Positions 1 through 64,000 of a stretch of 64,000 nucleotides of DNA are shown piece by piece; position 1 is the stretch's first letter; every line of letters starts with the position of its first letter. The DNA is from Candidatus Kaiserbacteria bacterium. GTDB lineage: Bacteria > Patescibacteriota > Minisyncoccia > Phycocordibacterales > Phycocordibacteraceae. The stretch covers positions 95,359-159,358 of the forward strand of contig DAIDIW010000001.1 of assembly GCA_027451665.1 (NCBI GenBank), in the 5' to 3' direction. The translations under genes were made by a program, and so were the position numbers. The notes beneath the pieces were generated by a model. The model did not search any database, was not told the DNA's origin, and worked only from the letters and a program-made list of their open reading frames with translations.

Positions 1-1
1 C

Positions 2-340
2 TCAGGCGCAAAGATCGCCCGCATCTTCAAAGTGCTCGGAGGGAGCAAGCGCCGCTATGCGCGCATCGGCGACACGGTCATCGTATCGGTTCAGACGGCT
101 GAACCGCGGAAGCCGGTGAAGAAGAAGGATGTCGTGAAAGCGGTCGTCGTGCGTCAGGCGCAACCGTTCCGTCGCAAGGACGGCTCCTACATCCGTTTCG
201 ATGAGAACGCGGTCGTGCTCGTCGAGAAGCAGGGCAAGGAAATGGGTCCGAAGGGCAACCGCGTCTTCGGTCCGGTCCCGCGCGAGCTTTCCGAGCGCGG
301 CTGGGCGTCTATCTCCTCGCTCGCTCCTGAGGTCGTCTAA
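2..340 (+). CDS. rplN: 50S ribosomal protein L14 (5' end lies upstream of the window)
   Basis: In-frame translation from nt 2 reads [26 protein letters not shown]...ISSLAPEVV, typical of the L14 C-terminal two thirds. There is no start codon inside the window. Confidence 0.9.
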
Positions 341-351
341 CGAAATCGAGT

Positions 352-564
352 ATGCACGTAAAGAAAGGAGACAAGGTGCGAGTCATAACGGGCAAGGACA
401 AGGGGAAGACGGGCGTCATCGTCCGGGCACTTCCGAAGGAAGGCAAGGTCGTCGTCGAGGGCGTCGCGGTCGCACGCCGCTCCGTGAAGGGCCGTATGGG
501 TGAGGTGGGACGCATCGTCGAGCGTCCGATGCCCATTGATGCGAGCAACGTCGCCAAGGCGTAA
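352..564 (+). CDS. rplX: 50S ribosomal protein L24 (short form, 70 aa)
   Basis: KOW motif KKGDKVRVITGKDKGKTGVI. The position between rplN and rplE fits. Length is 70 aa versus about 104 aa typical. Confidence 0.8.
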   Translation: MHVKKGDKVRVITGKDKGKTGVIVRALPKEGKVVVEGVAVARRSVKGRMGEVGRIVERPMPIDASNVAKA

Positions 565-574
565 CCGTTTTCGT

Positions 575-1129
575 ATGAATATCACCAAGGAAAAGCAACA
601 GACCGCCTACGATTCGCTCTCGGAACGCTTCGGCTTCACGAGCGCGATGCAGGCGCCACGCATCGAGAAAGTCGTCGTGTCGACCGGCGTCGGCAAGAAG
701 CGCGATGCGAAGACCATCGAGCTTATCGAGGATCGCCTCATGAGCATCACCGGTCAGAAGCCGTCCCAGCGCGCGGCGCGTATGTCGATTGCGTCCTTCA
801 AGGTTCGCGAGGGCGACACGGTCGGCCTCCAGGTGACGCTCCGCGGCGCGCGCATGTATGACTTCCTCGACAAGCTCATCCACATCGCGCTCCCGCGCAC
901 CCGCGACTTCCGCGGTCTCTCGAAGAGGGCCATCGACGAGATGGGGAATCTTACGATCGGCGTGAGGGAGCACACCATCTTCCCTGAGACTTCTGACGAG
1001 GACGTGAAGGACGTGTTCGGGCTCGCGATCACCATCGTGACCAACTGCAAGAACCGTGAGGAGGCGGAGGCCTTCTTCAATCACCTCGGCGTCCCGTTCA
1101 AGAAGGAAGAGGAGAAGCGCCGCAAATAA
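575..1129 (+). CDS. rplE: 50S ribosomal protein L5
   Basis: MNITKEKQQTAYDSL...FGFTSAMQAPRIEKVVVSTGVG is an L5 signature. The start is set at the ATG at 575 rather than the longer ORF start at 500, which overlaps rplX. Confidence 0.9.
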   Translation: MNITKEKQQTAYDSLSERFGFTSAMQAPRIEKVVVSTGVGKKRDAKTIELIEDRLMSITGQKPSQRAARMSIASFKVREGDTVGLQVTLRGARMYDFLDKLIHIALPRTRDFRGLSKRAIDEMGNLTIGVREHTIFPETSDEDVKDVFGLAITIVTNCKNREEAEAFFNHLGVPFKKEEEKRRK

Positions 1130-1154
1130 CCGGTGCGTATACAATCGGTATCTG

Positions 1155-1182
1155 ACGCGGACGGCCCGAAGGCCGTCCGCGT
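1155..1182. terminator. GC-rich hairpin after rplE (GACGCGGACGGCC-CGAA-GGCCGTCCGCGT)
   Basis: 12-13 bp inverted repeat with a 4-nt loop located 26 nt after the rplE stop. It has no T-tract, so its terminator function is uncertain. Confidence 0.3.
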
Positions 1183-1294
1183 GCGTCATTGTGCGTTCGC
1201 GACTGGCCTCTCTCCTGCTCATATGTACGGGCGGCTTGACCGGAAAGCTATTGAAGGTATGGTGAGTCCGGATCTACGGAGAAAGGGAACCGGT

Positions 1295-1519
1295 ATGCGC
1301 GTCATGGATCATCTGAGAATCGCTATCCTCATCCTCACTGCGTACGCATTCGCAGTCATAGCCGCAGGGCAGGGGTATCTTTGGTTGCCGAGTATCGTCG
1401 TGCACGGTCCGCAGGGCCCGGATTTCTCCATGCGCGGGCTGGTATCGCTGCTTTCCGACGGGGTGGTGCTCACCGGCTTGAGTGCGGCCTGCTGGATGCT
1501 TGATGCGAAGCGAACATAG
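1295..1519 (+). CDS. Small hydrophobic membrane protein (~74 aa) inserted between rplE and rpsN
   Basis: The ORF MRVMDHLRIAILILTAYAFAVIAAGQGYLWL... contains two predicted TM segments. A purine-rich AAAGGGA lies 8 nt upstream of the ATG. The gene is flanked by GC hairpins. No recognisable family. Confidence 0.35.
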   Translation: MRVMDHLRIAILILTAYAFAVIAAGQGYLWLPSIVVHGPQGPDFSMRGLVSLLSDGVVLTGLSAACWMLDAKRT

Positions 1520-1540
1520 TCCCATGCGGTTGTAGCTGCA

Positions 1541-1567
1541 GCCCGCCCGACGGTCAATCGGGCGGGC
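1541..1567. terminator. Hairpin GCCCGCCCGA-CGGTCAA-TCGGGCGGGC
   Basis: Perfect 10-bp inverted repeat with a 7-nt loop, downstream of the small ORF and upstream of rpsN. Confidence 0.3.
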
Positions 1568-1633
1568 CAGTCGTTTGACGCGAGAAACCCCAGATGATAC
1601 AGTACCGCCACGCTCTCCGGAGCTCTATTTTTT

Positions 1634-1903
1634 ATGGCAAAAACGTCAGTCATCGCACGACAGCAAAAGCGAGAAAAGCTCGTGGCCAAGTACGCTAAGA
1701 AGCGTGCCGAGCTTAAGGCTGCCGGCGATGCCGAGGGGCTTCAGAAGCTCCCGCGCAACTCCTCTCCGGTACGCCTCAAGAACCGCTGCCAGGTAACGGG
1801 CCGCCCCCGCGGGTATATACGCGCGTTCGGCCTTTCACGCATCAAGTTCCGCGAACTGGCCCGCGAGGGAAAGATTCCGGGCGTAAAGAAGGCATCATGG
1901 TAA
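1634..1903 (+). CDS. rpsN: 30S ribosomal protein S14 (long, non-zinc type, 89 aa)
   Basis: [28 protein letters not shown]...[41 protein letters not shown] matches an S14 C-terminus. There is no CxxC zinc motif. Confidence 0.9.
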
Positions 1904-2301
1904 GCGACCGCGTCGGCGATTTCATAATCCGTCTCCAGAATGCCGCGATGATCGGCACGCGCGAGGTCGCACTTCCGTACTCTTCCCATCTCTCCGCGAT
2001 CGCGAAGAAGCTGAAGGAGCTCGGATTCCTTTCCGAGGTGAAGGTCGACGCGAAAGGAGAGACCGGCGAGAAGAAGACGCTCGAAGTCACGCTCGCCTAT
2101 GACGAGCGTGGCGCCGCAAAGTTGCGCGGCGTGAAGCGTATAAGCAAGCCGGGACGCCGTCTCTACGTGGGACGCACCGAAGCGCATACGGTGGCCGGCG
2201 GCACGGGCGCGCGCATAATCACCACCTCGAAGGGCATCATGACGGATGCCGAAGCGCGCAAGAATCGCGTGGGAGGCGAAGATCTTTTCGAGGTCTGGTA
2301 A
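1897..2301 (+). CDS. rpsH: 30S ribosomal protein S8
   Basis: [29 protein letters not shown]...GGEDLFEVW is canonical S8. It overlaps the rpsN stop by 7 nt. Confidence 0.9.
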
Positions 2302-2312
2302 GCATGATTATC

Positions 2313-2843
2313 ATGAGCCGTCTTGCACGCAAACCGATCCAGCTGGGGAAGACCGAGGTCACGGTCTCAGGCGGAACCCTTACCGTGAAGGGTCCGAAGG
2401 CGACCCTTACCCGCTCGCTCCATCCGGCCGTGACGATCACGGTGGATGGCAAAGAGGCGACGGTAGCGCCGCGCGACCGCTCGCGCGAAGCGCGTGCGCT
2501 CACCGGCACGTTCGTCGCCCATTTGAAGAATATGGTGCAGGGCGTCGAGACGCCCTACGTGAAGAAGCTCATCCTTGAAGGAGTCGGATACCGCTTCGAG
2601 GTAAAGGGGAAGCAACTCTCTATGCTCGTCGGGTTCTCGCATCCGGTCGTGCTCGACATACCGGAGGGAGTAACGGCAAGCTTGGAGAAGAACGTGCTCA
2701 CGCTCGAGAGCTCGAATAAGGATCTTCTCGGACAGTTTGCGGCGAACGTCCGCCGCGTCAAGGAGCCGGAGCCGTATCTCGGCAAGGGTATCCGCTATGA
2801 AAATGAGGTGGTGCGCCGCAAACAGGGCAAGAAGGCTGTATAA
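2313..2843 (+). CDS. rplF: 50S ribosomal protein L6
   Basis: MSRLARKPIQL...TVSGGTLTVKGPKATL is an L6 signature. The alternative ATG at 2304 would add MII. Confidence 0.9.
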   Translation: MSRLARKPIQLGKTEVTVSGGTLTVKGPKATLTRSLHPAVTITVDGKEATVAPRDRSREARALTGTFVAHLKNMVQGVETPYVKKLILEGVGYRFEVKGKQLSMLVGFSHPVVLDIPEGVTASLEKNVLTLESSNKDLLGQFAANVRRVKEPEPYLGKGIRYENEVVRRKQGKKAV

Positions 2844-2848
2844 CGACT

Positions 2849-3199
2849 ATGACTACGACCCCCACATCTAAAAATTCCCTGCGCTTGCGCCGTCATGCGC
2901 GCGTGCGGGCGAAGGTGCGCGGCACGGCCGCGCGACCGCGTCTCGCGGTATTCAAGAGCAATCGCTATGTCTCGGCGCAACTCATAGACGACGAGGCCGG
3001 CAAGACGATCGCGGCTGCTTCCGGCAAGACGATCGGCGGGTCGCAGGGCGAACAGGCTAAGAAGGTCGCGGAAGCGATTGCGAAGACGGCCCAAGCGGCA
3101 GGCGTGACCCAGGCCGTCTTCGACCGCGGCGGCTATCAGTACACGGGACTTATCAAGATGCTCGCGGATACCGCGCGCGAGCACGGGCTCACTTTCTAA
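2849..3199 (+). CDS. rplR: 50S ribosomal protein L18
   Basis: LRLRRHARVRAKVRGTAARPRLAVFKSNRYVSAQLIDD is an L18 N-terminal signature. Confidence 0.9.
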   Translation: MTTTPTSKNSLRLRRHARVRAKVRGTAARPRLAVFKSNRYVSAQLIDDEAGKTIAAASGKTIGGSQGEQAKKVAEAIAKTAQAAGVTQAVFDRGGYQYTGLIKMLADTAREHGLTF

Positions 3200-3200
3200 T

Positions 3201-3767
3201 ATGGCTACGACTACGGAACAGCAGCATACGGCTTTGGCGCGCGATTCTCGAGGTGGCCGCCCGGACCCACGTGGCGCGCGCAATGCGATCCGCGGACGCA
3301 CGGATCGCCGCGGCCCGCGCATTCCTCGCGAGCGCAGCGAATTCGATCAGGTAACCATCGAAGCGCGTCGCGTTGCCCGCGTTATGGCCGGCGGTCGCCG
3401 TTTCAATTTCAGCATCACGGTCGTTGTGGGAGACAAGAAGGGCCGCGTCGGCGTAGGTATCGGCAAAGCCGCGGACACGGCGCTCGCAATCGACAAAGCC
3501 GTCCGCGATGCGAAGAAGCATCTGTTCACCGTTCCGCGTACCCCGTCTGGCTCGATTCCGCATGCGGTTTCCACGAAGTATGCAGCGTCGGTCGTCGAGA
3601 TCATTCCGTCGAAGGGTCGCGGCCTCGTCGCCGGTTCGGCGATGCGTACCGTCCTTGACCTTGCGGGCGTTACCGACGTGGTCACGAAGATCCACTCGCG
3701 CTCGAAGAACAAGCTCACTATCGCGCGCGCGACCGTCGCGGCGCTCGCGAAGCTCCGCGCCCGTTAA
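3201..3767 (+). CDS. rpsE: 30S ribosomal protein S5 with an Arg-rich N-terminal extension
   Basis: RFNFSITVVVGDKKGRVGVGIGKAADTALAIDKAVRDAKK...SKGRGLVAGSAMRTVLDLAGV matches S5. Confidence 0.9.
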   Translation: MATTTEQQHTALARDSRGGRPDPRGARNAIRGRTDRRGPRIPRERSEFDQVTIEARRVARVMAGGRRFNFSITVVVGDKKGRVGVGIGKAADTALAIDKAVRDAKKHLFTVPRTPSGSIPHAVSTKYAASVVEIIPSKGRGLVAGSAMRTVLDLAGVTDVVTKIHSRSKNKLTIARATVAALAKLRAR

Positions 3768-3778
3768 CGACCGTTACC

Positions 3779-4231
3779 ATGCAGCTCCACACCCTCACTC
3801 CTCGTACAAAGTCCAAGAAGCCGGCACCCGTCGGTCGCGGCGGCAAGCGCGGCAAGACATCGGGCCGCGGCGGAAAGGGCCAGACGGCGCGCGCCGGTCA
3901 TAAGATCCGTCCCGAGGTGCGCGACCTCATCAAGAAGCTTCCGAAGCGCCGCGGGTTCGGCAAGAACCGTTCGCGCACCGTCCGTACGAACCGTATCCCG
4001 CTCGCGGCGGTGAATCTCGCGGCGCTCGAGATGGCATATGAGAAGGGCGAGACGGTCTCGCCGGCGACCTTGCTCGCGAAGGGTCTCGTCCGCCGCGAGA
4101 AGGGTCGTGCGCCTCGCGTGAAGATCCTTGGCACCGGTGAGGTGACGAAGGCGCTCGTCGTCGAGAAGTGCCTCCTCTCCGGTTCGGCACGCGCTGCGCT
4201 TCAGAACGCCGGCGCCACGATCAATGCTTAG
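3779..4231 (+). CDS. rplO: 50S ribosomal protein L15. It follows S5 directly, so L30 is absent.
   Basis: MQLHTLTPRTKSKKPAPVGRGGKRGKTSGRGGKGQTARAGHK is an L15 N-terminus. Only 11 nt separate the rpsE stop from this start, which leaves no room for rpmD. Confidence 0.9.
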   Translation: MQLHTLTPRTKSKKPAPVGRGGKRGKTSGRGGKGQTARAGHKIRPEVRDLIKKLPKRRGFGKNRSRTVRTNRIPLAAVNLAALEMAYEKGETVSPATLLAKGLVRREKGRAPRVKILGTGEVTKALVVEKCLLSGSARAALQNAGATINA

Positions 4232-5498
4232 CCAATTCTTGCGTAAGCTCAAACTCGCGTTCGGCGATACCGAAATCCGCAATCGCATACTCTTCCTCGC
4301 GGGCGCACTCGCGCTATTCCGTTTCCTTGCGGCAATTCCTATCCCGGGTGTGAACCGCGCTGCGCTCGCGCAATTCTTCGCGAGCAATCAGTTTCTCGGC
4401 CTTTTGAATATCTTCTCGGGCGGCGGTCTCTCCCGCCTCTCGATCGTGATGCTCGGCGTCGGTCCCTACATCACGTCGTCAATTATCATGCAGCTTGCGA
4501 CGATCATCTTCCCGCAGGTAAAGAACGCCTATTTCGAGGAGGGTGAAGCCGGTCGCGCGAGATTCATCCAGTGGAGCCGTCTCCTCACCATTCCCATCGC
4601 GGTTCTCCAGTCGATTGGTTTCCTGCTTCTCTTGCAGGGGCAAGGCGTCATCACGAATCAGGGACCGGTAGGTCTTATCACGAACATAGCGCTCGTGACC
4701 GGCGGCTCGATGCTTCTCATGTGGATCGGCGAGCTCGTGACCGAGTTCGGGATCGGGAACGGCGTCTCGCTCATCATTTTCGCGGGGATTATGGCGCGAG
4801 TTCCGTCGGGTATCTCGCAGACGCTTTTCGCCGCGACGGCGCAACAGATCCCCGCCTATTTCGCGTTTATCGCGCTCGCGCTCATCATGACCTACGCGGT
4901 CGTAGTGGTGTCCGACGCCGAGCGCTCCATCCCGATCGCGTACGCGCGCGCCGTCCGCGGCGCGGCGATGCAGCAGGGCGCCGCTACTTATCTGCCTATC
5001 CGCTTGCTTCAAGCCGGCGTGATCCCGATCATCTTCGCGCTCTCGCTCCTTCTCTTGCCGCAGATGGCGCTCTCGATGCTCTCGGGGCTCCATTTCGCAT
5101 TTGCGCAGGGCGCCTCGCTCTGGTACAGCGCCTTCCTCGCGGATCCATGGAAGTACGGCTCCGTCTACTTCCTCTTCGTCGTTCTCTTCACATACTTCTA
5201 TACGGCGGTAACCTTTGAACCATCTCGCGTCGCGGAGAATCTCCAGAAGTCAGGTGCATTCGTGCCGGGGGTGCGTCCAGGCCGCGAGACGGAATCGTAT
5301 ATCGGGGCGGTCGTAAATCGTGTGACGCTCCCGGGTGCGGTCTTCCTCGGTCTCATCGCGGTCGCACCATCGATCATCCAGGGCCTTACCGGCATCACCA
5401 CGCTCGTCTTGGGCGGTACTGCACTCCTTATTGCTGTACAGGTGGCGCTTGATCTCGCTCAAAAGATTGATGCGCAGGTGTCCTTGCGAGAATACTAG
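4224..5498 (+). CDS. secY: Preprotein translocase subunit SecY
   Basis: 424 aa with 10 predicted TM segments. MLSQFLRKLKLAFGDTEIRNRILFLAGALALFRFLAAIPIPGVN. Conserved position after rplO. Confidence 0.9.
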   Translation: MLSQFLRKLKLAFGDTEIRNRILFLAGALALFRFLAAIPIPGVNRAALAQFFASNQFLGLLNIFSGGGLSRLSIVMLGVGPYITSSIIMQLATIIFPQVKNAYFEEGEAGRARFIQWSRLLTIPIAVLQSIGFLLLLQGQGVITNQGPVGLITNIALVTGGSMLLMWIGELVTEFGIGNGVSLIIFAGIMARVPSGISQTLFAATAQQIPAYFAFIALALIMTYAVVVVSDAERSIPIAYARAVRGAAMQQGAATYLPIRLLQAGVIPIIFALSLLLLPQMALSMLSGLHFAFAQGASLWYSAFLADPWKYGSVYFLFVVLFTYFYTAVTFEPSRVAENLQKSGAFVPGVRPGRETESYIGAVVNRVTLPGAVFLGLIAVAPSIIQGLTGITTLVLGGTALLIAVQVALDLAQKIDAQVSLREY

Positions 5499-5508
5499 AA
5501 GCGCGTAG

Positions 5509-5547
5509 CGGGAAACGTCCGGAGGTCAGACCTCCGGGCGTTTCCCG
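5509..5547. terminator. Bidirectional hairpin terminator between convergent secY and cmk
   Basis: CGGGAAACGTCCGGAGGTC-AGA-GACCTCCGGGCGTTTCCCG forms a 17-bp stem with one mismatch. It is flanked by A and T tracts on opposite strands. Confidence 0.5.
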
Positions 5548-5549
5548 TA

Positions 5550-6113
5550 TCAGGGATGCTTCAACCACGCATGGTAGCCCTCGATAATGCGCCGTATGAC
5601 CATGTCGAGCTTATGCTGCCCAGTATCAAGCTGGAGGTCGAACATTGAGTGGTCATCGACATCAATGCCGTAGAGATCGTGATAGCGCTTCTTTTCGCTC
5701 TCATAGCGCTCGCGGGTGGCCGAAAGCGCTTCCGCTACCGAGTCAGCTTTCTGACTCACGCGCCCTTCTTTCTTGATTCCGTAATAGATGCGCTCAGCGG
5801 CCAGCTGCGGATCTACCGCGAGGTAGACCTTGAACGATTCGGGCATCCAGTGATAGGCAAGCCTCGAGTCGACGACGAGCTCCGAGCGGTCATAGAGCTG
5901 CTTCAGGCGATCATCCACCGCATGGTCGATCTCGTTCTCGAGTTCGGCTTCCCGGTTGATCTCCTCTATTGAAATACCACGTTCCTTTGCGATCGCCCGG
6001 AAGAGATCGCCCGAGGAGAAATGAGCGTACCCGAGCTCTTCCGCGACACGCCGCGCGGTGGTCGACTTACCGCTCCCGATGGCACCGGCGATCGTGATGA
6101 TGGAGTGCTTCAC
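5550..6113 (-). CDS. cmk: Cytidylate (d)CMP kinase, short ~187-aa type
   Basis: P-loop ITIAGAIGSGKSTTARRVAEELGYAHFSSGDLFR. The length and the YLAVDPQLAAERI segment fit the short Cmk family. It is encoded antisense inside the spc operon. Confidence 0.65.
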   Translation of the reverse strand: MKHSIITIAGAIGSGKSTTARRVAEELGYAHFSSGDLFRAIAKERGISIEEINREAELENEIDHAVDDRLKQLYDRSELVVDSRLAYHWMPESFKVYLAVDPQLAAERIYYGIKKEGRVSQKADSVAEALSATRERYESEKKRYHDLYGIDVDDHSMFDLQLDTGQHKLDMVIRRIIEGYHAWLKHP

Positions 6114-6201
6114 GTATGATCCGATTATACCGGTTCAGGAGTGCATCCGCTACGGACGACCGCGTATGGAAAGCTGCCGCTGCATGGGGTAGAGTGTCCC
6201 T

Positions 6202-6798
6202 ATGTCTACCAGCTCGCGCGAGACGCGCACCATCTTGTTCATCGGTCGTCCCGGATCCGGCAAGGAGACGCAGGCTCGCCGTCTCGCCGAGGACACAGGG
6301 TTTCATCTATACTCGACTGGCGAGCGTTTCCGCGAACTGCGTGAGCATCGTGATGCTCTAGGGCAGCGCGTGAAAGAAGTCTATGACACGGGTCGTCTTA
6401 TGCCCACGTGGTTTGCCGACTACCTTTTCGAGGACGCCTTGCTGAGGCTTCCGTACGGCACCGGCGTAATTTTCGAAGGCACCGGGCGCTGGCGCGCGGA
6501 GGCGGAGCTCTTTGATGAGGTCGCTGCCTGGCTCGGTCGGCCGTATCTCGTCGTGCATCTTGACGTGCGTGAGGAAGAAGCGATGCGACGGCAGCTCGCA
6601 CGTGCACAGACGAAAGAGCGTCCGGACTCAAATTCCGAAGATAAGATACGGATTCGTTTTCGTGAATTCAACGAGCATACGCAGAAAGCAATCGATTTCT
6701 TCGAAACGAAGGGCAAGGTTCTGCGCGTGAACGGCGAGCAACCGCCGGATGCGATCACTGCGGAAATCCGCGAGAAGCTCGGGCTCCGACTGCTATGA
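6202..6798 (+). CDS. adk: Adenylate kinase-like nucleoside monophosphate kinase
   Basis: ILFIGRPGSGKETQARRLAEDTGFHLYSTGERFR (P-loop plus NMP-binding). The conserved position between secY and map supports the call. Confidence 0.7.
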   Translation: MSTSSRETRTILFIGRPGSGKETQARRLAEDTGFHLYSTGERFRELREHRDALGQRVKEVYDTGRLMPTWFADYLFEDALLRLPYGTGVIFEGTGRWRAEAELFDEVAAWLGRPYLVVHLDVREEEAMRRQLARAQTKERPDSNSEDKIRIRFREFNEHTQKAIDFFETKGKVLRVNGEQPPDAITAEIREKLGLRLL

Positions 6799-7562
6799 CG
6801 ATAACGAATGAGACGCAGCGCGTGGCGCTTCTTGAAGCGGGACAGCGTCTCGCGCACGTGCTTGCAGCGCTTGAGGAGAAAGTTGCGCCGGGAGTGACTA
6901 CCGAAGAACTCGATGATTTCGCGGAGAAGCTCATCCGCGACGGGAGGGATACGCCCGCGTTCCTCGGCTACACGCCTGAGGGAGCGTCACGCCCGTATCC
7001 CGCGACGTTGTGCGTATCGATAAACGATGAGATCGTCCACGGTATACCGAACGAGCATCCTAAGACCTTGAAGGAAGGCGACATCGTCGGTCTCGATCTC
7101 GGTCTCGTGCATGAGGGTATTGTTGTCGATAGTGCGCTCACCGTTCCCGTGGGGAAGGTAGATAGGAAGGCGCAGCAGCTCATGCGTGCCACCCGGGATG
7201 CGCTCGCAGCCGGCATCGCCGCGGCCAGGCCTGGGGGGCATGTGGGGGATATAGGTGCCGCGATACAGGAGGTCATTGAGAAGGCAGGGTTCTCCGTCGT
7301 GAAGCCATTGGGCGGCCATGGGGTAGGTGACCGCGTGCATGAGGAGCCCTTCGTTCCGAATTTCGGGCGTCAGGGTGAAGGCGAGAAGCTCGTCGTCGGC
7401 ATGGTCCTCGCGCTTGAACCCATATCGAGCGAGGGCAGAGCGGCGGTCATGATCGCGCCGGATGGCTATACCTATCGCACGAAGGACGGCTCGCGCTCGG
7501 CGCACTTTGAGCACACCATCCTTCTCGAGGAAAGCGGGCCGGTCATCGTGACGAAGCCCTAG
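6795..7562 (+). CDS. map: Methionine aminopeptidase type I
   Basis: Pita-bread fold motifs: DIVGLDLGLVHEGIVVDSA, GHGVGDRVHEEPFVPNF, ALEPISSEG, HFEHTILL. Confidence 0.9.
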   Translation: MTITNETQRVALLEAGQRLAHVLAALEEKVAPGVTTEELDDFAEKLIRDGRDTPAFLGYTPEGASRPYPATLCVSINDEIVHGIPNEHPKTLKEGDIVGLDLGLVHEGIVVDSALTVPVGKVDRKAQQLMRATRDALAAGIAAARPGGHVGDIGAAIQEVIEKAGFSVVKPLGGHGVGDRVHEEPFVPNFGRQGEGEKLVVGMVLALEPISSEGRAAVMIAPDGYTYRTKDGSRSAHFEHTILLEESGPVIVTKP

Positions 7563-7565
7563 GCC

Positions 7566-8084
7566 ATGGAGCTTTCTGCACCGTACGCCTCGTACCCGTA
7601 CGAACGCGGGTACATCGTCCTCCCAATCCAGCTCGATGCGACAGCGCTACCGGATACCTTCGGCGAGGGGCCGGATGTGCTTCACCGCAAGGACGAATTT
7701 CATGTGACGCTCGTCGGCAAGACGGTCACGGACCTTTCCCGGAGCCTCGATGACGTCGTTGCGACGTTTAATCGCTCTGTGGCCACGCACCCGGTACGCT
7801 TCCGTTCGTTCGAGCCTGACTTCCGGCTTCCGGCAGAGGGAGAGAAACGGACGCTTGTGGTCCGTGCACGAGTCGATAACCTCGAGGGGCTCTTCGCCGC
7901 GCTCCAGGCAGCATTGGGCGAGAATATCCCGATCCAGGCGCCGCACGTGACGCTCTATGAGCGCACACGGGGAGAGAGCGTCGCCATTCCGAGCGATATA
8001 TGTTGGAATTCGTTCGAGCGGATTGAAGTTCCCGCGTTTTTTGATAAGCTGAGGAATAACGCCCTCGGGCGCGATTTATTTTAG
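7566..8084 (+). CDS. 2H phosphoesterase superfamily protein (LigT / 2'-5' RNA ligase-like)
   Basis: Two H-x-T-x motifs (FHVTLVG and PHVTLYE) lie about 80 aa apart in a 172-aa protein. This is the defining signature of the 2H/LigT fold. Confidence 0.55.
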   Translation: MELSAPYASYPYERGYIVLPIQLDATALPDTFGEGPDVLHRKDEFHVTLVGKTVTDLSRSLDDVVATFNRSVATHPVRFRSFEPDFRLPAEGEKRTLVVRARVDNLEGLFAALQAALGENIPIQAPHVTLYERTRGESVAIPSDICWNSFERIEVPAFFDKLRNNALGRDLF

Positions 8085-8088
8085 AGCC

Positions 8089-8700
8089 ATGGCACATCCT
8101 AAGACCGAACGCACGCTCGTCATCGTGAAGCCCGACGGGGTGCAGCGCTCACTCGTGGGCGAGATTATCAAGCGCCATGAAAACGTGGGCCTCAAGCTCG
8201 TCGCCATAAAGATGATGACGGCCGAAGCAGGTCATGTCGAACAGCATTACACTCTCGATCCTGAATGGCGCCGCGTAACCGGTGAGAAGACCATCGCGGG
8301 CTACAAGGAGAAAGGGCTCACACCGCCGTCCGAAGACCCGTACGAAATCACGGCCGCTATCCTCGAAGGACTTAAGAAATATATGGTCGCGGGTCCGATT
8401 ATTGTCATGGTGTGGGAGGGAGCGCATGCCGTGAAGATCGTCCGCAAGCTCGTAGGTTCGACCGAGCCGCTCGGAAGCGCTCCGGGTACCATACGCGGTG
8501 ACTACGTCCTCGACTCGTATCAGATGGCCGACACGGACACGCGCGCCGTGCGCAATCTCATCCATGCCTCCGGCTCGCCTGCGGAAGCGGAAGCGGAAAT
8601 CAAGCATTGGTTCAAGCCACAGGATCTTATTGCGTATCGGCGCATGCAGGATGCAATCGTCTACAACCCTGAACTCGATAATTATCTCGGTGAGGGGTGA
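8089..8700 (+). CDS. ndk: Nucleoside diphosphate kinase with an internal insertion (203 aa)
   Basis: TLVIVKPDGVQRSLVGEIIKRHENVGLKLVAIKMM and NLIHASGSPAEAEAEIKHWF are Ndk motifs. The protein is about 60 aa longer than canonical Ndk. Confidence 0.85.
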   Translation: MAHPKTERTLVIVKPDGVQRSLVGEIIKRHENVGLKLVAIKMMTAEAGHVEQHYTLDPEWRRVTGEKTIAGYKEKGLTPPSEDPYEITAAILEGLKKYMVAGPIIVMVWEGAHAVKIVRKLVGSTEPLGSAPGTIRGDYVLDSYQMADTDTRAVRNLIHASGSPAEAEAEIKHWFKPQDLIAYRRMQDAIVYNPELDNYLGEG

Positions 8701-8930
8701 CCGCGATGCTCGTGTTCACGAAACGGATGGACCCAGCGGGTTCATCCGTTTCCCCAGGCACTTCCATTGATTAGGGCGTATACTGTCCTCGGAGCTGCCT
8801 TAAAAAACGCAACTTGCTCTTTTTAAGGGCGGCCCGAAAATATTTCGCTTGGTCTAGGAGTGCTCACGCGTTCCGTCGCCAGGCGATAGGGCTCCCACGT
8901 AGCACTACAAAGTTGCTACCTTAGGCGGCT

Positions 8931-8970
8931 CCACTAGAAAATCCCACGTATTCGTGGGATTTTCTAGTGG
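8931..8970. promoter_or_regulatory. 40-bp perfect palindrome CCACTAGAAAATCCCACG-TATT-CGTGGGATTTTCTAGTGG
   Basis: Read directly from the sequence. 18-bp arms with a 4-nt spacer lie in a lower-GC 290-bp intergenic region and end 22 nt before the ATG of the downstream ribonuclease gene. Confidence 0.45.
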
Positions 8971-8992
8971 AGGTGCGTGCTACAGTCTATCC

Positions 8993-10390
8993 ATGGCACT
9001 CACACTCACTCCCTACGGCGCAGCGGGCACCGTCACCGGCTCCAATTTCATGATCGAGACCGACAAGGCGAAGGTTCTCGTCGATTGCGGGATGGAGCAG
9101 GGCGCCGACTTCTGCGAGAAGGCGATGTACGAGAAATTTCCATATGACCCCTCGGCTGTCGATGCGCTTGTGCTTACCCATGCGCATCTCGATCACGTCG
9201 GCCGCATCCCGAAGCTCGTGAAGGAAGGCTTCCGGGGGAAGCTTTACATGACCGAACCAACGAAGGACCTCGCCGAGCTCATCTTGCAGGATTCGGTGGG
9301 CATCCTCTTCGAGGACGCGAAACATTTGGGCGTGGATCCGCTTTTCACGCAGGATGATGTCGATGCCACCCTCCCGCTTATCGAGACTATCCCGTATCAC
9401 GAGGAGAAGGAGATTGCGCCCGGCATGACGGCCTACCTGCGCGATACAGGCCATATTCTCGGTTCTGCGAGCGTCCGATTGACCGACACGGCTGACAGCT
9501 CATCCTTGGCGCTTACAGGCGATATCGGCAATTCCCCATCGCCTCTGCTTCCGGATTTCGAGCCTGTCTCGGATGCCGATGCGGTTCTTATGGAGAGCGT
9601 GTACGGAAACCGCCTTCATCCGGACGAGAAGGGTCGTGTGGAGCACCTGCGCGATACTTTGAAAGCGGCTATCGACCGTGGCGGTAATATCCTCATCCCG
9701 GCGTTCTCAATCGAGCGCACGCAGCTCATGCTCTACGAGCTGAGCAACTTCTTCGAGGACGGCTCATTGCCAAAGATCCCGGTCTATCTCGATTCGCCCT
9801 TGGCCATAAACGTGACCCGCGTCTATGAAAAGTGGGGCGCGAACTATTTCAAGCAAGCGGCGGAGAAGGAGATGAAGCAGGAGGGCTCCTTGTTCGAGTT
9901 CCCGTTCCTCACGAAGACCCTCTCGCGCGATGAGTCGAAGGAAATCGCGAACGATCACCGACAAAAAATAATTATCGCAGGTGCGGGTATGAGCCATGGC
10001 GGACGCATCGGCATCTGGGAAGAGAAATACCTGCCCGACACGAAGACTTCGCTCATCATCGTGGGCTATCAGGCGCCCGGCTCTCCGGGCCGCCGTATGG
10101 TGGAGGGCGACAAGAAAGTTACGATCCGTCATCGGGACGTGGATGTGCGTGCACACGTGGAGATCCTTGAAGGCTGGTCAGGGCATGCGGACCGTGATGG
10201 GCTCTTACGGTTCGCAGAGGGATGCCTCAAAGGCGGTCGCGTGAAGACAATCTTCGTTGCGATTGGAGAGCCGTCCGCGGAGCGCTTCCTTGCGCAGCGC
10301 ATCCATGATTACCTCGGCGGCCATGCGGTCGTCCCAGAAGCGCAGGAGTCCTGGAGCATCACAAAAGGAGAAGAAGCGAGGAAGGCATAA
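8993..10390 (+). CDS. MBL-fold beta-CASP family RNA-processing ribonuclease
   Basis: Metallo-beta-lactamase motif ALVLTHAHLDHVGRIPKL (HxHxDH). Downstream Asp/His beta-CASP motifs (GHSGHAD). 466 aa. Confidence 0.75.
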   Translation: MALTLTPYGAAGTVTGSNFMIETDKAKVLVDCGMEQGADFCEKAMYEKFPYDPSAVDALVLTHAHLDHVGRIPKLVKEGFRGKLYMTEPTKDLAELILQDSVGILFEDAKHLGVDPLFTQDDVDATLPLIETIPYHEEKEIAPGMTAYLRDTGHILGSASVRLTDTADSSSLALTGDIGNSPSPLLPDFEPVSDADAVLMESVYGNRLHPDEKGRVEHLRDTLKAAIDRGGNILIPAFSIERTQLMLYELSNFFEDGSLPKIPVYLDSPLAINVTRVYEKWGANYFKQAAEKEMKQEGSLFEFPFLTKTLSRDESKEIANDHRQKIIIAGAGMSHGGRIGIWEEKYLPDTKTSLIIVGYQAPGSPGRRMVEGDKKVTIRHRDVDVRAHVEILEGWSGHADRDGLLRFAEGCLKGGRVKTIFVAIGEPSAERFLAQRIHDYLGGHAVVPEAQESWSITKGEEARKA

Positions 10391-10424
10391 GGAAAACCGC
10401 CGCCCCTTGGGCGGCGGTTTTCCT
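10391..10424. terminator. Bidirectional intrinsic terminator GGAAAACCGCCGCC-CCTT-GGGCGGCGGTTTTCC
   Basis: Perfect 14-bp GC stem flanked by an A-tract and a T-tract. It lies between the convergent ribonuclease and rplT genes. Confidence 0.65.
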
Positions 10425-10429
10425 CTAAC

Positions 10430-10777
10430 TTACTTAACTTTCGCGGCGATGCGGGAGAACATCTCGGGATTTGTCGCGGCAATCTCCGCGAGCGTCTTCC
10501 GATCAAGCGCGACGCCGCCCTTCTTCAGCTTATTTATGAAGGTGGAGTACGACTTGTGGCCATTCTCGCGGACCGCAGCATTCAAGCGTACTATCCAGAG
10601 CTGGCGGAAGACATTCTTCTTCTCGCGGCGGTCATTGAAGGCATACTTGCCCGCACGCATGATTGCCTCATGCATCTGGCGCTTCTTCGTAGAGCGGCCG
10701 TGGCGATAGCCCTTCGTACGCGAGAGCATATTGCTCCGGCGCTTGTTCGCCATCACGCCTCCTTTTACTCGTGCCAT
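10430..10777 (-). CDS. rplT: 50S ribosomal protein L20
   Basis: MARVKGGVMANKRRSNMLSRTKGYRHGRSTKKRQMHEAIMRAGKYAFNDRREKK matches L20. Confidence 0.9.
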   Translation of the reverse strand: MARVKGGVMANKRRSNMLSRTKGYRHGRSTKKRQMHEAIMRAGKYAFNDRREKKNVFRQLWIVRLNAAVRENGHKSYSTFINKLKKGGVALDRKTLAEIAATNPEMFSRIAAKVK

Positions 10778-10806
10778 AGGTCTAGGGTAAAGAAATCAGG
10801 ATAAAA

Positions 10807-11001
10807 CTATTTCGCACCGGAAGCAGGGAGGAAGCGCCGCTTCACACTTTTTGTGAGAGCAATTGTGACCGAACCGCGCTTACCGCGTCGCACAGAACCC
10901 GACGCCTTCGCGTTGAAATGATTTTGGCCAGGCTTGCGTGCGACGAGCTTACCCTTGCGGGTGACACGGATGCGCTTCGTATAGGATTTATTGGTTTTCA
11001 T
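10807..11001 (-). CDS. rpmI: 50S ribosomal protein L35
   Basis: MKTNKSYTKRIRVTRKGKLVARKPGQNHFNAK is an L35 pattern. The start is set at the internal Met rather than the 80-aa ORF start. Confidence 0.8.
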   Translation of the reverse strand: MKTNKSYTKRIRVTRKGKLVARKPGQNHFNAKASGSVRRGKRGSVTIALTKSVKRRFLPASGAK

Positions 11002-11557
11002 GGTTGGTATGCTCTGCTTCCTCGCGTTTTTTCTGCGCGGCGAGGTCACGCTCGATGACGCCGGCGTAGCCCTTCGGGCTCTTCGTTATCGGCTCCGCCA
11101 TCTTGAACGCGTACGGGATGCGCTTCAGGAACATATCGAGGCGGCCCTTGAGGAACTCCTCGCCCATGCCCTTATACCGGCCCTTGAGGAAGATCTCGGC
11201 CCGGACCCGGTGACCCTCGGAAAGCCATTCTGCGGCCTTCTTGGCCTTCAGGTTCTGGTCGTTGTCGCTCGTACCGACCTTTATCTGGACTTCCTTGGTT
11301 TCCGAGACCTTAGCCTTGGCCTTGACAGCCTTCTCCTTCTTCCGTCGTTCGTATTCGAATTTACCATAATCGGCGATTCTCGCAACGGGCGGGTTCGCGT
11401 TCGGGCTGATCTCTATAAGGTCGAGTCCGGAGCGTTCTGCAGCCGCGAGCGCCTCGCGCACTGATAGCACGCCGAGATTCTCCCCGTCGCTCCCGATGAC
11501 GCGCAATGCATCTGCACGAATCTCGTTATTGATCCTGAGTCGGTCTTGAATGGCCAC
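10988..11557 (-). CDS. infC: Translation initiation factor IF-3
   Basis: INNEIRADALRVIGSDGENLGVLSVREALAAAERSGLDLIEISPNANPPVARIADYGKFEYE matches the IF-3 N and C domains. Conserved infC-rpmI-rplT order. Confidence 0.85.
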   Translation of the reverse strand: MAIQDRLRINNEIRADALRVIGSDGENLGVLSVREALAAAERSGLDLIEISPNANPPVARIADYGKFEYERRKKEKAVKAKAKVSETKEVQIKVGTSDNDQNLKAKKAAEWLSEGHRVRAEIFLKGRYKGMGEEFLKGRLDMFLKRIPYAFKMAEPITKSPKGYAGVIERDLAAQKKREEAEHTNHENQ

Positions 11558-11703
11558 GTGTAGTGCAAGAAATATACCAGGAATCAGTGGAAATGGGAAG
11601 AATGGATGAAGCTCCTACGGGAGGGAGATGGAAGAGGATGCGAGAGAGCTTCATCTCGGCTTGGCCTTGGCAGCTCATGCATGGTAGTGCCGATTCAGGG
11701 AAT

Positions 11704-11943
11704 CTCCTTGAAAACCCACCCTAAGCGTATACTCTCCACGGGCACCCATTGAGTAAGGATGCCTGTCTGGATCGAGTAGATCTGAGAGACATTGTGTTGG
11801 GCATTGACCGCATATGAAGCGGCACCTCATGGAGGTGCTAGTCCTCTTACCTCCAGCTGATTCTAATCTTCTGGAAGTAGAAACTACTGTCGCGTAGCCG
11901 CCTTCGGGCGGCTTTCGCGTGCTTAGGGTGGGTTTTCAAGGAG
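11704..11943. repeat. 240-bp lower-GC element bounded by perfect 24-bp terminal inverted repeats (candidate MITE or structured RNA)
   Basis: CTCCTTGAAAACCCACCCTAAGC at 11704-11726 is exactly reverse-complementary to 11921-11943. The interior is about 50% GC and contains a GCCGCC-TTCG-GGCGGC tetraloop hairpin and a GCACCTC-CATG-GAGGTGC hairpin. Confidence 0.5.
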
Positions 11944-12073
11944 CTTCAGAGAACAAACATTAGTGGACGAAATAGTTATGTAGCTAGGGAATAGGTGTGA
12001 GGATATCCCCAATGGAGGATTCATGGGGAAGCGGTAGAGTATGGGCCTAGCACTAATTGCTGAATTATCGAAT

Positions 12074-12604
12074 ATGAAGTTTGTCGCTATTTCCGGAAGT
12101 CTCCGCAAAGATTCTTTTAATACGAAGCTCCTAAAGGTCATGCAGGAGCTCGCGCCCGAAGATGTGCAGATCGAGATCTTGAGTGCCGCGCTGCCGCTTT
12201 ATAACCAGGATGATGAAGCCTCCTATCCGGCACCCGCAAAGGCACTCAAGGATGCGGTAAATGCCGCCGATGCGGTCATCCTCTCGACTCCCGAATACAA
12301 CCGTTCCTACTCCGGTGTTCTGAAGAATGCCATTGACTGGCTATCGCGGCCCTACGGCAGCAACTCGTTCGCGGGGAAACCGGTGCTCGTCGCCGGCGTC
12401 TCAATCGGCAGGATTGGCACAGCGGTCGGCCAGAGCCATCTGAAACAAGTGATGGTGTACCTCGATGCGAAGCTCGTCGGTCAGCCCGAGCTTTATCTCG
12501 GCCCCGGGAACGACCTATTCACTGAAGACGGTACTCTTCGCGACGATTCGACCCGTGAGCTCGTGAAGCAGGCGCTTGCGGCGCTTGCGGCGCGCGCGGG
12601 ATAG
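12074..12604 (+). CDS. NAD(P)H-dependent FMN reductase family protein (flavodoxin-like fold)
   Basis: MKFVAISGSLRKDSFNTKLL ... AVILSTPEYNRSYSGVLKNAIDWLSRPYG is the typical NADPH-dependent FMN reductase signature. Confidence 0.75.
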   Translation: MKFVAISGSLRKDSFNTKLLKVMQELAPEDVQIEILSAALPLYNQDDEASYPAPAKALKDAVNAADAVILSTPEYNRSYSGVLKNAIDWLSRPYGSNSFAGKPVLVAGVSIGRIGTAVGQSHLKQVMVYLDAKLVGQPELYLGPGNDLFTEDGTLRDDSTRELVKQALAALAARAG

Positions 12605-12612
12605 GGAACGTG

Positions 12613-12652
12613 ATCAAAACGCCGCACGCCCATAGGGCGTGCGGCGTTTTGA
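12613..12652. terminator. Intrinsic terminator ATCAAAACGCCGCACGCCC-ATAG-GGCGTGCGGCGTTTTGAT
   Basis: Perfect 15-bp stem flanked by an A-tract and a T-tract, directly after the FMN reductase stop. Confidence 0.65.
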
Positions 12653-12661
12653 TGCTACCGT

Positions 12662-13165
12662 ATGCGGATGGAAGAAGCGCCGTCTGAGGAAACGCGACGC
12701 GAGGCGGATCTGCTCCGCCTCTTCGACGTCGCGCTTGTACTGAAGGCGATCGATGGCACCATCGAGATGGCGAGCGCGGTCATTATATTCCTTTATCCGC
12801 GGCTCCTTTTGCGACTCGCCGATCTCGCTACGGCGGGAGAACTTTCCGAGGATCCGCGCGATCTTGTCGCTCGAATCATCCGCGAGTTGGGACACGCTCT
12901 TACAGTTAACGGGCATCTGCTCATCGCCCTCTACCTTTTTGTGCACGGGCTCATAAAGGTGCTTCTCGTAGCGGGGATATTCGCGGGGAAACGGATTGCG
13001 TACCCCCTCTTCATAACGGCGCTCGCATTCTTTAGCACGTATGAGGCGTATCGTGGACTCGTACAGCGCGATACGCTCCTGCTCGCACTCGCTGTATTCG
13101 ACCTCCTCCTCCTCGTGCTTACCGCCTACGAGTACCGGCGGCGCTATCCCTACGTCCCAGCGTAA
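12662..13165 (+). CDS. Hypothetical 4-TM membrane protein (DUF2127-like)
   Basis: 167 aa. Hydrophobic segments VIIFLYPRLLLRLADL, LLIALYLFVHGLIKVLLVAGIFAG, LFITALAFF and LALAVFDLLLLVLTAY. Confidence 0.45.
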   Translation: MRMEEAPSEETRREADLLRLFDVALVLKAIDGTIEMASAVIIFLYPRLLLRLADLATAGELSEDPRDLVARIIRELGHALTVNGHLLIALYLFVHGLIKVLLVAGIFAGKRIAYPLFITALAFFSTYEAYRGLVQRDTLLLALAVFDLLLLVLTAYEYRRRYPYVPA

Positions 13166-13168
13166 GCG

Positions 13169-14242
13169 TTACTCTTCGTCTGGGTACCGGTCAATCAGTT
13201 TCGCCTCGTCGCGCACAACCTGCCAGACCGTGAGAAGGGAGACGGGCGCATAGCCGCGCGCGCGGTTCTCTGCGCCGATCTCGTAGGCGAGCTTCCAATG
13301 TGCGAGCATGTCGCGGTAGATGCGCCGGAGGCTGGTCTGCGGCGCATACACATGGGTCGGTTCGCTCGAAGCCGCATTGAATTCAATGAGCGTGAAGCCG
13401 CGCCCGTGCTTAAATTCCTCGAGATCTGAGAAGCGCACATCGAAGCGTCCGTAGTAGAACTCCTTGATGTCCTTCGAGATGCGGTCGAAGATTGCGGTCA
13501 TCTCCGGCGTAATGGCGTCCTCTCCGTTTAGGAAGATCGAGCCGCGGACGTAATTGCCGACCGTCGCGAGGCGGTGCGTCTTACCGCGCGGTATGACTTG
13601 GTCGAGGAAGCGCTTGTTCCGCCGCAGGTACATGTGGATGACGCTCTTCGGCCTCGGCTCATGTTCGATAAGCTCGCGCAGCGTAGAACGACCGTCGCCT
13701 TCGACGGCGGGAAAATACTTAAGAGTGAGCGAAGTGATGCGTCCGTGCGTTTCAGAAGGTTTGCGGATGTAGAACACACCGGCTTCGCCTTCGTCCGCTA
13801 TGTAACGTTGCAGCACCATGCGGATGTCGGGCGGGAAGGAGCGCAGGTGCGTAAGAAGTTCCGCTTCATCCTGTACGACCCGTACGCCGCGGCCGTTCCT
13901 TCCAATATCAGGCTTCGCGACAAGCGGATAGCCGATGCCGCGCGCGTCCAGTTCATTGCGGAACGAATCCGGAGCGTCGCCCGCATGCACGGTGATGAAG
14001 GGAGCGAAGAATCCGCGCGCATAGGGACCAACGAGCCCGAAGAGGTCCGTCTTAGATTCTCCCGCCATACCGCCCGTGAGGATGGACGGATTCGAGAGCG
14101 CCGGCAGGAAGATGCCGCGATGTTTCGCAGCGAGATAGAGGCTATAGGGCACATGGAACAGATAGGGAGCCATCCCCGGAAGATAATCGAGCACGGAGGA
14201 GAGGAACGGTCGGGAAGTGGTTTCGTGAAATTCGGTAGTCAT
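13169..14242 (-). CDS. ATP-grasp domain protein (possible carboxylate-amine/peptide ligase)
   Basis: GYPLVAKPDIGRNGRGVRVVQDEAELL resembles the ATP-grasp lysine/glycine-rich loop. The downstream region is compatible with the ATP-grasp fold. 357 aa. Confidence 0.55.
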   Translation of the reverse strand: MTTEFHETTSRPFLSSVLDYLPGMAPYLFHVPYSLYLAAKHRGIFLPALSNPSILTGGMAGESKTDLFGLVGPYARGFFAPFITVHAGDAPDSFRNELDARGIGYPLVAKPDIGRNGRGVRVVQDEAELLTHLRSFPPDIRMVLQRYIADEGEAGVFYIRKPSETHGRITSLTLKYFPAVEGDGRSTLRELIEHEPRPKSVIHMYLRRNKRFLDQVIPRGKTHRLATVGNYVRGSIFLNGEDAITPEMTAIFDRISKDIKEFYYGRFDVRFSDLEEFKHGRGFTLIEFNAASSEPTHVYAPQTSLRRIYRDMLAHWKLAYEIGAENRARGYAPVSLLTVWQVVRDEAKLIDRYPDEE

Positions 14243-14405
14243 GCGAGACGACGAGCGAGAAGGAATGGTACGGTCCTTATACGCCGTACGGGAGCCAGTT
14301 GTGTCTCCCTCCCGGGTGGACTCTCCCAGTGTATCGCAGCGACCCGCCGCGCGCGAAAGGTTTCATTTTCCGGACAGGGCGGTGCGTATTAGAATATGCG
14401 GACGA

Positions 14406-14976
14406 GATGTCGCAATCGCTTACCGATGAAGAGATCGTTCGCCGAACGCTCGCTGATAAGGACGCTTTCGCGGAAATTATCGCGCGGTACGAGGCGAAGC
14501 TCGGCCGCTACCTCGAGCGGCTGGGCGTCGCGCTTCCTGAGGATAGGGAGGACATCCTCCAGAATGCCTTCATCAAGGCGTATCGCAACCTCAACAGTTT
14601 TGACCCGTCGCTCCCCTTTTCCTCTTGGATGTATCGCATCGCCCATAACGAGGCCATGAGCTTCTTCCGTGCGCGGCGCGCTCGACCGCAGGTGGTGCTG
14701 AATGAGGAGGGTGAAGCGCTCATCACCGAGCTCAAGGACGAATCGGCGGACGCGGCCGCGCATGCAGAGCTGCGGTTGTCGCGCGAAGGGCTCGGGAGGG
14801 CGCTCGCGACGCTCGATCCCCGCTATCGGGATGCGCTCATTCTCCGATTCTTCGAGGATCGTTCCTATGCCGAAATGTCTGATATCCTCGAGGTGCCTAT
14901 CGGCACCGTCTCGACGCTGATACACCGGGCCAAGCGCGCGCTCAAATCCGCAATGCCTGAAGCGTTTACGCCATGA
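14406..14976 (+). CDS. ECF-type RNA polymerase sigma-70 family factor
   Basis: Region 2 (ILQNAFIKAYRNLNSFDPSLPFSSWMYRIAHNEAMSFFR) and region 4 (LILRFFEDRSYAEMSDILEVPIGTVSTLIHRAKRAL) are present. Confidence 0.8.
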
Positions 14977-15881
14977 CTACTCAAGAATCATCGAATCCCT
15001 CTCCGCGCGCAGCCTTTCCAGGCGGTCGCCCGCGCACTGGCCTCGCTGCGCGCATACTCGAACGCATCGAAGGCGACCGGCTGAAGCCGCGCCCGCGCTG
15101 GGAATTCGTCTTCAAGAATTACGTATTTTGGACCTTGGGCGCGATTGCGGTCGCGCTCGGCGCATTCGCGTTCGCGGCGGCCGTCTTCGAGGTGCAAAAC
15201 GCGGGATGGAATCTCGCCGCAGCGACCCATCCTGATTTCCTTACCTTCTTCCTCGCGGTCGCACCTTTCCTCTGGGTGATCGCGCTCGCGCTCTTTGTGG
15301 TCCTCGGCTATGCGAATATCCGTCGTACGCGACGCGGCTACCGTTATCCGCTCGCAGTCATTGCGCTCGGTGCCGTGCTTACGTCGGTCGCGCTCGGTAG
15401 CGGCCTCTATGCGGCAGGACTCGGCGGCGAGATCGAGGAATCGCTCGGCACGCACCTGCCGTTCTATCGCCCCATCCTCGCTGAGGAGCATGAATGGTGG
15501 CTTGCGCCGCAGAAGGGGCTTCTCGGCGGCACGGTGCTCTCGCTCGCCTCAAGCACCCGTATGTTCGTACTCAAGGACTTCTCGGGTCGCGTGTGGAATG
15601 TCGATACTTCGGATTTGCGGGGGAACGACCTCATTGTGCTCTCCCGTGGCGGGACGGTGCGCATCGTCGGCGTGCCGACGACCGCGACGAGCAGCGTCTT
15701 TCATGCGTGCTTCGTCTTCCCGTGGAAGGTCGTAGGACTTATGCATGAGGAAGCGCCCACGCCGCCGCTCTTTGTGCCTGCTTCATCTACTGAAACAGCA
15801 ACGCTTCCGCCGCGTAGTGAACAATGTAAGGGCATTGCCCCTTACACGCGACTCCGCGCGCTCGATGGGGACGGCTTTTAG
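14973..15881 (+). CDS. Membrane protein translationally coupled to the ECF sigma gene (candidate anti-sigma factor)
   Basis: The start overlaps the sigma stop (ATGA). A cytoplasmic N-terminus is followed by several TM helices. The call rests on position only. Confidence 0.4.
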   Translation: MTTQESSNPSPRAAFPGGRPRTGLAARILERIEGDRLKPRPRWEFVFKNYVFWTLGAIAVALGAFAFAAAVFEVQNAGWNLAAATHPDFLTFFLAVAPFLWVIALALFVVLGYANIRRTRRGYRYPLAVIALGAVLTSVALGSGLYAAGLGGEIEESLGTHLPFYRPILAEEHEWWLAPQKGLLGGTVLSLASSTRMFVLKDFSGRVWNVDTSDLRGNDLIVLSRGGTVRIVGVPTTATSSVFHACFVFPWKVVGLMHEEAPTPPLFVPASSTETATLPPRSEQCKGIAPYTRLRALDGDGF

Positions 15882-15988
15882 CCTCTTGAGCGCTATTGCG
15901 AGCTAGCGCGACAGCTCATCGACACACTGGAACGTGCGCGGCCGAAGGCCGCGCACCGCGTATCATAGGAAGAGCCTCTTTTTATAGT

Positions 15989-16860
15989 ATGAACGAGACC
16001 GATTTTGAACGCATCGCGGTAGAAGAATTCGATCGTGTCCCAGACCGTTTTCGCGCGCGTATTCGGAATGTCGCACTTCTCATCGAGGACGAACCCTCTT
16101 CGGAGGAACGGCTGCACAGAATCTTACAGATGACGAAACGCTGCTTGGCCTCTATCGTGGCGTACCTGCTTCCGAACGGGGCGCGGCATATACGGGCGTG
16201 CTGCCGGACACCATCACGCTCTATCGGCTCCCGCTTCTCAATGAAGCGCAGCTCCTCCTTGAAGAGCATCGTGCCGATTCGTTCACCGAGGCGGTGTGTC
16301 TTGCAGTGCGCGAGACAATATGGCACGAGGTTGGCCATTACTTCGGGCTACCGGAAGAAGCAGTGCATGCGCGCGAAGCCATCGGCACGAACCATTTCGA
16401 GGAGGAATCGCCTTCCTCCCGTGCGCGCGTAGTGCCTGAAGCGCGCGGTCGGGCGCCGCGGCAGCCGCACCCTGTCGCGCTCGGATTCGGCGTCATTTTC
16501 ATACTGCTCGGTATGGCGGGATTCACGAGCAATCCGCTCATAGGCCACAACGCGTTGTTCGCGGCTGGTACGGCGTATGATCTTCTGCATCTTTGCGCGG
16601 GTTTTGCGCTTGTCCTTGCGGCGTACACGCGTCCGCGCGTCTCGGATGCGTGGCAAAAGCTTATTGGCGCCTTCTTCATTTTGGTCGGCGTGATAGGCCT
16701 TTTGACCGTCTCGGCCGCAGGGGGGCTACTCATGGGACTCGCCTATGCGAACGGCGCGTCAGATTGGCTCAATCTCATCCTCGGCGCACTCGCATTCTTC
16801 GGAAGTGCAATAGAGGTCGATCGGCAAAAGAACGTCCTCACGGAAGGTGAGGACGCATAG
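15989..16860 (+). pseudogene. DUF1025-like Zn-metallopeptidase domain interrupted by a frameshift near 16105-16125 and fused to a C-terminal multi-TM domain
   Basis: Frame A reads MNETDFERIAVEEFDRVPDRFRARIRNVALLIEDEPSSEE. Frame B continues DDETLLGLYRGVPASERGAAYTGVLPDTITLYRLPLL...WHEVGHYFGLPEE, which is the expected continuation of the same family. It then runs into a 5-6 TM region ending at 16860. Confidence 0.5.
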
Positions 16861-16871
16861 AGTTACTGGGG

Positions 16872-17066
16872 TTACTGGACGGTGAGGACGGTCGCTTTTG
16901 AAGCGAGTGCGCCGGCCGCGAGGAACGCCTGTTGCGAGCTCTGGAGGAAGACGATGATTGTCCTTGAGAGCTCGGAGAATACGTGCGGCATAGCATTTGC
17001 GAGAATGAACAGGAAGAGCCCGAACCCCAAGACGCGGATTGGTCTCATGGTGAGTGTGATCATGCA
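16872..17066 (-). CDS. Possible small membrane protein (~64 aa)
   Basis: MITLTMRPIRVLGFGLFLFILANAMPHVFSELSRTIIVFLQSSQQAFLAAGALASKATVLTVQ has two hydrophobic segments. It lies in a lower-GC intergenic stretch. Weak call. Confidence 0.25.
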   Translation of the reverse strand, partial: CMITLTMRPIRVLGFGLFLFILANAMPHVFSELSRTIIVFLQSSQQAFLAAGALASKATVLTVQ

Positions 17067-17214
17067 TAAGCCGTTCCAGGGAGGAACCGCGAGACACTGG
17101 GTGTCTCGATGGGGCGCTTCCGCAGCTCTCTGCCTGCTATAACCTCCTTTTATGCACAGGCGTTGCGCTTGTCCGGTGGGTAGGTGGATTTCCCGATAAG
17201 GGTATGATGGCCGT

Positions 17215-17964
17215 ATGAACAATCGCTTCGCGCGCTTCTGGGAGAACCAGTTCGTTCCGCTCGGGCTCCTGTTAGGTGCCGCCCTCGTCATCGTCGGACT
17301 TATCGGGTCATGGACGGCAATTTCGATCAAGAATGCGAACGACACGCTCACGGTCACCGGGTCCGCGACCGCGAATGTCACGGCGGATTCCGCTAAATGG
17401 ACGCTCACCGCCAATCGCACCGCGGTTGCGGCAGGAGTACCTGCTGCAACCGAGCAGGTGCTCGCTGACGCGAAGAAGATTGAGAAGTTCTTTGCGGCTG
17501 CCGGTATACCGTCGAGCGAGGTCACGCTCGGCGCCGTCCACACGAATCAGGATTATTCGAAGTACAGCAATGATCCGAGCGCGCCCACAAGCTATATCGT
17601 GAGTCAGGACGTCACGGTGTCTTCCGCCGACCCGCAGCTTATCCAGCGGCTTTCGCAGGATACTTCTGCGCTCACGAACCAGGGGATCATGCTCACCTCG
17701 CAGGATCCGCAATACCTGCTCTCCGACCTGCTGCAGTATCGAATCTCACTCGCGGGCGCGGCAATGCAGGATGCGAAGGCGCGCGCCACGCAACTTGTGA
17801 AGGACTCCGGACAGTCGGTTGGCCGACTCAGGAGCGCGTCGACGGCGGCCGTGCAAGTGATGGCGAGGGATTCGCTGAATGTCTCGGATTACGGCACCTA
17901 CGATACCTCGACCATAGATAAGACCGTCATGGTCACCGTACGCGCCACGTTTGCGGTGAATTAA
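17215..17964 (+). CDS. SIMPL/DUF541 family periplasmic protein
   Basis: N-terminal TM anchor, then TLTVTGSATANVTADSAKWTLTAN and a C-terminal DKTVMVTVRATFAV pattern typical of SIMPL proteins. Confidence 0.65.
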   Translation: MNNRFARFWENQFVPLGLLLGAALVIVGLIGSWTAISIKNANDTLTVTGSATANVTADSAKWTLTANRTAVAAGVPAATEQVLADAKKIEKFFAAAGIPSSEVTLGAVHTNQDYSKYSNDPSAPTSYIVSQDVTVSSADPQLIQRLSQDTSALTNQGIMLTSQDPQYLLSDLLQYRISLAGAAMQDAKARATQLVKDSGQSVGRLRSASTAAVQVMARDSLNVSDYGTYDTSTIDKTVMVTVRATFAVN

Positions 17965-18018
17965 GCCGGTGCTACCCATACATTGCATGCCCGCGTGGAT
18001 ACGCGTATTGTGGGGGAC

Positions 18019-18501
18019 ATGAAGCGTTGGGGCGTCATCTTCATCCTCATCCTCGCCTTCTGCGGCATCGCTGATTCCGCCTATGTGGCGCAGCACGAAG
18101 CGACCCATACGCCTCTCATCTGCAATATCGGGAGCCTGAGCGGCTGCAACGTCGTGGCGCAAAGTCCGTACTCGAAGTTCCTCGGCATACCACTCGCGGA
18201 GTACGGAATCCTCTTCTATGCGATGCTCTTCGTGCTCGCTGCGCTCGAGCTCGTCATCTACGACACGCTCCTGCGCCGCGTCTTGCAGACGTTTGCCGTG
18301 TTCGGCATCGTCGCGTCGCTCTATTTCGTAGGATTACAGATATTCGTCATCGGTGCGCTCTGCGTTTACTGTCTCGGCTCAGCGGTGATAACGCTTCTCA
18401 TCCTCGTGAGCGCGGGCTTCATCGAGCCTTTTCCGAGAAAAGAGCCGCCACAGGTCGAGCCGCCACAGGTACCGCCGCCCTTCGCGATGCCGCCCGCGTA
18501 G
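18019..18501 (+). CDS. Vitamin K epoxide reductase (VKOR) family membrane protein
   Basis: Loop cysteines CNIGSLSGC and active-site CVYC in TM4. It has 4-5 TM helices and a Pro-rich C-tail. Confidence 0.7.
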   Translation: MKRWGVIFILILAFCGIADSAYVAQHEATHTPLICNIGSLSGCNVVAQSPYSKFLGIPLAEYGILFYAMLFVLAALELVIYDTLLRRVLQTFAVFGIVASLYFVGLQIFVIGALCVYCLGSAVITLLILVSAGFIEPFPRKEPPQVEPPQVPPPFAMPPA

Positions 18502-18505
18502 GCTT

Positions 18506-19675
18506 ATGCGAACCGTCTTTCTGTCTCTTCCTCTCGCGCTGCTCGCACTCTTGCCGCTCAGCGCGTCGGCGGCGCCGAACGCGGCGTTCCTTTCTGCTAG
18601 TGAGCTCGTCTCCGCGTCCTCGACGCCAGGTAACGCGTATGCGGCGGGGACGAGCGTCACTGTGACCGCGCCGACCGGCGGCGATCTCTCTATCATCGGA
18701 GGATCCATAACGCTTGCGGCGCCGGTGTCGGGGGACGCGCTTCTTCTCGGCGGATCGATGAGTACGCGGGCGCCGATCTTCGGCGACTTGCGGGCGCTCG
18801 GCGGTTCCGTACATGTGGACGAGGCGGTGGGAGGCGATCTGGTTGCGCTCGGTTTTGCCGTCCATGACTCGACGCCGGCGAAGGGGAGCACCTTCATCGC
18901 CGCAGTCGATGCCTCAGTCACCGGCGGCGCCGAGGGTCCGGTCGTGATCTACGCGAATAGCGTCTCTCTCGCTGGCCATTTCACGGGCGATGTCCATGTG
19001 GTCTCGAGCGGTCCGGTGAAGCTTGCTGCGAATACGACCATCGCCGGCCATTTCACCTATTCGGCGCCCGAGAAGGCGACCATACCCGCCTCGGTAATGG
19101 TCGGCGGCGGCGTTTCCTATACGGACGCTTCCTATTTACCCGCCGGCGGTGCCTCGCGGATGCTTGCCGTCGCTTCGCTCGGGATCTTCCTGCTTGCGCG
19201 CATACTCGGCGCGCTCATCCTCGCAGGGCTTGTCGCGGGCTTGTTCCCGGCACTTTCAGCATCCGTTACCGACCGCGCCGCGCGAGGTTCGGCACGGACG
19301 GTGCTGCTCACGATGTTGCTCGGATTCGCGGCGATCGTCGCGACGCCTATTCTCCTCGCGCTACTTGCGCTCACCTTCGTCGGGCTCGGGATCGCGCTCC
19401 TGCTCTTCATTGGTTACGGTCTCCTGCTCGTGCTCGCGTTTATCTATGCCGGCATCATCCTTGGCGCGCTCCTCGCCCGACGTTTCGAGCGACGAGATCG
19501 TGTCCGCTGGCGCGATGGCGTACTCGGGATGCTCGGCCTCTCGATCATCTTGTTGCTGCCGTATCTTGGGACGCTCGCGCTTTTCCTCCTCATGACGTTC
19601 ACGGCGGGGACGCTTTTGCTGCTCTTCTTCCGGTTCGCATTCCCGCACGATGATGCCGTGTTCGGAGATGCATAA
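18506..19675 (+). CDS. Secreted beta-helix repeat protein with C-terminal multi-TM anchor (bactofilin/DUF4097-like repeats)
   Basis: Signal peptide MRTVFLSLPLALLALLPLSASA. Repeated GGDL/GDL-x-G-G-S-x motifs run across about 200 aa. About 6 TM helices follow in the last 180 aa. Confidence 0.5.
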   Translation: MRTVFLSLPLALLALLPLSASAAPNAAFLSASELVSASSTPGNAYAAGTSVTVTAPTGGDLSIIGGSITLAAPVSGDALLLGGSMSTRAPIFGDLRALGGSVHVDEAVGGDLVALGFAVHDSTPAKGSTFIAAVDASVTGGAEGPVVIYANSVSLAGHFTGDVHVVSSGPVKLAANTTIAGHFTYSAPEKATIPASVMVGGGVSYTDASYLPAGGASRMLAVASLGIFLLARILGALILAGLVAGLFPALSASVTDRAARGSARTVLLTMLLGFAAIVATPILLALLALTFVGLGIALLLFIGYGLLLVLAFIYAGIILGALLARRFERRDRVRWRDGVLGMLGLSIILLLPYLGTLALFLLMTFTAGTLLLLFFRFAFPHDDAVFGDA

Positions 19676-19705
19676 ACGGGGCGTGGTGCGCGGTATACTG
19701 GCCGC

Positions 19706-20179
19706 ATGACCATGCCTTCCCCCGGTGCTCCTGCTCCCGCATTCATCCTTCCTGATCAGGATGGGAAGCCGCATTCGCTATCAGAATATGCGGGGAAATG
19801 GGTACTCCTGTATTTTTATCCGAAGGACGATACGCCGGGTTGCACGATCGAAGCTTGCACGATCCGAGATCAGTTCGAAGGTTTTCAGAATATCGGTGCG
19901 GTCGTGCTTGGTGTCTCGACGGATTCGGTCGTGAGCCACAAGAAGTTCGCAGCAGCGTATGCGCTGCCGTTCACGCTTCTCGCTGACGAACATAAGGAGG
20001 TCGTGGGGAAGTACGGCGTATTTGGGGAGAAGAAGTTCATGGGTAAGACCTACATGGGCACGAATCGCGCTTCATTCCTCATCGCTCCGGATGGCACCAT
20101 CGCAAAAGTGTATCCGAAGGTGAAACCCGAGGCACATGCGGCTGAAGTCATTGCGGATCTGAAGGCGCTCGGCGCATAG
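19706..20179 (+). CDS. bcp: Peroxiredoxin Bcp (PrxQ) type
   Basis: WVLLYFYPKDDTPGCTIEACTIRDQF holds the AhpC/TSA peroxidatic and resolving cysteines in the Bcp arrangement. Confidence 0.85.
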   Translation: MTMPSPGAPAPAFILPDQDGKPHSLSEYAGKWVLLYFYPKDDTPGCTIEACTIRDQFEGFQNIGAVVLGVSTDSVVSHKKFAAAYALPFTLLADEHKEVVGKYGVFGEKKFMGKTYMGTNRASFLIAPDGTIAKVYPKVKPEAHAAEVIADLKALGA

Positions 20180-20248
20180 GGGATTGCCAAGCTGTCTCGA
20201 GAGGTCTACGGTAAAGGCTGTAGAAGATATGTTCTTTGGGGGACGATC

Positions 20249-20584
20249 ATGCATGGAAGCCTGAATCGAAAGCGGGTGAGCAATGGGAACAGACGAACCC
20301 GTCAGCGTGTCGAATCGGGGAAGGATTCAGCGCCTTTCTGGCAGAGGTACGCCGAGTGTCACGAGAAGTATCTGGAGCCGCTCAGCACGAGCGAACGCCG
20401 CCGCTTCCGGCTCGCGCTCGGAGAAGCGGCGCTCGCCTATGCGCGGACGAGGCGGTTGCCGGGAGAGTGTCCATCGGGCGTCCGGAAATGCTTCAGGGAC
20501 CTGCTATCGAGCGCAGCCGAGTCCGAGAGACGCGTCCTCTCGAGCCTGGTCGCGAACGCACACGCCCAGATGGAGTTCCTCTAG
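20249..20584 (+). CDS. Hypothetical protein (111 aa)
   Basis: ORF only, with no recognisable motif. Could be non-coding. Confidence 0.2.
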   Translation: MHGSLNRKRVSNGNRRTRQRVESGKDSAPFWQRYAECHEKYLEPLSTSERRRFRLALGEAALAYARTRRLPGECPSGVRKCFRDLLSSAAESERRVLSSLVANAHAQMEFL

Positions 20585-20624
20585 GTTCTGCGAGCGGTCC
20601 TGGAAACAGGGCCGCTCATTCCGT

Positions 20625-21302
20625 ATGCTAAGGGTCATGGCTGTTTCTCCCACCGCCGCGAGGGCTGCACGCGCCCGGAAGATCGTGCGGTACCTAAAGA
20701 AGGCGTACCCCGTGCCGAAGACAGAGCTGCGCTACGAGACCCCGTTCCAGATGGTTGCAGCCGTCATCCTTTCCGCGCAAGCGACGGACAAGCAGGTGAA
20801 CAGGGTGACAGCCCCTCTTTGGAAGAAATACCGCGCGCCCGAGGATTTCGCCGCAGCGGATCTGAAAGTCTTCACGAAGGAGCTCTCATCGCTTTCGTTC
20901 TTCCGTAATAAGGCGAAGGCTATCCAGGGCGCTGCGAAGATGGTGGTGGCGGAGTATGGCAGCAAGGTCCCGAAGACCGAGGCTGAACTCGTGCGGCTTC
21001 CTGGGGTAGGGTACAAGACCGCGCATGTGATTCTAGGCGAACTCTATGATACCTGGGAGGGTATCCCGACCGATACGCATGTGAAGCGCTTCGCGCGAAA
21101 GTTCGATCTTACGGACCAGACCGATTTGAAGAAGATCTCGAAGGATCTCGAAGCGCTCATTCCGAAGAAAGACTGGAAGTATGTGAATAACGGTCTCGTG
21201 CTGTATGGCCGATACGTTTGTCCTGCGCGTCCGCATGACTGCGCTGCCCATCCGCTCACGAAGCTCTGGCCGCCGGCAGGATCACGTTGGCCGAGAGCCT
21301 GA
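20625..21302 (+). CDS. nth: Endonuclease III-like HhH-GPD DNA glycosylase
   Basis: ETPFQMVAAVILSAQATDKQVN ... LVRLPGVGYKTAHVILG contains the HhH-GPD motif. Only two Cys are present (CPARPHDC) where Nth normally has four Fe-S ligands. Confidence 0.8.
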   Translation: MLRVMAVSPTAARAARARKIVRYLKKAYPVPKTELRYETPFQMVAAVILSAQATDKQVNRVTAPLWKKYRAPEDFAAADLKVFTKELSSLSFFRNKAKAIQGAAKMVVAEYGSKVPKTEAELVRLPGVGYKTAHVILGELYDTWEGIPTDTHVKRFARKFDLTDQTDLKKISKDLEALIPKKDWKYVNNGLVLYGRYVCPARPHDCAAHPLTKLWPPAGSRWPRA

Positions 21303-21447
21303 GACGCTTCCTCTGCGAAGCCCTGCGCGCGACGCATCCCTCTGCGCGAGGACTTTGGTACTCGGCGGGTTCCTTATCCGACCCCTATTCTTTTGCCTGC
21401 GGCTTGCCAGGTGGCGTTCAGGGGTAAACCCGCATACAATTCTCAGT

Positions 21448-22146
21448 ATGCAGACCGTCGCGCAGCGACCTGTAGCCGTATTTGACATCGACGGAACGGT
21501 CTTCCGCTCGTCGCTCCTCATAGAGCTGGTCGAGCGGCTTATCGAACGCAGCGTTTTCCCGAAGGAAGCGCGGGAAGCATACGCGGAAGAGGAGAGGCGT
21601 TGGCTCGACCGGCAGGGCGAGTACGAGGCCTACATCGGCAAGGTCGTGAGCGTCTTCGCCGCGCAGCTCAAAGGAGCGCCGTACGAAGAGGTGGCGAATT
21701 TAGCGGGCGAGGTAATCGAGGAGAAACGCGACCGCGTGTATCGGTACACGCGCGATCGCATCAAGGAGCTGAAACGTCGCAGGTTCTTCATTCTCGGCAT
21801 ATCGCACTCGCCGAAATTCATCGTGGACGGTTTCGGCTACGAGCACGGATTCGACAAAGTCTACGGTACTTTCTACACGAGCGGCCCTACGGGCAATTTT
21901 ACGGGGGAGATCGAAGACCGCGATCTCATCTTCAATAAGGCCGCGATCTTGCAGCGCGCGCTCCGGAAGGAGAACCTCTCGCTCGCAGACTCGGTCGCCG
22001 TGGGAGATACGGAGAGCGATATACCGATGCTCGAGATGGTTACCGCGCCGGTTGCCTTTAATCCGAATCGGAAACTCTATGCGCATGCGAAACGCCGCGG
22101 ATGGGAAATCGTCATCGAGAGAAAGGATGTCATATACGAGCTTTAG
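21448..22146 (+). CDS. HAD-superfamily hydrolase (HAD-IB, phosphoserine phosphatase-like)
   Basis: Motif I VAVFDIDGTVF, motif II ILGISHSP, motif III/IV KAAILQ...VAVGDTESDIPMLE. Confidence 0.7.
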   Translation: MQTVAQRPVAVFDIDGTVFRSSLLIELVERLIERSVFPKEAREAYAEEERRWLDRQGEYEAYIGKVVSVFAAQLKGAPYEEVANLAGEVIEEKRDRVYRYTRDRIKELKRRRFFILGISHSPKFIVDGFGYEHGFDKVYGTFYTSGPTGNFTGEIEDRDLIFNKAAILQRALRKENLSLADSVAVGDTESDIPMLEMVTAPVAFNPNRKLYAHAKRRGWEIVIERKDVIYEL

Positions 22147-22927
22147 GCGGCTCGTCTGGGCGCACTACCGGAAAAGTGGGCGCCATGAGTTGCCGTGGCG
22201 GAAGACGCGCGATCCATACAAGATTCTCGTGAGCGAAATCATGCTGCAACAGACGCAGGTGGACCGGGTGAAGCCGTTCTACGAAGCGTTCCTTTCGCAT
22301 TTCCCGACTGTCCACGCGCTTGCGCACGCGCCGCTTTCGCAGGTGCTTCGGGCCTGGCAAGGGCTCGGCTACAATCGACGCGCGAAATTGCTCCACGCTG
22401 CGGCGAAGGAAATCGCGGCGCGTGGCATGCCGAAAACCGCAGCGGCGCTCCGGCTGCTCCCGGGAGTTGGTCCGTACACCGCGCGCGCGGTGGCGGCATT
22501 CGCATACGACGAAGAAAGCGTGTTCGTCGAGACGAATATCCGCACCGCGGTCACTTACCACTTCTTCCCGCACAAGAAGGCCGTTTCAGATACGGAAATC
22601 GAGAACGTACTTGTTTCGTGCGCGCCGAAAGGACGGGTGCGCGAGTGGAGCTATGCATTCATGGACTACGGCGCCTTTCTGAAGCGTTCAGGCGTGCGGC
22701 TAAACGCGAAGAGCGCTCACTATGTGAAGCAGTCGGTATTTTCGGGCTCGATGCGCGAAGCGCGCGGCGCCATTCTGAAAGAGCTTGCGAAAGAGTCGGC
22801 GACTCGCCCGAGGCTTCTCGGACTACTTGGCGATGATCGTGAGGAACAACTTGCCGCGGCGCTCCTCGCCCTCGTGCGGGAGGGATTCATACGGAAAGGA
22901 CGCGGGCGTTATGCACTCGCGGGCTGA
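22127..22927 (+). CDS. MutY/adenine glycosylase-like HhH-GPD protein lacking the Fe-S loop and NUDIX domain
   Basis: ELPWRKTRDPYKILVSEIMLQQTQVDRVKPFYEAF matches the MutY N-terminus. The LLPGVGPYTARAV hairpin-helix is present. Only one Cys sits in the region where the 4-Cys cluster is expected. Confidence 0.65.
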   Translation: MSYTSFRRLVWAHYRKSGRHELPWRKTRDPYKILVSEIMLQQTQVDRVKPFYEAFLSHFPTVHALAHAPLSQVLRAWQGLGYNRRAKLLHAAAKEIAARGMPKTAAALRLLPGVGPYTARAVAAFAYDEESVFVETNIRTAVTYHFFPHKKAVSDTEIENVLVSCAPKGRVREWSYAFMDYGAFLKRSGVRLNAKSAHYVKQSVFSGSMREARGAILKELAKESATRPRLLGLLGDDREEQLAAALLALVREGFIRKGRGRYALAG

Positions 22928-24081
22928 ACGCCATCCTTGATCCGGAGCGCGAAAGGTATGCCGAGCAGGCATAAGAGGCCGAGCGGGATGAATACCGCTT
23001 GAAGCGTCATGAAGAGCAGGAAGAAACTGCCGAATACGGGGCCGATGAGCATGCCGAGCGGGCGCGTTATTCGGAAGAACGAGACGCTCTCGGCGTCTTG
23101 GCCGCCGACATCGCGGAAGAAGCTCGTCTCAGCGGTGATCTCGATGAGTGCGGCGCCGATGCGTGTGCATATGAGCACCGTCGCAATGACGGCGAGCGAG
23201 GTTGAGGCCGTTATGAAGGCGAATCCGGCGAGCGAGAGGCCGGTCACGGTGAAGCCGGTCGCCATGACGGCGCGCGCGCCTCTGAACTTGTCTTCGAGGA
23301 AGCCCATCGGAAGTTCAATGAGGAGGAAGGGCAGGAGCATAAGCGCGAATATCGGACCGAGTTCGTTCCAGGGAATTCCGAGCTCCGCATGTAGATAAAG
23401 CGGCACGTAGACTGGCGCCCAGATATAAAACGATTGGAGCAAGGTGTTTGCGATGAGTACGGAGCGTATCTCGCGGTTCTGAAGCAGACGACAGCACGTC
23501 TTCCACAGGGAGCCGGGATCAGTGATGGTCTCATCCGCCAGGAATCGTTGGCGTGTCATGAGTATGCCGACGAACGCGATCATCGCGAACGCGGAGGCGA
23601 GAAAGATACGGCCGTACGCATTGGTCGTGCCGAGAATGAACCCGATAAGTACCGGTGACGCGACGAGCGCCACATTGCCGGACGTGAGGAAGAGTCCGCG
23701 CATATGGCCGGTCTGCGCCTCGTCGAGCGTCGCATTCTCGAGGAAGAGATCGAGCGTGTACCAAATCAAAGGCGCGAGCGCCATCTGGATGGTGATGAGC
23801 AGTATTGCTACCGCGGCGGGTTCCTTGAACGACAACGCGACGAGCGTCGCGATGTCGGCTATGGAAAGCAGGACGCTGACCCGGCGCACGGAGAGCCGCT
23901 GAAAGACGAACGGCGCGACGAGGAATCCGGCGATCATAAGGACGGCTGCGGCGCTGAAGACCATGCCGTTCACGGTATTCGGGAGATAAAGCTGGATGAA
24001 TGAGCTCGCGACGTATCCGACGAGATAGTATTGGAGCGCCCCTGCCGCGTTCGCCAACGCTATCCAGATGATTCGTCTCAT
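22909..24081 (-). CDS. MFS transporter
   Basis: About 12 TM helices. The start is set at MRRIIWIALANAAG. The upstream part of the ORF is not hydrophobic. Confidence 0.7.
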   Translation of the reverse strand: MRRIIWIALANAAGALQYYLVGYVASSFIQLYLPNTVNGMVFSAAAVLMIAGFLVAPFVFQRLSVRRVSVLLSIADIATLVALSFKEPAAVAILLITIQMALAPLIWYTLDLFLENATLDEAQTGHMRGLFLTSGNVALVASPVLIGFILGTTNAYGRIFLASAFAMIAFVGILMTRQRFLADETITDPGSLWKTCCRLLQNREIRSVLIANTLLQSFYIWAPVYVPLYLHAELGIPWNELGPIFALMLLPFLLIELPMGFLEDKFRGARAVMATGFTVTGLSLAGFAFITASTSLAVIATVLICTRIGAALIEITAETSFFRDVGGQDAESVSFFRITRPLGMLIGPVFGSFFLLFMTLQAVFIPLGLLCLLGIPFALRIKDGVQPASA

Positions 24082-24223
24082 GCAGAACGTAGCGTAGCAT
24101 GCGTCTGCGGGAGAAAGACGCGGCATATCCACGCGCGTTCCATACATCCGACGCGTCGCACGCGAAACCGCCCGGATACTCGGGCGGTTTCGCGTGCGAA
24201 CGACGAACACGAGCGTCGCAATC

Positions 24224-26098
24224 CTACATGCCGATAAGCACCGGGATAACCATCGGCGCCTTATTGGTGCGCGTGAAGAGGAAGCCGGCCATGACATCGG
24301 TCAGGTTGTTCTTCACGTAATCGAGGTCAACGGGATTCATTCCCCTGGTCGAATCCTCGATCGTTTTCTTTATGAGGAGGCGCGCCTGGTTCAGCATGTC
24401 CTGGTTCTCACGCAGGTATACGAAGCCGCGGCTTATGATATCCGGACTCTTCCGGAGCTTACCGGTCTTGAGGTTCACCGTCGCGATGATGACGAACATG
24501 CCATCCTTGGCGAGCGCCTGGCGATCGCGGATGACGACCTCCTGCATGTCACCGATGTTGAATCCGTCAACCACGAGCGCGGCCGACGGAACCTTCTGCT
24601 TGTGGATGTCGAGCTTACCATCGACGATATCGATCACGAGGCCATTGTCCGGGATGATGATGGTGTCCTTCGGACGTCCGGCCTGCTCGACCGCGCGCGC
24701 GTGGCAGGTGGTCATCGAGCGGTAGCCGTAGTACGGCATGAAATATTTCGCATGGACCATCTGGTTCATCCAGACGAGCTCGCCCGTATTCCCGTGGCCA
24801 GTCGAGTGCACGTCCGATGAGCGGTAGTGGATCAGGGTTACGTTGTGCCGGTAGAGATTGTCCTTCAGTTTCTGAACGTTTATCTCGTTGCCCGGGATGA
24901 CCGAGGAGGAGAGCACGATGGTATCGCGCTCAGAGAGCGTGATGAACTTGTGCTGCCCGGTCGCGATGCGCATGAGCGCGGCGAATTCCTCGCCCTGGGC
25001 ACCGGTCGAGAGGATGACGAGCTTGTCAGGAGGATAATCCTTGATGTCCTGCGACTGGATGATCGTGCCTTTCTGCACCTTGAGGAGGCCGGTCTTCTCG
25101 GCGATCTCGAGGTTGTTCTTTATGGAACGTCCTTCCGTCACGACCTTCTTGCCGAGCTTCTCGGCCGCGTTGATGATCGCGACCATGCGCTCGAACTGCG
25201 ATGCGAAGGTGCCGATGATGAGGCGTCCCGACACCGTCTTTATGATGTCCTCGAGCGTCTGATGGACGCGCTTCTCGGGGATTGAGAAGCCGTCCTTCTC
25301 CGCATTCGTCGAGTCGGCGATGAAGAACAGGTTGTCGTCCTTGCTGAGATCTCCCCACGTCTTCTGCTCGCGCGCTGACGGCGTACCGTCATCGTGATCG
25401 AGCTTTAGGTCGCCAGAGATGACTACCTGGCCTTGCGGCGTCGCAATCGAGCAGCCCATCGAATCGGGGATGGAGTGGGTAACCGGGAAGAACTTCACCT
25501 TCGTGCTGCCGATCGTCACCGAGTCGCCGACTTTCACGGTGCGAATTTCAGGCGCCGGGACGTCTGGGTATTCCTCCTGACGCTTCTTGATCATGACGCC
25601 GGTTAGCTCCTGGGTGTAGATGGGAGGCGTGCCGAAACGGGGAAGGGTAAACGGTATCCCGCCGATGTGGTCGAGATGGCCGTGCGTAATGATGACCGCG
25701 CGTACGCGCTCCCGGTTTTTCTCGAGGTATTTCGTATTTGGCAGGAGATAGTCCACGCCTTGCGAACCGTCTTCCGATACGAACTGGAAACCGGCATCGA
25801 AGACGAGAATATCGCCGTTCGCTTCGACCGCGCACATGTTGCGACCCACCTCCTCGGCGCCGCCGAGCGGAATGATGCGAACGGTGCCCGGAGCCGGAAC
25901 CTCCGGATAGTAGTCGGCCGGCTTCGGGCCTGTGCGCGGCATCGCGGTAGGCCGGCGCAGCATGCGCTGGATGCGGCGGCTCGCGCCGCCCGGACGTCCG
26001 CCGCTGCGGCTGCGCCCGCGTCCTCCGCGGCTGGGCCGTTCGGCGGGATGTCTCTGGTCGCGTGAAGGCGCAGGAGCCGGTGCTGGTGCTTGATTCAT
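24224..26098 (-). CDS. rnj: Ribonuclease J (beta-CASP MBL) with Arg/Gly/Pro-rich N-terminal extension
   Basis: VRIIPLGGAEEVGRNMCAVEANGDILVFDAGFQF, VIITHGHLDHIGGIPF and the C-terminal RNase J domain. The first ~75 aa are RG/P-rich (GGRGRSRSGGRPGG). Confidence 0.85.
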   Translation of the reverse strand: MNQAPAPAPAPSRDQRHPAERPSRGGRGRSRSGGRPGGASRRIQRMLRRPTAMPRTGPKPADYYPEVPAPGTVRIIPLGGAEEVGRNMCAVEANGDILVFDAGFQFVSEDGSQGVDYLLPNTKYLEKNRERVRAVIITHGHLDHIGGIPFTLPRFGTPPIYTQELTGVMIKKRQEEYPDVPAPEIRTVKVGDSVTIGSTKVKFFPVTHSIPDSMGCSIATPQGQVVISGDLKLDHDDGTPSAREQKTWGDLSKDDNLFFIADSTNAEKDGFSIPEKRVHQTLEDIIKTVSGRLIIGTFASQFERMVAIINAAEKLGKKVVTEGRSIKNNLEIAEKTGLLKVQKGTIIQSQDIKDYPPDKLVILSTGAQGEEFAALMRIATGQHKFITLSERDTIVLSSSVIPGNEINVQKLKDNLYRHNVTLIHYRSSDVHSTGHGNTGELVWMNQMVHAKYFMPYYGYRSMTTCHARAVEQAGRPKDTIIIPDNGLVIDIVDGKLDIHKQKVPSAALVVDGFNIGDMQEVVIRDRQALAKDGMFVIIATVNLKTGKLRKSPDIISRGFVYLRENQDMLNQARLLIKKTIEDSTRGMNPVDLDYVKNNLTDVMAGFLFTRTNKAPMVIPVLIGM

Positions 26099-26177
26099 GG
26101 TTGACTCTAATTAACTAGCGGGCTTGCAATCGAGTAATAAATGCACTTGAAACCCGTACGAAAAATAGAATGCTCGC

Positions 26178-27920
26178 TTATCTCGAGGAGGCGAAGAAGG
26201 GCCAGACCGCATCCGTCTTCAGATACCAGTTCGCGACATTCGCGAAGCGATCCGAAGGCGTCGTGATCTGCGGGAGCTCGACGCCGTTCAGATTCGCGGG
26301 GACCGCATAGGTGAAATCGGGAGCATAGATGAATGCGGCGGGATAGTCAGCTGCAATCGCATCCTCGATCTTCTGGAGATCCGCAGTACGCACTGCCGGA
26401 TCAGGATTCCCGCGCGCATCCTCAAGCAGTGCGTCCACGTTCTTATTTGCGTACATGGCGATATTGAGGCCCGGATCGTTACGCTCCTGCGAATCCCAGA
26501 AGGCGTAGAGATCCTGCGTGCGCCCGATCACCATGCCGTAGAGGAGCGCGCCATACTTGCGAGGGCGTATGACATTCTGTGAGAGATCGCCCGGTTCGTA
26601 GAGCTCGATATTCACGGATACGCCGAGCTTCTCCCAGTCAGCTTTCACCGCCGACGCGACGCTCTTCAGTTCCGGGACGTTGCTCGTGCGAATGGTCACG
26701 GAGTCGAGCGTATCGGAACCGTTCTTCCAGACGCGCGCGCTGCCGTCATAGTGCCAGCCGCCGGCTTCGAGCACCTGCGCGGCCGCCGCCGTCGGATTTG
26801 TCGAGCTCGCTACCGGTACCTGCTTCACGGAACCGCCCGGCGGCACGGGCCCCATGATGGCGGTCGCATAGCCGCCGAGGACGTTCTTCACGATGTTTTC
26901 TCGGTCGATCGCAATCGAGAGTGCTTCGCGTACCGGCAGCTGGGCGAATACCTGCGTATCGTTCGGATTGAAGAATATGCCGAAGACTCGCGCGTACGGT
27001 GCGGTGAGCGTGTCGGGTCCGTTCGAGACGCCATAGGCGCTCTCGACGGCGCCGTTAGACAGCGCGGTCGCGACCTGGTCCGTCTGGTCATAGTACTGGA
27101 AGCGAATCCGGTCGAGATACGGGCGGCCGAGCACGTAGTGCGGATTCTCGGAGACGGTCATGCTCGTGATGAGTCCCGATGCATCGCGGGAAACGTTCGT
27201 GACGGTGAAGGGTCCTGCTCCGACGGGATTCGTCTCGAGCGTGCTGAATGGGAACTCCTCATCCGAGATGTTCTGCCAGAGGTGCGCCGGCAAGATCCCG
27301 AGCGTCGTCTCGCCAAGGAACGGCGCGTACGGTTTCGTGAGGGTGAACTTGACCGTCCGGCTGTCGACCGCCTGGACGGAGACGCCCGCCCAGTTCGCAT
27401 ACTCCGGCGATTTGAGGCCCGGATCCTGGGCCTTTTCTACCGTAAAGACGACGTCCTCAGCAGTCACCGGCGCGCCATCGGAGAACTCAGCATTCTTCCT
27501 AATGGTGAACAGGTATGTCTTGCCATCGGGGGAGACGGTATAGCTCTCGGCAAGTACCGGTACGAGCTGTCCTTTCCCGTTTACGCCCATGAGGCCCGCA
27601 TAGGTGAGCTTCGCGAGGTCACGGTCGGCATCGGTAATGGCAAGGAGCGGATTCACGAACCGAGGACTCCCGACTTCGCCCTCGACGAGCGTGCCGCCGT
27701 AGGCAGGCACACGCACGAGAAGCGACTGCTCGAGCGCATAGAGGCCTGCGAGCGAGGTCGCGAGCACGAGCGCCACAAGCACGTAGAAGATGAGCCGGTC
27801 ACCACTCGAAAGCCGACGGACGTGTTCGTCCGTCTTCTCAAGGAGCCGTATGCGCAAGGTACGAGTGAGCCAACCGCCAAGGCGTGCCAGGCGCTCGCGC
27901 CAGACGGGGGAATCGGTCAT
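26178..27920 (-). CDS. ABC transporter substrate-binding protein, family 5 (oligopeptide/nickel type)
   Basis: N-terminal TM anchor, then the SBP_bac_5 pattern LVPVLAESYTVSPDGKTYLFTIRKNAEFSDGAPVTAEDVVFT. 580 aa. Confidence 0.75.
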   Translation of the reverse strand: MTDSPVWRERLARLGGWLTRTLRIRLLEKTDEHVRRLSSGDRLIFYVLVALVLATSLAGLYALEQSLLVRVPAYGGTLVEGEVGSPRFVNPLLAITDADRDLAKLTYAGLMGVNGKGQLVPVLAESYTVSPDGKTYLFTIRKNAEFSDGAPVTAEDVVFTVEKAQDPGLKSPEYANWAGVSVQAVDSRTVKFTLTKPYAPFLGETTLGILPAHLWQNISDEEFPFSTLETNPVGAGPFTVTNVSRDASGLITSMTVSENPHYVLGRPYLDRIRFQYYDQTDQVATALSNGAVESAYGVSNGPDTLTAPYARVFGIFFNPNDTQVFAQLPVREALSIAIDRENIVKNVLGGYATAIMGPVPPGGSVKQVPVASSTNPTAAAAQVLEAGGWHYDGSARVWKNGSDTLDSVTIRTSNVPELKSVASAVKADWEKLGVSVNIELYEPGDLSQNVIRPRKYGALLYGMVIGRTQDLYAFWDSQERNDPGLNIAMYANKNVDALLEDARGNPDPAVRTADLQKIEDAIAADYPAAFIYAPDFTYAVPANLNGVELPQITTPSDRFANVANWYLKTDAVWPFFASSR

Positions 27921-28156
27921 GCGCCTCCCAGAAGGAAGTTCAGTATCGCTATGAGCACGAGGAGTACCGCGATCCCTATGGTCGCGTTGAATAGGAATTT
28001 TTCAGCGCCCCTGCGCTTGTAGAATGTCGACGCGAAGTTATCGCCTCCGAAGGCTCCTCCCAAGGTCGCGCCGCGCTGTTGAAGCACGATGCCGACGATG
28101 AGAAGGATAGAGAGGATGATGATCGCGTATGGCAATGCCGATACGAGTGCCTCCAT
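27917..28156 (-). CDS. secG: Preprotein translocase subunit SecG
   Basis: MEALVSALPYAIIILSILLIVGIVLQQRGATLGGAFGG shows the SecG glycine-rich loop between two TM helices. Confidence 0.65.
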   Translation of the reverse strand: MEALVSALPYAIIILSILLIVGIVLQQRGATLGGAFGGDNFASTFYKRRGAEKFLFNATIGIAVLLVLIAILNFLLGGA

Positions 28157-28264
28157 CTGTACGGGAGACGATACCATAACCCGGGTTCCGGGCGCAACGC
28201 CGCGGCGCGCATAATGAAAAGCGCTCCGGACCGGAGTCCGAAGCGCTCAGACGGCACAGTCCGT

Positions 28265-28606
28265 CTATCCTAGTCCTGGCGGGATGACCCGCCACGCGAT
28301 AAGGACGAGCATGAGCGTACGTGCGCTCCGAAGAATCCAGTAGCACGCGAAGAGTGCAGCTACGGATGTGAGGATCAGGAGCGTGGCGGCCATGTCCTGC
28401 ATGGGAAAGACGTGGAGCAGGAGGTACGTGAGAAGTGCTAGCCAGACGAATACGGCGCATGCGGTCGAACTTACCGCGATGAGGGTTAAAAAGAACAGCG
28501 CCGCGAGCGCGGCGGCAGGGAGTGTGGGCAGCATGCGATATCTCCTCGCGTTTCGGCTCGCATCATCGTCCCGGAGCGTCCGCGCGTCAAGGAGTGGATA
28601 GCGCAA
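28265..28606 (-). CDS. Possible small membrane protein
   Basis: The ORF has three hydrophobic segments. No motif. Weak call. Confidence 0.2.
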   Translation of the reverse strand: MRYPLLDARTLRDDDASRNARRYRMLPTLPAAALAALFFLTLIAVSSTACAVFVWLALLTYLLLHVFPMQDMAATLLILTSVAALFACYWILRSARTLMLVLIAWRVIPPGLG

Positions 28607-28619
28607 GGGTCCGCCGCGC

Positions 28620-28648
28620 TTGAAACCTTCATGCGTCGAGCCTATACT
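28620..28648 (+). promoter_or_regulatory. Sigma-70-like promoter TTGAAA-N17-TATACT upstream of groES
   Basis: Read directly: -35 TTGAAA at 28620-28625, a 17-nt spacer, -10 TATACT at 28643-28648, about 40 nt upstream of the groES ATG. No CIRCE inverted repeat is present. Confidence 0.45.
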
Positions 28649-28687
28649 CTGCCCACTGGGCGATTATCCGTTTATATATGAAGACGT

Positions 28688-28990
28688 ATGGCTAAGAAGT
28701 TGGCACTTTCGCCGCTAGGCGACCGCATTGTCGTCTCACCTGCGGCCAAGGAGGAGAAAAAGCTCCCGTCGGGCATCATCATTCCCGAATCGGCAGATAA
28801 AGAGAAGCCGGCGCGAGGAAGGGTGGTGGCCGCGGGTCCGGGAAAGTTCGAGGACGGCGCCCGGGTCCCGATGACCGTGAAGGTCGGGGACACCGTGCTT
28901 TTCAGCAGATACGGCTATGACGAGGTAAAGGTGGATGGAGAGGAATACTACATTCTCCCCGAGTCCTCGGTACTCGCGATAATCAAGTAA
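28688..28990 (+). CDS. groES: Co-chaperonin GroES
   Basis: LSPLGDRIVVSPAAKEEKKLPSGIIIPESADKEKPARGRVVAAGPG is the GroES mobile loop and fold. Confidence 0.95.
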   Translation: MAKKLALSPLGDRIVVSPAAKEEKKLPSGIIIPESADKEKPARGRVVAAGPGKFEDGARVPMTVKVGDTVLFSRYGYDEVKVDGEEYYILPESSVLAIIK

Positions 28991-30622
<1,632 letters not shown>

Positions 30623-30659
30623 TGTTCGAGACGGATCGTTAGAAGAAAGCCGCGGCGCT

Positions 30660-31437
30660 CTACGCGCCGCGGCTTTCTTCTGCGGGCGGCAGTTCAGGCG
30701 GCTGTTCGTTATAGGTCACGACCTCCCAGCCGCGCCGCGCATTCCAGGCTTTCCAAGGATGCCACTCGCAGACCGTTATGGCGGCGTTATCCGACGCGTT
30801 GAAGAAGGAGAGCTTCACATAGTCCGCGGCGTGTAGATCGTTTCGATAGAGCAGGAAGGCGATGAGCATCTTGAGGAAGATGCTATGCGTGACGACGCAG
30901 GTTTCGCGGCCGCCTTCTTGCGCGAGGTACGTGAGGCAGTCCTTCGCCCGGTGCTTGAGGTCGATGAAATTCTCTTCGTCCGAATAGCGGTAGTCGTCTC
31001 CGTGGTAGCCCTTATCCATTGCGTCCACGATGCGCGCGACCTGGGGCTCATCACCATGCCTGCCGATTATCTCGGACGGATTGCGGCGTTCGCCGAGCAA
31101 ACGGGAATACCGTATCGGCACATGCAGGTGCGTATGTATGATGTCGGCGGTCTCGCGTGCGCGCTCGAACGGGCTCGCGAGTATGAGCGTGATGGGAAAG
31201 TGCGCAAGGTAGCGGCCAGTGCGTTCGGCCTGCGTTCGGCCTCGCGGCGAAAGCGGTCCCGCCTCTCCCTGACGGATTCCTTGCGCGTTCAGCACGGTTT
31301 CGCCGTGTCGTACGAAATAGTATCGCCGTGGGCGCATCCATATAAGAAGGAGAAGGAGGAGGATAAGAGTAAGGGCGACGGCGAGCCCGAAAGGCATTAA
31401 AAGCGCCGCAATGAGCGCCTTATAGACGTAACCTGTC
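30660..31437 (-). CDS. Histidine phosphatase (phosphoglycerate mutase) family protein with N-terminal TM helix
   Basis: RHGET motif YYFVRHGETVLNAQGIRQG follows a TM segment. The downstream catalytic His region CVVTHSIFLKML is present. Confidence 0.65.
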
Positions 31438-31536
31438 ATGCGCGCAGTATACCGTGCAGGATGGCGCAGTGGCGGCCGTATACCTGCGCAGATGCAGCAT
31501 TTTGCAGAATTGGTTAGAACGCCGTAGTATGGGTGC

Positions 31537-33057
31537 ATGCGTCTTCCGTCTTTCCTGCGCGGTATACCGCGGTGGCTCGCGATCGTTCTCGCGGTCGTCG
31601 TTCTCGCGGTCGTTGTTTTCCTCGTGCGCGGGTTAGGAGGCACGAGCTCTGCCGTTCCGGATTCCTCGGCAGGCACTACATCCTATGTCTCGGTCAAGAG
31701 TGTCGCGGCGCTGTCGGCTCCAATCGGACCGCTGCAGCTTACCGGTACCGTGACGCCGACCGATCAGGCGACTATCCTCGCACAAACCTCTGGAGAGCTT
31801 ACATCCTTGCCGGTATCGATCGGCGATCATGTCATCGCGGGGCAGATTATCGCTTCTTTCAGCAACGCAAGCCAGGAAGCCGCCGTCGAGCAGGCGCAGG
31901 GCGCCTATGACGCAGCCGAGGTGGGACTCGAGCGAACCGCGGGCAGTTTCGCGGCAAATGCGACGTCGGCCGTACTTGCGGCGCTCGCGAGCGGATATTC
32001 GTCGCTCGATGACGCGGTGCATACGCGCGCCGATCAGCTTTTCCTCAATCCGCGTTCGAGTGATCCGACGCTTGCGATAACGGTTCCAGACAGCACGCTC
32101 GTGAATACCTTGATTGCGGAACGCCTCGCGCTCGATCCGACGCTTGCGGATGTGCAGGCGCTCATGAATGAGTCTGCGACGACATCGGTTGCGACGCTGA
32201 CCGCGCGCGCTACGAGCGATGTGCAGCAGGTGCTCACGTTCCTCAATAACCTCATCGCCGCCGTGAATGAGACGCCGCCATCGCAGAGCACCTCGGCGTC
32301 AACCCTTGCCGCGTATCAGACCTCGCTTGCGACCGCGCGCACGGAAACGGTCGCCGTGCTCACGGGTATAACGAGTGCGAAGACCGCCTATGACGCAAAT
32401 AGCGTGACCGCTGCACAGGCTGCCGTAAAGCAGGCGGCCGGCGCGCTCGCAGCCGCCAAAGCGGAACTCGAGAAGACGCTCGTCCGCGCGCCCATCTCGG
32501 GGCTCATCGTGAGCCTCCCGGTATCGCTCGGTGATTACGTCTCTCAGAACGGGCAGGTTGCGATTGTCTCGAACCCCGGATCGCTTTATCTCGATCTCGC
32601 GGTCACCTCGTCGGACGCGAAGACGCTCTCGGTGGGGAACGCCGCAGTCATAAGCGGGTCGGTTCCCGGCGTCATCACCTTCATCGCGCCAGCGCTCGAT
32701 CCCTCGACCGGAAAGATCGAGGTGAAGGTGGGCATCACGGGTGACCAGCACACGCTCACGGCAGGCGAAGTCGTACCGGTCTCGCTTACGCGCACGAGCG
32801 TGCCGGACGGCGCGATTGCTGAGCTCACGATTCCCATCGTCGCGGCGAAGATACTGCCGAGCGGTCCGGCCGTATTCACCGTGTCGACCACTTCGGCGCT
32901 TGTCGCGCATCCGATCACGCTCGGCGCCATCCTCGGCGACCGTGTCGTCGTCGCCTCTGGACTCACACCGACGATGCAGATCGTCACCGATGCCCGTGGT
33001 CTCGCGGCCGGGCAGACCGTCGTGGTGTCCACTACGACGGCGACCACCACGCCCTGA
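31537..33057 (+). CDS. Efflux RND periplasmic adaptor (membrane fusion protein)
   Basis: N-terminal TM, coiled-coil region and a beta-barrel/lipoyl-like segment LTGTVTPTDQATILAQTSGELTSLPVSIGDHVIAGQIIASF. Confidence 0.7.
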   Translation: MRLPSFLRGIPRWLAIVLAVVVLAVVVFLVRGLGGTSSAVPDSSAGTTSYVSVKSVAALSAPIGPLQLTGTVTPTDQATILAQTSGELTSLPVSIGDHVIAGQIIASFSNASQEAAVEQAQGAYDAAEVGLERTAGSFAANATSAVLAALASGYSSLDDAVHTRADQLFLNPRSSDPTLAITVPDSTLVNTLIAERLALDPTLADVQALMNESATTSVATLTARATSDVQQVLTFLNNLIAAVNETPPSQSTSASTLAAYQTSLATARTETVAVLTGITSAKTAYDANSVTAAQAAVKQAAGALAAAKAELEKTLVRAPISGLIVSLPVSLGDYVSQNGQVAIVSNPGSLYLDLAVTSSDAKTLSVGNAAVISGSVPGVITFIAPALDPSTGKIEVKVGITGDQHTLTAGEVVPVSLTRTSVPDGAIAELTIPIVAAKILPSGPAVFTVSTTSALVAHPITLGAILGDRVVVASGLTPTMQIVTDARGLAAGQTVVVSTTTATTTP

Positions 33058-33059
33058 TC

Positions 33060-36000
33060 ATGCTCTGGCTCTGGAATTTCTTCCTCGAGAAGCGACAGTT
33101 CAGCTATGTGCTTCTCAGTGCGCTTGTACTTGCGGGCCTCGGCGCGCTCATCGCCATACCGAAGGAGAATGCGCCCTCGATCGTCATTCCGGACGGATTC
33201 GTGATTACCACGATGCCAGGCGCTTCGGCGGCTGACATGGAGACTCTCGTGACCGACAAGCTCGAGAACCAGATCTCGGGCGTTGCCAATATCGACACGC
33301 TCACCTCGGTGTCTTCGGATGGCGTCTCGGAGATAACCGCTCAGTTCGATGCGAATGCTGACATCAATCAGTCGATACAGGACCTTCGGGATGCGGTAGC
33401 GAAGGCGGTACCGGATCTGCCCGCGGACGCGTCCGCACCGTCTGTCGAGAAGATAAATTTCAGTGATCAGCCGATCCTCGTAGCTTCGATCGCGGGCGAT
33501 CTGCCGCCCACCGAGTTTTCTGCGCTCGGGAAGCAGCTCTCCGATACGCTCACGAGCATCACCGGCGTCTCGCAGGTTTCGGTTGCCGGCGTGCCGCCTG
33601 AGGAGGTCGATGTCATCGTGAAGAAGGAAGCGCTCGCCCAGTATGGGATCTCACTCGCGCAAGTATTGAGCGCGATCCAGGCGTCGAATGCCGCCTTGCC
33701 GGCCGGAAGCATCACGATGAACGGCGTTCAGTACGACGTGAACTTCAAGGGCGGCATCACTCATCCATCGCAGATAGCGGATATCGCCGTGGGGCAGGTG
33801 GGCGGCGCACCGCTCTATCTGCGCGATATTGCTCAGATTTCGGACGGGCTCGCTCCGGCGACGACCTATTCCCGGCTTTCGCTCGGCGGGAAGCCGTCCG
33901 CGCAGGCAATCACGCTCACGGTCTATCGCCAGTCAGGCGCGCCGATCGCAGCAACGGCAAACGCGGTTCGACAGAAGCTGCAGTCGCTCGAGGGCACGAC
34001 GCTTAAGGGGCTCACGGTGTTCATCCCGCCCTCGACCGATCAGGGAACGCAGATCGCGCAACAGCTCGGTGATCTCGCAGACACGGGCATCGTGACCGTG
34101 CTCCTCGTGCTCCTCGTGCTTTTCATAACGATCGGTTGGCGTGAATCGCTTGTCGCGGCGCTCTCGATTCCAATCTCCTTCCTTATCGCGTTCCTCGGGC
34201 TCTATCTCACGGGGAATACGCTCAACTTCATCTCGCTCTTCGCACTCATCCTCGCGGTGGGTATCCTCGTCGATTCGGGCATCGTGGTCACCGAAGCTAT
34301 CCACGCGCGCATGCGCCTGTATCATGATCCGCTGAAAGCGGCGCAGATGGCGCTTCGCGATTATGCCTGGCCGCTCATCGCCGGAACGATGGCGACTGTC
34401 GCCGTCTTCGCCCCACTTTTCTTCATCCGCGGCATCGTCGGCAAGTTCATCGCCGGCATCCCGTATACGCTCATCTTCGTTCTCATCGCGTCCATCTTCG
34501 TGGCGCTCGGTCTCGTGCCGCTCATCGCCATCCTGCTTACGAAGCGCGGTGCGGCCTCGGATTGGGAACGCAGGCAGGAGGACTACACCGACCGTATCAC
34601 CAATTGGTATAAGCGGTTCCTCCGCAGCCTTCTCGAGAATCGCCGCGCGCAGCGGTGGTTCCTGCGGACACTCGGTATCCTGTTCGTTGTTTCGCTTGCG
34701 CTGCCGCTTACCGGTCTCGTCACCACGGTTTTCTTCCCGCAGGATAATCAGGATTACGTATACATCAATATCGAGAAACCGGTCGGCACGACGCTCGCCG
34801 AGACCGATCTCGCGGCGCGCGAAGTCGAGGAGCTGCTCTATCACGATCCGCACATTGCCTCGTTCCAGACGACTGTGGGCGAGGCGTCGGCACTCGCCGG
34901 CGGAATCCAGCCGGGCACGGGCGGCGCAACGAATGACGCAAACATAACCGTGAATCTCCCGAAGCCTCGTTCGTTCACCTCGACTCAAGTTGTGAACGAG
35001 CTCGAGAAGCGGCTTGCGGTGGTGCACGATGCACAGGTGCAGGTGTTGCAGTCGTCGAACGGTCCTCCGGGCGGCGCGCCCATTGAGATCCGGTTCGAAG
35101 GGAACAATTTGAACGACCTCATTTCTGCGGCAAATGCGGGGCGTGAGCTCCTCGCGTCGATCCCGGGGGTCACGAACATAACCTCGAGCACACAGAACAA
35201 CGGCACCGAGTTCGATCTCGCAATCGATCGTGCAAAGGCTGCGGCGCTCGGCGTCACGCCGGCCGAAGTCGCGCAGACGCTCCGCACGGCGATAAACGGA
35301 ACGAAGGCCACCACTATCACCGAACCAGGGCAGGATATCGATGTGATGGTGAAGCTGAATCTGAATCCCGCATACCTCACCCCAGACCAGACGTCGCAAA
35401 CGACGCTCGATAGCATTCAGAATCTCACAGTGCCCGGTGCGAAGGGTCCGGTGCTCCTCGGCTCGGTGCTCTCGGCGAGTCTCGGTCAGGCGAACGCGAG
35501 CATCGCGCACTACAACAAGGTGCGCGAGGAAACGGTATCTGCATATCCGGATTCGAAGACGACCGCGACGCAAGTGGTCGCGCAATTCCAGTCGCGCGTG
35601 AAGGAGCTCGGATTGCCCGCAGGCGTTACGGTCGCCTATGGTGGAGAGACGCAGAACATCAATCAGTCGTTCACCGATATGTTCGTTGCCCTCATCGCGG
35701 GACTTCTCTTCATGTTCATGATTCTCATCATCGCGTTCAACTCGTTCCGCCATACGTGGCACCTCCTCGTCATCGTGCCGCTCTCGCTGATCGGTGTCTT
35801 GGACGGCCTCGCGCTCGTGGGGCTTCCGGTATCGTTCTCTTCACTCCTCGGCGTCATCGCACTCGGCGGGGTCATCGTGAACCACGCCATCATCCTCATG
35901 GACTCGATGATCAAACATGCGAAGGAGGAGCCGGGCAAGCCGCTCATCGACGTGGTCGTCGATAGTGCCGCGACACGTTTGCGCCCCATCATCCTCACGA

Positions 36001-36167
36001 CGATTGCGACGGTCATCGGCATGGTGCCGCTTTCCTTCACGAACGCGACCTGGGCGCCCTTGGCGTACTCGATCATGTTCGGTCTCGCGTTCGCGATTGT
36101 GCTCACGCTCGCGCTCGTTCCCGTCCTCTTCTTCCGCTCGCCGCATCCGGAACGCGCGCAAGGGTAG
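33060..36167 (+). CDS. RND family efflux transporter permease (AcrB/MMPL-like)
   Basis: 1035 aa with a 12-TM architecture and two large periplasmic loops. It lies directly downstream of the adaptor. Confidence 0.85.
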   Translation: MLWLWNFFLEKRQFSYVLLSALVLAGLGALIAIPKENAPSIVIPDGFVITTMPGASAADMETLVTDKLENQISGVANIDTLTSVSSDGVSEITAQFDANADINQSIQDLRDAVAKAVPDLPADASAPSVEKINFSDQPILVASIAGDLPPTEFSALGKQLSDTLTSITGVSQVSVAGVPPEEVDVIVKKEALAQYGISLAQVLSAIQASNAALPAGSITMNGVQYDVNFKGGITHPSQIADIAVGQVGGAPLYLRDIAQISDGLAPATTYSRLSLGGKPSAQAITLTVYRQSGAPIAATANAVRQKLQSLEGTTLKGLTVFIPPSTDQGTQIAQQLGDLADTGIVTVLLVLLVLFITIGWRESLVAALSIPISFLIAFLGLYLTGNTLNFISLFALILAVGILVDSGIVVTEAIHARMRLYHDPLKAAQMALRDYAWPLIAGTMATVAVFAPLFFIRGIVGKFIAGIPYTLIFVLIASIFVALGLVPLIAILLTKRGAASDWERRQEDYTDRITNWYKRFLRSLLENRRAQRWFLRTLGILFVVSLALPLTGLVTTVFFPQDNQDYVYINIEKPVGTTLAETDLAAREVEELLYHDPHIASFQTTVGEASALAGGIQPGTGGATNDANITVNLPKPRSFTSTQVVNELEKRLAVVHDAQVQVLQSSNGPPGGAPIEIRFEGNNLNDLISAANAGRELLASIPGVTNITSSTQNNGTEFDLAIDRAKAAALGVTPAEVAQTLRTAINGTKATTITEPGQDIDVMVKLNLNPAYLTPDQTSQTTLDSIQNLTVPGAKGPVLLGSVLSASLGQANASIAHYNKVREETVSAYPDSKTTATQVVAQFQSRVKELGLPAGVTVAYGGETQNINQSFTDMFVALIAGLLFMFMILIIAFNSFRHTWHLLVIVPLSLIGVLDGLALVGLPVSFSSLLGVIALGGVIVNHAIILMDSMIKHAKEEPGKPLIDVVVDSAATRLRPIILTTIATVIGMVPLSFTNATWAPLAYSIMFGLAFAIVLTLALVPVLFFRSPHPERAQG

Positions 36168-36182
36168 TGCTAGGATACAGTC

Positions 36183-36356
36183 ATGAGTTCGAAGAATCTC
36201 ATCTGGGGAGGGATGTTCATCGGTGGCTTCATCGGGAACGCCGTCCCGTTCCTCTGGGGCGGAGGGCTCATGGCCTATACGTTCTGGAGCACCGTCGGCG
36301 GCTTCGCCGGCATCTACGTGGGCTACAAGCTCGCGAAAGCCACCGGCGCGCTCTGA
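36183..36356 (+). CDS. Possible small membrane protein (57 aa, Gly-zipper-like)
   Basis: MSSKNLIWGGMFIGGFIGNAVPFLWGGGLMAYTFWSTVGGFAGIYVGYKLAKATGAL. It was found by reading the frame and is not in the ORF track (too short). Confidence 0.3.
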   Translation: MSSKNLIWGGMFIGGFIGNAVPFLWGGGLMAYTFWSTVGGFAGIYVGYKLAKATGAL

Positions 36357-36473
36357 GCGAAAAGTTGCGGACTCTCGGCTCACATCCCGGCGCATTTCGG
36401 CGGTTTTCTGGCGCCGCGCCTTCTTTATTTCATGAGGTGAATCATGGTAAGGTACGCGGGTGCATAGCCACCT

Positions 36474-36562
36474 GGAGAGGTGGGTGAGTGGCTGAAACCG
36501 GCAGGTTGCTAACTTGTTATACGGGTAAAACCGTATCGAGGGTTCGAATCCCTCCCTCTCCG
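36474..36562 (+). tRNA. tRNA-Ser (anticodon GCT), class II with long variable arm. CCA is not encoded.
   Basis: Acceptor GGAGAGG/CCTCTCC. Anticodon loop TTGCTAA. Variable arm TACGGGTAAAACCGTA. T-arm GAGGG-TTCGAAT-CCCTC. Discriminator G. Confidence 0.75.
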
Positions 36563-36966
36563 CCCTTAGAAAAAAGTATCGGACTGACCCGAGTACTTAA
36601 AAATTAAAAGAAGAAAGGCCCGACCGAAGTCGAGCCTGAAAAAGCGGGGTTGGCAGAAATGCCGATAAATCTTTCCCCTTGCGGGCTTATGAGCGGTATT
36701 AGCTCAGCAAGACTGAGTTATTCCCCAGCACTTCCTGAAGTTCCCTTGCGGGACCTCTCACCTTGGTTGCCCAAAGACCAACCCTACTATGACTTTATTA
36801 GAAACGTGATTACCAGTCAACTCTTATGACCCGAGAGCCTCGACAAGCCACACGTGGATGCGCCCAAAATACCCTTGCGGTGCTTTATCTACATTTTCTG
36901 AATCCCGCCGAAGTTTTTAGTATCGGCAGACCCTAGCACCTAGATCTTGTCATTCGAGGTAATATG
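36563..36966. other. AT-rich (~45% GC) 400-bp spacer after tRNA-Ser with internal direct repeats
   Basis: AGTATCGGACTGACCC (36575-36590) and AGTATCGGCAGACCC (36919-36933) flank the region. CCCTTGCGG(G) occurs three times (36676, 36743, 36872). There is no convincing ORF. Confidence 0.4.
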
Positions 36967-37066
36967 ACCATTGATGGGGGATGGTTTAGTAGTGAGAATG
37001 ATGCAGATGAATTCGATGCAGACCTGGAGTCGTATCCAGCGGCAGAAGTCTCCAGCCTTTTTTCGC

Positions 37067-37672
37067 ATGACGACGAACAGCAGAACGAAATCACGTTGCG
37101 CCTGGGCGCCGCTAAATAAGTCCGATTACATCGCGTACCACGACCGCGAGTGGGGGAGACCCGTGCATGACGATCGAAGACTTTTCGAAATGCTTATTCT
37201 CGAAGGCGCTCAAGCAGGACTGAGCTGGTACACGATCTTGCGCCGCCGAGAAGGATACCGACGCGTGTTTAAGCGCTTCGACCCCGCACGCGTGGCGGCA
37301 ATGACCGATGCCGAATTGAAGCGGGCGCTTGCCGACGACGGCATTATCCGCAACCGGCTCAAGGTGTATGCGGCGCGCACCAACGCACGGGTAGTTCTTT
37401 CAATACAGAAAGAATTCGGCTCGTTCGACAAGTACCTCTGGCGCTTTGTCGGCGGCAAGCCGATTATGCATCGGCCAAAAACGCTCAAAAATATCCCAGC
37501 GGGCATCCCAGAATCTGAGGCGCTCTCTAAAGACCTTAAGAAGCGCGGGATGAGCTTCGTGGGTGGAGGCATGACCTATGCCTACATGCAGGCGGTCGGT
37601 CTCGTGAACGATCACATGCACGATTGCTACCTAGTGCGTCCCGAAAGGATTCGAACCGCCCTTCAGAAATAG
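37067..37672 (+). CDS. tag: DNA-3-methyladenine glycosylase I
   Basis: RCAWAPLNKSDYIAYHDREWGRPVHDDRRLFEMLILEGAQAGLSWYTIL matches the Tag family closely, including the zinc-site residues. Confidence 0.85.
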   Translation: MTTNSRTKSRCAWAPLNKSDYIAYHDREWGRPVHDDRRLFEMLILEGAQAGLSWYTILRRREGYRRVFKRFDPARVAAMTDAELKRALADDGIIRNRLKVYAARTNARVVLSIQKEFGSFDKYLWRFVGGKPIMHRPKTLKNIPAGIPESEALSKDLKKRGMSFVGGGMTYAYMQAVGLVNDHMHDCYLVRPERIRTALQK

Positions 37673-37855
37673 AATCGTAGTAATAAGTGTAAGCCAGGCG
37701 AAGGGGCAACCCGGACAGTGAGAGTCCCCGATCCGGACAGAAGCCGGGCAGCTGTGCGTCGTCAAAGAACTTCCGTTTGATTCGACCGTCGACGAAGAGT
37801 CGTGCTGAAGGGAAGAACTGATCGAGGAACTGCCGCATGATAGTATTATCCTCAC

Positions 37856-38920
37856 ATGTCATTCTTGGGTAACTTTTTTAAGAAAAAGAGTGGAAGCGTG
37901 CTCGGTGTCGACATCGGTTCGTCCTCGCTCAAGGTGGTGCAGCTGAAGAAGGAGCACGGCAAGGCCGTTCTCGAGACGTACGGCGAGCTCGCGCTTGGAC
38001 CGTATGCGGGTGAGGAGGTGGGTCAGGCGACGAATCTCGCGCCGGAGCAGATTGCGGAGACCTTGCGTGATCTCATGCGTGAAGCGAAGGTCACGACGAA
38101 AGAGGCGGGCGTCTCGATACCGTTCGCGCGCTCCTTGCTCACGCTCGTCACGCTCCCGTATCGCGAAAACCCTAAGGAACAGCGCACCGTCATCGAGCTC
38201 GAAGCCCGCAAGTACGTCCCAGTCCCGATAAGCGAAGTACAGCTCGACTGGTTCGTCGTCCCGGACTCTGGCACCTCTGATGGGGCACAGAAGAAACATG
38301 TCGAAGTGCTGCTTGTCGCCGTCCATAATGATGAGCTTAAATTCCTCCAGAACGTAGTGAGCGGCGCCAAGCTGGCAGCCTCTTTCTATGAAATCGAGAT
38401 ATTCAGTACCATCCGCGCGGTTGTGAACGAGCCCGTGAAGCCTGTCATGGTGCTTGATATCGGCGCAACAACGACGAAAGCGTACGTCGTTGAGCGCGGC
38501 GTGGTCGCGCTTTCGCATGCCATTGCGTCGGGAAGTCAGGACATCACGAGGGCGATTGCCGCGTCGAAAAACCTCACGCTCTCTCGCGCAGAAGCTTTGA
38601 AGAAAGAACAAGGTCTCGTGGGCGGCGACGCGAGCACGCCGGAGACGGTGTTCTCCAGGATCTTCTCAGAAGCTCGGCGCGTACTCATGCAGTATGAGAC
38701 GGCGCATGGCAAGGCGGTCACCACAATCGTGCTCACGGGCGGCGGCGGCGTCACAAAGGAGCTTCGCGCGTACGCGAAACAGTTCTTCTCGATAGATGTA
38801 CAGATCGCGGATCCGTTCGCAAAGACTGAAGCGCCCGCATTCATGCGGCCGGTCCTCGAGGAGATCGGGCCGGAGTTCGCGGTCGCCGTCGGCATTGCCC
38901 TTCGGAAACTCGAAAGCTAA
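37856..38920 (+). CDS. pilM: Type IV pilus assembly protein PilM (actin-like ATPase)
   Basis: VLGVDIGSSSLKVVQLKKEHGKAVLETYGE is the PilM/FtsA-like N-terminus. 354 aa. First gene of the pilus cluster. Confidence 0.8.
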   Translation: MSFLGNFFKKKSGSVLGVDIGSSSLKVVQLKKEHGKAVLETYGELALGPYAGEEVGQATNLAPEQIAETLRDLMREAKVTTKEAGVSIPFARSLLTLVTLPYRENPKEQRTVIELEARKYVPVPISEVQLDWFVVPDSGTSDGAQKKHVEVLLVAVHNDELKFLQNVVSGAKLAASFYEIEIFSTIRAVVNEPVKPVMVLDIGATTTKAYVVERGVVALSHAIASGSQDITRAIAASKNLTLSRAEALKKEQGLVGGDASTPETVFSRIFSEARRVLMQYETAHGKAVTTIVLTGGGGVTKELRAYAKQFFSIDVQIADPFAKTEAPAFMRPVLEEIGPEFAVAVGIALRKLES

Positions 38921-39008
38921 CAACGATAGATCTGCGCGCCGTTTGTCCCCACAACGCGCGCGCACGCGCCGCGGTCTTGCAGCCGCAGGAGGTATACTTC
39001 GGGTACGC

Positions 39009-39677
39009 ATGGCGCTTCCTCCGACCATACCGACTTCCTTCGTACCGCATCCGGGTGGCGCGACACCGAAGCGCTACCGCGCCGATTTCACAGGCGCGTT
39101 CGCGTTTTTCGCGTACGGCGTACTCGGTATAGTCGTGATTCTCGCGCTTGGCGTGTTCTTCTACGGACGTATCCTCGCATCTGAACAAGCGGCGAAGGAC
39201 GCAGCTCTACAGAAGGCCGAGTCGAGCATAAATCCTCAGACCGTTACCGAATTCGTCCGCCTGCGCGACCGGCTCTCTGCGAGCAAGCAGCTCCTCGATG
39301 CGCATGTCGCTTTTTCGCAGTTCTTCACGACCCTTGAGCAGATCCTCCCCGCGAGCGTACAGTTCGATGATCTTGAGGTCTCGATCGGCCATGGCGGCAC
39401 GCCGACGCTCAAAGGTACGGGAACGGCGAAGAATTTCAATGCGCTTGCGGCAGCGTCGAACTCGTTTGCGCAGAACGGCACCATAAAGGATGCGATTTTC
39501 TCAAACATAAAGATAAATCAGGATGGTACCGTCGCCTTCGCCATCTCGGCGACGCTTGATCCGAAGGTCATCGCCTATGCGCCGACCGCACTTGCTTCGG
39601 CTTCCACGACGCCTACGGCCGGCAGCACGGGATCGACCGTCGCGTCTTCCTCTTCGGCAACTAGTACTGCACCATGA
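39009..39677 (+). CDS. pilN: PilN-like pilus assembly protein
   Basis: A single TM (FAFFAYGVLGIVVILALGVFFYG) is followed by a periplasmic domain. The position after pilM supports the call. Confidence 0.5.
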   Translation: MALPPTIPTSFVPHPGGATPKRYRADFTGAFAFFAYGVLGIVVILALGVFFYGRILASEQAAKDAALQKAESSINPQTVTEFVRLRDRLSASKQLLDAHVAFSQFFTTLEQILPASVQFDDLEVSIGHGGTPTLKGTGTAKNFNALAAASNSFAQNGTIKDAIFSNIKINQDGTVAFAISATLDPKVIAYAPTALASASTTPTAGSTGSTVASSSSATSTAP

Positions 39678-40264
39678 ACAGCCGCATCCTGCCCATCCTC
39701 GCGCTCTTAATCTCCATAGGCATCTTCTTTGCGTATATAAATCCGACATGGAACGGCTCGATTGCGTCGGCGAAAGCGGCTATCAGCGCTGACAGCCAAG
39801 CGCTTGCTTCCGCGGACACTTTCACGAAAACGGAGAATCAGCTCGCGTCTGAGCAAGCCAGTATGAGTTCGTCAGACTTAAACCAGCTTGCGGCCATGGT
39901 TCCTGATTCGGTGGACAATGTCGGGATCATCCTCGATCTAAACGCGCTGGCTGCGCGGACCGGTCTTTCGCTCTCGAATATCGACATTGCCCAGAATTCG
40001 AACCAATCGAATGGCCAGACTACGACGCAAACGACGTCCGCTACGCCGACCAACGTCACGGGGGGAGCTGCAAGTAGCGAAGGCCCCGTCGGGAACGTTG
40101 ATCTCTCGCTTAGCGCAATCGGTACGTATGCTTCGCTTAAGCAGTTCCTCGTCGGTATCGAGCACAGTCAACGTCTCCTTGATGTGCGCGATCTCTCGAT
40201 CAAGAGTTCGAAGACGGGCGTCTATAACTACCAGATGACCATTCGGCTCTACTGGCTACGCTAA
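39674..40264 (+). CDS. pilO: PilO-like pilus assembly protein
   Basis: N-terminal TM (ILPILALLISIGIFFAY) and a coiled-coil. It is translationally coupled to the previous gene. Confidence 0.45.
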   Translation: MNSRILPILALLISIGIFFAYINPTWNGSIASAKAAISADSQALASADTFTKTENQLASEQASMSSSDLNQLAAMVPDSVDNVGIILDLNALAARTGLSLSNIDIAQNSNQSNGQTTTQTTSATPTNVTGGAASSEGPVGNVDLSLSAIGTYASLKQFLVGIEHSQRLLDVRDLSIKSSKTGVYNYQMTIRLYWLR

Positions 40265-40273
40265 TACCATGTC

Positions 40274-40576
40274 GTGTCTTACCCTATGAAAATGACCTCT
40301 AACACCACGATGCTTATAGTCGCGACGATACTCGTGCTTGCCGGCGGGTACTGGTTCTTTTTCAGCGGAAATAGCGGCAACCAGGTCCCGCTTATGATAA
40401 ACGCGACGCAGAGTGCTGCCGAAACCCGTTTTCAGGCGCTCGTGGGGCAGCTCTCACTGATAACGTTCGATACGAGCATCTTCTCCGATTCGCGTTTCAA
40501 GTCGCTCGTCGATATTTCGACGCCCGTGCAACCGGAATCTCTCGGCCGTCTCGATCCATTCGCGCCGCTCCACTAA
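40274..40576 (+). CDS. Small single-TM protein in the pilus cluster (possible PilP-like)
   Basis: The TM is LIVATILVLAGGYWFFF. Assigned by position only. Confidence 0.35.
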   Translation: MSYPMKMTSNTTMLIVATILVLAGGYWFFFSGNSGNQVPLMINATQSAAETRFQALVGQLSLITFDTSIFSDSRFKSLVDISTPVQPESLGRLDPFAPLH

Positions 40577-40739
40577 CGCGCCGCGCGCTTGTGTACAATG
40601 TGCGTCTTCGCTTATCGCATTCGGGTATACTTTGAATACGAATGGATTCCTTTCGCGCGAGCAGCTACCGTCGAGCGCCTGCAGCCGCAGGAGCTCCGGT
40701 AGGCGCTCGCCTAACTAACGCGGGATCGACCCGCCCCCG

Positions 40740-42566
40740 GTGCGCGCGAACGACATGAACCTGCTTGATCTGCTGCAGGATAAAGGCATGTTGTCGCCTC
40801 AGGATAGGGCGGCGGTCGAATCCGCATTAGCGAAGAAGACGCCGATTGACCAGGCTCTTTCTGAGCACGGGATTTCATACGAGGAAGCGTTAAACGTCGC
40901 CGGCTCAAAATACGGATTGCCGACGCGCCTGCTCGAGGACCCTCCCGCGGAACAAACAGCGCTCTCCTATATCCCGGTCGATTCAGCCAAGCATTACGGG
41001 TTTGTTCCGCTTTCGGTTAAGGACGGAGCGCTCGAAGTCGGCATCGTCGATCCCGACAACATCGAGGCCATGGATGCGCTCTCCTTCATCTCCGGCCGTA
41101 TCGGCATGCCCTATAAGATCTTTCTTATCGGCAAGCCCGATTTCGATCGCGTGCTCGCTTCATACGAGAATCTGACGGGCGAGGTCGGCGAGGCGCTTTC
41201 CGAGATCGATAAGACATCTGCGGCATCGAAACCTCAAGCGGCCCCGCGCAGCAAGAGCGCGGAGGCTCCCGGACCCGCTTCGAACGAGGAGGGGGAAGCG
41301 CTCGATCTTGCCGGCCCTTCCGAGACGTTGCGCGCCGACGCCCCCGTGACGAAGATCGTCTCTATCATTCTGCGGTACGCGATTGAAGGGAAGGCTTCCG
41401 ACGTGCACGTTGAACCGTCGCCGACGAAGACTCGCGTGCGTTTCCGCATGGACGGCGAGCTTCACACCTCGCTCGAACTGCCAAACAAGGTGCACGATGC
41501 GGTCGTCGCGCGCATCAAGATCCTTGCGAAGCTACGGCTCGATGAGAAGCGCAAGCCGCAAGACGGCCGTTTCTCCGCGACCGTTGATAATCGACGCATC
41601 GATTTCCGCGTATCGACCTTTCCGACGGAATACGGCGAGAAGGTGGTGATGCGCATACTCGACCAGTCTGCGGCGACTGCCACGCTCACCTCGATCGGGC
41701 TTGACGAGGAGCAGCTCGCGGCCATCCGCGAGATGATGCAGGCGCCGTACGGGATCATTCTTATCGCCGGTCCCACCGGTTCGGGTAAATCGACGACTCT
41801 CTTCACGATGCTCTCCGAACTCGACCGCGAGACGCAGAACGTCGTTTCGCTCGAAGATCCGATCGAGTATCAGATTCCCGGCGTCGCGCAAAGCCAGGTG
41901 CGACCCGAGATCGGCTATACGTTCGCGAACGGTCTCCGTTCCATCCTGCGTCAGGACCCCGATGTGATCATGGTGGGAGAGATACGCGACAAGGAGACGG
42001 CGGCGCTCGCTATCCAGGCGGCGCTCACCGGCCATCTTGTGTTTTCGACCATCCACACGAATACCGCTGCCGGCGCGATACCGCGTTTGGTCGACATGGG
42101 TGTAGACCCTTTCCTCATCGCACCGACCTTGGTTGCCGTCATTGGCCAGCGTCTCGTGCGCCGGTTATGCGAGGGAGCCGGGGATTCCTTCCCGGTATCC
42201 GATTCCCTGAAACAGTTGCTCGAACGCGAATTCGCGGATCTTCCTGCCGCATATCGCAACAAGCTGCCGCCCTTCAAGCAGTTCTATCACGCGAAGCCAA
42301 CGGCTGAGTGCCCGAACGGTACCCGCGGACGTCTCGGCGTATTCGAGATACTTCGCATGCAGAAATCGCTTGAACAAGTGATCCTCAAGGAGCCGGTCGA
42401 AGAGAAAGTCTATGCTGCGGCGCGCGGAGCGGGAATGCTTACCATGCGCGAAGATGCCATCGTGAAGGCTTTGAAGGGCGAGATCCCCTTTGAAGAGGTA
42501 AATACGCTCGGCGGAGAGCTTTTCTCAGCGTTTGAAAGCGAAGAAAACGAGAGCAGTCAGGCCTAG
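40740..42566 (+). CDS. pilB: Type IV pilus assembly ATPase PilB (GspE family) with N-terminal GSPII domain
   Basis: Walker A ILIAGPTGSGKSTTL. Asp box and His box are present. The 4-Cys zinc motif is replaced (CEGAGD...C). 608 aa. Confidence 0.9.
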   Translation: MRANDMNLLDLLQDKGMLSPQDRAAVESALAKKTPIDQALSEHGISYEEALNVAGSKYGLPTRLLEDPPAEQTALSYIPVDSAKHYGFVPLSVKDGALEVGIVDPDNIEAMDALSFISGRIGMPYKIFLIGKPDFDRVLASYENLTGEVGEALSEIDKTSAASKPQAAPRSKSAEAPGPASNEEGEALDLAGPSETLRADAPVTKIVSIILRYAIEGKASDVHVEPSPTKTRVRFRMDGELHTSLELPNKVHDAVVARIKILAKLRLDEKRKPQDGRFSATVDNRRIDFRVSTFPTEYGEKVVMRILDQSAATATLTSIGLDEEQLAAIREMMQAPYGIILIAGPTGSGKSTTLFTMLSELDRETQNVVSLEDPIEYQIPGVAQSQVRPEIGYTFANGLRSILRQDPDVIMVGEIRDKETAALAIQAALTGHLVFSTIHTNTAAGAIPRLVDMGVDPFLIAPTLVAVIGQRLVRRLCEGAGDSFPVSDSLKQLLEREFADLPAAYRNKLPPFKQFYHAKPTAECPNGTRGRLGVFEILRMQKSLEQVILKEPVEEKVYAAARGAGMLTMREDAIVKALKGEIPFEEVNTLGGELFSAFESEENESSQA

Positions 42567-42639
42567 GGAGCCCTCTTGTCCCCACGGTAGGGGACAAGAG
42601 GGCTCGTGAGAGTCCGGCGTGCGCGGTAGACTGAATCAT

Positions 42640-43059
42640 ATGGCTTACCGCATCTTTCTTACGGATGACGACCGCTTCCTCCTCGACCTGTATGCCGTGA
42701 AATTCAAGAATGCCGGGCATGACGTAAGCACCTACGGCGGCGGCGAAGAGCTCCTTGCGGCGTTGCGCAAAGGCGGACCTTCGCCTGACGCGATCCTCCT
42801 CGATGTCATTATGCCGGGGCAGGACGGGTTCGAGGTGCTCGGCACGATCCGTAAAGAAGGGCTCGCAAAAGACTCGAAGATTATCATCCTCTCCAATCAG
42901 GGGCAGGATGCTGACATTGAGAAGGCGAAGGAGCTGCACGCAGACGGCTACATCATTAAAGCTTCGGCGATACCCTCCGAGGTGCTTGCGGAAACTATCC
43001 GTACCATCGAGTCTGCTACCGCAAATCCGGCCCTCGGCTCGAGCGCTGTCCGCACATGA
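42640..43059 (+). CDS. Stand-alone response-regulator receiver domain (CheY-like)
   Basis: Phospho-acceptor context AILLDVIMPGQDGFEVL and acidic pocket LTDDD. About 140 aa with no output domain. It sits between pilB and pilT. Confidence 0.75.
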   Translation: MAYRIFLTDDDRFLLDLYAVKFKNAGHDVSTYGGGEELLAALRKGGPSPDAILLDVIMPGQDGFEVLGTIRKEGLAKDSKIIILSNQGQDADIEKAKELHADGYIIKASAIPSEVLAETIRTIESATANPALGSSAVRT

Positions 43060-44114
43060 CCGCCGATAAGACGCTTTCCGAACTCCTCGATATCGTTATC
43101 GCGCAAGGCGGGAGCGATCTCCATATCTACGCCGGCGGACCGCCGATGATACGCATCTCCGGTTCTCTCGTGGCGATCGATCGATACAAGGCATTCACCC
43201 CCGAAGAGACCGAGCGCATGCTCGAGTCCGTCGTGCGTACGGAACGGTGGCAGACATTTCTCGATACCCAGACGATCGACGTTGCGTACGCGCACGGAGG
43301 CGTGCGCTTCCGCATAAACGGCTATCGCGTGCAGGGGGCGACCGCGATGGCGCTGCGGCTCATCCCGGACAAGATCCGCACCTTCAATGAATTGAACCTT
43401 CCGTCCACGCTTGAGGTATTCACGCAGCGCGAGCAGGGATTCTTCCTCGTCGTCGGTCCCGTGGGGCAGGGGAAGTCGACGACGCTCGCGGCGATGATCG
43501 ACCGCATCAATGAGAGCCGTGCGGATCACATTCTTACGATCGAAGATCCGGTTGAGTACATTTTTACCGAAAAGAAAGCGCTCATACACCAGCGAGAGGT
43601 TCACATCGATGTACCCGATTTCCACACCGCGCTTCAAAGCGCTTTCCGTGAGGATGTGGACGTCATCATGGTGGGCGAGATGCGCAATTACGAGACGATA
43701 TCCTCGGCGGTAACGGCCGCGGAGACGGGACATCTCGTCTTTTCGACGCTTCATACGAACAATGCCGCCCAGACGATCGACCGCGTGATCGATATGTTCC
43801 CGGCCGAACAGCAAGGCCAGGTGCGCGTGCAGCTCGCCGGTTCTCTGGTAGGCATCTTCTCGCAGCGTCTCATTCCGCGCATATCGGGCGGACTCATCCC
43901 GGCGTACGAACTGCTCATAAACAACAATGCGGTCTCGACGTTGATCCGGGACGGCCGTACGCACGAAATCGGCGCGGTTATACAGACCAGCTCACAGGAA
44001 GGCATGATCGATATGGATCGCGCGCTCGCGGAGCTCGTCCGGCGCGGAGAAGTTACGGTCGAGCATGCCTACCAGCACGCGATAGATCCGAAGACCTTCG
44101 AACGCTACTTATAA
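43056..44114 (+). CDS. pilT: Twitching-motility ATPase PilT
   Basis: ASDLHITAG-like GGSDLHIYAGGPPMIRISG, Walker A GPVGQGKSTTLAAMI and ILTIEDPVEY. 352 aa. Confidence 0.9.
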   Translation: MTADKTLSELLDIVIAQGGSDLHIYAGGPPMIRISGSLVAIDRYKAFTPEETERMLESVVRTERWQTFLDTQTIDVAYAHGGVRFRINGYRVQGATAMALRLIPDKIRTFNELNLPSTLEVFTQREQGFFLVVGPVGQGKSTTLAAMIDRINESRADHILTIEDPVEYIFTEKKALIHQREVHIDVPDFHTALQSAFREDVDVIMVGEMRNYETISSAVTAAETGHLVFSTLHTNNAAQTIDRVIDMFPAEQQGQVRVQLAGSLVGIFSQRLIPRISGGLIPAYELLINNNAVSTLIRDGRTHEIGAVIQTSSQEGMIDMDRALAELVRRGEVTVEHAYQHAIDPKTFERYL

Positions 44115-44153
44115 TGATGAGCTATCCTGCGCGCATCGCACCCGACCATTCGT

Positions 44154-45359
44154 ATGTTGTTTAAGTACCACGCGATAGATCAGGACTCCCATGAGAGAGA
44201 AGGGACCATAGAGGCGCCCTCTCAGGAAGTGGCGATCGCGGCGCTGCAGCGTCGGAATCTCATCATTTCTTCTATCCAATCGAACGAAGAGAAAGGGCTA
44301 CTCGAGATGGAGATACCGCTCTTCAATCGCGTCTCAAATAAGGAGATCGTCATTCTTTCAAGACAGATCGCGACTCTGTTCGAGGCGCAGGTGTCCGCGC
44401 TCCGTATCTTCCGCCTGTTGGCCGCAGAGGTTGATAATAAGCGTCTCGCGCAAGTGCTCTCCACGGTCGCCGACGATTTGCAGGGCGGTTCGCCCATATC
44501 GAAAGCGCTGAGCCGGCATCCGAAGGTCTTCTCGAATTTCTACGTGAATATGGTTCGGGCGGGTGAAGAATCTGGAAAGCTCTCGGAGACTTTCGGCTAT
44601 CTCGCGGACTACCTGGATCGCAGCTACGACGTGGTGTCTAAGGCAGAGAATGCGCTCATTTACCCGATCTTCGTTATCGCTGTGTTCTTCGGCGTCATGG
44701 CGCTCATGCTCACGCTCGTCATTCCGAAGATAAGTGCCGTGCTCCTCGACTCGGGCGCAAAGGTGCCGGTCTACACGCGCATCGTCATCGGGTTCTCTAA
44801 CTTCCTCGTGAACTACGGCATTTTCATTCTGATCGCACTCATCGCGGGCGGCATCTATCTCTGGCAGCTCCGCAAGACCGAAGCGGGGAAACTCGTACTC
44901 GACGGGCTCAAACTCTCCGTCCCCTACGTAGGAGACCTTTACTCAAAGCTCTACCTTTCGCGCATCGCGGACAACTTCTCGACCATGCTCCTCTCGGGCG
45001 TCTCGGTCGTCGAGGCGCTCGATATTACCGCATCGGTCGTCGAGAACGCCGCCTACGAGCAGGTGCTCCATGAGGTCGGTGCTGACGTGAAGGGGGGCTC
45101 CTCCATTTCCGACGCCATGGCAAAGCACCCGCAGATACCTGGGATCATGGTGGCGATGGTGAAAGTCGGCGAGGAGACAGGCGAACTCGGTAAAATCCTC
45201 ACGACGCTTGCGAGATTCTACAATCGTGAAGTCACGAATGCGGTCGACACGCTGGTCGGGCTCATTGAGCCGATAATGATTGTGCTCCTTGGTCTCGGCG
45301 TAGGCACGCTGCTCGCTGCCGTGCTTCTGCCTATCTACAATCTTGCGGGCGCGATATGA
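44154..45359 (+). CDS. pilC: Type IV pilus platform protein PilC (GspF family)
   Basis: 401 aa. Two repeated GspF domains, each with three TM segments. Confidence 0.85.
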   Translation: MLFKYHAIDQDSHEREGTIEAPSQEVAIAALQRRNLIISSIQSNEEKGLLEMEIPLFNRVSNKEIVILSRQIATLFEAQVSALRIFRLLAAEVDNKRLAQVLSTVADDLQGGSPISKALSRHPKVFSNFYVNMVRAGEESGKLSETFGYLADYLDRSYDVVSKAENALIYPIFVIAVFFGVMALMLTLVIPKISAVLLDSGAKVPVYTRIVIGFSNFLVNYGIFILIALIAGGIYLWQLRKTEAGKLVLDGLKLSVPYVGDLYSKLYLSRIADNFSTMLLSGVSVVEALDITASVVENAAYEQVLHEVGADVKGGSSISDAMAKHPQIPGIMVAMVKVGEETGELGKILTTLARFYNREVTNAVDTLVGLIEPIMIVLLGLGVGTLLAAVLLPIYNLAGAI

Positions 45360-45470
45360 GTGGCACCGTATCTCGCAAAGAGGTTGCGTGTGGACTTATC
45401 CACACGCAACGATATTCATTCAACCTGCGCTGGGCGTTTAGACGTACAATTTAAGCATTAGCCGCAAATA

Positions 45471-45926
45471 TTGATTATGAAAAATGTCCGTTCAAGAGGC
45501 TTCACCCTCATCGAGCTCCTCGTCGTGATCGCCATCATCGGCATCCTCTCGGCAGTCGTGCTCGCGTCCCTGAATACGGCGCGCAGCAAGGGAAATGACG
45601 CTGCGATCCAATCGGACCTTGCGACGGTCCAAACACAGATGGAGATTTACTACGGTGACAATTCAAACAGCTACGGCACGTTAACCTGGGCAACCGGTGC
45701 CGGCTGCACGGCCGCACTCGGCGACACAACGGTACAGAGCGCACTTGCGGGTGCGGATAGCGCCAACGGGAGCGGCTCCGTTGGCTGCGCAGCTGCGGGG
45801 CAATCCTATGTCGTGGCGGCGCAGCTTGTCGCAAATCCGAGTTCTTACTGGTGCGTAGATTCGACCGGAAAGGCGGAGTCTGTAGCCGCCGCTTTCCCGG
45901 CGAGTGCCATCAGCGCGTGCCCGTAA
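45471..45926 (+). CDS. Type IV pilin (prepilin with class III signal peptide)
   Basis: MIMKNVRSRG|FTLIELLVVIAIIGILSAVVLASL gives the G-1, F+1, E+5 pattern. C-terminal Cys pair C..C. Confidence 0.8.
   Translation: MIMKNVRSRGFTLIELLVVIAIIGILSAVVLASLNTARSKGNDAAIQSDLATVQTQMEIYYGDNSNSYGTLTWATGAGCTAALGDTTVQSALAGADSANGSGSVGCAAAGQSYVVAAQLVANPSSYWCVDSTGKAESVAAAFPASAISACP
45498..45592 (+). repeat. Copy 1 of a 95-bp perfect direct repeat (pilin N-terminal helix coding segment)
   Basis: GGCTTCACCCTCATCGAG...CGCAGCAAGGG is identical to 45985-46079. Confidence 0.85.
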
Positions 45927-45960
45927 CACTTATTGGTTAAACCTTAACTTGCATTACCCT

Positions 45961-46428
45961 ATGATTACCCGTACTCGCCATAAAGGCTTCACCCTCATCG
46001 AGCTCCTCGTCGTGATCGCCATCATCGGCATCCTCTCGGCAGTCGTGCTCGCGTCCCTGAATACGGCGCGCAGCAAGGGCTCGGATGCGGCCGTACAGTC
46101 TGACCTTAAGACGGTGCAGACGCAGGCAGCAATTTATCAAAATACGAACAATAGCTACAACACGACGGGCACTGCGATCGCGGGAAATACGCTCGCTGGA
46201 TGCACCGCCTCGGGCCTGTTCTCAGACCCGACGGTCGTGAATGCGCTCACCGGAGCCAATTCGGATAACAATTCTGGCGGGATTGTGTGTAATGCGGCCT
46301 CAAACGGAAGCACCTACATGGCGGCGGCGAAGCTCGTATCGACGAGCGACTGGTTCTGTGTAGATTCGACGGGAGTGGCAACGACGACGGCTACCGCGAT
46401 GGCGGATACGGCGACGGCCTGCCCGTAA
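45961..46428 (+). CDS. Type IV pilin, second paralog
   Basis: MITRTRHKG|FTLIELLVVIAIIGILSAVVLASL. The N-terminal 32 codons are nucleotide-identical to the upstream pilin. Confidence 0.8.
   Translation: MITRTRHKGFTLIELLVVIAIIGILSAVVLASLNTARSKGSDAAVQSDLKTVQTQAAIYQNTNNSYNTTGTAIAGNTLAGCTASGLFSDPTVVNALTGANSDNNSGGIVCNAASNGSTYMAAAKLVSTSDWFCVDSTGVATTTATAMADTATACP
45985..46079 (+). repeat. Copy 2 of the 95-bp perfect direct repeat
   Basis: Identical to 45498-45592. The sequences diverge immediately downstream. Confidence 0.85.
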
Positions 46429-46446
46429 TCACTCGTAACTGTGTGA

Positions 46447-46481
46447 GCAAGGAACGCGCGCCTCGAGCGCGCGTTCCTTGC
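46447..46481. terminator. Perfect hairpin GCAAGGAACGCGCGC-CTCGA-GCGCGCGTTCCTTGC after the pilin genes
   Basis: 15-bp perfect inverted repeat with a 5-nt loop, between the pilin 2 stop and the pilD start. Confidence 0.5.
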
Positions 46482-46493
46482 TATCATGCGTCT

Positions 46494-47264
46494 ATGCCTA
46501 TCCTCGCGAGCGTCCTTCTTTTCTTTCTCGGTACGATCATCGCAAGTTTTGTGGGTGTCGTCGTCGTACGCTACGGGACGGGGCAGCCCATACTCTTCGG
46601 CCGGTCCCGCTGTGACGCGTGCGGTCGGACGCTTCCACCGCTCGCGCTCGTCCCGCTTTTCTCATATGCCTTCCGACGGGGGAGGGCAGCATGCTGCGGA
46701 GCGCATATCTCGCCATTCTCGACGTATGCGGAGCTCACGCTCGGGGCTCTCTTCGTGCTCGCAGGCGGGATGCTCGGTCCAACGATAGTCCTGGTCTGTA
46801 TGCTCGTAGCGCTCGCGGCGCTCCTCGCGATCGTCGAGTATGACCTCATGCATCAGATCATTCCGCCGCCGTTTCTCGCCATTCTTCTGCCCGCTTCCTT
46901 TGCCGTCGGGGCTCTTCGCGCGTCCTCGCTTTCATCCTTTGGCATTTCGGTAGCGGTCGCCATCGCCTTCGCGCTTTTCTTCGCGCTCCTTCATTTTTTC
47001 TCCGCCGGCAGGCTTATGGGACTCGCGGACATTCCTCTCGTGTTTAGTTTGTCGCTTCTTGCGGGTCCCGCCGCCATTCCCGGATTCGTATTCTCGTTTT
47101 GGATAGGGGCGGTTATCGGCATATTCATATTGCTGCGCAGGCCGGCCGGCTCTAGAATGGGTACAGAGGTCCCGCTGGCACCCTTCCTGGCGGCAGGCTT
47201 CCTCCTCGCTTACTTCACCGCATGGAATCCCTTCGCGCTTACGCTGCTCATTCCCTACGCGTAA
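46494..47264 (+). CDS. pilD: Prepilin peptidase PilD (A24 family)
   Basis: N-terminal Zn-finger-like CDACGRTLPPLALVPLFSYAFRRGRAACCGA followed by polytopic TM segments with catalytic Asp. Confidence 0.85.
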   Translation: MPILASVLLFFLGTIIASFVGVVVVRYGTGQPILFGRSRCDACGRTLPPLALVPLFSYAFRRGRAACCGAHISPFSTYAELTLGALFVLAGGMLGPTIVLVCMLVALAALLAIVEYDLMHQIIPPPFLAILLPASFAVGALRASSLSSFGISVAVAIAFALFFALLHFFSAGRLMGLADIPLVFSLSLLAGPAAIPGFVFSFWIGAVIGIFILLRRPAGSRMGTEVPLAPFLAAGFLLAYFTAWNPFALTLLIPYA

Positions 47265-47956
47265 CGGCGCGCCTGTTCGCGTCGAAGCGGCGCAGGAACA
47301 CGGCGGGGTTTACCCTCATTGAGCTTCTGGTCGTGCTCGCGATCATCGCGATCATTCTCGGCATCGCTTTTACGAGTCAAAGTAGTTTCAATAACACGCT
47401 CATTCTCGCAAATACCGCGTACGACGTAGGGCTTACCTTTAAGAGCGCCGAGACATACGGCATCTCGAGCCGTGGCGCAGGCGCTGATGCCTCTACCGGC
47501 TACGGCCTCCATTTCTCGGCCGGCACGACCGGCTCCTTCATCTTCTTCGCCGATTCGTACCCGCCAATCGGTTCTTCAGGGCTCTGCCATCCGCCCCCGT
47601 CAGGAGACGCGTATGCGCCGGACGCGAAGCCGGGGAACTGCACGTATGATCCTTCGAATGACGTGACCGTGAACACGTTCAATTTGAATAATGGTGTCAC
47701 GATTTCGAACTTCTGCGTGCATGACAGCACTACCGCGAGCTGGTCTTGCGCCGCCTCGAACGGTTCGACGCTCTCAAGCGCGGACGTCGTCTTTTCGAGA
47801 CCGAATCCGGATCCATTCATAAGCGCAAACGGCGGATACTCGGCGTCGTATGATGAAATGTGTCTTGCGCTCGCCTCGCCTTCAGGCGGTGCTGAACGCT
47901 TCGTCTCGATCTATCCTTCAGGCGAGATTGATCCTAATGCGACCTCCTGCCCATGA
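47222..47956 (+). CDS. Minor pilin/pseudopilin
   Basis: NTAG|FTLIELLVVLAIIAIILGIAF. The first ATG gives a 29-aa leader. Confidence 0.6.
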   Translation: MESLRAYAAHSLRVTARLFASKRRRNTAGFTLIELLVVLAIIAIILGIAFTSQSSFNNTLILANTAYDVGLTFKSAETYGISSRGAGADASTGYGLHFSAGTTGSFIFFADSYPPIGSSGLCHPPPSGDAYAPDAKPGNCTYDPSNDVTVNTFNLNNGVTISNFCVHDSTTASWSCAASNGSTLSSADVVFSRPNPDPFISANGGYSASYDEMCLALASPSGGAERFVSIYPSGEIDPNATSCP

Positions 47957-48564
47957 CCGCTATGCATGCTTCTATCAGAAGACGATCGAACTGGTCCGAT
48001 AGGATGTCCGGGATGCGTCGCGCGACGCAGCCGCGCGGCTTCACGCTCATTGAGCTCATGGTCGCTGTCGGGCTTTTCGCACTCGTGATGACCCTGGCCG
48101 CTGGCGCGTACCTCATGATGATTAATGCGAATCGGCAGGCGCAGGCGCTTGCGACCGGGATCAACAATCTCTCATTTGGGCTCGAGACCATGACGCGGGA
48201 CATACGCACGGGTACCGATTACTGCGGCGGTTCAAGCTGCCCGCCCGGGACCTTCACCTTCACGAACGTGAATGGACAGACCGTTACCTATGAGCTCGTC
48301 GAGAATGGAACCACCTGCAACGGGGCGCCGGCGGGCTATCTCGCCCGCGTGACGAGCGGCGTAACCACGCCGCTCACCGATCCTTCGGTCATGATCTCCT
48401 CACTTACTTTCACTACGTTCGGGACGGCCCCGTATTCTGTCGGGAATGACACCACGCAGGCGCGGGTTACGATGGTAGTGAACGGCTGCGTGAATGCGGG
48501 ACCCGGGAAGACCCAGAATTTCACCATCGAGACGGGGGCAACCATGCGCGGCACTGACCTATGA
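47953..48564 (+). CDS. Minor pilin/pseudopilin
   Basis: QPRG|FTLIELMVAVGLFALVMTLAAG. The ATGA overlap with the upstream stop suggests coupling. Alternative internal starts lie at 48004 and 48013. Confidence 0.6.
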   Translation: MTAMHASIRRRSNWSDRMSGMRRATQPRGFTLIELMVAVGLFALVMTLAAGAYLMMINANRQAQALATGINNLSFGLETMTRDIRTGTDYCGGSSCPPGTFTFTNVNGQTVTYELVENGTTCNGAPAGYLARVTSGVTTPLTDPSVMISSLTFTTFGTAPYSVGNDTTQARVTMVVNGCVNAGPGKTQNFTIETGATMRGTDL

Positions 48565-49198
48565 TCCCTATCACTCACAAGCGTATCTCGTACGAATCGG
48601 AGCTGCCTCGCGCTTCGCTTGAATCGCGCCGCTTGGGCCGGGGGTTCACGCTCATCGAAACACTCGTCGCGATCGCCATCGTTGCGCTTGCGGTCGTCGG
48701 ACCGCTCTACACCGCAGATCGCGCAGCGGTAGCGGCGCAGCTTTCCAATGAAGAGCTCACCGCTTCCTATCTCGCGCAAGAAGGCATTGAGTACGTCCGC
48801 GCGCTGCGCGACAACGCGTATCTGTCGACCTACAATGCCTACCGGAATACTCCGGGAGCCAATATCCCCGCGATTGCCTGGAACGCCTTCCTGAATACGA
48901 ACCCTGTTTCTTCGTGCCGTACGGGCACGTGTAGTTACGATCCAATCGCAGGGCAGCTCTCCGTGTGCACGGGTTCCTGTCAGGAGCTCTATCTTGCGGA
49001 TGGCTATTACACGACCGAGAGCGGGCTTGCGAACGCTGCTTGGACGCCGTACACCCGGTCCATTCAGGTACAGAACATCACGCCCGCACCTCCTACCGAC
49101 GCACAGGGGAACCCGGTCGATGTGCAGGCGGTGTCCACCGTAACGTGGGATTTCCACGGCACGCCGCATACCGTGAGCATCGCGGAAGATCTTACGCC

Positions 49199-49208
<10 letters not shown>
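48561..49208 (+). CDS. Minor pilin/pseudopilin
   Basis: LGRG|FTLIETLVAIAIVALAVVGPLY. ATGA overlap with the upstream stop. 28-aa leader. Confidence 0.6.
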
Positions 49209-51819
<2,611 letters not shown>

Positions 51820-51889
51820 TGTTTGACATTCGAATCTTGCGCGGGTACTGTCCATCCGGAGAAACCGTGTGTTCGTGAGGAGGACAATC

Positions 51890-52159
51890 ATGGCCGAAGA
51901 CAGGCATCCGCTCGAGATTCCCGGATACGGAGGCGCGCTGCCGCAACTCGTCCAGCTCATATTCGGGATGCGATATGACCGCGTCGCTGACTTTTTCGAA
52001 CTCGCCCGTATAGAGCTGCTCCGACAGGAAGCAGGAGACTTGGAGCGTTCTCGCGTGCAGCTCGCAGCGCTCCTGGAGGATGCGGCACGGAGATGCGCCG
52101 AGGAACGTGATACCTTCGAACGCATCTGGAATCTGTGCCGGCCGCATATGCAAGGATAA
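51890..52159 (+). CDS. Hypothetical small protein (89 aa)
   Basis: AGGAGG lies 7 nt upstream of the ATG at 51890. An upstream TTGACA -35-like hexamer sits at 51823. No motif. Confidence 0.35.
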   Translation: MAEDRHPLEIPGYGGALPQLVQLIFGMRYDRVADFFELARIELLRQEAGDLERSRVQLAALLEDAARRCAEERDTFERIWNLCRPHMQG

Positions 52160-52216
52160 GAAGACGAGGGGCGCGCGCCACGTGGCGCGCGCCGTTTCCT
52201 TTGCTATAGTGGCGCC

Positions 52217-52507
52217 ATGGCTACGAAAGAAGATGTTCGGAAGCTCGCCGCGCTCGCCCGTATCGCGATCGCCGATGCGGAGCTCGATGCCTTCACGAAG
52301 GATTTCGACTCTATACTCACCTATGTAGGGCAGCTTGACGCGCTCGAACTTCCCCATGCCGGGGCAACACGGCCCGCAGTGCGGAACGTCATGCGCGAAG
52401 ATGGTACGCCGCACGAGACCGGGAAGTATACGGAGCGGCTCGTCGCGCAATTCCCTCAGAAGGACGGTGACTATCTCGAGGTGAAGCAGATTATTGCGCA
52501 TGACTAA
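52217..52507 (+). CDS. gatC: Glu/Asp-tRNA amidotransferase subunit C
   Basis: DVRKLAALARIAIADAELDAFTKDFDSILTYVGQLDAL is the GatC pattern. Confidence 0.85.
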   Translation: MATKEDVRKLAALARIAIADAELDAFTKDFDSILTYVGQLDALELPHAGATRPAVRNVMREDGTPHETGKYTERLVAQFPQKDGDYLEVKQIIAHD

Positions 52508-53930
52508 GCCCTTGAACGAATACACGATCGTCGAAGCGGCGCGCGCGCTCCGCGCGCGTGAGTGCACGGTCCTCGAACTTTGGGATGCGTGCCGAACCGC
52601 GGCGGAAGAGAAGAATCCAGCCCTGAATGCCTATCTCGAGCTCTTCGACGCTGACGATGCGGCGATAGCAGCGGCGCAGAAGCGCATCGACGCGGGCGAT
52701 ACCTCCATGCTCTGCGGCATCCCGCTCGCGATGAAGGACAACATCCTCGTCGAAGGGAAGACGGTGAGCGCCGCGTCAAAGATGCTTGAGCAGTATCGAG
52801 CTACCTATGATGCGACCGTCACAACGCGGTTGAAGAAAGCAGGCGCGCTCTTCCTCGGTCGTACGAATATGGACGAATTCGCGATGGGAAGCTCCACCGA
52901 GCATTCCGCATTCGGTCCGACGAGAAACCCGGTCGATCCGTCCCGCATCCCCGGCGGCTCCTCCGGCGGTTCGGCGGCGGCGGTCGCGGCTCACCTGTGT
53001 ATCGCCGCGCTTGGGAGTGACACGGGCGGTTCCATCCGCCAGCCAGCCGCGCATACGGGAATCGTCGGCCTGAAGCCGACCTACGGCGCGGTCTCGCGCA
53101 ATGGCCTCATCGCGCTCGGTTCGTCGCTCGACCAGATCGGCCCGCTCGCAAAATCCGCGGAGGATGCTGAAATACTGTTCGCGGCTATTCGCGGTCACGA
53201 CCCGCTCGATGGCACGACAATCGACGAGGCTACCTACCCTCCCGTAGCGCTGCCCGAAAAGCTCACGATCGGCATTCCCCGGGCGCTCATCGGACAGGAC
53301 GGCGTTGATCCTGCGCTGAGGACGGTATTCACGGAGACGCTCTCAAAACTTGAGGCTGCCGGGCACACGCTTGTCGACATAGAGCTTCCGATGAGCTCGA
53401 GCGCGCTCGCCGCCTATTACGTCATCATGCCTGCGGAAGTCTCCGCGAACCTTGCGCGGCTCGATGGCATGCGCTACGGGCATGCGGCGCGCGGCAAGAC
53501 GTTGCTCGACGATTATCTTCTCAGCAGAACGGAAGGATTCGGTTCAGAAACGAAGCGACGCATACTGCTCGGCACGTTCGTGCTGTCTTCCGGCTATATC
53601 GATGCGTACTATCGTAAGGCCGATGCCGCGCGCGAGGTGTTGCGCGCGGAATACGCACGTGCGTTCGCGCAGTGCGATGTCATCGCGTTTCCTACGACGC
53701 CGTCAGCAGCTTTCCGCTTCGGCGAGAAGAGCGGTGATCCGGTAGCGATGTATCTCGAGGACGTATTTACCGTGACCGCGAACCTTACCGGTATGCCCGC
53801 GATTTCTGTTCCGATGGGCGCAGTAGAGACGGAGGGAGCGCGATTGCCGGTCGGGATCCACTTCACGGCTTCTCATGGAGGCGATACGCTCGCACTCCTT
53901 GCCGCGCGCGAAGTGGAAACGGCGCGCTAA
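52494..53930 (+). CDS. gatA: Glu/Asp-tRNA amidotransferase subunit A
   Basis: Amidase signature GGSSGGSAAAVAA with the Ser-cisSer-Lys triad context. 478 aa. No gatB follows. Confidence 0.9.
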   Translation: MRMTKPLNEYTIVEAARALRARECTVLELWDACRTAAEEKNPALNAYLELFDADDAAIAAAQKRIDAGDTSMLCGIPLAMKDNILVEGKTVSAASKMLEQYRATYDATVTTRLKKAGALFLGRTNMDEFAMGSSTEHSAFGPTRNPVDPSRIPGGSSGGSAAAVAAHLCIAALGSDTGGSIRQPAAHTGIVGLKPTYGAVSRNGLIALGSSLDQIGPLAKSAEDAEILFAAIRGHDPLDGTTIDEATYPPVALPEKLTIGIPRALIGQDGVDPALRTVFTETLSKLEAAGHTLVDIELPMSSSALAAYYVIMPAEVSANLARLDGMRYGHAARGKTLLDDYLLSRTEGFGSETKRRILLGTFVLSSGYIDAYYRKADAAREVLRAEYARAFAQCDVIAFPTTPSAAFRFGEKSGDPVAMYLEDVFTVTANLTGMPAISVPMGAVETEGARLPVGIHFTASHGGDTLALLAAREVETAR

Positions 53931-53960
53931 GGAGTCTCACAGGCCGTATACTGTGAAGTA

Positions 53961-54533
53961 ATGCCGGCGAATCAGGCGAACGTCGAATACTTCTTCCGTC
54001 TTTTCTACGATCTCTTCCAGGGAACGGGCAGCATACCTCTCACGCAAGTCGAGGCGTGGGCGGCTCATGTCTGGCTTTTCATCGTCTATATAGGCTACGC
54101 GCTTGCGGCAGCGGGATTTGTTTTCATCGTCTACAGCATGGTGCGCCTGTTTGAATTGCGTGAGCGCGAGGAGCACCATTTCGGGTCGCTCATACTGGCG
54201 CCACAAGCGGCTGAACGCGGAAATGCACGATGGAACCATATCGAAGAGCTCGTGGCAGGCGATAACCCGAGCCAGTGGAAGGAAGCCATTATCGAGGCGG
54301 ATATCATGCTTCACGAGATTCTCACGAATCATGGCTACCAGGGTGAAGGCGTTGCGGAGAAGCTGCGCACCATCGATCAGGTCGACCTAGGTTCGCTCCA
54401 GAATGCATGGAACGCGCATCGCGTACGCAATCAGATTGCGCACGAAGGTTCGGCGTTCAATCTCTCGAAACAGCTTGCACAGCGCACGATCCAGCAATAT
54501 GAGAGCGTTTTCAAGGAATTTGACGTCATCTGA
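53961..54533 (+). CDS. Hypothetical membrane protein
   Basis: N-terminal two TM (VWLFIVYIGYALAAAGFVFIVY), then a soluble domain. GC is ~55%, lower than the surroundings. Confidence 0.4.
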   Translation: MPANQANVEYFFRLFYDLFQGTGSIPLTQVEAWAAHVWLFIVYIGYALAAAGFVFIVYSMVRLFELREREEHHFGSLILAPQAAERGNARWNHIEELVAGDNPSQWKEAIIEADIMLHEILTNHGYQGEGVAEKLRTIDQVDLGSLQNAWNAHRVRNQIAHEGSAFNLSKQLAQRTIQQYESVFKEFDVI

Positions 54534-54634
54534 CGTAATGAAAGTCGCCTCCGCCATGTCCAAGGAGTTCGGGTTGCGTCATCAGTCGAGTGGGATATAC
54601 TGAATCTAACCGCGCAAGCGGTTAAAACATATAT

Positions 54635-54705
54635 AGCGGGGTAGAGGAGAGGTACCTCGGGAGGCTCATAACCTCCAGACGCGGGTTCGATTCCCGCCCC
54701 CGCAA
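54635..54705 (+). tRNA. tRNA-Met (anticodon CAT), possibly initiator-like
   Basis: Anticodon loop CTCATAA. T-arm GCGGG-TTCGATT-CCCGC. D-arm GAGG-AGAGGTA-CCTC with A11:U24. Acceptor AGCGGGG/CCCCGCA has an unpaired 1:72. The 4-nt variable loop and 5' end are uncertain by 1 nt. Confidence 0.7.
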
Positions 54706-54725
54706 CACGGTTGTGACGCCAGGAA
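54704..54725 (+). repeat. Left direct repeat (att-like) AACACGGTTGTGACGCCAGGAA
   Basis: 22-nt exact match to 58452-58473. Confidence 0.7.
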
Positions 54726-54775
54726 CTGCTTCCGGCCCCCATTAAGGCCAGTACAGTACCGCTCGGCATCACGTA

Positions 54776-54807
54776 CGCAAAAGCCGCCCGAAAGGGCGGC
54801 TTTTGCG
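54776..54807. terminator. Hairpin CGCAAAAGCCGCCC-GAAA-GGGCGGCTTTTGCG
   Basis: Perfect 14-bp stem with a GAAA tetraloop just inside the island left end. Confidence 0.5.
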
Positions 54808-54874
54808 TATTGGACAGATGTTGCGGGTAGTCGTATTCTGTGGTCATGCACGGGATACGCGCGTCTACAATTTT

Positions 54875-56059
54875 ATGCAGATCACGGTCAAACGAAAAAA
54901 TTCGGCCATCCTCGATGACACTGTCGTACGGGCGGTTCTCGGTATGTACCCCGAAGAGAAACTTGTCGAGCGACCCCTTTTTGAAGAAGGGCTAAGCGGT
55001 ACGCCCATTGATTTTCAGGATTTCCGCGATGAGTGCGATAAGATCCTCATCCCCTGGCAGATGTTCCTCCTAAGCAAGGTGAACCTTGCCACCGAACTCG
55101 GGCATATTGAATCACAGCGACAGAAGGTTTCCCAAAAGCTTTTTGCGAAGAGGCGAGGTAACGGTAACGTTACCTCGAAACGTATTATTGACCGTCTTAT
55201 TCGCTGTCAGAATTACGTAACTACGAATGGTACTTTCCCGAAGCATGCGTTCTCTGGCTCCTTGAATGGGATGCAGACCATAGATGCGGCTGCTCATATT
55301 GTCGCCTACTTCGGTATCGATATGAGAGTCTTTCGCAGCAAGAAAAAGGCAGAAGCTCTTTCATATCTCATCAAACGGCTAGAAGAGAACAACATCAATG
55401 TCTGCCAAGGAGTACTCACTAACAAGATTCTTCCACAGGTGGATGGAGTGCGAGAAGTATACAAAGGCACCAGCGGTTTTGCTATTAAGGACGAGAAGGT
55501 GCCGTTCGTCTTTATTCCCAGTGAAATTAATCCCAACGAGAAGGATGGGAGACAAATCTACACCTTGGTATATCTCATGACGGTAGTCGGTCTCGAACAG
55601 TACGAGTTCATCCTCAATAAGGATTTCAAGGTCAGTCTCCTTGCGTCTCGCGGTCTGCAAAAGCGGATTTACGATATTACTTCTGAATTCTTGCTCCCGA
55701 GAGCAAAGACGGAGCAGTATCGCGGAATAACGATTACGGAAACTATCCGTGACGACCTCTCGACTGCCTACAAGATAACTCCGTCGGCAGTAACGGTTAT
55801 TTTCAGAAAACGTGGCCACATCCCTGACCAGGCCGTATATGAGGCGCTCTTGCCGGATCCCCAGCCTGTTGTCTCTGATAATGGACCGCGCCGACAACCG
55901 GGCATTGAAGCGTCGGTAAGGAAGTTTAACGGCAAGCATGTCTGCGATCTTGCGAACCCAGCGATTAAGAGCCGTGCTCTATTTCCAGTCCAGGCGCAAT
56001 ATTTGCTCTTTGGTTCGGTGAACAAGAAGGGATTTAAGGACTACCAAAAAACGCTATGA
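54875..56059 (+). CDS. Hypothetical protein, island cargo gene 1 (~394 aa)
   Basis: GC is ~47%. No Walker, nuclease or other motif is recognisable by eye. A TACAAT -10-like hexamer sits at 54866 just upstream. The start is set at MQITVKR after the hairpin. Confidence 0.45.
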   Translation: MQITVKRKNSAILDDTVVRAVLGMYPEEKLVERPLFEEGLSGTPIDFQDFRDECDKILIPWQMFLLSKVNLATELGHIESQRQKVSQKLFAKRRGNGNVTSKRIIDRLIRCQNYVTTNGTFPKHAFSGSLNGMQTIDAAAHIVAYFGIDMRVFRSKKKAEALSYLIKRLEENNINVCQGVLTNKILPQVDGVREVYKGTSGFAIKDEKVPFVFIPSEINPNEKDGRQIYTLVYLMTVVGLEQYEFILNKDFKVSLLASRGLQKRIYDITSEFLLPRAKTEQYRGITITETIRDDLSTAYKITPSAVTVIFRKRGHIPDQAVYEALLPDPQPVVSDNGPRRQPGIEASVRKFNGKHVCDLANPAIKSRALFPVQAQYLLFGSVNKKGFKDYQKTL

Positions 56060-56493
56060 AAATCATCGACAATAATGGTCTTAATCACGTTCTTTCAAAT
56101 GGGATTCATCTTACGGAACCCTACTTCATCACGCCTGATGTCAAAGAAGAATATGAAGTAGAGCACGACAAGCTTCCGCATAACGTCAAACCTATTTTCG
56201 GAGAAGAATGGTTCGATAGTGCTGCGTATCTCCTGAATTACCAAACGGTGCTAAATCGGCGGGATGGTCGCTCTTTCTACAATATGACTGGATTTGGCGA
56301 TGTCTCCATCGTTGCGGCGCTAATGACCCTCAAGGCGTCGTGTGCAGGTATGCTTCCAGTCATGATTGAGGATCACGTTGTTATTACCGGGGATGTTGGT
56401 CTCACACGCCAGCTCATGGATGAGTTTAATGATACAGCCAATGAGTTCGACCAAAAGATGCAGGTTATTCGGCCTCAGGACTATGGTTGGTAA
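56056..56493 (+). CDS. Hypothetical protein, island cargo gene 2 (145 aa). Weak PIN-like features.
   Basis: The start overlaps the upstream stop (ATGA). The N-terminal MKIIDNNGL with Asp at position 5 and the later acidic residues (EDHVVITGD, DEFND) are reminiscent of PIN nucleases but not diagnostic. Confidence 0.45.
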   Translation: MKIIDNNGLNHVLSNGIHLTEPYFITPDVKEEYEVEHDKLPHNVKPIFGEEWFDSAAYLLNYQTVLNRRDGRSFYNMTGFGDVSIVAALMTLKASCAGMLPVMIEDHVVITGDVGLTRQLMDEFNDTANEFDQKMQVIRPQDYGW

Positions 56494-56707
56494 ACGTACG
56501 GGAGTATACTGATGACAGTTGTGACCTTCGACCTGAGGGGACAGACGGTTCGATTCCAGAAACCATGATGTATGTGCTCGTGATCTTGGCGAACGTAGTT
56601 CTGCTTATTAGTGCGTGCGTAACGCCTATTTCTGCTATGAAAAACGCCACAGTCGCTTGTAGCTATGTTCAAGGGAATGGCATGGACCCTCACGTCAAAG
56701 CTCGTAA

Positions 56708-57871
56708 CTAAAGACCAGTTGCTACTGTACCGGCGTCTTCGTTTTCACAATCGAGTGAAATTTTCCTATCTTTCAATACTAGTCTCCCGCGCAATTGCTC
56801 AAGTAGCTCGCGCTTCTCTTCGACTGTACCAGCTTCGAGTAAGTACTTCGCGTAGCGTTTGATGTCTATGTCTTTCGGCTTCTCCCATTCTTTCACTCCA
56901 AGCACCTGCGCCTGCATGTGGTTGAAGCGGGCAATTTCCTTATCGATAATCTGTCGCGCGCCGAGCCGGTCTATCTCGATCTCGTCGATAATATTACCGA
57001 GTTGTTCGATAAGCGCATCCTCGCGGATATAGGGATTCTTGCAGCGTCTGTCCCGTGTGCGGTTGCAGACGTAATAGCGGTAGAAGACGGATTTGCCGGT
57101 GGTTCGCAGGATTTTCTCCTTTTCAAGGCAGGTGATGCCCGATCCGCATTCTCCACACGTCATCATCTTTGTGAACGCGAATCCTTGGTATTTCTTTCGA
57201 GGACTCGTCTCCTCAGTGATTTTCTTTCGCACCGCCTCGAATAGCTCTCTCGTGATGAGCGCTTCGTGCTTACCGACGTACCAGTTGCCCGACCCACGTG
57301 GGTATTCGAAGACGCCGCAGTAGAAGGGATTCTTAAGAAGTTCATACAGCGTTCCTATACTCATATCCTTGCCACTCCGCGTCTTGAATTTCACTTCTTC
57401 CTTGAGCCAGTGATACACGCGCACGCCGCTCCACTTGTCTCGACCTACTTTCTCGAAGATCATCTTCACGATAGGGGAGCGGATTGGGTCGAGCAGGTAT
57501 TCGCATTTATGATCTGATCGATTGTCGTTCAGATACCCGACCGGCGCCCAGCCGGGAAGGGTAATTAGATCTTTTGCGGGTTCAGGAGACCATGGGCATA
57601 CAAACATAAGCTGAGGTTCCCGGATGGTTATTGCTTCATTGCCACGCTGGGTACACAAGATTGCCGTAGGACGATAGGCGCAAAACGCACATGAACGCGT
57701 GCATGCCGGGCACGAAAGGGATAGCGCGAGAACGAAAGATGTGGTACAGTGGGACAATGAGAGGGCCTGACTTAGACCGCGAGCGCAGCGAGCGGAAGCA
57801 TTCCCGTGGCGAGTTTCTCGCGCTCTATAACGAGGGCCTGCCGAGCGGATTCCCGCGCGCGACCGCCGCAC
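56708..57871 (-). CDS. Large serine recombinase remnant: recombinase domain, zinc ribbon and coiled-coil only. The N-terminal catalytic resolvase domain is absent.
   Basis: APVGYLNDNR...IVKMIFEKV...YHWLKEEVKFKTRSGKDMSIGTLYELLKNPFYCGVFEY is the recombinase domain. CGECGSGITC...YYVCN is the Zn ribbon. No S-x-x-Q/R catalytic motif appears in any frame upstream. GC rises at ~57650, suggesting truncation. Confidence 0.6.
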   Translation of the reverse strand: MRRSRAGIRSAGPRYRARETRHGNASARCARGLSQALSLSHCTTSFVLALSLSCPACTRSCAFCAYRPTAILCTQRGNEAITIREPQLMFVCPWSPEPAKDLITLPGWAPVGYLNDNRSDHKCEYLLDPIRSPIVKMIFEKVGRDKWSGVRVYHWLKEEVKFKTRSGKDMSIGTLYELLKNPFYCGVFEYPRGSGNWYVGKHEALITRELFEAVRKKITEETSPRKKYQGFAFTKMMTCGECGSGITCLEKEKILRTTGKSVFYRYYVCNRTRDRRCKNPYIREDALIEQLGNIIDEIEIDRLGARQIIDKEIARFNHMQAQVLGVKEWEKPKDIDIKRYAKYLLEAGTVEEKRELLEQLRGRLVLKDRKISLDCENEDAGTVATGL

Positions 57872-57996
57872 TCCTCGCCGAATATCGTCGTACGCACATC
57901 GACCAATTCAAGGGCGAGCACTGGTCGCTCGACCTGCATCGCAAGAAGGTGATGGACTGGCTCCCGGTCCGCCTGGACGCGCTCAAGAGCCGATAG
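57739..57996 (+). CDS. Possible small protein (~85 aa)
   Basis: ORF MWYSGTMRGPDLDRERSERKHSRGEFLALYNEGLPSGF... lies at the GC transition. Weak call. Confidence 0.2.
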   Translation: MWYSGTMRGPDLDRERSERKHSRGEFLALYNEGLPSGFPRATAALLAEYRRTHIDQFKGEHWSLDLHRKKVMDWLPVRLDALKSR

Positions 57997-58116
57997 GACC
58001 GCAGGACGATCCGTGCTAGTATACGGGCATCAACCAGCGCTGAACCAGTCGAGTCCGGTTCGAGCCTCTTCTCCAGCCTCTGCATTGATACCTAGACAAA
58101 ATATATCCAATCGCAC

Positions 58117-58323
58117 ATGCAAGAAGGAACAATTACCCGTCTCGTTACTGAAAAAGGCTTCGGCTTTATCAAGGTGGAGGGACAGGAGAAGGACCTTTTC
58201 TTCCATTCCAATGAGCTCGTCGGCGTTTCATTCGACTCGCTCAAGGAGGGAGACAAGGTAAGCTTCGAGATCGCGGACAGCCCGAAGGGCCCGAACGCGG
58301 TCAAGGTCACGAAGGTGGCGTAA
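58117..58323 (+). CDS. cspA: Cold-shock protein (CspA family)
   Basis: GTITRLVTEKGFGFIKVEGQEKDLFFHSNEL carries the RNP1 (KGFGFI) and RNP2 (DLFFH) motifs. 68 aa. Confidence 0.9.
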   Translation: MQEGTITRLVTEKGFGFIKVEGQEKDLFFHSNELVGVSFDSLKEGDKVSFEIADSPKGPNAVKVTKVA

Positions 58324-58334
58324 ACAGTCACGAT

Positions 58335-58373
58335 GAAAACGACGCCCCCTTATGGGGGGTCGTTTTCATTTTA
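58335..58373 (+). terminator. Rho-independent terminator after cspA
   Basis: GAAAACGACGCCCCC-TTAT-GGGGGGTCGTTTTC followed by a T-rich tract. Confidence 0.65.
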
Positions 58374-58451
58374 TAGTATCTATAAGGGGGAAGACGATTG
58401 CCAAAGGAGCCCCAAACACCTCACCTGACGGGTACGGTATTCAGACGGGCA

Positions 58452-58473
58452 AACACGGTTGTGACGCCAGGAA
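58452..58473 (+). repeat. Right direct repeat (att-like) AACACGGTTGTGACGCCAGGAA
   Basis: 22-nt exact match to 54704-54725. Confidence 0.7.
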
Positions 58474-58644
58474 TCAGTACCGACAGGCCTAAAAACGGCT
58501 CAAAATTGGACCCCGAAATGACCCTAAGATGCGTCGCATTTCAGGGAGAAGTCTGGGTTCCATTCATCATTACTCCCGTGTTCGCCTTTTTACCCCAGGC
58601 GGTCTATAGTGCCGTGAGAGTCGGCACCACAGAGGAGCTGCCAC

Positions 58645-59199
58645 ATGCCAACGAGCAGAAATATCGCCCAGGCGGAGTTTTCCCATGTCGGCGGTAATGC
58701 GAATGCGTCGCTCGAGAGCGTCATAGCGGAATGCCAAGAACGGATCGCGGACGGCGTCGAAATGGCTTTGAACGGTCGGAGCGCCAGGAGCGGAATAAAG
58801 ACCACGGTCAGGTTCCTGGACCGATCCGGTGGACTCACGAAGCTTGCAAAACGGTCCGAAGCGCTGAAGAGGAAACGGGCGGCGTTGCACTATCGCTTCC
58901 CGAAACTTACCGGCATACGGCGTTCATGTGCGAATATCCGGAGCAGGCATCTCGAGGGGAAGGCCCGGAGACTTCGAGCGGAGGTACATTCCGTCTCGAT
59001 CCGTGAGCTGCTATCCGCCCTCATGATCGGACAGACGGTAGCCGTCGAACAGCCTGATCGTACGTTCCGCTTAGTTCGCCGGGATGAGACGTATGAGCTC
59101 ATGGAAGCGGTAGCGCGCTCGCAGACCGCCTGGCTTTTTGTCTTCGCTCCAAATGATCTTTTCGCCGACGAAAATGTACTAATCGCGTCGGCGATGTAA
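58645..59199 (+). CDS. Hypothetical protein (184 aa)
   Basis: ORF with no recognised motif. A hairpin plus T-tract follows at ~59213-59250. Confidence 0.35.
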   Translation: MPTSRNIAQAEFSHVGGNANASLESVIAECQERIADGVEMALNGRSARSGIKTTVRFLDRSGGLTKLAKRSEALKRKRAALHYRFPKLTGIRRSCANIRSRHLEGKARRLRAEVHSVSIRELLSALMIGQTVAVEQPDRTFRLVRRDETYELMEAVARSQTAWLFVFAPNDLFADENVLIASAM

Positions 59200-59290
59200 C
59201 AGTGCGATGCTCGTGCATCAACTGCCCTCCCTGTAACAGGGGAGGGTTTTCATCTGGGGCAAACCCGTTGATGGTGTAATGCGTTCAGTA

Positions 59291-59320
59291 TTGACTTTAT
59301 TGTGCAATGTGTGTGATAAT
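59291..59320 (+). promoter_or_regulatory. Sigma-70-like promoter TTGACT-N18-GATAAT with extended TGTG
   Basis: It lies in the AT-rich 200-bp intergenic region upstream of the ORF at 59401. -35 is at 59291-59296 and -10 at 59315-59320. Confidence 0.35.
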
Positions 59321-59400
59321 CAAAACGAACGTACTTTCACGTTGCACTGATATCCATTACTCCCGTCCGTATCGGGATTCTGCAATCATGGAGGGTCTAT

Positions 59401-59982
59401 ATGTTCTGTGGGTCGACAATCCAATCGTTACTGCATGGGGATACTACGCTTTCTGTCGTTCGTACGGTCTTCCTCGAGGAAGTAAAAGGCAAGCCTACCC
59501 GTGAATGTTGTCGGGGCGGAGGAGACTGGTACTTTCGGGATGAGAATCTCGATACCTGGCTCGATGCCGAACAGCCTGATGCTGCCGCGTGTGCAATAGC
59601 GGTATGCGGAAAAAGCGTCAACTGGACGTTCGAGGACATGGTTCGCAGTCATCCGGGCGCTCCAAAGAAGGCGAATGCCATCGAACTGGGCCGCTGGCTG
59701 ATTCAGAGCGGGCACGCGCTCACGCTCCCGCAGGTAGAAATTCTCTGCGAACGTACCGGACGCGGAGAAGATACCGGCCTGCGGACGATTGGCGCCCACG
59801 GAGTCTTCTGCGTCCTTGAAACGTCTCACACGGACGCGCCGGCCCCGGTACTCCGCATCGGAAGGCTGGATGCTCCCAACCGGCCTCGGTGGGGTATCGG
59901 TGTCGGTCGGTTGAGTCACAAGTCTCCGATGCCTGCGCGTTCACGTTTTCTCTTCCGGGGTCCGGACACCGCAAGAGCATGA
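59401..59982 (+). CDS. Hypothetical Cys-containing protein (193 aa)
   Basis: ORF. CCRGGGDWYF and CAIAVCGKS motifs are of unknown significance. Confidence 0.35.
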   Translation: MFCGSTIQSLLHGDTTLSVVRTVFLEEVKGKPTRECCRGGGDWYFRDENLDTWLDAEQPDAAACAIAVCGKSVNWTFEDMVRSHPGAPKKANAIELGRWLIQSGHALTLPQVEILCERTGRGEDTGLRTIGAHGVFCVLETSHTDAPAPVLRIGRLDAPNRPRWGIGVGRLSHKSPMPARSRFLFRGPDTARA

Positions 59983-60145
59983 TCTTTGCGGGTGGTTCCA
60001 TACCTGGTACACCCCTCTCTCGTACCGCGAGGAGGGGTGTTTCTTTATGCCTTCCGAGGGCACTTTCTCGAGGGTGGTCGCGGGGCTTGAATCACACAAT
60101 GCATTGTAGTAATGTCGAGAACGGAACGCGTCGAAAGGGGACGAA

Positions 60146-60757
60146 ATGCCCGTACACAACACAAGGAATGCGGCTGATCAGGAATTTGAAAGGGGCTTGG
60201 CGAAGGTGATGCTCCCGCTTCGCAAATTCACCCATCATCTTGCGGGAGCCGAGGGAGAAGACCTGCTTCAGGAGACCCTCACCCGCGCCTGGGAAAACCG
60301 GCATCAATTCACTCCCGGGACTAGTCTTGCGGCGTGGATCTTCACGATTGCGCGCCATCTACATTACTCCGCGCACAAGCGTAGATCGAGGCATATGCAG
60401 TTAGATCCTGAGTATGCCGAACGCACCATCCAGTCTGCCGATGGCCGTGCACAAGTAGAATCGAGGTCTGAGCTGAGTCACGTCGCGACCTGCCTTACCA
60501 CCCTCACCGAGCCGCAGGTCGCGGCACTCCTCTGGATCGCGTGCGAGGGTCTGCACTATGCAGACATTGCCGATCGCCAGCAGTGCGACATAGGAACGGT
60601 AAAGTCTCGCGTTTCGCGTGGCCGCCGGGAGTTGAAGCGTATAGCGGAGAGTGGAATGCCCGTTCCGGATATACATCCCGGACGGCTGGCGCGGATTGTC
60701 GAGTATTTGAAAGGAGTGAGCGAGGCCGAGATACTGACCTCGGCAACCGCCTTCTGA
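60146..60757 (+). CDS. ECF-type sigma-70 family factor (second copy)
   Basis: Region 2 LLQETLTRAWENRHQFTPGTSLAAWIFTIARHLHYSAHKRR and region 4 ALLWIACEGLHYADIADRQQCDIGTVKSRVSRGRRELK. Confidence 0.75.
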   Translation: MPVHNTRNAADQEFERGLAKVMLPLRKFTHHLAGAEGEDLLQETLTRAWENRHQFTPGTSLAAWIFTIARHLHYSAHKRRSRHMQLDPEYAERTIQSADGRAQVESRSELSHVATCLTTLTEPQVAALLWIACEGLHYADIADRQQCDIGTVKSRVSRGRRELKRIAESGMPVPDIHPGRLARIVEYLKGVSEAEILTSATAF

Positions 60758-60851
60758 GGTAGGGATGCGGTAAAGGAGAGCTGCACAGCAGCTCTCCTTT
60801 TTGTACCGTTTTCCGATACCGGAGTAAAAGCTTATACTACGCGGATTCGTC

Positions 60852-61610
60852 ATGCGTACCCTCGTCTCATTTGTGGTGAGCCTTGCCGTAGGCGCATCCT
60901 CATTTCTTGGATTCGCACACATGCATCCGCATGCGAGCGCGGTCGCGGCGCCTGCCGGGGCCGCGCTGGTTAGAAGCGCTTCGCCTATCGTCGTTCATCC
61001 GATCTATCTGTCGTTCGATATGGATATGAACGGATTTATGTACCGGAAGTCGAGACGCACAGGGAGGATCTGGTACGATCCGGCGCTGTTCGCCTATCTT
61101 GAGCAGCATCATATTCCGGCGACCTTCTTCGTCTCGGGGCTCTTCGCCTCCACCTATCCGGATCTGTTGCGGAGCCTCGCCTCGACGAGCCAGTTCGCGT
61201 TCGAAAATCATAGCTATGATGAATCGTCCTTCACGCCGCATTGCTATTGGCTGCGGACGCTCACGACGAATACGCAGAAGACCCAGCAGATTCAGGAAAC
61301 GGAGCAGCTTATCAAGCGCTATACCGGCCAGACCGCGACCTATTTCCGCTTCCCGGGGGACTGTACGAATGCTGAGAATGATGCCTTTGTCCGCAAACTC
61401 GGGTATGTGGTAAATGACGGGACCGATATCGCCGGAGACCCATTCAACAGGAATATGCGCGCCATCGTGCATGCCGTACTCTCGGACGCGACGACAAGCG
61501 CCACCATTCTCATGCACATCGGCGGGCCGAACGCTCCTGAGAGCCTTGTCGCACTTAAGCAGATTATGCCAGCCCTTTCCGCGGAAGGGTATCGGTTCGA
61601 GCGTCTGTAG
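60852..61610 (+). CDS. Polysaccharide deacetylase (CE4/NodB homology) family protein, secreted
   Basis: Signal peptide, then NodB-like motifs IYLSFDMD (degenerate TFDDG), HSYDE and RFPGD. Confidence 0.55.
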   Translation: MRTLVSFVVSLAVGASSFLGFAHMHPHASAVAAPAGAALVRSASPIVVHPIYLSFDMDMNGFMYRKSRRTGRIWYDPALFAYLEQHHIPATFFVSGLFASTYPDLLRSLASTSQFAFENHSYDESSFTPHCYWLRTLTTNTQKTQQIQETEQLIKRYTGQTATYFRFPGDCTNAENDAFVRKLGYVVNDGTDIAGDPFNRNMRAIVHAVLSDATTSATILMHIGGPNAPESLVALKQIMPALSAEGYRFERL

Positions 61611-61768
61611 GATCGTTCTGTCGCATCTTTGGGTGACCTCGTGCGTAATAAGGAACGGCATCTCGGCAATCCACAGGGTGGCTTTTGAAAAGGGAGGTCA
61701 GGCTCCATACTAGTCTCGCTCTCTTGGCCGGGAGCCGTTCGCATTAATAAAGTTATTTATCACTAAAC

Positions 61769-62422
61769 ATGTCAAGGAAAGTAATCGCTGCGCTCGGAAT
61801 CATCGGTTTTCTTGCGTCAGCGGGTGTAGCGTTCGCTCAGACCACGACGAGCAATCCGATGCCGATGGTTCTCCACGTCGGAGTGAACGGCAATGTGCTT
61901 CTGCGCGGGACGGTCAGTTCGGTGTCTTCCGGTTCGCTCACGGTGAAAAGCTGGGGCGGGGATTGGACGGTGAACGTTCCTTCTTCAGCCGAAGTGCTCC
62001 CGAGCGGCACTGCGCTCACGAGTTTCCAGCAGGGCGATTTCGTAGGAGTAGTCGGCTCGATAAATTCGAGTGCAGACTTTACGGTTGATGCTACGATCGT
62101 GCGCGACTGGACGGCACGCGCGGCGCTCAATCAGCAGATCCATACGAATGTGCAGCAGGCCCGCACGATTATGTCGAATCGTCCCCGCGTCACGCAGGGT
62201 ACGCTCTCGAATCTTGATGCGACGGCAGAAACCTTCACGCTCACGACCGCTGCAGGTACCGCGTATTCGGTCACGCTGAATTCCGGCGCTGAAACGATCG
62301 GAAGAAACTGGGCTACGATAGCGCTCACGCAGGCAAACACCGGTGATACGGTGCGCGTCTATGGCACCGTATCGAGCAGCACGATCGCTGCCTCGGTGTT
62401 CCGTGATGTTTCGGTGAAGTAG
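61769..62422 (+). CDS. Secreted DUF5666-like repeat protein
   Basis: Signal peptide MSRKVIAALGIIGFLASAGVAFA. Two repeats of the pattern GTVSSVSSGSLTVKSWGGDWTVNV / GDTVRVYGTVSSSTIAASVF. Confidence 0.5.
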   Translation: MSRKVIAALGIIGFLASAGVAFAQTTTSNPMPMVLHVGVNGNVLLRGTVSSVSSGSLTVKSWGGDWTVNVPSSAEVLPSGTALTSFQQGDFVGVVGSINSSADFTVDATIVRDWTARAALNQQIHTNVQQARTIMSNRPRVTQGTLSNLDATAETFTLTTAAGTAYSVTLNSGAETIGRNWATIALTQANTGDTVRVYGTVSSSTIAASVFRDVSVK

Positions 62423-62448
62423 TAGCTGCGCGTTTACTGCGCCTACGG

Positions 62449-62485
62449 CTCACAAAACGCCGCCCGAAGGGCGGCGTTTTGTGAG
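62449..62485. terminator. Bidirectional terminator CTCACAAAACGCCGCCC-GAA-GGGCGGCGTTTTGTGAG
   Basis: Perfect 17-bp stem between convergent genes. Confidence 0.65.
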
Positions 62486-62514
62486 CACCCGTACCGCTTT
62501 CGAAGAAAGCTTGG

Positions 62515-62853
62515 CTACCGTTTCGCGAGCATCTCTTTGAGTACCAGCGCGTGCGCATGTGCGGAATCCTGCGCGCCGTAGATGAGCGTCAGTTTCCGCG
62601 CGCTCCGTTTGAGCGCCTGGAGCTCAGTGCTTTTGCCCCGTAGTTCGGCGTGGTACCGTTGCTGGAATTCGATCCATCGATCTGGCCTATGTGAGAACCA
62701 TTTCCGGAGCTCGGTCGAGGGCGCGATATCCCGCTCCCAGTCATCAATCCGCGCCCGTGCTTTCGATACCCCGCGCGGCCAGAGCCTGTCGACGAGCACG
62801 CGGCGACCGTCGGATTTCGCGGGCGGTTCGTACGCTCTTTTGAGCGCGATCAT
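62515..62853 (-). CDS. DUF488 family protein
   Basis: YEPPAKSDGRRVLVDRLWPRGVSKARARIDDWERDIAPSTELRKWFSH is the characteristic DUF488 pattern. Confidence 0.65.
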   Translation of the reverse strand: MIALKRAYEPPAKSDGRRVLVDRLWPRGVSKARARIDDWERDIAPSTELRKWFSHRPDRWIEFQQRYHAELRGKSTELQALKRSARKLTLIYGAQDSAHAHALVLKEMLAKR

Positions 62854-63049
62854 AGCATCCAGTATACCTACCGCGGACCTCAGGGTTGACTCGCACGATA
62901 TACTTGTAACGTATGAAGATGCGAGGAGCGGGTGACAAGAAGAAGATGCTCCGCGAGCGCGATCATCTCACGCGGCCGCCGCGGCTTGAGGGTGCCGTCA
63001 AGGAAGCGATGATGCAGCCGATTCGTAAACCGCGGCGCACAAAGCGGGT

Positions 63050-63695
63050 ATGAAATTCGCAGATCGCAAAGACGCCGGCATGCGGCTCGCGAAAGCGCTC
63101 GCGCGCTACGATAGCGACGATGCGGTCATATATGCGCTGCCGCGCGGCGGCGTGATTACCGCGCAGGAAGTGGCCAAACAGCTTGAACTCCCACTTGCGC
63201 TCGTCATTGCACGGAAGATCGGGCACCCGGACAACGAAGAGTACGCCGTCTGTGCGGTCACCGAGGAAGGTGAGCCCGTATGCGACACGCATGAATCGCA
63301 CGCGGTGGATCCGGCGTGGCTTACGAACGCCATAGCGCGGGAACGGAAAGAAGCGAAGCGGCGCCGTCTCGCATATGACGGTCCCGACATACCGGCGACG
63401 GGGAAGATCGCTATTATCGTAGACGATGGTATCGCGACCGGTCTCACGATGCGTAGCGATACGCGCGCTTCGCCGCGAATTGCCAAGCGAACTCATCGCC
63501 GCCGTGCCCGTAGCACCGCAGGAGGCTCTCGACTCGTTGGCGCATGATGCCGACGATGTGGTGGTACTCCACGATGCGGAACCGTTTTCAGGCGCCGTGG
63601 GAGCCTCCTACGACTCTTTTCCTCCCGTTTCAGATGAGGAGGTAATCGCGATCATGCGCAATCAGGATGAAAAGCTGCGCGTCTCGAAGCGATAG
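63050..63695 (+). pseudogene. Phosphoribosyltransferase-family protein with an apparent frameshift near 63452-63456
   Basis: Frame 1 gives ...KIAIIVDDGIATGLTMR (the PRT motif). The expected continuation AIRALRRELPSELIAAVPVAPQEALDSL...DEEVIAIM is in the +1 frame (ORF 63426..63695). Confidence 0.55.
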
Positions 63696-63733
63696 CTTTC
63701 TCATCGCGCGACGACGGGTAGTATACTGCACGG

Positions 63734-64000
63734 ATGATACGGCGAGCCGCGCGCTTTCTTTCTGATCTCAGGAATCGCGCTCGCGCTGAAGGTTCCCACT
63801 ACAAATGGGTAGCGCTCTCGAATACGACGCTCGGCGTCCTCATGGCGTCCATTAACGGTTCGATCGTGGTCATCAGCCTACCCGCCATCTTCCGCGGCAT
63901 CGGACTTGATCCTCTGCAGCCCGCGAATATCGATTATCTCCTCTGGATGCTTATGGGATATCTCGTCTGCACGGCGGTTCTCGTCGTGACCTTCGGGCGG
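63734..64000 (+). CDS. MFS transporter (DHA2-like N-terminus). 3' end lies beyond the window.
   Basis: HYKWVALSNTTLGVLMASINGSIVVISLPAIFRGIGLD. A TATACT -10-like hexamer lies 10 nt upstream. Confidence 0.55.
   Translation, partial: MIRRAARFLSDLRNRARAEGSHYKWVALSNTTLGVLMASINGSIVVISLPAIFRGIGLDPLQPANIDYLLWMLMGYLVCTAVLVVTFGR

Follow-up and report, generated by a model that had tools for sequence, protein, structure and literature searches.

In invertons, such as fimS, C. difficile cwpV and flgB, and the Bacteroides PS loci, inverted repeats of 20-30 bp lie around a promoter segment of 150-300 bp that is placed between divergent genes. Among bacterial MITEs, QMITE2 has a core of 113-145 bp between terminal inverted repeats (TIRs) that measure 23-29 bp, promoters within MITEs are common, and the direct repeats that flank them decay with age (PMC10969869). 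Transcripts of the Correia/QMITE2 type form very stable hairpins, and internal promoters of the sigma-70 type are common in them (PMC10969869), while the TIR duplexes that arise in read-through RNA of such MITEs are substrates of RNase III (PMC10969869; PMC2229807). The interspersed repeat SPRITE imitates terminators (PMC10969869).

Here we describe a 240-bp inverted-repeat element in a window of 64 kb, the window being the whole stretch of DNA that was analysed. By its IF3 protein, the window belongs to Patescibacteria (CPR) and groups with Paceibacterota/Kaiserbacteria-like MAGs. The element lies between the divergent genes infC (10988-11557, minus strand), which stands in infC-rpmI-rplT, and an NADPH-dependent FMN reductase (PF03358; 12071-12604, plus strand). 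An earlier note on this DNA had placed it between these two genes, and the gene coordinates and the PF03358 match bear this position out. The best reading that we can offer, held tentatively and with a little less than even confidence, is an orphan MITE-like or IS-remnant insertion that is lineage-specific and non-coding. We refer throughout to the following features, from left to right.

11571-11599, minus strand: infC promoter-like site TTCCCA-17-TGgTATATT, with homologous TGCTATA(T/G)T boxes in relatives
11623-11700, minus strand: decayed 3' remnant of a PLD-family nuclease gene, abutting the left arm, with alignments to the related loci L084, L085 and L081
11704-11726, no strand: left inverted-repeat arm, 23 nt and perfect, continuing to 11700 with one mismatch
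11727-11733, plus strand: GTATACT -10 promoter box, adjoining the inner end of the left arm and directed towards the core
11730-11888, plus strand: non-coding core, hairpin-rich in predicted folds only
11891-11919, plus strand: terminator-like hairpin CGCG-UA-GCCGCC-UUCG-GGCGGC-UUU-CGCG, directly inside the right arm
11921-11943, no strand: right inverted-repeat arm, 23 nt and perfect, continuing to 11947 with one mismatch
11948-12001, no strand: AT-rich DNA of 54 bp (39% GC) that follows the right arm and ends where the sequence becomes homologous to relatives again

We found that the left arm, CTCCTTGAAAACCCACCCTAAGC, is the exact reverse complement of 11921-11943, and a check of the sequence upholds what the earlier note had read there; its title is right in calling the terminal repeats perfect, while their length is 23 bp and not 24. 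The gap between the arms is 194 nt. When the arms are extended outwards to 11700-11726 and 11921-11947, they reach 27 nt with one mismatch (T11703/C11944) and the element measures 248 bp, and the next pair inwards, G11727/T11920, is merely a G-U wobble in plus-strand RNA. Counting perfect inverted repeats with a gap of 20-1500 nt in 40 first-order Markov resamples of the window, we observe a longest repeat of 17 nt (mean 13.7) against the 23 nt of the element. The arm has no other match with up to three mismatches in the 64-kb window, and none in 100 shuffles. The inverted repeat is real, and chance is excluded by these statistics. The earlier note had held that a single copy with no homologues and no transcript would amount to a fortuitous palindrome; the lack of copies and homologues is indeed what we found in the collections searched, but the resamples and shuffles contradict the role given to chance. 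The lower GC content that it had described is also present, at 52.5% in the element and 58.7% in the window.

Next, we consider the GTATACT box. The window contains 15 copies of the heptamer, where 2.05 would be expected, an approximately 7-fold enrichment (for example at 19693, 38992, 40625, 53946 and 63721 on the plus strand and at 31446 and 62861 on the minus strand), and at 7 of the 15 copies it stands 6-10 nt upstream of an ATG, as for leaderless genes, while one copy, at 8778, heads a conserved RNA. The enrichment, the spacing to ATG and the copy that heads an RNA gene indicate that GTATACT is the -10 box of this organism, largely for leaderless genes. As far as motif counts allow a judgement, this CPR genome would use a promoter type with a -10 box only, and leaderless mRNAs would be widespread in it; no obvious -35 consensus accompanies the GTATACT sites of the window. 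At the element, a start codon is absent downstream of the box, and transcription is predicted to start near 11740.

The predicted domains of the core are 11730-11778, 11783-11849, 11852-11875 and 11876-11888, the second of which includes a 7-bp hairpin, GCACCUC-AUG-GAGGUGC, at 11822-11838. Within the longer terminator-like hairpin, GCCGCC-UUCG-GGCGGC is nested at 11897-11912, so that the two hairpins described earlier, one of them with a UUCG tetraloop, are both recovered. A U run follows the terminator-like stem on the plus strand only, which is the orientation of the GTATACT box, and the 3' half of the hairpin is nearly identical to the intergenic terminator at 24156-24199. This is the only terminator-like hairpin of the element; it ends in three U residues only and fails a strict scan for terminators with five T, which returned none in 11300-12300 and which misses some of the long perfect terminators of the genome. 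The intergenic terminators of this genome form perfect hairpins of unusual length, with arms of 16-20 bp and loops of 3-6 nt (8929-8972, 10390-10424, 12613-12653, 24156-24199, 30641-30681, 62448-62486 and others). Their stems include both the A-tract and the T-tract, and these terminators are therefore bidirectional; the right arm sequence, GGGTGGGTTTTC, resembles the 3' half of such bidirectional terminators.

No credible ORF was found in the element, as had been stated before: the largest, of 22-51 aa, are spurious, crossing the arms or lacking a plausible start context, and the ORF of 51 aa has no relatives among 5.8 billion proteins. At the level of consensus sequences, the core is predicted to read as a plus-strand transcription unit of ~180 nt (~11740-11920). 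The sole promoter box stands inside the left arm, so that the long closing stem falls outside a transcript driven by that box; the stem of the arms would be a feature of the DNA, or would form only in read-through RNA.

Such a layout raises the alternative of a lineage-specific small RNA gene, in which GTATACT would drive a structured plus-strand RNA of ~180 nt up to 11891-11919 and the repeats would be incidental or would act as flanking insulators. The hairpin-rich, ORF-free core lies between a promoter box and a terminator on the same strand, the architecture is that of the conserved RNA at 8778-8972, and the 17-mer context of the box, GCGTATACTnTCCnCGG, recurs at 8776 in the promoter of that RNA. 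The core also folds better than its shuffles, with z = -3.2 on the plus strand and -5.4 on the minus strand (-8.4 and -11.5, respectively, when the arms are included). However, the predicted transcript alone reaches only z = -2.6 and its terminator has only the three U residues noted above; no homologue was found in the collections searched and no Rfam match at E <= 10. A paralogous relationship to the conserved RNA (8790-8972) was considered and rejected (profile E = 14), and a small RNA gene would leave unexplained both the perfect arms and their coincidence with the gene-loss breakpoint that we describe below. We consider such a gene possible but rather unlikely.

The conserved, structured RNA gene occupies 8776-8972 on the plus strand, between ndk (8089-8700) and a beta-CASP/RMMBL RNase gene (~8994-10390). 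Its GTATACT promoter at 8778 is followed by an RNA of ~145 nt (GGAGCUGCC...GGCGGCUCC) and, at 8929-8972, by a perfect terminator of 20 bp. Using nhmmer, we recovered 8790-8972 in syntenic position in over 30 related Paceibacterota loci, and RNAalifold on 24 sequences gave 30 pairs, 17 of which show compensatory changes; the invariant blocks are ACGCAACUUGC, CACCCAC(C/G)UGGCA and AAGUUGC. No family of Rfam 15 matched this RNA even at E <= 5-10. From its rod-like shape with a large internal loop one may speculate that it could be 6S-like, and it may be of more interest than the inverted-repeat element. For the present analysis it serves as a positive control, as the approach that fails for the element recovered here more than 30 homologues and 17 covarying pairs.

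The order of promoter, aptamer-like folds, terminator and gene could also be that of a riboswitch-like cis-regulatory leader of the FMN reductase, which is encoded on the same strand and whose start codon lies ~150 nt downstream of the terminator. In the window, a -10 box of the FMN reductase, TAGAGT, stands near 12035, downstream of the element, and a TAGAGT/TAGAAT box is kept in relatives. Orthologous genes in all relatives thus keep the proximal box and lack the element, no riboswitch family was matched and no conservation was observed, which together make a leader of this kind highly improbable.

We searched for copies, homologues and RNA families of the element. At gathering score, Rfam gave no match in the window other than two tRNAs; at E <= 10, it gave none in 11500-12100 except a nonsense miRNA match outside the element. 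Covariance models of Rfam families, including the L20 leader (RF00558), 6S, SRP, the FMN riboswitch and Y RNA, had no match, and ARAGORN reported nothing at the element. In 80+9 infC loci, blastn and nhmmer recovered no homologue of the intergenic region apart from the PLD remnant. The covariance search that the earlier note had proposed was thus carried out and matched no family, and its suggestion of a structured small RNA, taken as a conserved one, is not sustained, with no Rfam match at this threshold and no homologue in the 89 related loci.

The search for further copies, proposed in the same place, was equally negative. Short-word BLAST found no second copy in the window, and blastn, nhmmer and a scan for perfect inverted repeats found none in the 89 related loci (0.58 Mb). 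Four exact patterns of arm and core had no copy in IMG/VR, where the outer-arm 19-mer gave one viral match with a lone arm. In the JGI metagenomes, one arm 19-mer gave 0 matches and the outer-arm 19-mer gave 28, all of them single arms with neither a partner nor similarity to the core. The 28 metagenome matches and the viral one are therefore best taken as chance or coding matches, and the exact-pattern scans found no pair of arms at any spacing. In phage and plasmid collections, only chance matches of 27-28 nt were obtained. A target-site duplication had also been proposed for checking; no direct repeat is present at either candidate boundary, 11700/11947 or 11704/11943, the flanks being TTCAGG/GAAT...CTTC/AGAGAA. 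The element is absent from all relatives, and their site is not an empty one, holding instead 1.7-2.9 kb of other genes.

The comparison with relatives revealed a gene replacement at this locus. In the close relatives (L001 and L081-L089), IF3 is 90-92% identical, and all of them carry an RNase_H_2/DNA_pol_B_exo2 exonuclease gene and a PLDc_2 nuclease gene between FMN reductase and infC, with two further ORFs in one group. This interval spans 1.7-2.9 kb in these genomes and only 466 bp in the window. More distant relatives likewise have the PLD gene directly upstream of infC. One of the related loci, L076, carries a tmRNA gene at 1082-1492 (plus strand; Rfam, 93 bits), ~1.5 kb upstream of infC. 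The PLD protein has weak PADLOC matches of the DrmC/DpdK type; a defence island was considered as an explanation for the lost genes and set aside, the DrmC/PLD-type matches being only weak.

Homology to the 3' end of the relatives' PLD gene extends from the infC start to ~11700, precisely where the left arm begins on its outer side. A profile built from 37 PLD genes matches 11643-11672 (envelope 11623-11692), and the remnant is frameshifted and comprises ~80-140 nt within 11558-11700 on the minus strand; where the relatives' protein ends in SYQGKAEIKLS, the window reads SCQGQAEMKLS. The remnant is 74% identical to L085, as compared with 71% at infC third codon positions and ~73% for neighbouring functional genes. 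The infC promoter-like site lies between the element and infC, and the element is therefore outside the infC mRNA. On the other side, homology resumes at ~12002 in the FMN reductase upstream region, which includes half of the relatives' exonuclease terminator hairpin (TGGGGATATC). The breakpoints at ~11700 and ~12002 thus delimit window-specific DNA of ~300 bp, ~11700-12001. Its similarity to the lost genes or to the rest of the window is nowhere significant, and neither tblastn with four proteins nor the PLD profile detected exonuclease, PLD or extra ORF protein remnants in the window beyond the PLD 3' end.

Two candidate derivations from the lost PLD gene were also examined, namely that the right arm (GAAAACC-CACCCT) and the core segment CCAGACAGGCATCCTTAC are PLD-derived and that the GTATACT box is an inverted PLD promoter. 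In both cases the similarity was no better than in shuffled controls, and both were dropped.

A unique element exactly at the junction of a deletion and replacement, with no target-site duplication and with extra filler DNA (11948-12001) on one side, is also what a rearrangement scar might leave behind. On this account, filler DNA was used to repair the locus when the exonuclease and PLD genes were deleted, the short inverted duplication arose through fold-back or template switching, and nothing in it is mobile or functional. Against this stand the core and filler, which are without significant similarity to the relatives' deleted interval or to the rest of the window, and the by-eye similarities of arm and core to the PLD gene, which as stated do not exceed their controls. 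Fold-back repair would, moreover, leave unexplained a promoter box and a terminator placed symmetrically inside the arms. We regard a scar as unlikely.

Sister genomes offer a precedent for small mobile palindromic elements. In L007, we observe two copies (6128-6282 and 1191-1340; 86% identical) of a palindromic element of ~150 bp, with 20-bp outer repeats GAACCCATCyCAAAACCCCC, inner repeats of 16-17 bp and TA flanks. At the position of the second L007 copy, the closely related locus L006 is empty, reading GAGTAC/TA/TGACG (near 1405-1408); L006 carries the first copy at 6137-6288, with the 64-bp core, flanked by 17-bp repeats, inverted relative to L007. Other, unrelated hairpin insertions occupy the same ndk-RNA spacer in L037 and L015, and several relatives have none there. 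These insertions, together with the element of L006 and L007, indicate that small palindromic terminator-like mobile elements are normal in these genomes.

The window's element resembles that of L006 and L007 in its clade, its similar size class, its non-palindromic core and its intergenic position, and in perfect outer repeats with an A-tract and a C-run (GAACCCATCyCAAAACCCCC there, GAAkCTCCTTGAAAACCCACCC in the window). It differs in its core, which is without homology, and the resemblance of the TIRs is weak, at 14/22 positions and in part compositional. The L006/L007 element has at least two copies, an empty site and TA flanks, whereas the window's element has none of these. A TIR architecture common to the clade's MITEs, GAA-N6-T-N-AAAACC, was tried and rejected, because the strict pattern returned only the window's own pair; we therefore treat the likeness of the TIRs as a weak resemblance.

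The inversion between L006 and L007 also bears on a further alternative, that of an inverton, in which a site-specific recombinase would flip the 194-bp core between the 23-bp repeats and redirect the promoter to the FMN reductase or to infC. The geometry of the element fits known invertons, the inverted repeats do flank a promoter-bearing segment, and Correia elements have been reported to invert (PMC10969869). However, the neighbouring genes both have conserved promoters of their own, and the opposite orientation was not found in the collections searched. The nearest recombinase, and the only one in the 64 kb, is the fragment of a large serine recombinase at 56708-57871, 45 kb away. As the invertible unit contains the promoter with the terminator downstream of it, the transcript would be stopped before leaving the unit in either orientation. 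We judge an inverton at this locus to be very doubtful.

The recombinase fragment (minus strand) has Recombinase and Zn_ribbon_recom domains and is without a detectable N-terminal catalytic domain. It lies in a part of the window, 54635-62000, that begins with a tRNA-Met gene (54635-54706), followed by a run of ORFs with no Pfam matches, and that also contains an ECF-type sigma factor gene at 60146-60757. This region looks like an integrated element or its remnant.

Returning to the MITE-like or IS-remnant insertion, we base this reading in part on the mobile palindromic MITE-like elements of related genomes. The element has terminal inverted repeats and is small, non-coding and without a transposase, and its size, TIR length and stable fold agree with published bacterial MITEs (PMC10969869). 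Two perfect 23-bp repeats that bracket a 194-bp core, with a -10 box next to the inner end of the left repeat and an intrinsic terminator on the same strand next to that of the right one, would correspond to an insertion sequence minus its transposase gene. The earlier note's reading as a MITE can be retained in part: it agrees with the lineage-specific occurrence, the breakpoint at the left end, the layout of promoter and terminator and the precedent in the clade, and it is weakened by the missing flanking duplication and, in the collections searched, by the missing second copy, as MITEs form sets of multiple related copies. The right arm, which is set off from the right-hand breakpoint by 54 bp of filler DNA, counts against it as well. 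We know of no transposase with ends that match those of the element. The element looks, and probably behaved, like a MITE, a statement that does not extend to membership of a named family.

In terms of mechanism, we infer that the element would have been moved by transposition in trans, and that it entered, or came with, the stretch of ~300 bp now standing in place of the exonuclease and PLD-nuclease genes, its left end lying on the breakpoint in the PLD gene. A target-site duplication could have been lost along with the adjacent deletion. Today, the element would at most make the plus-strand transcript of ~180 nt (~11740-11920), presumably with no conserved role, and the arms would form a duplex of 23-27 bp only in read-through RNA. 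A more far-reaching proposal combines mobility and transcription, with the element as a mobile small RNA gene cassette of CPR bacteria that consists of a promoter, a structured RNA of ~180 nt and a terminator between TIRs, moves in trans and displaced the nuclease pair. Selection would then keep the arms perfect, the benefit being either transposition or the processing of read-through transcripts by RNase III, and in one variant of this proposal the core inverts. We hold such a cassette to be improbable.

If the MITE-like or IS-remnant reading is correct, the locus represents ordinary genome flux, and its wider consequence would be small unless other copies or a functional transcript come to light. 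It would indicate that small inverted-repeat insertions are acquired, and accessory nuclease genes lost, even in CPR genomes of ~1 Mb, here at a variable site beside infC. The side results, namely the GTATACT box, the mobile MITE of the sister genomes and the conserved RNA outside Rfam, are more useful than the element itself.

Overall, the element shares properties with several known systems. Its arms have the form of the window's perfect terminator hairpins with 16-20 bp stems, consisting of an A-tract, a GC-rich stem and a T-tract. The loops of those terminators are 3-6 nt long, whereas the arms of the element stand 194 nt apart, and hence the arms do not qualify as a terminator; the position between two divergent promoters also needs none. 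Like the invertons at fimS, cwpV, flgB and the Bacteroides capsule promoters, the element has short perfect repeats that flank a promoter segment of ~200 bp upstream of genes, but it differs from them in that no invertase is nearby and the internal terminator blocks the promoter both ways. The Correia and QMITE2 families comprise tens to hundreds of copies with target duplications of TA or 7-9 bp, neither of which we detected for the window's element, and, unlike in these families, its right end does not lie at a breakpoint. With the Correia repeat-enclosed elements of Neisseria and QMITE2 of Coxiella it nevertheless has in common a size within 100-250 bp, a non-coding sequence, TIRs within 23-29 bp and an intergenic position (PMC10969869).

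Follow-up and report, generated by a model that had tools for sequence, protein, structure and literature searches.

The 64,000-nt stretch of DNA analysed here (hereafter the window) carries a complete type IV pilus cluster in which the dedicated machinery is encoded on the + strand between 37856 and 47264. As assigned by Pfam, the cluster comprises PilM, PilN and PilO (37856-40264; PilM_2, PilN and PilO), PilB (40740-42566; T2SSE), a response regulator (42619-43059), PilT (43056-44114; T2SSE), the platform protein PilC (44154-45359; T2SSF, E=1e-58) and the prepilin peptidase PilD (46494-47264; A24_N_bact and Peptidase_A24). Three minor pilin genes (47222-47956, 47953-48564 and 48561-49208, likewise on the + strand) were recognised by N_methyl matches and their GFTLIE motifs. 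Between pilC and pilD lie two tandem genes for major type IV pilins, p1 and p2, which are the subject of this analysis. A terminator-like hairpin stands 3' of pilC (45383-45410, + strand; its stem was recovered in the fold), and a perfect, GC-rich hairpin of 16 bp stands 3' of p2 (46446-46482, + strand; 100% complementary, -36.5 kcal/mol, z = -5.95). The 34-nt spacer between p1 and p2 (45927-45960, + strand), on the other hand, holds no hairpin, and its fold energy is no better than that of shuffled sequences (z = 0.35). Since hairpins follow both pilC and p2 while the spacer is without structure, we read p1 and p2 as one hairpin-bounded, two-gene unit, probably co-transcribed, inside a single pilus operon. 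The spacer is poorly conserved relative to L001, the nearest genome in our comparison. A scan for sigma-70-like promoters around the pilins returned 0 sites, and Rfam reported only two tRNAs over the window. The relatives of the PilC are all metagenome-assembled genomes (MAGs) labelled Candidatus Kaiserbacteria, Paceibacterota or Parcubacteria, which places the source in the little-studied lineage of the ultrasmall Kaiserbacteria/Paceibacterota (CPR) bacteria.

To judge by the ORF listing, p1 (45477-45926, + strand) encodes a prepilin of 149 aa and p2 (45961-46428, + strand) one of 155 aa. Both matched Pfam N_methyl (PF07963) above the cut-off, with E=1e-9 for p1 and E=3.7e-10 for p2. The leader of p1 is MKNVRSRG, followed across the cleavage site by FTLIELLVVIAIIG, and that of p2 is MITRTRHKG; in either case the mature protein starts with FTLIEL. 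Each thus shows the hallmarks of a class III signal peptide, namely a short basic leader, Gly(-1), Phe(+1), Glu(+5) and a hydrophobic alpha-1N helix. Among solved major pilins, phmmer matched p1 to Geobacter PilA, Thermus PilA and S. sanguinis PilE1, mainly via alpha-1. Each protein has four Cys residues and the conserved C-terminal end CVDSTG...CP, and beyond the N-terminal block described below the two share 52% aa identity. Compared with their orthologs in L001, 102/110 residues of p1 and 107/115 of p2 are conserved, while 38-45% of the codons for the same residue have changed. As residues have been held while synonymous codons moved, both genes are intact and under purifying selection, neither silent nor decaying. 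Looked up by exact protein, neither p1 nor p2 has a record in the assembly index.

Base-by-base extension delimited an exact direct repeat of 96 nt shared by the two genes, at 45497-45592 in p1 and at 45984-46079 in p2 (both + strand, offset 487 nt). Each copy covers the last leader nucleotide and the codons from Gly(-1) to Gly31, which encode the hydrophobic alpha-1 N-terminal helix. The first-pass annotation had described a 95-nt segment, identical at every nucleotide, after which the genes diverge at once. If the Gly(-1) codon at 45498 is taken as its start, the segment is indeed 95 nt long, the full run being 96 nt, and the divergence proved to be abrupt on both sides: nucleotide identity between p1 and p2 in the codon alignment is 38% over the 7 codons of the leader and 58% over the first 24 aligned codons past the block, with a third-position identity of 0.29 in the latter. 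Within the 32-codon segment formed by Gly(-1) and FTLIELLVVIAIIGILSAVVLASLNTARSKG, amino acid identity is 100% and 31/32 codons are identical, the sole mismatch falling in the final Gly codon, at its third position (GGA vs GGC). Over the remaining 107 codons the two genes are 56% identical in amino acids and 56% in nucleotides, with a third-position identity of 0.35. Equal identity in the downstream part, as a simple recent duplication would leave it, was not seen. A repeat search scored the pair as 153 nt at 86%, a figure made up of the 96 identical bases followed by a stretch of ~63% identity. No third copy of the block occurs in the 64-kb window at <=3 mismatches, and 100 shuffles gave 0 matches; the three minor pilin genes have a different nucleotide sequence here and do not match the block at that threshold.

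The identity of the block is much closer than its protein sequence would lead one to expect. Where p1 and p2 have the same residue downstream of the block, they use the same codon at 22/60 positions, and at this rate finding 31/31 identical codons within the block has P ~3e-14. Pilins from different genomes that share the same 32-residue peptide (n=2416 pairs) differ in this stretch at a median of 18/96 nt, with <=2 differences in 0.6% of pairs, and the identity in the window therefore goes beyond protein constraint. Amino acid conservation and codon bias do not account for the nucleotide identity of the block.

We then compared the locus with that of L001, whose PilC is 98% identical to that of the window at the amino acid level and whose locus is ~83% identical in nucleotides. 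L001 carries both pilins, and each is 93% identical in amino acids to its ortholog in the window beyond the block. In a four-way alignment, three synonymous sites of the block differ between the window and L001 (GCA/GCG, GCG/GCA and TCC/TCT), and at all three the paralogs match within each genome. The boundary Gly codon, by contrast, tracks orthology, being GGA in both copies of p1 and GGC in both copies of p2; it delimits the tract on its 3' side. Over the block, the paralogs of the window differ from each other at 1/96 nt and from L001 at 3-4/96. Three variable sites in the block thus group the paralogs together (concerted) and one groups the orthologs, as against 4 concerted and 88 orthologous sites in the whole downstream part (Fisher p = 0.0009 against the block). 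When only downstream codons for the same residue in all four genes were counted, the ratio was 2 concerted to 16 orthologous (p = 0.024 against the block). The concerted sites in the block and the orthologous gene bodies together indicate that the block was homogenised within each lineage after the window and L001 had split, and that the bodies are older than this. The first-pass annotation's reading as gene conversion is supported: the 3' parts are old and orthologous, while the block has genome-specific states common to both paralogs. We consider it probable, from these site patterns, that the constant 5' segment of p1 and p2 evolves in concert by gene conversion and that the gene bodies are old, selectively maintained paralogs. 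In metagenome contigs, an exact search for the 95-nt block with four sites made degenerate gave 0 matches, and a PilC-anchored scan found nothing closer than 85% aa identity; neither turned up a strain-level variant of the species in the window.

An identical 5' end joined to an unrelated 3' end is also what a single recent event would leave, whether a partial 5' duplication or the replacement of one 3' part by a foreign pilin body, with no ongoing conversion. Allele replacement of this type does occur among the relatives (L131/L132, described below). However, both 3' bodies are already orthologous in L001, with ~40% of same-residue codons changed, and the block is still identical or nearly so within each genome; a single event must then be older than the split of the window from L001 and yet have left no divergence since. 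Moreover, at least 10 genomes show the pattern independently. We therefore regard a single event as very unlikely.

The block is also conserved between the two genomes. When the window is compared with L001, 88-91% of the block codons are the same; for PilC the figure is 61%, and for the remainder of the pilin genes 55-62% (P = 0.0002-0.001). This lower synonymous divergence recurs mostly, yet not always, in other close pairs of genomes, so that the trend is inconsistent. Under neutral gene conversion the block would not be expected to diverge more slowly between genomes; possible reasons are that strains exchange the block or that it is weakly selected. Selection at the nucleotide level, whether for RNA structure, for a signal in translation or targeting or for a regulatory site, might be imagined to hold both copies to one sequence, and would fit both the reduced divergence from L001 and the high GC3 of the block (0.91-0.94 vs 0.66-0.73 elsewhere in the window's genome). 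Against this, the median of 18/96 differences among same-peptide pilins elsewhere shows that no particular sequence is required, the raised GC3 is equal in single-copy genomes and fits the Leu/Ile/Val composition of the helix, and the reduced divergence is not a consistent feature of close pairs. This explanation is, in our view, extremely improbable.

To place the window in its clade, we used 160 related loci anchored on PilC, or 125 after de-duplication. In these 125 loci, the number of major pilin genes directly after pilC is one in 51, two in 66, three in 6 and four in 2. Within genomes, we counted pairs of genes whose block peptide is identical although their bodies have diverged (<60% aa identity; n=27). 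Such pairs differ at a median of 8/96 nt, and 10/27 of them have <=2 differences (in the window, L001, L005, L031, L033, L036, L041, L051, L058 and L158). The contrast with the between-genome pairs given above is strong (Mann-Whitney p = 8e-15 in the 125 de-duplicated loci). In 19 quartets the gene bodies allowed orthologs to be assigned for both paralogs, and the block sites of these quartets were concerted in 168 cases, orthologous in 16 and of another pattern in 5. In distant quartets, differences in codon usage between genomes may contribute part of this concerted signal: the downstream same-residue control for L029/L041 gave 6 concerted vs 0 orthologous sites, which points to some mimicry by codon usage. 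The identical runs begin at the Gly codon or a few bases off, and their ends vary (+58, +67, +76, +85, +94, +105, +118 and +121); in many relatives there is no homogenisation at all, with 11-20 block differences. Varied tract ends next to unhomogenised relatives are what would be expected if conversion tracts were episodic and decayed later, rather than conversion being constant. The pilin bodies are only ~45-50% identical where PilC is 85% identical, and hence evolve much faster than the machinery.

Two further candidates were tried across the clade and rejected. For GC-biased gene conversion, block GC3 minus PilC GC3 was not raised in multi-copy genomes, at +0.044 vs +0.073 in single-copy genomes. 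A universal synonymous constraint on the block fails on the between-genome median of 18 differences, with synonymous variation that is near-saturated.

As the source is apparently an uncultured CPR bacterium and all relatives are MAGs, we also weighed whether metagenome assembly, by repeat collapse or consensus-smoothing, had made merely similar segments identical. Graph assemblers working from short reads are able to remove small bubbles within repeats. Copies with the typical 17-18 differences per 96 nt, however, share no long k-mers and cannot collapse, and the near-identity of the block must therefore be real. In addition, identity confined to the block recurs in MAGs from several studies (as seen from contig names of the NODE_, k141_ and scaffold_ types) on contigs of up to 525 kb, and in the window each copy continues in frame into unique sequence on both sides. 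An assembly artefact is thus highly improbable as the source of the pattern. Popping of de Bruijn bubbles could still sharpen an existing near-identity, so that the distinction between 0 and 1-3 true differences in the block is not secure, and the three concerted sites between the window and L001, taken alone, could be affected. More generally, identical repeats of 95-190 nt make the pilin locus a place where short-read MAG assemblies may collapse or be mis-joined.

Gene conversion as proposed here would work as follows. The globular domains diverged long ago, while the stretch from Gly(-1) to Gly31 would have been homogenised repeatedly between the tandem copies. We infer that the transfer, and the machinery behind it, is that of non-reciprocal homologous recombination over short tracts. 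These tracts would end where constraint at the protein level ends, because beyond that point too little homology would be left for strand exchange to continue. The homogenised stretch encodes the peptidase site together with the hydrophobic alpha-1 N-terminal helix, which makes up the filament core. Having an identical alpha-1N, p1 and p2 would be cleaved by the same PilD and handled by the same assembly machinery, and may co-polymerise or substitute for each other in the manner of S. sanguinis PilE1/PilE2. The same homology might occasionally give rise to unequal crossing-over, with gain or loss of copies and formation of chimeras, and might serve as an anchor for the replacement of a variable domain by DNA of other strains.

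Loci of the relatives bear on these last two outcomes. L131 and L132 have flanks that are 99.7% identical, and this identity runs through leader and block up to nt +94; the bodies are then dissimilar, and identity returns at the terminator hairpin past the stop codon. We read this pair as a between-strain replacement of the pilin variable domain. L097 and L098 resemble it in the behaviour of their junctions. The hairpin that forms the 3' junction of the L131/L132 swap is similar to that at 46446-46482 in the window. In L002 (JAJYCP010000002.1), which has a single pilin, the upstream region and leader match gene 1, and the body matches gene 2, of L003/L004. It is possible that L002 is a deletion chimera, the product expected from direct-repeat recombination, and equally possible that it is an assembly collapse, as the repeat measures ~180 nt and the contig has ~3x coverage. 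The window has the geometry for such a deletion, with a pilin body between two direct repeats; in the metagenome scans a deletion variant of its own species was not found.

The first-pass annotation had further suggested that the repeat is a recombination substrate allowing cassette shuffling or variation of the pilin. This receives indirect backing only, and only from relatives of the window, in the junctions of L131/L132, the possible L002 chimera and a copy number of 1-4. Signs of a dedicated, programmed device for shuffling were not seen: silent cassettes, a G4 motif, inverted repeats and an adjacent recombinase are all lacking in the window. Searches by tblastn with the variable domains of p1 and p2 found only p1 and p2 themselves in the 64 kb, on either strand, and thus no silent cassettes or further fragments of pilin bodies, and a regex scan of both strands of the whole window found no G4 motif. 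Nor does the locus resemble an invertible switch of the Moraxella Piv or shufflon kind, as the block repeat is direct and no invertase gene is adjacent. The only recombinase found is a large serine recombinase (56708-57871, - strand), ~10 kb from the pilins and ~2 kb beyond a tRNA gene at 54635-54705; this recombinase is more probably part of an integrated element. The window's genome shows no sign of a programmed pilin switch.

A broader claim would be that selection maintains the block as a recombination handle for pilin variation, its identity allowing cassettes for the globular domain to be switched, shuffled or exchanged, within the genome or by taking up DNA of other strains. Junctions at the edge of the block in L131/L132 and L097/L098, the combination of gene-1 leader and gene-2 body in L002, the variable copy number, the rapid divergence of the globular domains relative to PilC and the low synonymous divergence of the block relative to its surroundings between the window and L001 would all agree with this. 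However, p1 and p2 are both complete genes that have their own start codon and leader and are under purifying selection, truncated or silent cassettes and G4 motifs were not found in the 64 kb, and the nearest recombinase gene is remote and beyond a tRNA gene. Recombination between direct repeats would moreover lead to irreversible deletion and not to switching. Passive homologous recombination would likewise place junctions where a conserved segment ends, and L002 could, as stated, be a collapse of the 180-nt repeat at 3x coverage. Altogether, we think a selected handle of this kind unlikely. In Kaiserbacteria-like CPR bacteria it would amount to a modular system in which several pilin heads are kept compatible with one machinery and cassettes are gained, lost or swapped, including by DNA taken up through the pilus itself; we put this forward as a conjecture that is probably wrong. 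Were it true, it would explain why L131/L132 have their junctions at the edge of the block, why copy number varies and why synonymous sites in the block diverge unusually little between close genomes, and it could serve to retune host attachment or to escape from pilus-specific phages.

No surface organelle of CPR/Patescibacteria is better conserved than the type IV pilus, which in Saccharibacteria grown in culture serves host binding, competition and twitching motility (PMC11623550). For one large CPR clade, the locus of the major pilins now appears as a mosaic in which a gene-converted constant 5' module is joined to fast-diverging, replaceable heads in 1-4 copies, and this may be one way in which episymbionts diversify their attachment surface. 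A literature search found no description of such a pattern of block conversion in CPR bacteria.

Among known systems with gene conversion of pilins is Neisseria pilE/pilS, where promoterless, 5'-truncated silent copies convert the variable region of a single expression locus with the aid of a G4 structure (PMC4023411, PMC12871193). The likeness lies in gene conversion acting on pilin genes; in our case, however, the converted part would be the constant region, the two genes are both complete, and neither silent copies nor a G4 motif were found. In Francisella, the repeats at the pilin locus are reportedly conserved 5' pilin-coding segments. A passage in PMC2941502, which cites Forslund 2006, has it that recombination between direct repeats there removes a pilin gene. 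As far as that passage goes, the Francisella pilA locus is like ours in having a pilin body between direct repeats in a tandem arrangement, and L002 resembles the deletion outcome relative to L003/L004; the difference is that deletion was not observed for the species of the window and that L002 may be an assembly collapse. Closely related strains with unrelated pilin bodies between conserved flanks are known, and L131/L132 are alike in this respect; what differs is that the 5' junction maps to where the conserved N-terminal block ends, as seen in relatives only. PilE1 and PilE2 of S. sanguinis are two major pilins from one locus that have an identical N-terminal portion of alpha-1 but differing surfaces, and that co-polymerise stochastically (PMC10628169). 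Like these, p1 and p2 lie in one pilus locus, have an identical alpha-1N and would share one machinery, and their two-gene layout has no internal hairpin; unlike PilE1 and PilE2, which are highly similar throughout, they are only 52% identical beyond the block. The case is clean, statistically solid and biologically sensible, but its mechanism is textbook and only the clade setting is new, so that it refines rather than changes what is known and should not surprise a specialist. Concerted evolution of bacterial paralogs by gene conversion is known from duplicated tuf genes and from rRNA operons, among others. As in those cases, paralogs are closer than orthologs within a bounded tract, the tract is discordant with its flanks, and synonymous sites are homogenised. 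The difference is that here only a constant module of 96 nt is homogenised, while the rest of both genes is among the fastest-evolving sequence of the locus.

We compared the two copies of the exact direct repeat shared by the 5' ends of the tandem pilin genes p1 and p2 (window 45498-45592 and 45985-46079) with those of L001, the locus from another genome that is nearest to the window (L001 1780-1875 and 2269-2364). Identical codons made up 88-91% of the repeat, 61% of pilC and 55-62% of the remainder of the same pilin genes (P ~0.0002-0.001). This slower divergence of the repeat between genomes is not predicted by gene conversion alone. Among other close genome pairs, the lower divergence of the repeat was an inconsistent trend.

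The 37 nt immediately 5' of the p1 start codon (window 45440-45476) differ at only 3 positions from L001 1722-1758, against a locus average of 83% nucleotide identity, while the spacer between p1 and p2 is poorly conserved between the two genomes. Taken together, these near-identical upstream nucleotides and the poorly conserved spacer suggest that a promoter or 5' UTR is conserved for p1 alone. Besides the repeat, p1 and p2 share another short nucleotide match (window 45852-45874 and 46357-46379; 23 nt, 83%), which lies at the conserved C-terminal CVDSTG motif, and may represent a second, far shorter island of homology between the two genes.

Among related loci, the single pilin of L002 (7337-7768) is a chimera of a gene-1 leader and a gene-2 body relative to the two-gene arrays of L003 (7338-8256) and L004 (7018-7932), which have an identical 5' segment of 179-187 nt in common; either the segment between the repeats was truly deleted, or the assembly, at 3x coverage, collapsed the repeat. 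Two strains that are 99.6% identical across the locus (L112 2366-2887 versus L156 1805-2269) are distinguished by an indel or duplication of 68 nt close to the 3' end of their second pilin gene; it shifts the gene's reading frame at the C terminus, giving products of 173 and 154 residues, respectively. Finally, the L131/L132/L143 strain group, which shows pilin-body replacement, also has an insertion downstream of pilC and ahead of the pilin gene, an IS200-like Y1 transposase ORF (L132 5291-6004; Pfam Y1_Tnp, E = 9e-7).

Within the window, a large serine recombinase gene (56708-57871, minus strand; Pfam Recombinase and Zn_ribbon_recom) lies ~2 kb beyond a tRNA gene (54635-54705), with ORFs lacking a Pfam match between the two and further on (54803-56059, 58645-59982). 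This region may represent a mobile element that integrated into a CPR genome, or the remnant of a prophage. In the pilus operon itself, a stand-alone response-regulator receiver gene (42619-43059) sits between pilB and pilT. This apparently reduced CPR genome also encodes a 1035-aa AcrB/RND-family transporter (33060-36167; Pfam ACR_tran, E = 1e-180) some 1.7 kb upstream of the pilus genes, with a tRNA gene and a gene for a methyladenine glycosylase lying in between.

Follow-up and report, generated by a model that had tools for sequence, protein, structure and literature searches.

A probable remnant of a large serine recombinase element in the 3' flank of a CPR tRNA(CAU) gene

In the following, the window is the whole stretch of 64,000 nucleotides of DNA that was analysed. 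Immediately after a tRNA(CAU) gene, it contains an island of 3.75 kb located between two 22-bp repeats. This island is very probably what a deletion has left of a site-specific integrative element about 13 kb in size, which belongs to a Parcubacteria/Paceibacteria-like (CPR) family and encodes a large serine recombinase (LSR) of about 445 residues. An older unit of host-like composition, which consists of a small ORF and a cold-shock gene (csp), has probably been joined to this remnant. Mobile elements of CPR bacteria (Patescibacteria) are poorly charted, and these bacteria are thought to be poor in them. A literature search found no description of the attachment site or of the element family. 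In itself, the island is an ordinary decayed element; it led to a widespread LSR clade at tRNA flanks, with a sharply defined core and a hypervariable hotspot.

Host site, direct repeat and junctions

The features of the island and of its borders are compiled in Table 1. The tRNA(CAU) gene, which extends from 54635 to 54705/6 without an encoded CCA, is the host anchor of the attachment site. A search of the island with Rfam matched the tRNA alone; an RNAI match on the trailer hairpin was below the threshold and was rejected as a chance hit. According to our own reading of the sequence, the tRNA has an A1-A72 mismatch and an A11:U24 pair.

Table 1. Features of the island and its borders; positions refer to the window.
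Feature	Position	Strand	Evidence
tRNA, CAU anticodon (Met, possibly initiator), intact	54635..54706	+	ARAGORN; Rfam tRNA 60.2 bits
Left 22-bp core copy (attL core)	54704..54725	+	core present as 119 instances over about 100 contigs
Element-type ("B") trailer with GTACAGTACCG motif and perfect 16-bp-stem hairpin at 54774-54809 (-31.5 kcal/mol)	54726..54812	+	
Cargo gene 1, 394 aa, ImmA/IrrE/CapP-like fold without HExxH	54875..56059	+	
Cargo gene 2, 145 aa, predicted PIN-like nuclease	56056..56493	+	4-bp overlap with gene 1
LSR remnant, residues 175-443 of full-length relatives: recombinase domain, Zn ribbon, C-terminal helical region	56708..57559	-	Pfam; phrog_95; tblastn
Deletion/fusion junction and non-homologous spacer	57560..57756	.	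homology end; tblastn
Small conserved protein (ORF79), 79 aa, host-like codon composition (GC3 0.80)	57757..57996	+	
Cold-shock protein gene (58117-58323) with conserved leader and promoter region	58011..58323	+	CSD 4.3e-20
Intrinsic-terminator-like hairpin and T-run 3' of csp	58333..58369	+	
Decayed right-end ("c6") module, GGGTACGGTATTCAGACGGGCA versus consensus GGGTACAGTACCGACACGGGC	58428..58451	+	
Right 22-bp core copy (attR core)	58452..58473	+	repeat search
Remnant of native-type ("C") trailer, TCAGTACCGACAGGCCTAAAAAC	58474..58496	+	44 of 45 nt identical to tRNA-core-trailer of L168, from core start

The sequence GCAACACGGTTGTGACGCCAGGAA at 54702-54725 has a second copy with two mismatches at 58450-58473, and 22 of these 24 nt form an exact repeat (54704-54725 and 58452-58473). 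The island is thus bracketed by direct repeats of 22-24 bp, as the original prediction had stated. In 100 dinucleotide shuffles no match to the 22-nt repeat occurred, and the window shows no scatter of the repeat, as its sole two copies flank the island. The prediction had also described the repeat as the 3' end of tRNA-Met plus 20 nt. This is correct with respect to the position; however, only 2-3 nt at the very end of the tRNA fall within the repeat, the remainder of which is 3' trailer outside the tRNA body.

The GC content is 0.491 at 54726-57559 and 0.554 at 57560-58451, compared to 0.589 in the upstream host DNA. A lower GC content between the repeats had been proposed for the whole island; it applies to the left three quarters (2.8 kb, 0.49 versus 0.59), but not to the remainder. 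The GC3 values form a similar mosaic, with 0.49-0.62 in cargo and LSR and 0.71-0.80 in ORF79 and csp.

Both junctions are of att type. The left one has the attL form and matches the attL of intact elements; its B trailer is 88-94% identical to the post-core trailers of four related loci (L001, L128, L171, L175), and the hairpin therein would be an element-borne replacement terminator for the tRNA. The right junction has the attR form and agrees in 44 of 45 nt with the unoccupied-type site of locus L168. The c6 module is homologous to the c6-core junctions of L159 (86%) and L184 (80%); the C-trailer remnant has lost the usual terminator hairpin and forms only a weak one (-11 kcal/mol). Unoccupied-type sites could be found as well: in L168 the tRNA leads straight into the sequence that follows the right repeat of the window, and L127 and L012 are organised likewise. 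With a best flanking-protein identity of about 60%, all relatives are too distant for a truly orthologous empty site. Moreover, the relatives do not have the block between the repeats in common, and the cargo pair was found at other loci elsewhere. Together with the decayed LSR, the unoccupied-type sites and the attL and attR forms bear out the integrated-element architecture that had been predicted.

Recombinase remnant, cargo and an intact relative

The recombinase had been proposed to retain the Recombinase and Zn-ribbon domains and to have lost the catalytic N-terminal domain, and both statements were confirmed. Pfam matches of the window ORF are Recombinase (PF07508, 2.4e-15) and Zn_ribbon_recom (PF13408, 1e-08), and no others; the phrog_95 integrase profile was matched with 3.4e-28 at positions 244-431 of 651. 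A tblastn search with a full-length relative aligned residues 175-443 to 57559-56753 with 75% identity over 269 residues and without gaps or stops, whereas residues 1-174, which make up the catalytic resolvase domain with its nucleophilic serine, are absent from all frames of the window. Conservation with the relatives extends over the last 90 residues; a coiled-coil, which the prediction had named as well and which in LSRs is associated with the Zn ribbon, may be retained. The breakpoint of the truncation is sharp, as in at least eight loci the DNA homology to the LSR gene ends at 57556-57559. An extension of the ORF to a GTG at 57871 was rejected as a novel N-terminus; it has no homology and an atypical codon-position GC, and it is antisense to the conserved 79-aa protein. 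As encoded, the window integrase is non-functional. According to the prediction, the island appears to be fixed by this decay; yet both cores of the window are intact, so that an LSR provided in trans may act even now. The truncated LSR, with its uninterrupted frame and DNA-binding domains, might conceivably be retained as a site-binding regulator or exclusion factor.

Relatives of the LSR occur in 13 of the 96 loci that were retrieved by a search with the core only. The close ones are 75-94% identical; eight of them have the full length of 443-462 aa, and in L140 the contig ends within the gene. The motif YARKSTEQD is common to these nine, and the protein of L122 matches Resolvase (PF00239), Recombinase and Zn_ribbon. 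LSR and core are associated in the family: the LSR genes are all antisense to core and tRNA, and in 9 of 11 loci a B-type trailer like that at 54726-54812 precedes the LSR. Between loci, the LSR (75-94% identity) is more similar than GatA (63-80%) and a flanking 190-aa protein (48-67%); its GC content is 0.48-0.53 while that of the hosts is 0.52-0.64. With the full-length LSR as query, over 8000 proteins of the database reach E <= 1e-20. For five IMG/VR loci with distant LSR relatives, the DNA at hand contained no second copy of the tRNA-flank sequence.

The predicted two-gene cassette is indeed present, its genes overlapping as given in Table 1. The start of gene 1 was set at 54875 on account of its 394-aa homologues; at least 222 homologues of about 394-400 aa exist. 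An AlphaFold model (pLDDT 88.6) resembles CapP (7t5t, Foldseek probability 1.00) and IrrE/PprI. The H[ED]xxH motif is absent in 49 of 50 family members, and no His is conserved at that position. Neither Pfam, PADLOC nor PHROGs gave a match for gene 1, and a plasmid search gave none to the 394-aa protein. In gene 2, residues D5, E32, D82, and D113 are invariant in 40 homologues. The top PDB folds for its model (pLDDT 90.9) are PIN domains (Rrp44, VapC) with probabilities of up to 0.98 and weak E-values (0.02 or weaker); a Pfam match to PIN or DUF4411 is absent. Some homologues of gene 2 are labelled "FCF1" by JGI. NCBIfam yielded only noise for the cargo, PADLOC had no match for any ORF of the island, and PHROGs had none for cargo, ORF79, and flanking ORFs. 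A 74-aa ORF at 56487-56711 was discarded as a gene, as Pfam, PADLOC and PHROGs gave no support. The cargo is a mobile pair: it adjoins tRNA-Ser in another CPR genome, it occurs in a phage-like context without the core, and in Bradyrhizobium elkanii it is found near restriction-modification, SIR2, and IS110 genes. Presumably, the two genes form a toxin-antitoxin or defence module.

To the right of the LSR remnant, the 79-aa protein has homologues in 71 representative clusters; these are about 75-90 aa long and align from residue 1, and Pfam, NCBIfam, PADLOC and PHROGs gave no match. The cold-shock gene with its own terminator had been predicted correctly, as is evident from the CSD match and the hairpin with T-run. 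The csp and its leader have 77-82% nucleotide identity to L084 and L144, where csp is located downstream of tRNA-Met arrays. Most likely, this 0.9-kb ORF79-csp segment, including the decayed end module and the core, is an older resident unit of a tandem array; alternatively, it could be the element's own cargo.

A complete element was found on the ENA contig k141_125062, with two cores 13.65 kb apart and a full LSR inside. Directly to the right of this element follow a partial B trailer, a 394-aa gene, a 145-aa gene, and an LSR C-terminus, i.e. the block of the window, which is independently more decayed there. B trailer, cargo pair, and LSR are thus conserved as one unit in two genomes. In intact relatives, the region to the right of the LSR comprises about 9 kb with a helicase, a ParB-methylase, and defence-type genes.

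Attachment core, arrays and competing histories

By sequence comparison, the 22-bp repeat is the putative core of an attachment site that occurs family-wide in the trailer of tRNA-Met. The relatives are about 100 metagenome contigs (96 loci), which were found by the core pattern alone; since the loci were chosen by the core, their 119 instances of the 22-31-bp core are no measure of its conservation. Regarding the scatter of the repeat among these contigs, 41 of 107 instances directly follow a tRNA-Met 3' end; the others follow element-type end modules, which may lie in tRNA-Met arrays. Many internal cores are preceded by pseudo-T-arm modules. Half-cores and trailer variants hint at GCAACACGGTTGTGA as the invariant part of the core and do not map the cut, for which GGTTGTGAC may be a candidate stretch. 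A dyad-symmetry scan of the attB-like and attP-like consensus gave no clear LSR-type site centre, and the strict core pattern had no match in IMG/VR.

In relatives, the same site is occupied by tandem cassette arrays without LSR. Core-bounded intervals (n = 41) are 0.16-9.1 kb long with a median of 2.0 kb, and 39 of them are devoid of an LSR. To the right of the first core per locus, 387 ORFs of at least 110 aa fall into 258 clusters; genes for an NYN nuclease, a P-type ATPase, Fic, and csp recur at differing array positions, and the cassettes are mosaics that have single genes in common rather than whole units. The cargo of this hotspot includes Shedu SduA_C, a reverse transcriptase fused to a trypsin-like domain, methylases (among them a ParB-methylase), Fic, NYN, and PIN. 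Tandem trailer units with terminator hairpins are found as well. Locus L002 has an insert of 1.1 kb between copies of an approximately 29-nt repeat, of which the tRNA T-arm is a part.

LSRs recombine attP with attB through a 2-bp staggered cut at the centre of the site. The LSR would catalyse recombination at the core, a link that is suggested by the co-occurrence of the two. We infer both the position of the crossover and the following order of events. The element would insert at the 22-31-bp core, which starts at the last bases of tRNA(CAU), and would leave the tRNA intact. After integration, the left junction would consist of tRNA, core, and the element's trailer with its own terminator hairpin, and the right one of the element's end module, core, and the original host trailer. 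A deletion would then have removed the catalytic domain of the LSR and everything to the right of it; the left trailer, the two cargo genes, and those two thirds of the LSR that are responsible for DNA binding would have survived.

Other histories are less probable. It is improbable that the island consists of two independent small units, namely the cargo pair with the LSR relic and the ORF79-csp segment, which were moved in trans by the LSR of a driver element like integron cassettes or SCC units lacking ccr. Such a history would account for the 39 intervals without LSR, which weigh against the deletion remnant, and it is in agreement with the many clusters among the array ORFs, the changing positions of recurring genes, the two intact cores of the window, and the mosaic composition. 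However, mosaics of single genes fit decay and homologous exchange equally well, the block of B trailer, cargo and LSR has been kept as a unit in two genomes, and neither free circles of cassettes nor mobilisation in trans were seen. For the site as a whole, we regard it as rather unlikely that the tRNA(CAU) trailer of Paceibacteria-like CPR is a dedicated gene-capture platform, in which the core with its modular flanks would correspond to attI/attC and units of 1-3 genes with their own terminators and without LSR would be integrated, excised, and rearranged in trans by an LSR that a 13-kb driver element encodes.

The attB and attP sites of LSRs usually have only a few bases in common, 2-8 bp being typical of phage integrases, and long direct repeats are typical of tyrosine-integrase islands. 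A shared core of 22-31 bp with similar flanks is unusual for LSR sites, although SCC/ECC elements with their repeats of about 50 bp (PMC6222049) are a precedent, and argues against the deletion remnant of an LSR element. We nevertheless consider it highly improbable that the island is a classical tyrosine-integrase tRNA island with the 22-bp repeat as identity segment and the LSR as passenger. Besides the repeat length, the T-arm-containing repeat of L002 and a passage of PMC4383910, according to which most tRNA-linked islands use tyrosine integrases, would speak for it. On the other hand, a heuristic motif scan detected no tyrosine-recombinase signature in the 919 ORFs of the core-bearing loci, and among the ten largest array-protein clusters examined, only the LSR cluster is an integrase; moreover, position and orientation of the LSR are fixed relative to the core, and the repeat lies outside the tRNA body. 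Equally little credence is given to an ancestral variable region without any insertion, where the tRNA trailer/terminator module was locally duplicated and the repeats were kept by homologous recombination. The tandem terminator-hairpin trailers of relatives and the host-like composition of ORF79-csp are compatible with this history, but the foreign composition of the left 2.8 kb, the recombinase relic, the cargo at unrelated loci in other genomes, and the attL and attR forms matching those of intact elements argue for an insertion.

If the LSR acts on the core, CPR bacteria would provide a defined serine integrase and its att pair. The exchange of accessory genes among small CPR genomes would then be explained, and core and trailer types could serve as markers that delimit islands in fragmented MAGs. 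Should the site also prove to be a capture platform, it would be an analogue of the integron based on another recombinase class.

Comparison with known systems

The cargo pair resembles PIN-like toxins (DUF4411, COG2405, and others), which are paired with a DUF955/ImmA-IrrE protease (PMC5499597). The gene order is the same, with first a large protein of the ImmA/IrrE fold and then a small PIN-like nuclease in which four acidic residues are conserved, and both occur in mobile and defence contexts. In contrast to these systems, the pair of the window has no Pfam match to DUF4411 or DUF955, and no HTH component was identified; the described partners keep the HExxH motif that is missing in 49 of 50 members here.

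With respect to the site, integrons differ in that they have an IntI tyrosine recombinase next to attI and that their units are bounded by attC-like imperfect palindromes; here, the boundaries are copies of core and trailer, and the heuristic scan of the loci detected no tyrosine-recombinase motif. Islander-type tRNA-gene islands have a displaced tRNA fragment as far-end repeat, whereas the right repeat of the window contains 2-3 nt of the tRNA; an integrase inside and a non-host composition are found in both cases (LSR relic; GC 0.491 versus 0.589).

SCCmec and ECC elements (CcrAB) are, like the family of the window, LSR cassettes at one conserved chromosomal site with direct-repeat att flanks. 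They have repeats of about 50 bp and, as observed at the window site, multiple attR, composite arrays, and remnants without recombinase (PMC6222049). However, their target is the 3' end of rlmH rather than the 3' flank of tRNA(CAU), and they use a pair of CcrA and CcrB, while a single LSR of about 445 residues was found here in CPR hosts. The LSR remnant matches NCBIfam CcrB and CcrC weakly, with 40 and 28 bits where the cut-off is 900, and is not an orthologue; thus, the island has neither the Ccr-type recombinase nor the rlmH target of SCC/ECC. Phage serine integrases (SPbeta SprA/YokA, TP901-1, A118, Bxb1, phiC31) have the same order of Resolvase, Recombinase, and Zn ribbon as the full-length relatives, and among solved structures the chains of SprA/YokA and the TP901-1 integrase come closest. 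Integrases of cultivated phages are at most about 28% identical, and the longer shared core and the tRNA-flank target set the family apart from them.

The tycheposons and tRNA-proximal islands of Prochlorococcus (bioRxiv 10.1101/2020.12.28.424599), of which 27 of 937 carry an LSR, also reside in streamlined hosts and have tRNA genes, among them one for tRNA-Met(CAU), as their integration sites. In these islands, newer integrations push older ones inward, partial tRNA copies lie between the units, and fragmented integrases and degenerate elements occur. The family described here differs in having the LSR as the sole recombinase seen, in the location of the core in the trailer and not in the tRNA body, and in the host phylum; furthermore, no primase or replication module was identified in the partly surveyed cargo, a helicase being present in one intact relative only. 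Tandem units, pseudo-T-arm separators, and an LSR occur among the relatives of the island.

The attachment core and its junctions

The island that follows tRNA-Met is bounded by an exact 22-nt repeat, AACACGGTTGTGACGCCAGGAA, which has no further copy in the window and was obtained in 0 of 100 shuffles. The original prediction was accurate with respect to this direct repeat, but the share of the tRNA in it is limited to the last 2-3 nt. Scanning metagenomes with the degenerate core as the only query gave 96 loci; these, the window and the GatA-derived loci comprise 119 core instances. In the 107 instances whose flanks are long enough, the core is preceded by a genuine tRNA-Met 3' end (41), a pseudo-T-arm module (51) or the right-end module c6 (15), which ends ...GGGTACAGTACCGACACGGGC. 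Only a few types of trailers occur 3' of the core. As 90 of 94 distinct trailers possess a strong hairpin (79 different hairpin sequences), each unit has a terminator-like structure 3' of the core. In the relative's locus L001, reached via GatA, the tRNA is followed by four core copies with single-gene units in between. The repeat is the attachment core of the whole family.

The left junction of the window consists of the tRNA, the core and an element-type (B) trailer, which is 88-94% identical to other B trailers; the right one consists of a decayed c6 module, the core and a native-type (C) trailer. From the core start, the right junction agrees at 44 of 45 nt with locus L168, where the tRNA directly precedes this sequence. 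Judged by their sequences, the two junctions have the forms expected of attL (left) and attR (right). Two short elements, the near-perfect palindrome (C)GGTAC(A/T)GTACC(G) and the corresponding half-site CAGTACCG, are found repeatedly to the left and right of the core, namely in the trailers and the c6 end module of core-bearing loci; in the right end module of the window, the palindrome copy is destroyed (GGGTACGGTATTC). The palindrome may be bound by a protein. Locus L002 has another type of junction with the same tRNA: a repeat of about 29 nt including the tRNA T-arm (GGTTCGATTCCGGCCCCCGCAACACGTAA; 4851-4879 and 5933-5961) brackets a 1.1-kb insert, which carries one HIT-like gene plus a partial ORF.

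Features of the island and its surroundings (window coordinates)
Feature	Position	Strand	Remark
tRNA, anticodon CAU	54635-54705/6		
Left core copy	54704-54725		
Palindrome	54751-54761		
394-aa protein gene	54875-56059		
145-aa protein gene	56056-56493		4-bp overlap with 394-aa gene
LSR fragment	56708-57559	minus	Recombinase and Zn-ribbon domains only
ORF79 (conserved 79-aa protein gene)	57757-57996		71 representative clusters aligning from residue 1
csp (cold-shock protein gene)	58117-58323		conserved leader
csp terminator	58333-58369		
Right core copy	58452-58473		
ORF	58645-59199		no match in Pfam, NCBIfam or loci
ORF	59401-59982		no match in Pfam, NCBIfam or loci
ECF-type sigma factor gene	60146-60757		follows these ORFs

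The host is a Parcubacteria/Paceibacteria-like (CPR) bacterium with a window GC content of about 0.59-0.60; the closest GatA matches (68-72% identity) stem from MAGs of Parcubacteria, Paceibacterota and Patescibacteria. Read by eye, the window tRNA(CAU) combines an A1-A72 mismatch with an A11:U24 pair. These are traits of bacterial initiator tRNAs, and by its sequence the molecule may be tRNA-fMet instead of elongator tRNA-Met. In L001, the anticodon loop of tRNA(CAU) (13393-13688) contains a group I intron (Rfam RF00028, 58.6 bits), and many core-bearing loci show ...GTGGTAAGCATAACCTCC or ...AGGTATAAAAGAACCTCC ahead of the T-arm, as in an intron-interrupted tRNA(CAU). ARAGORN misses the tRNA(CAU) of relatives because this intron interrupts the anticodon loop; the window copy has no intron. 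Group I introns in tRNAs of Patescibacteria have already been described (PMC13011429). Upstream of the tRNA, L002 (4735-4775) and L012 (12525-12565) share the conserved motif ggcYattccatRgcgggatggYaaatgcgaagc, which is absent from the window; in L012 the tRNA 5' end is partly duplicated (12512 versus 12580).

The large serine recombinase and the history of the island

Relatives of the large serine recombinase (LSR) of the window were found by tblastn in 13 core-retrieved loci (67-89% identity). Eight are full length (443-462 aa) and a ninth (L140) ends at the contig edge; the catalytic motif YARKSTEQD is present in each of the nine, and the LSR of L122 matches all three LSR domains. LSR and core are associated: all LSR genes are antisense to the core, and in nine of 11 cases they lie behind a B-type trailer at a spacing of 0.3-5.2 kb. 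A heuristic motif scan detected no tyrosine recombinase among 919 ORFs. For the window LSR, protein and DNA homology break off sharply at 57559, and residues 1-174 are missing from every frame of the 64-kb window, which bears out the predicted loss of the catalytic N-terminus. The remaining 269 codons contain neither gaps nor stops and are 75% identical to relatives; a protein with the DNA-binding domains alone could, by its sequence, still be made. The open frame of the remnant (56708-57607, minus strand) has an upstream ATG at 57607. Independent LSR truncations are present in L150, L135, L126 and L082.

A complete element is found on ENA contig k141_125062, bounded by two cores 13.65 kb apart. 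It comprises a B trailer, followed in this order by a 252-aa ORF, the full LSR, a 1602-aa AAA_11/AAA_12 helicase, DUF2779, TerB_N, a ParB-methylase and the c6 module. Adjoining it on the right are a partial B trailer, the 394-aa and 145-aa genes and the C-terminal part of an LSR in advanced decay (residues 377-441, 47% identity). With 72% nucleotide identity, this block corresponds to the window block, and the window therefore holds the left end of a k141_125062-lineage element. The catalytic domain of its LSR and some 9 kb further right have been lost by deletion; in which order integration and deletion took place is our reconstruction.

From 54726 to 57559 the GC content is 0.491 and from 57560 to 58451 it is 0.554, compared to 0.589 upstream. 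GC3 of ORF79 (0.80) and csp (0.71) is host-like, whereas that of the cargo pair and the LSR is 0.49-0.62; csp modules also occur downstream of the tRNA-Met arrays in L084 and L144. According to the simplest reading, which has about an even chance of being correct, the 0.9-kb right segment (ORF79, csp, c6 remnant, core) is an older resident unit that was fused by deletion to the truncated element. With similar probability, ORF79 and csp are the element's own cargo. In one protein of 1364 aa, the 79-aa family is present as 21 tandem repeats. Right of the island (58500-62000), GC remains lower than that of the host, at 0.51-0.59; this region may be older island debris.

The finding is real, and the original view of an integrated, decayed element was essentially right. 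The sequences establish the repeat, the attL/attR forms of the junctions, the LSR truncation, the association of LSR and core, the core-bounded complete element and the mobility of the cargo. We infer that an LSR of this family acts at the core, and likewise infer the crossover position. The island is presumably immobile; since neither core copy in the window is damaged, it could still be a substrate for an LSR provided in trans.

The cargo pair

The model of the 145-aa protein is confident (pLDDT 90.9) and best matches PIN domains; D5, E32, D82 and D113 are invariant. The 394-aa model (pLDDT 88.6) matches CapP and IrrE/PprI, and HExxH is missing in 49 of 50 members of its family. The pair is mobile. 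Its conservation reaches from CPR bacteria as far as Bradyrhizobium elkanii, where the pair adjoins restriction-modification, SIR2 and IS110 genes; in another CPR genome it adjoins tRNA-Ser, and its closest relative lies in a context without the core. Pairs of a PIN-like toxin with a DUF955/ImmA protein have been proposed to form toxin-antitoxin systems of several components (PMC5499597). The cargo pair is a putative toxin-antitoxin or defence module.

The recombinase family and the hotspot in relatives

Between loci, the LSR is more conserved (75-94% identity) than GatA (63-80%) and a flanking 190-aa protein (48-67%), and its GC content is 0.48-0.53 regardless of that of the host (0.52-0.64). 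Both sequence features agree with horizontal spread. The family is large, with at least 8000 candidates scored (all E ≤ 1e-20); those with a named source are annotated as Paceibacterota, Pacebacteria, Minisyncoccia or Kaiserbacteria. Nine IMG/VR loci (L187, L196, L206, L208, L209, L210, L212, L214, L216) contain distant relatives (47-60% identity), convergent to other tRNA genes (Ser, Asp, Glu, Gln, Asn, Trp) located 116-4300 nt past the stop codon of the LSR. Targeting of tRNA flanks may be a property of the entire clade.

The relatives contain 41 core-bounded intervals of 0.16-9.1 kb, 39 of them without an LSR. The 387 ORFs with a length of 110 aa or more that lie right of each locus's first core form 258 clusters. 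Recurrent families include Fic, NYN and P-type ATPase; some may be host genes at array borders. Intact elements carry Shedu SduA_C, a fusion of reverse transcriptase and trypsin-like domain, and methylases; L122 has, as judged by eye, type I restriction-modification-like genes. The units are mosaics, which have single genes and not whole cassettes in common.

Taken on its own, the island represents an ordinary decayed element. The LSR family and the hotspot, which appear to be undescribed so far, are of moderate interest beyond it. Integrases of cultivated phages are just about 25-28% identical to the LSR family, and among chains of solved structure, SPbeta SprA/YokA and the TP901-1 integrase come nearest to it. 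The picture in relatives resembles the successive integration and decay through which, as described for tycheposons, tRNA-proximal islands grow (10.1101/2020.12.28.424599), and also the composite arrays built by LSRs in SCC/ECC elements (PMC6222049).

Follow-up and report, generated by a model that had tools for sequence, protein, structure and literature searches.

Two overlapping genes lie just 3' of a tRNA-Met gene in the genome of a Candidatus Kaiserbacteria bacterium, and the locus raises the question of what kind of module they encode and whether it belongs among the toxin-antitoxin (TA) or anti-phage systems. The window analysed here is a stretch of 64,000 nucleotides (assembly GCA_027451665.1, contig DAIDIW010000001.1, positions 95,359 to 159,358 of the forward strand), and all coordinates refer to this window.

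Layout of the cassette and of the island that carries it

The features of the locus, in order along the window, are as follows.

54635..54706, plus strand: tRNA-Met (CAT), found by ARAGORN and by Rfam (tRNA, 60 bits); the island starts at its 3' end
54704..54725, unstranded: left copy of a 22-nt direct repeat (AACACGGTTGTGACGCCAGGAA), repeat search, 100% identity
54774-54809, unstranded: hairpin with a perfect 16-bp GC-rich stem and a GAAA loop, inverted-repeat search, between tRNA-Met and ORF1
54875-56059, plus strand: ORF1, 394 aa from ATG, VapB52-like three-domain protein, predicted antitoxin/sensor
55571..55585, plus strand: codons of ORF1 Y233-L234-M235-T236-V237, where canonical relatives have their HEXXH zinc motif
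55892..56056, plus strand: C-terminal four-helix domain of ORF1, residues ~340-394, with invariant K350, F351 and G353
56056-56493, plus strand: ORF2, 145 aa, PIN-fold nuclease, predicted toxin
56708..57556, minus strand: large serine recombinase remnant, Pfam Recombinase and Zn_ribbon_recom domains only
58452..58473, unstranded: right copy of the 22-nt direct repeat, repeat search

The first-pass annotation of this DNA had described a coupled pair of ~394-aa and 145-aa ORFs with ~47% GC, and the observation held. The overlap, read from the sequence, is ATGA at 56056-56059, and the two-gene unit is conserved in relatives. The GC content is 48.4% in ORF1 and 45.4% in ORF2, compared with 59.5% upstream, and falls from ~0.60 to 0.45-0.50 across positions 55000-57000. 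An alternative start for ORF1, a TTG at 54803, would extend the protein upstream to 418 aa; the ATG is the start position common to all homologues in the alignment. ORF1 has 222 homologue clusters, while 65 were found for ORF2 by single-sequence search and 223 by profile, and the dN/dS of ORF1 against relatives with 77-80% identity is 0.03-0.06, showing that this gene is under strong purifying selection. The homologue clusters, the common start and the low dN/dS of ORF1 establish that ORF1 and ORF2 are real genes. Both are intact and full length, and every family-invariant residue is present.

The TACAAT sequence and the hairpin reported 5' of the cassette are both present. However, the proposal that TACAAT (54866-54871) serves as the -10 box of an ORF1 promoter was rejected on spacing, as only 3 nt separate its end from the ATG. 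The sole alternative promoter found was a weak sigma-70-like match, TGGACA-17-TATTCT, at 54811-54839. The hairpin has the appearance of a terminator following tRNA-Met.

The perfect direct repeats bound a 3.75-kb segment that begins at the final bases of tRNA-Met. The genomic setting first proposed was that of cargo next to a recombinase and a tRNA; the tRNA-Met gene is indeed adjacent, but the recombinase is only a 5'-truncated remnant lacking the N-terminal catalytic Resolvase domain (~165 aa). Comparisons by blastp and tblastn with the intact 427-450-aa recombinases that flank the pair at loci L011 and L014 showed that the remnant covers only residues ~161-445 of these relatives and that the homology ends at 57556; a search for the Resolvase domain in every frame at the remnant found none. 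The possibility that the neighbouring recombinase is an active integrase was rejected, given the missing Resolvase domain. The layout of locus L014, with the pair followed by a convergent recombinase, matches that of the window, and this shared arrangement, together with the remnant recombinase without a Resolvase domain, gives the element the look of a small serine-recombinase cargo island that can no longer move. No neighbouring defence gene was found in the window. A tRNA-like T-arm fragment of 16-19 nt, too short to interpret, lies 3' of ORF2.

Folds and homology of the two proteins

Searched alone, ORF1 matched no model of Pfam (Peptidase_M78 included, E≤1), NCBIfam or PADLOC (E≤1), and its N-terminal domain matched no HTH model of Pfam. 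Weak signals were obtained from its relatives: 38 of 105 matched Peptidase_M78 (PF06114) over residues ~205-313 at sub-threshold scores (11.8-20.5 bits in the four relatives inspected individually, the gathering threshold being 22 bits), 22 of the 105 matched PADLOC RmrA weakly (best 8e-5), and 11 matched capP. The AF2 model of ORF1 (pLDDT 90.7) matches IrrE-fold proteins, which take the top eight places in Foldseek (probability 0.93-1.0). The protein consists of an N-terminal domain, a middle domain with the ImmA/IrrE fold but without its metal site, and a C-terminal domain of four helices, placed in the model at residues 344-352, 354-365, 371-379 and 384-393.

A profile search of 1.8 billion representatives assigned 425 clusters (50% identity) to the ORF1 family, including ~400-aa relatives with ~20% identity that match over almost the full length. 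When the alignment of the close family was compared with PDB sequences, the sole outcome was a match to BUD31, which was rejected as spurious. A broader ORF1 profile that includes the distant relatives matches PDB 9vzy_A directly (E 1.9e-5). This chain is the antitoxin VapB52 of the Mycobacterium tuberculosis VapBC52 system (Rv2515c/Rv2514c; PDB 9vzy and 9vzz), which was characterised in 2026 (PMC13273310).

A second line of evidence is provided by a bridging protein from a plasmid of Enterobacter mori. It carries the annotation of an XRE-family regulator and possesses a Peptidase_M78 domain (57.9 bits) and an HTH, and its gene overlaps by 4 nt with a downstream gene scoring 174 bits on DUF4411. 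The bridging protein matches VapB52 (9vzy_A) with an E-value of 7.5e-26, and its partner matches VapC52 (9vzy_D) with 3e-9. The ORF1 family aligns with the bridging protein over 312 columns, corresponding to ORF1 residues 44-383 (hhalign probability 99.1%, E 8.8e-19), and the close ORF1 family on its own still does so with an E-value of 1.1e-5. The plasmid match came solely from query P0356 (tblastn); tblastn searches of the phage and plasmid collections with ORF1 and one distant relative found no homologue. The regions shared with the VapB52 type are part of the N-terminal domain (in which IPWQMF is the counterpart of IPFGYLF), the middle domain with its IrrE fold and the C-terminal domain of four helices, the last aligned up to residue 373 with 9vzy_A and up to residue 368 with the Enterobacter protein. 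From the match to 9vzy_A and the alignments through the Enterobacter bridge it follows that ORF1 is, as judged by sequence comparison, a full-length homologue of the VapB52-type XRE-ImmA/IrrE antitoxins, and its length agrees with the ~380-415 aa of partners of this type. The cassette had been introduced as a candidate novel module of unknown function, but it is not of an unknown kind: predictions of its architecture date from 2009 and 2017, and the characterisation came in 2026.

The most distinctive property of ORF1 is the loss of its zinc site. In three independent alignments, the HEXXH motif falls on Y233-V237, where the counterparts are HEFVH in VapB52, HELAH in a canonical M78 protein (L032) and HELSH in the Enterobacter XRE-M78 protein. 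In ORF1, other residues therefore stand in place of the two His ligands and of the catalytic Glu, the third Glu ligand aligns with Q262 or R264, and no Cys is found at the position of the VapB52 switch cysteine. Across 201 full-length relatives examined (105 close and 96 distant), none has HEXXH at this site, and the sole HE..H string, at residue 78 of one distant relative, lies outside the M78 domain. L234 is invariant across the close family. The metal site has thus been lost family-wide. The scaffold residues S200, G201, P210, R226, E271 and P275 of the IrrE fold are kept. The linker between the N-terminal and middle domains (residues 81-100) is flexible and basic (pLDDT 53-74), with invariant R82 and R93; two hhalign runs disagree on where the FR cleavage motif of VapB52 falls on ORF1, one placing it at Q81-R82 and the other at Q87-K88. 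PIN-associated DUF955 proteins have been described as keeping HEXXH, and proteolysis of an HTH repressor was proposed for them (PMC2701414, PMC5499597). The family described here is an exception to the HEXXH retention stated by Matelska et al.

For ORF2, the first-pass annotation had noticed weak PIN-like features, namely an Asp at position 5 and a C-terminal acidic cluster. ORF2 does have a PIN fold, and D5 is invariant; the acidic stretch at residues 121-132, however, is not the conserved part. The invariant residues are D5 (56068-56070), E32 (56149-56151), D82 (56299-56301), S84 and D113 (56392-56394). D5 follows strand 1, D28 and E32 lie in helix 27-36, D82 and S84 are found at the start of helix 80-95, and D113 follows strand 107-110. 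The conserved acidic residues, D5, D28/E32, D82 and D113, occupy what we take to be the catalytic-acid positions of PIN domains. Single-sequence scans of ORF2 gave no match to Pfam, NCBIfam or PADLOC (PADLOC E≤1), 57 ORF2 relatives gave no match to Pfam, and the ORF2 profile yielded only noise against PDB sequences. Comparison of the ORF2 family with a verified DUF4411 protein detected no sequence similarity (hhalign probability 0.2%). By analogy with other VapC-type toxins, ORF2 is most likely a metal-dependent PIN endonuclease that would act as an RNase on tRNA or rRNA.

Conservation and genomic contexts of the pair

An ORF2 homologue directly follows the ORF1 homologue in 20/20 distinct close loci with enough downstream sequence, with a constant gene order and a 4-nt overlap in 19 of them; two loci at contig ends (L013 and L020) and a truncated copy (L023) were left out of this count. 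Disrupted copies do occur, as L023 is truncated and L027 is frameshifted. Four distant relatives of ORF1 (~20-28% identity) are also coupled, through a 4-nt overlap, to a gene encoding a PIN-motif protein of 139-193 aa. The ORF2 HMM matches two of these four partners (8e-17 and 3e-5), and none of the four is a DUF4411 protein.

The pair is present in 18 species (GTDB species representatives), with a sporadic distribution. Most carriers are Patescibacteria, from Paceibacterota, Saccharibacteria and Kaiserbacteria, and the pair was also found in FCPU426, a Flavobacteriaceae MAG, Methylophilus, Rhizomicrobium and Bradyrhizobium elkanii. At six loci, the pair separates hsdS from hsdR or closes a type I restriction-modification (R-M) operon. 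The Bradyrhizobium pair adjoins a BamHI/BglII-like type II R-M system, a serine recombinase and IS110, as well as a SIR2-domain gene that itself adjoins a gene for a ParA-like ATPase, and at another locus the pair is found downstream of a Schlafen-type helicase gene. One islet, inserted in a slot between PilM and NUDIX genes, combines the pair with a BsaWI-like R-M system, an intact serine recombinase and an IS256 transposase; in a sister genome, the same slot contains only the pair, adjoining tRNA-Ser. Ordinary genes are the neighbours at loci L007, L017 and L018.

These contexts are accessory, mobile and defence-type, not housekeeping. The accessory or defence-type setting anticipated at the outset is thus borne out by R-M systems of types I and II, a SIR2 gene, serine recombinases, IS elements and tRNA-adjacent hot spots. 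Housekeeping homologues in conserved contexts, or a match to a characterised enzyme family, had been named as observations that would weigh against this interpretation; the contexts found are accessory, and the family that was matched is itself a TA and defence family.

Proposed function and relation to known systems

The cassette is a divergent relative of the VapBC52 module, whose mechanism is the natural starting point for its interpretation. In that system, one VapB52 is bound per VapC52 dimer (1:2 stoichiometry), the crystal structure showing that the N-terminal domain of VapB52 binds the outer surface of VapC52 and that its C-terminal domain occludes the active site (PMC13273310). Single-stranded DNA activates the IrrE peptidase of VapB52, which removes its own N-terminal domain, a step presumed to free the toxin; VapC52 is a tRNase that confers phage resistance in M. 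smegmatis (PMC13273310).

The explanation that we favour, with reasonable though not high confidence, is that the cassette is a type II TA-type module that probably serves in abortive or anti-phage defence and in stabilisation; a VapB52-like protein devoid of catalytic activity would keep a PIN RNase sequestered. Of the possibilities raised initially, the TA-like or abortive-infection-like one is therefore the best. ORF1 would be translated first from the shared overlapping message and, by homology with VapBC52, would neutralise ORF2 through direct binding. If the crystal structure of VapBC52 is a valid guide, the N-terminal domain of ORF1 may grip the toxin while its C-terminal domain of four helices lies over the active site. 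Both the toxicity of ORF2 and its neutralisation are expected by analogy with a homologue in which the toxin belongs to a family, DUF4411, without detectable sequence similarity to ORF2.

The activation step would have to differ. Since ORF1 is without the zinc ligands and the catalytic Glu, its self-cleavage in cis is predicted to be impossible, and the toxin would be released by another route. Such a route could be the turnover of ORF1 by cellular proteases or after host shut-off, a change in the conformation of the retained IrrE-fold sensor on binding a ligand (e.g., ssDNA), or the cleavage of ORF1 in trans. A tentative extension, possible but rather doubtful, is that the dead peptidase acts as a cleavage-independent sensor, in which a ligand such as ssDNA triggers allosteric release or the linker serves as bait cut in trans. 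One possibility for the candidate trans-cutter of the conserved Arg-bearing linker is a phage or host protease. If true, the ImmA-antitoxin class would have a second mode of activation, widespread among the Patescibacteria, a group that has received little study, and type I R-M operons would often have the module built in as a back-up tRNase.

Other explanations were weighed against the TA-type reading. A pure addiction (post-segregational killing) module that stabilises the island or the host R-M operons, with no role in phage defence, would agree with the TA-like gene organisation and with the presence of the pair both inside R-M operons and on small mobile units that bear serine recombinases. 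We regard it as unlikely, because the pair is often found inside multi-system defence neighbourhoods and its nearest characterised homologue confers phage resistance (PMC13273310); addiction and defence roles are, moreover, not mutually exclusive. ORF1 could also be mainly a ligand-sensing transcription regulator like PrpR, in which case the PIN protein would not be a toxin but an RNA-processing enzyme under regulation. The sporadic, horizontally transferred distribution and variable genomic contexts of the pair, its strict gene order with a 4-nt overlap, the conservation of the toxin-occluding C-terminal domain of VapB52 and the invariant PIN catalytic residues typical of toxins all argue against such a role, which we consider decidedly improbable.

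Decay and residual catalysis were also taken into account. In this genome, the cassette could be an inert passenger of a dead island, heading for decay, as might be suggested by the 5'-truncated recombinase, the lack of an adjacent defence gene in the window and the truncated and frameshifted copies seen elsewhere. However, both ORFs are intact, full length and equipped with the family-invariant residues, and the dN/dS of ORF1 is 0.03-0.06, making this outcome very improbable. That ORF1 might still be a peptidase with a non-canonical active site is hardly credible: the IrrE fold and its scaffold residues are kept, but the ligands, the catalytic Glu and the switch Cys have given way family-wide to the non-liganding Y233, L234, V237 and Q262/R264, with no Cys.

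Under the favoured TA-type reading, the interest of the family lies in what it retains. The ImmA/IrrE-type antitoxins of RosmerTA and VapBC52 are thought to act via a zinc peptidase; this 425-cluster family keeps the scaffold, the gene order and a PIN partner that looks catalytically competent, yet has lost every metal ligand. The scaffold would thus appear to be usable without proteolysis, and the family is a ready-made case in which to study how modules of this kind detect infection. The cassette also adds a candidate TA/defence module to the Patescibacteria/CPR genomes and a PIN-like family that is missed by the current Pfam, PADLOC and NCBIfam models.

Among known systems, VapBC52 is similar in having a ~400-aa three-domain partner encoded upstream of a ~150-aa PIN protein, with both folds matching and with detectable homology that starts in the N-terminal domain and reaches into the C-terminal one. 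It differs in that VapB52 binds Zn (HEXXH, Glu and the Cys switch) and undergoes ssDNA-triggered self-cleavage, whereas ORF1 is without those residues, and in that VapC52 belongs to DUF4411 (PF14367), to which ORF2 has no detectable sequence relation. The three-component TA systems combining XRE-COG2856 (Peptidase_M78/DUF955) with PIN-like proteins, predicted in 2009 and 2017 (PMC2701414, PMC5499597), share the gene order and domain logic of the cassette, and the Enterobacter plasmid example also has the 4-nt overlap; in contrast, the ORF1 family has no HEXXH, and its N-terminal domain matches no HTH model of Pfam. RosmerTA comprises ImmA-type antitoxins (the RmrA Zn-peptidase), pairing with PIN included (PMC10440598, 10.1101/2022.05.11.491447). 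Its likeness to the cassette consists in an ImmA-type antitoxin of a variable toxin, with a validated anti-phage function, and in the weak RmrA matches of a minority of ORF1 relatives. However, neither ORF1 nor ORF2 matches any RmrA or RmrT model (E≤1), and the RmrT toxins described to date are not of the PIN family of ORF2.

More remote comparisons can be made with the CapP/CapH proteins of CBASS and with IrrE/PprI, which are active zinc proteases that cut a separate repressor, whereas ORF1 is no protease and its gene is joined to that of a nuclease. The canonical VapBC systems use a small (70-100 aa) antitoxin of the RHH, AbrB, PhD or MerR type, in place of the 394-aa IrrE-fold protein found here. 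PrrC is an ABC-ATPase-like anticodon nuclease encoded in the prr type I R-M locus and silenced by the R-M enzyme itself. It has no sequence or fold relationship to the cassette proteins and resembles them in position only, that is, as a latent RNase gene between hsdS and hsdR, as at loci L004, L010, L024 and L025. Finally, PrpR, which is among the top structural matches of ORF1, is an IrrE-fold protein reported by Tang et al. (2019) to act as a transcription factor in a non-proteolytic manner, and so provides a precedent for a non-proteolytic IrrE-fold protein such as ORF1.

Boundaries and internal elements of the island

The island carrying the pair (ORF1, the predicted antitoxin, and ORF2, the predicted PIN-fold toxin) is bounded in the window by a perfect direct repeat, and the segment between the two copies, which starts at the 3' end of tRNA-Met, measures 3.75 kb.

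54704-54725 and 58452-58473, the two copies of the 22-nt perfect direct repeat
57691-57996, 101-aa ORF inside the repeat-bounded segment
58117-58323, cold-shock CSD gene inside the repeat-bounded segment
58333-58369, terminator hairpin belonging to the CSD gene

A repeat of 22 nt is much longer than the 2-bp crossover made by a serine recombinase would account for. A short fragment resembling a tRNA T-arm, CAGACGGTTCGATTCC, lies at 56541-56557, between ORF2 and what is left of the serine recombinase; this fragment may be a relic of an attachment site, or the resemblance may be due to chance. The window also contains two related GC-rich hairpins of the AAAAGCCGCCCGAAAGGGCGGCTTTTG type, at 54779-54805 and 62455-62481, which are 78% identical and both terminator-like.

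Past the recombinase remnant, the far end of the repeat-bounded segment (57557-58451) has a near-host GC content of 0.55, and its 101-aa ORF had no family match. This stretch, which includes the CSD gene and its terminator, may be host DNA that was captured or rearranged when the 5' end of the recombinase was lost.

Insertion slot and disrupted homologues in other genomes

In related genomes, the pair occupies a slot with PilM and tRNA-Ser(GCT) upstream and a NUDIX gene downstream.

L007 7799-9619, insertion slot
L016 8219-11628, insertion slot
L036 2176-11581, insertion slot

This slot is a variable insertion hot spot, holding in one version the pair alone, in another the pair with three small ORFs, and in a further version the pair together with a BsaWI-like R-M system, a serine recombinase, an IS256 transposase and a small XRE gene.

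The antitoxin-like gene decays occasionally, since disrupted ORF1 homologues were found at two loci. In a Rhizomicrobium MAG (L023 5943-6872) the homologue is truncated at about residue 273-309 and no ORF2 homologue follows it, and in a Paceibacterota MAG (L027 10001-11198) a frameshift splits it into two pieces.

Distant relatives and links to known systems

The locus of one distant ORF1 relative, L032, is a dense TA/defence island.

L032 3157-4640 and 8901-11203, TA/defence genes near the distant relative

Here an HTH-SocA/Panacea gene adjoins an NYN-domain gene. The locus also encodes a HigB toxin, and after the toxin gene come genes for a canonical Peptidase_M78 protein of 402 aa, with the motif HELAH, and for a Beta_protein. 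ImmA-like proteins with and without HEXXH are both present in this one island.

Part of the ORF1 superfamily may already be covered by an unnamed PADLOC candidate system, because three distant ORF1 relatives match the model PDC-M69B (E 1e-8). A canonical XRE-M78 + DUF4411 pair is located on the conjugative IncFII plasmid NZ_CP091780.1 of Enterobacter mori (L037 964-1671), where genes for a TIR-domain protein and a tyrosine recombinase adjoin it.
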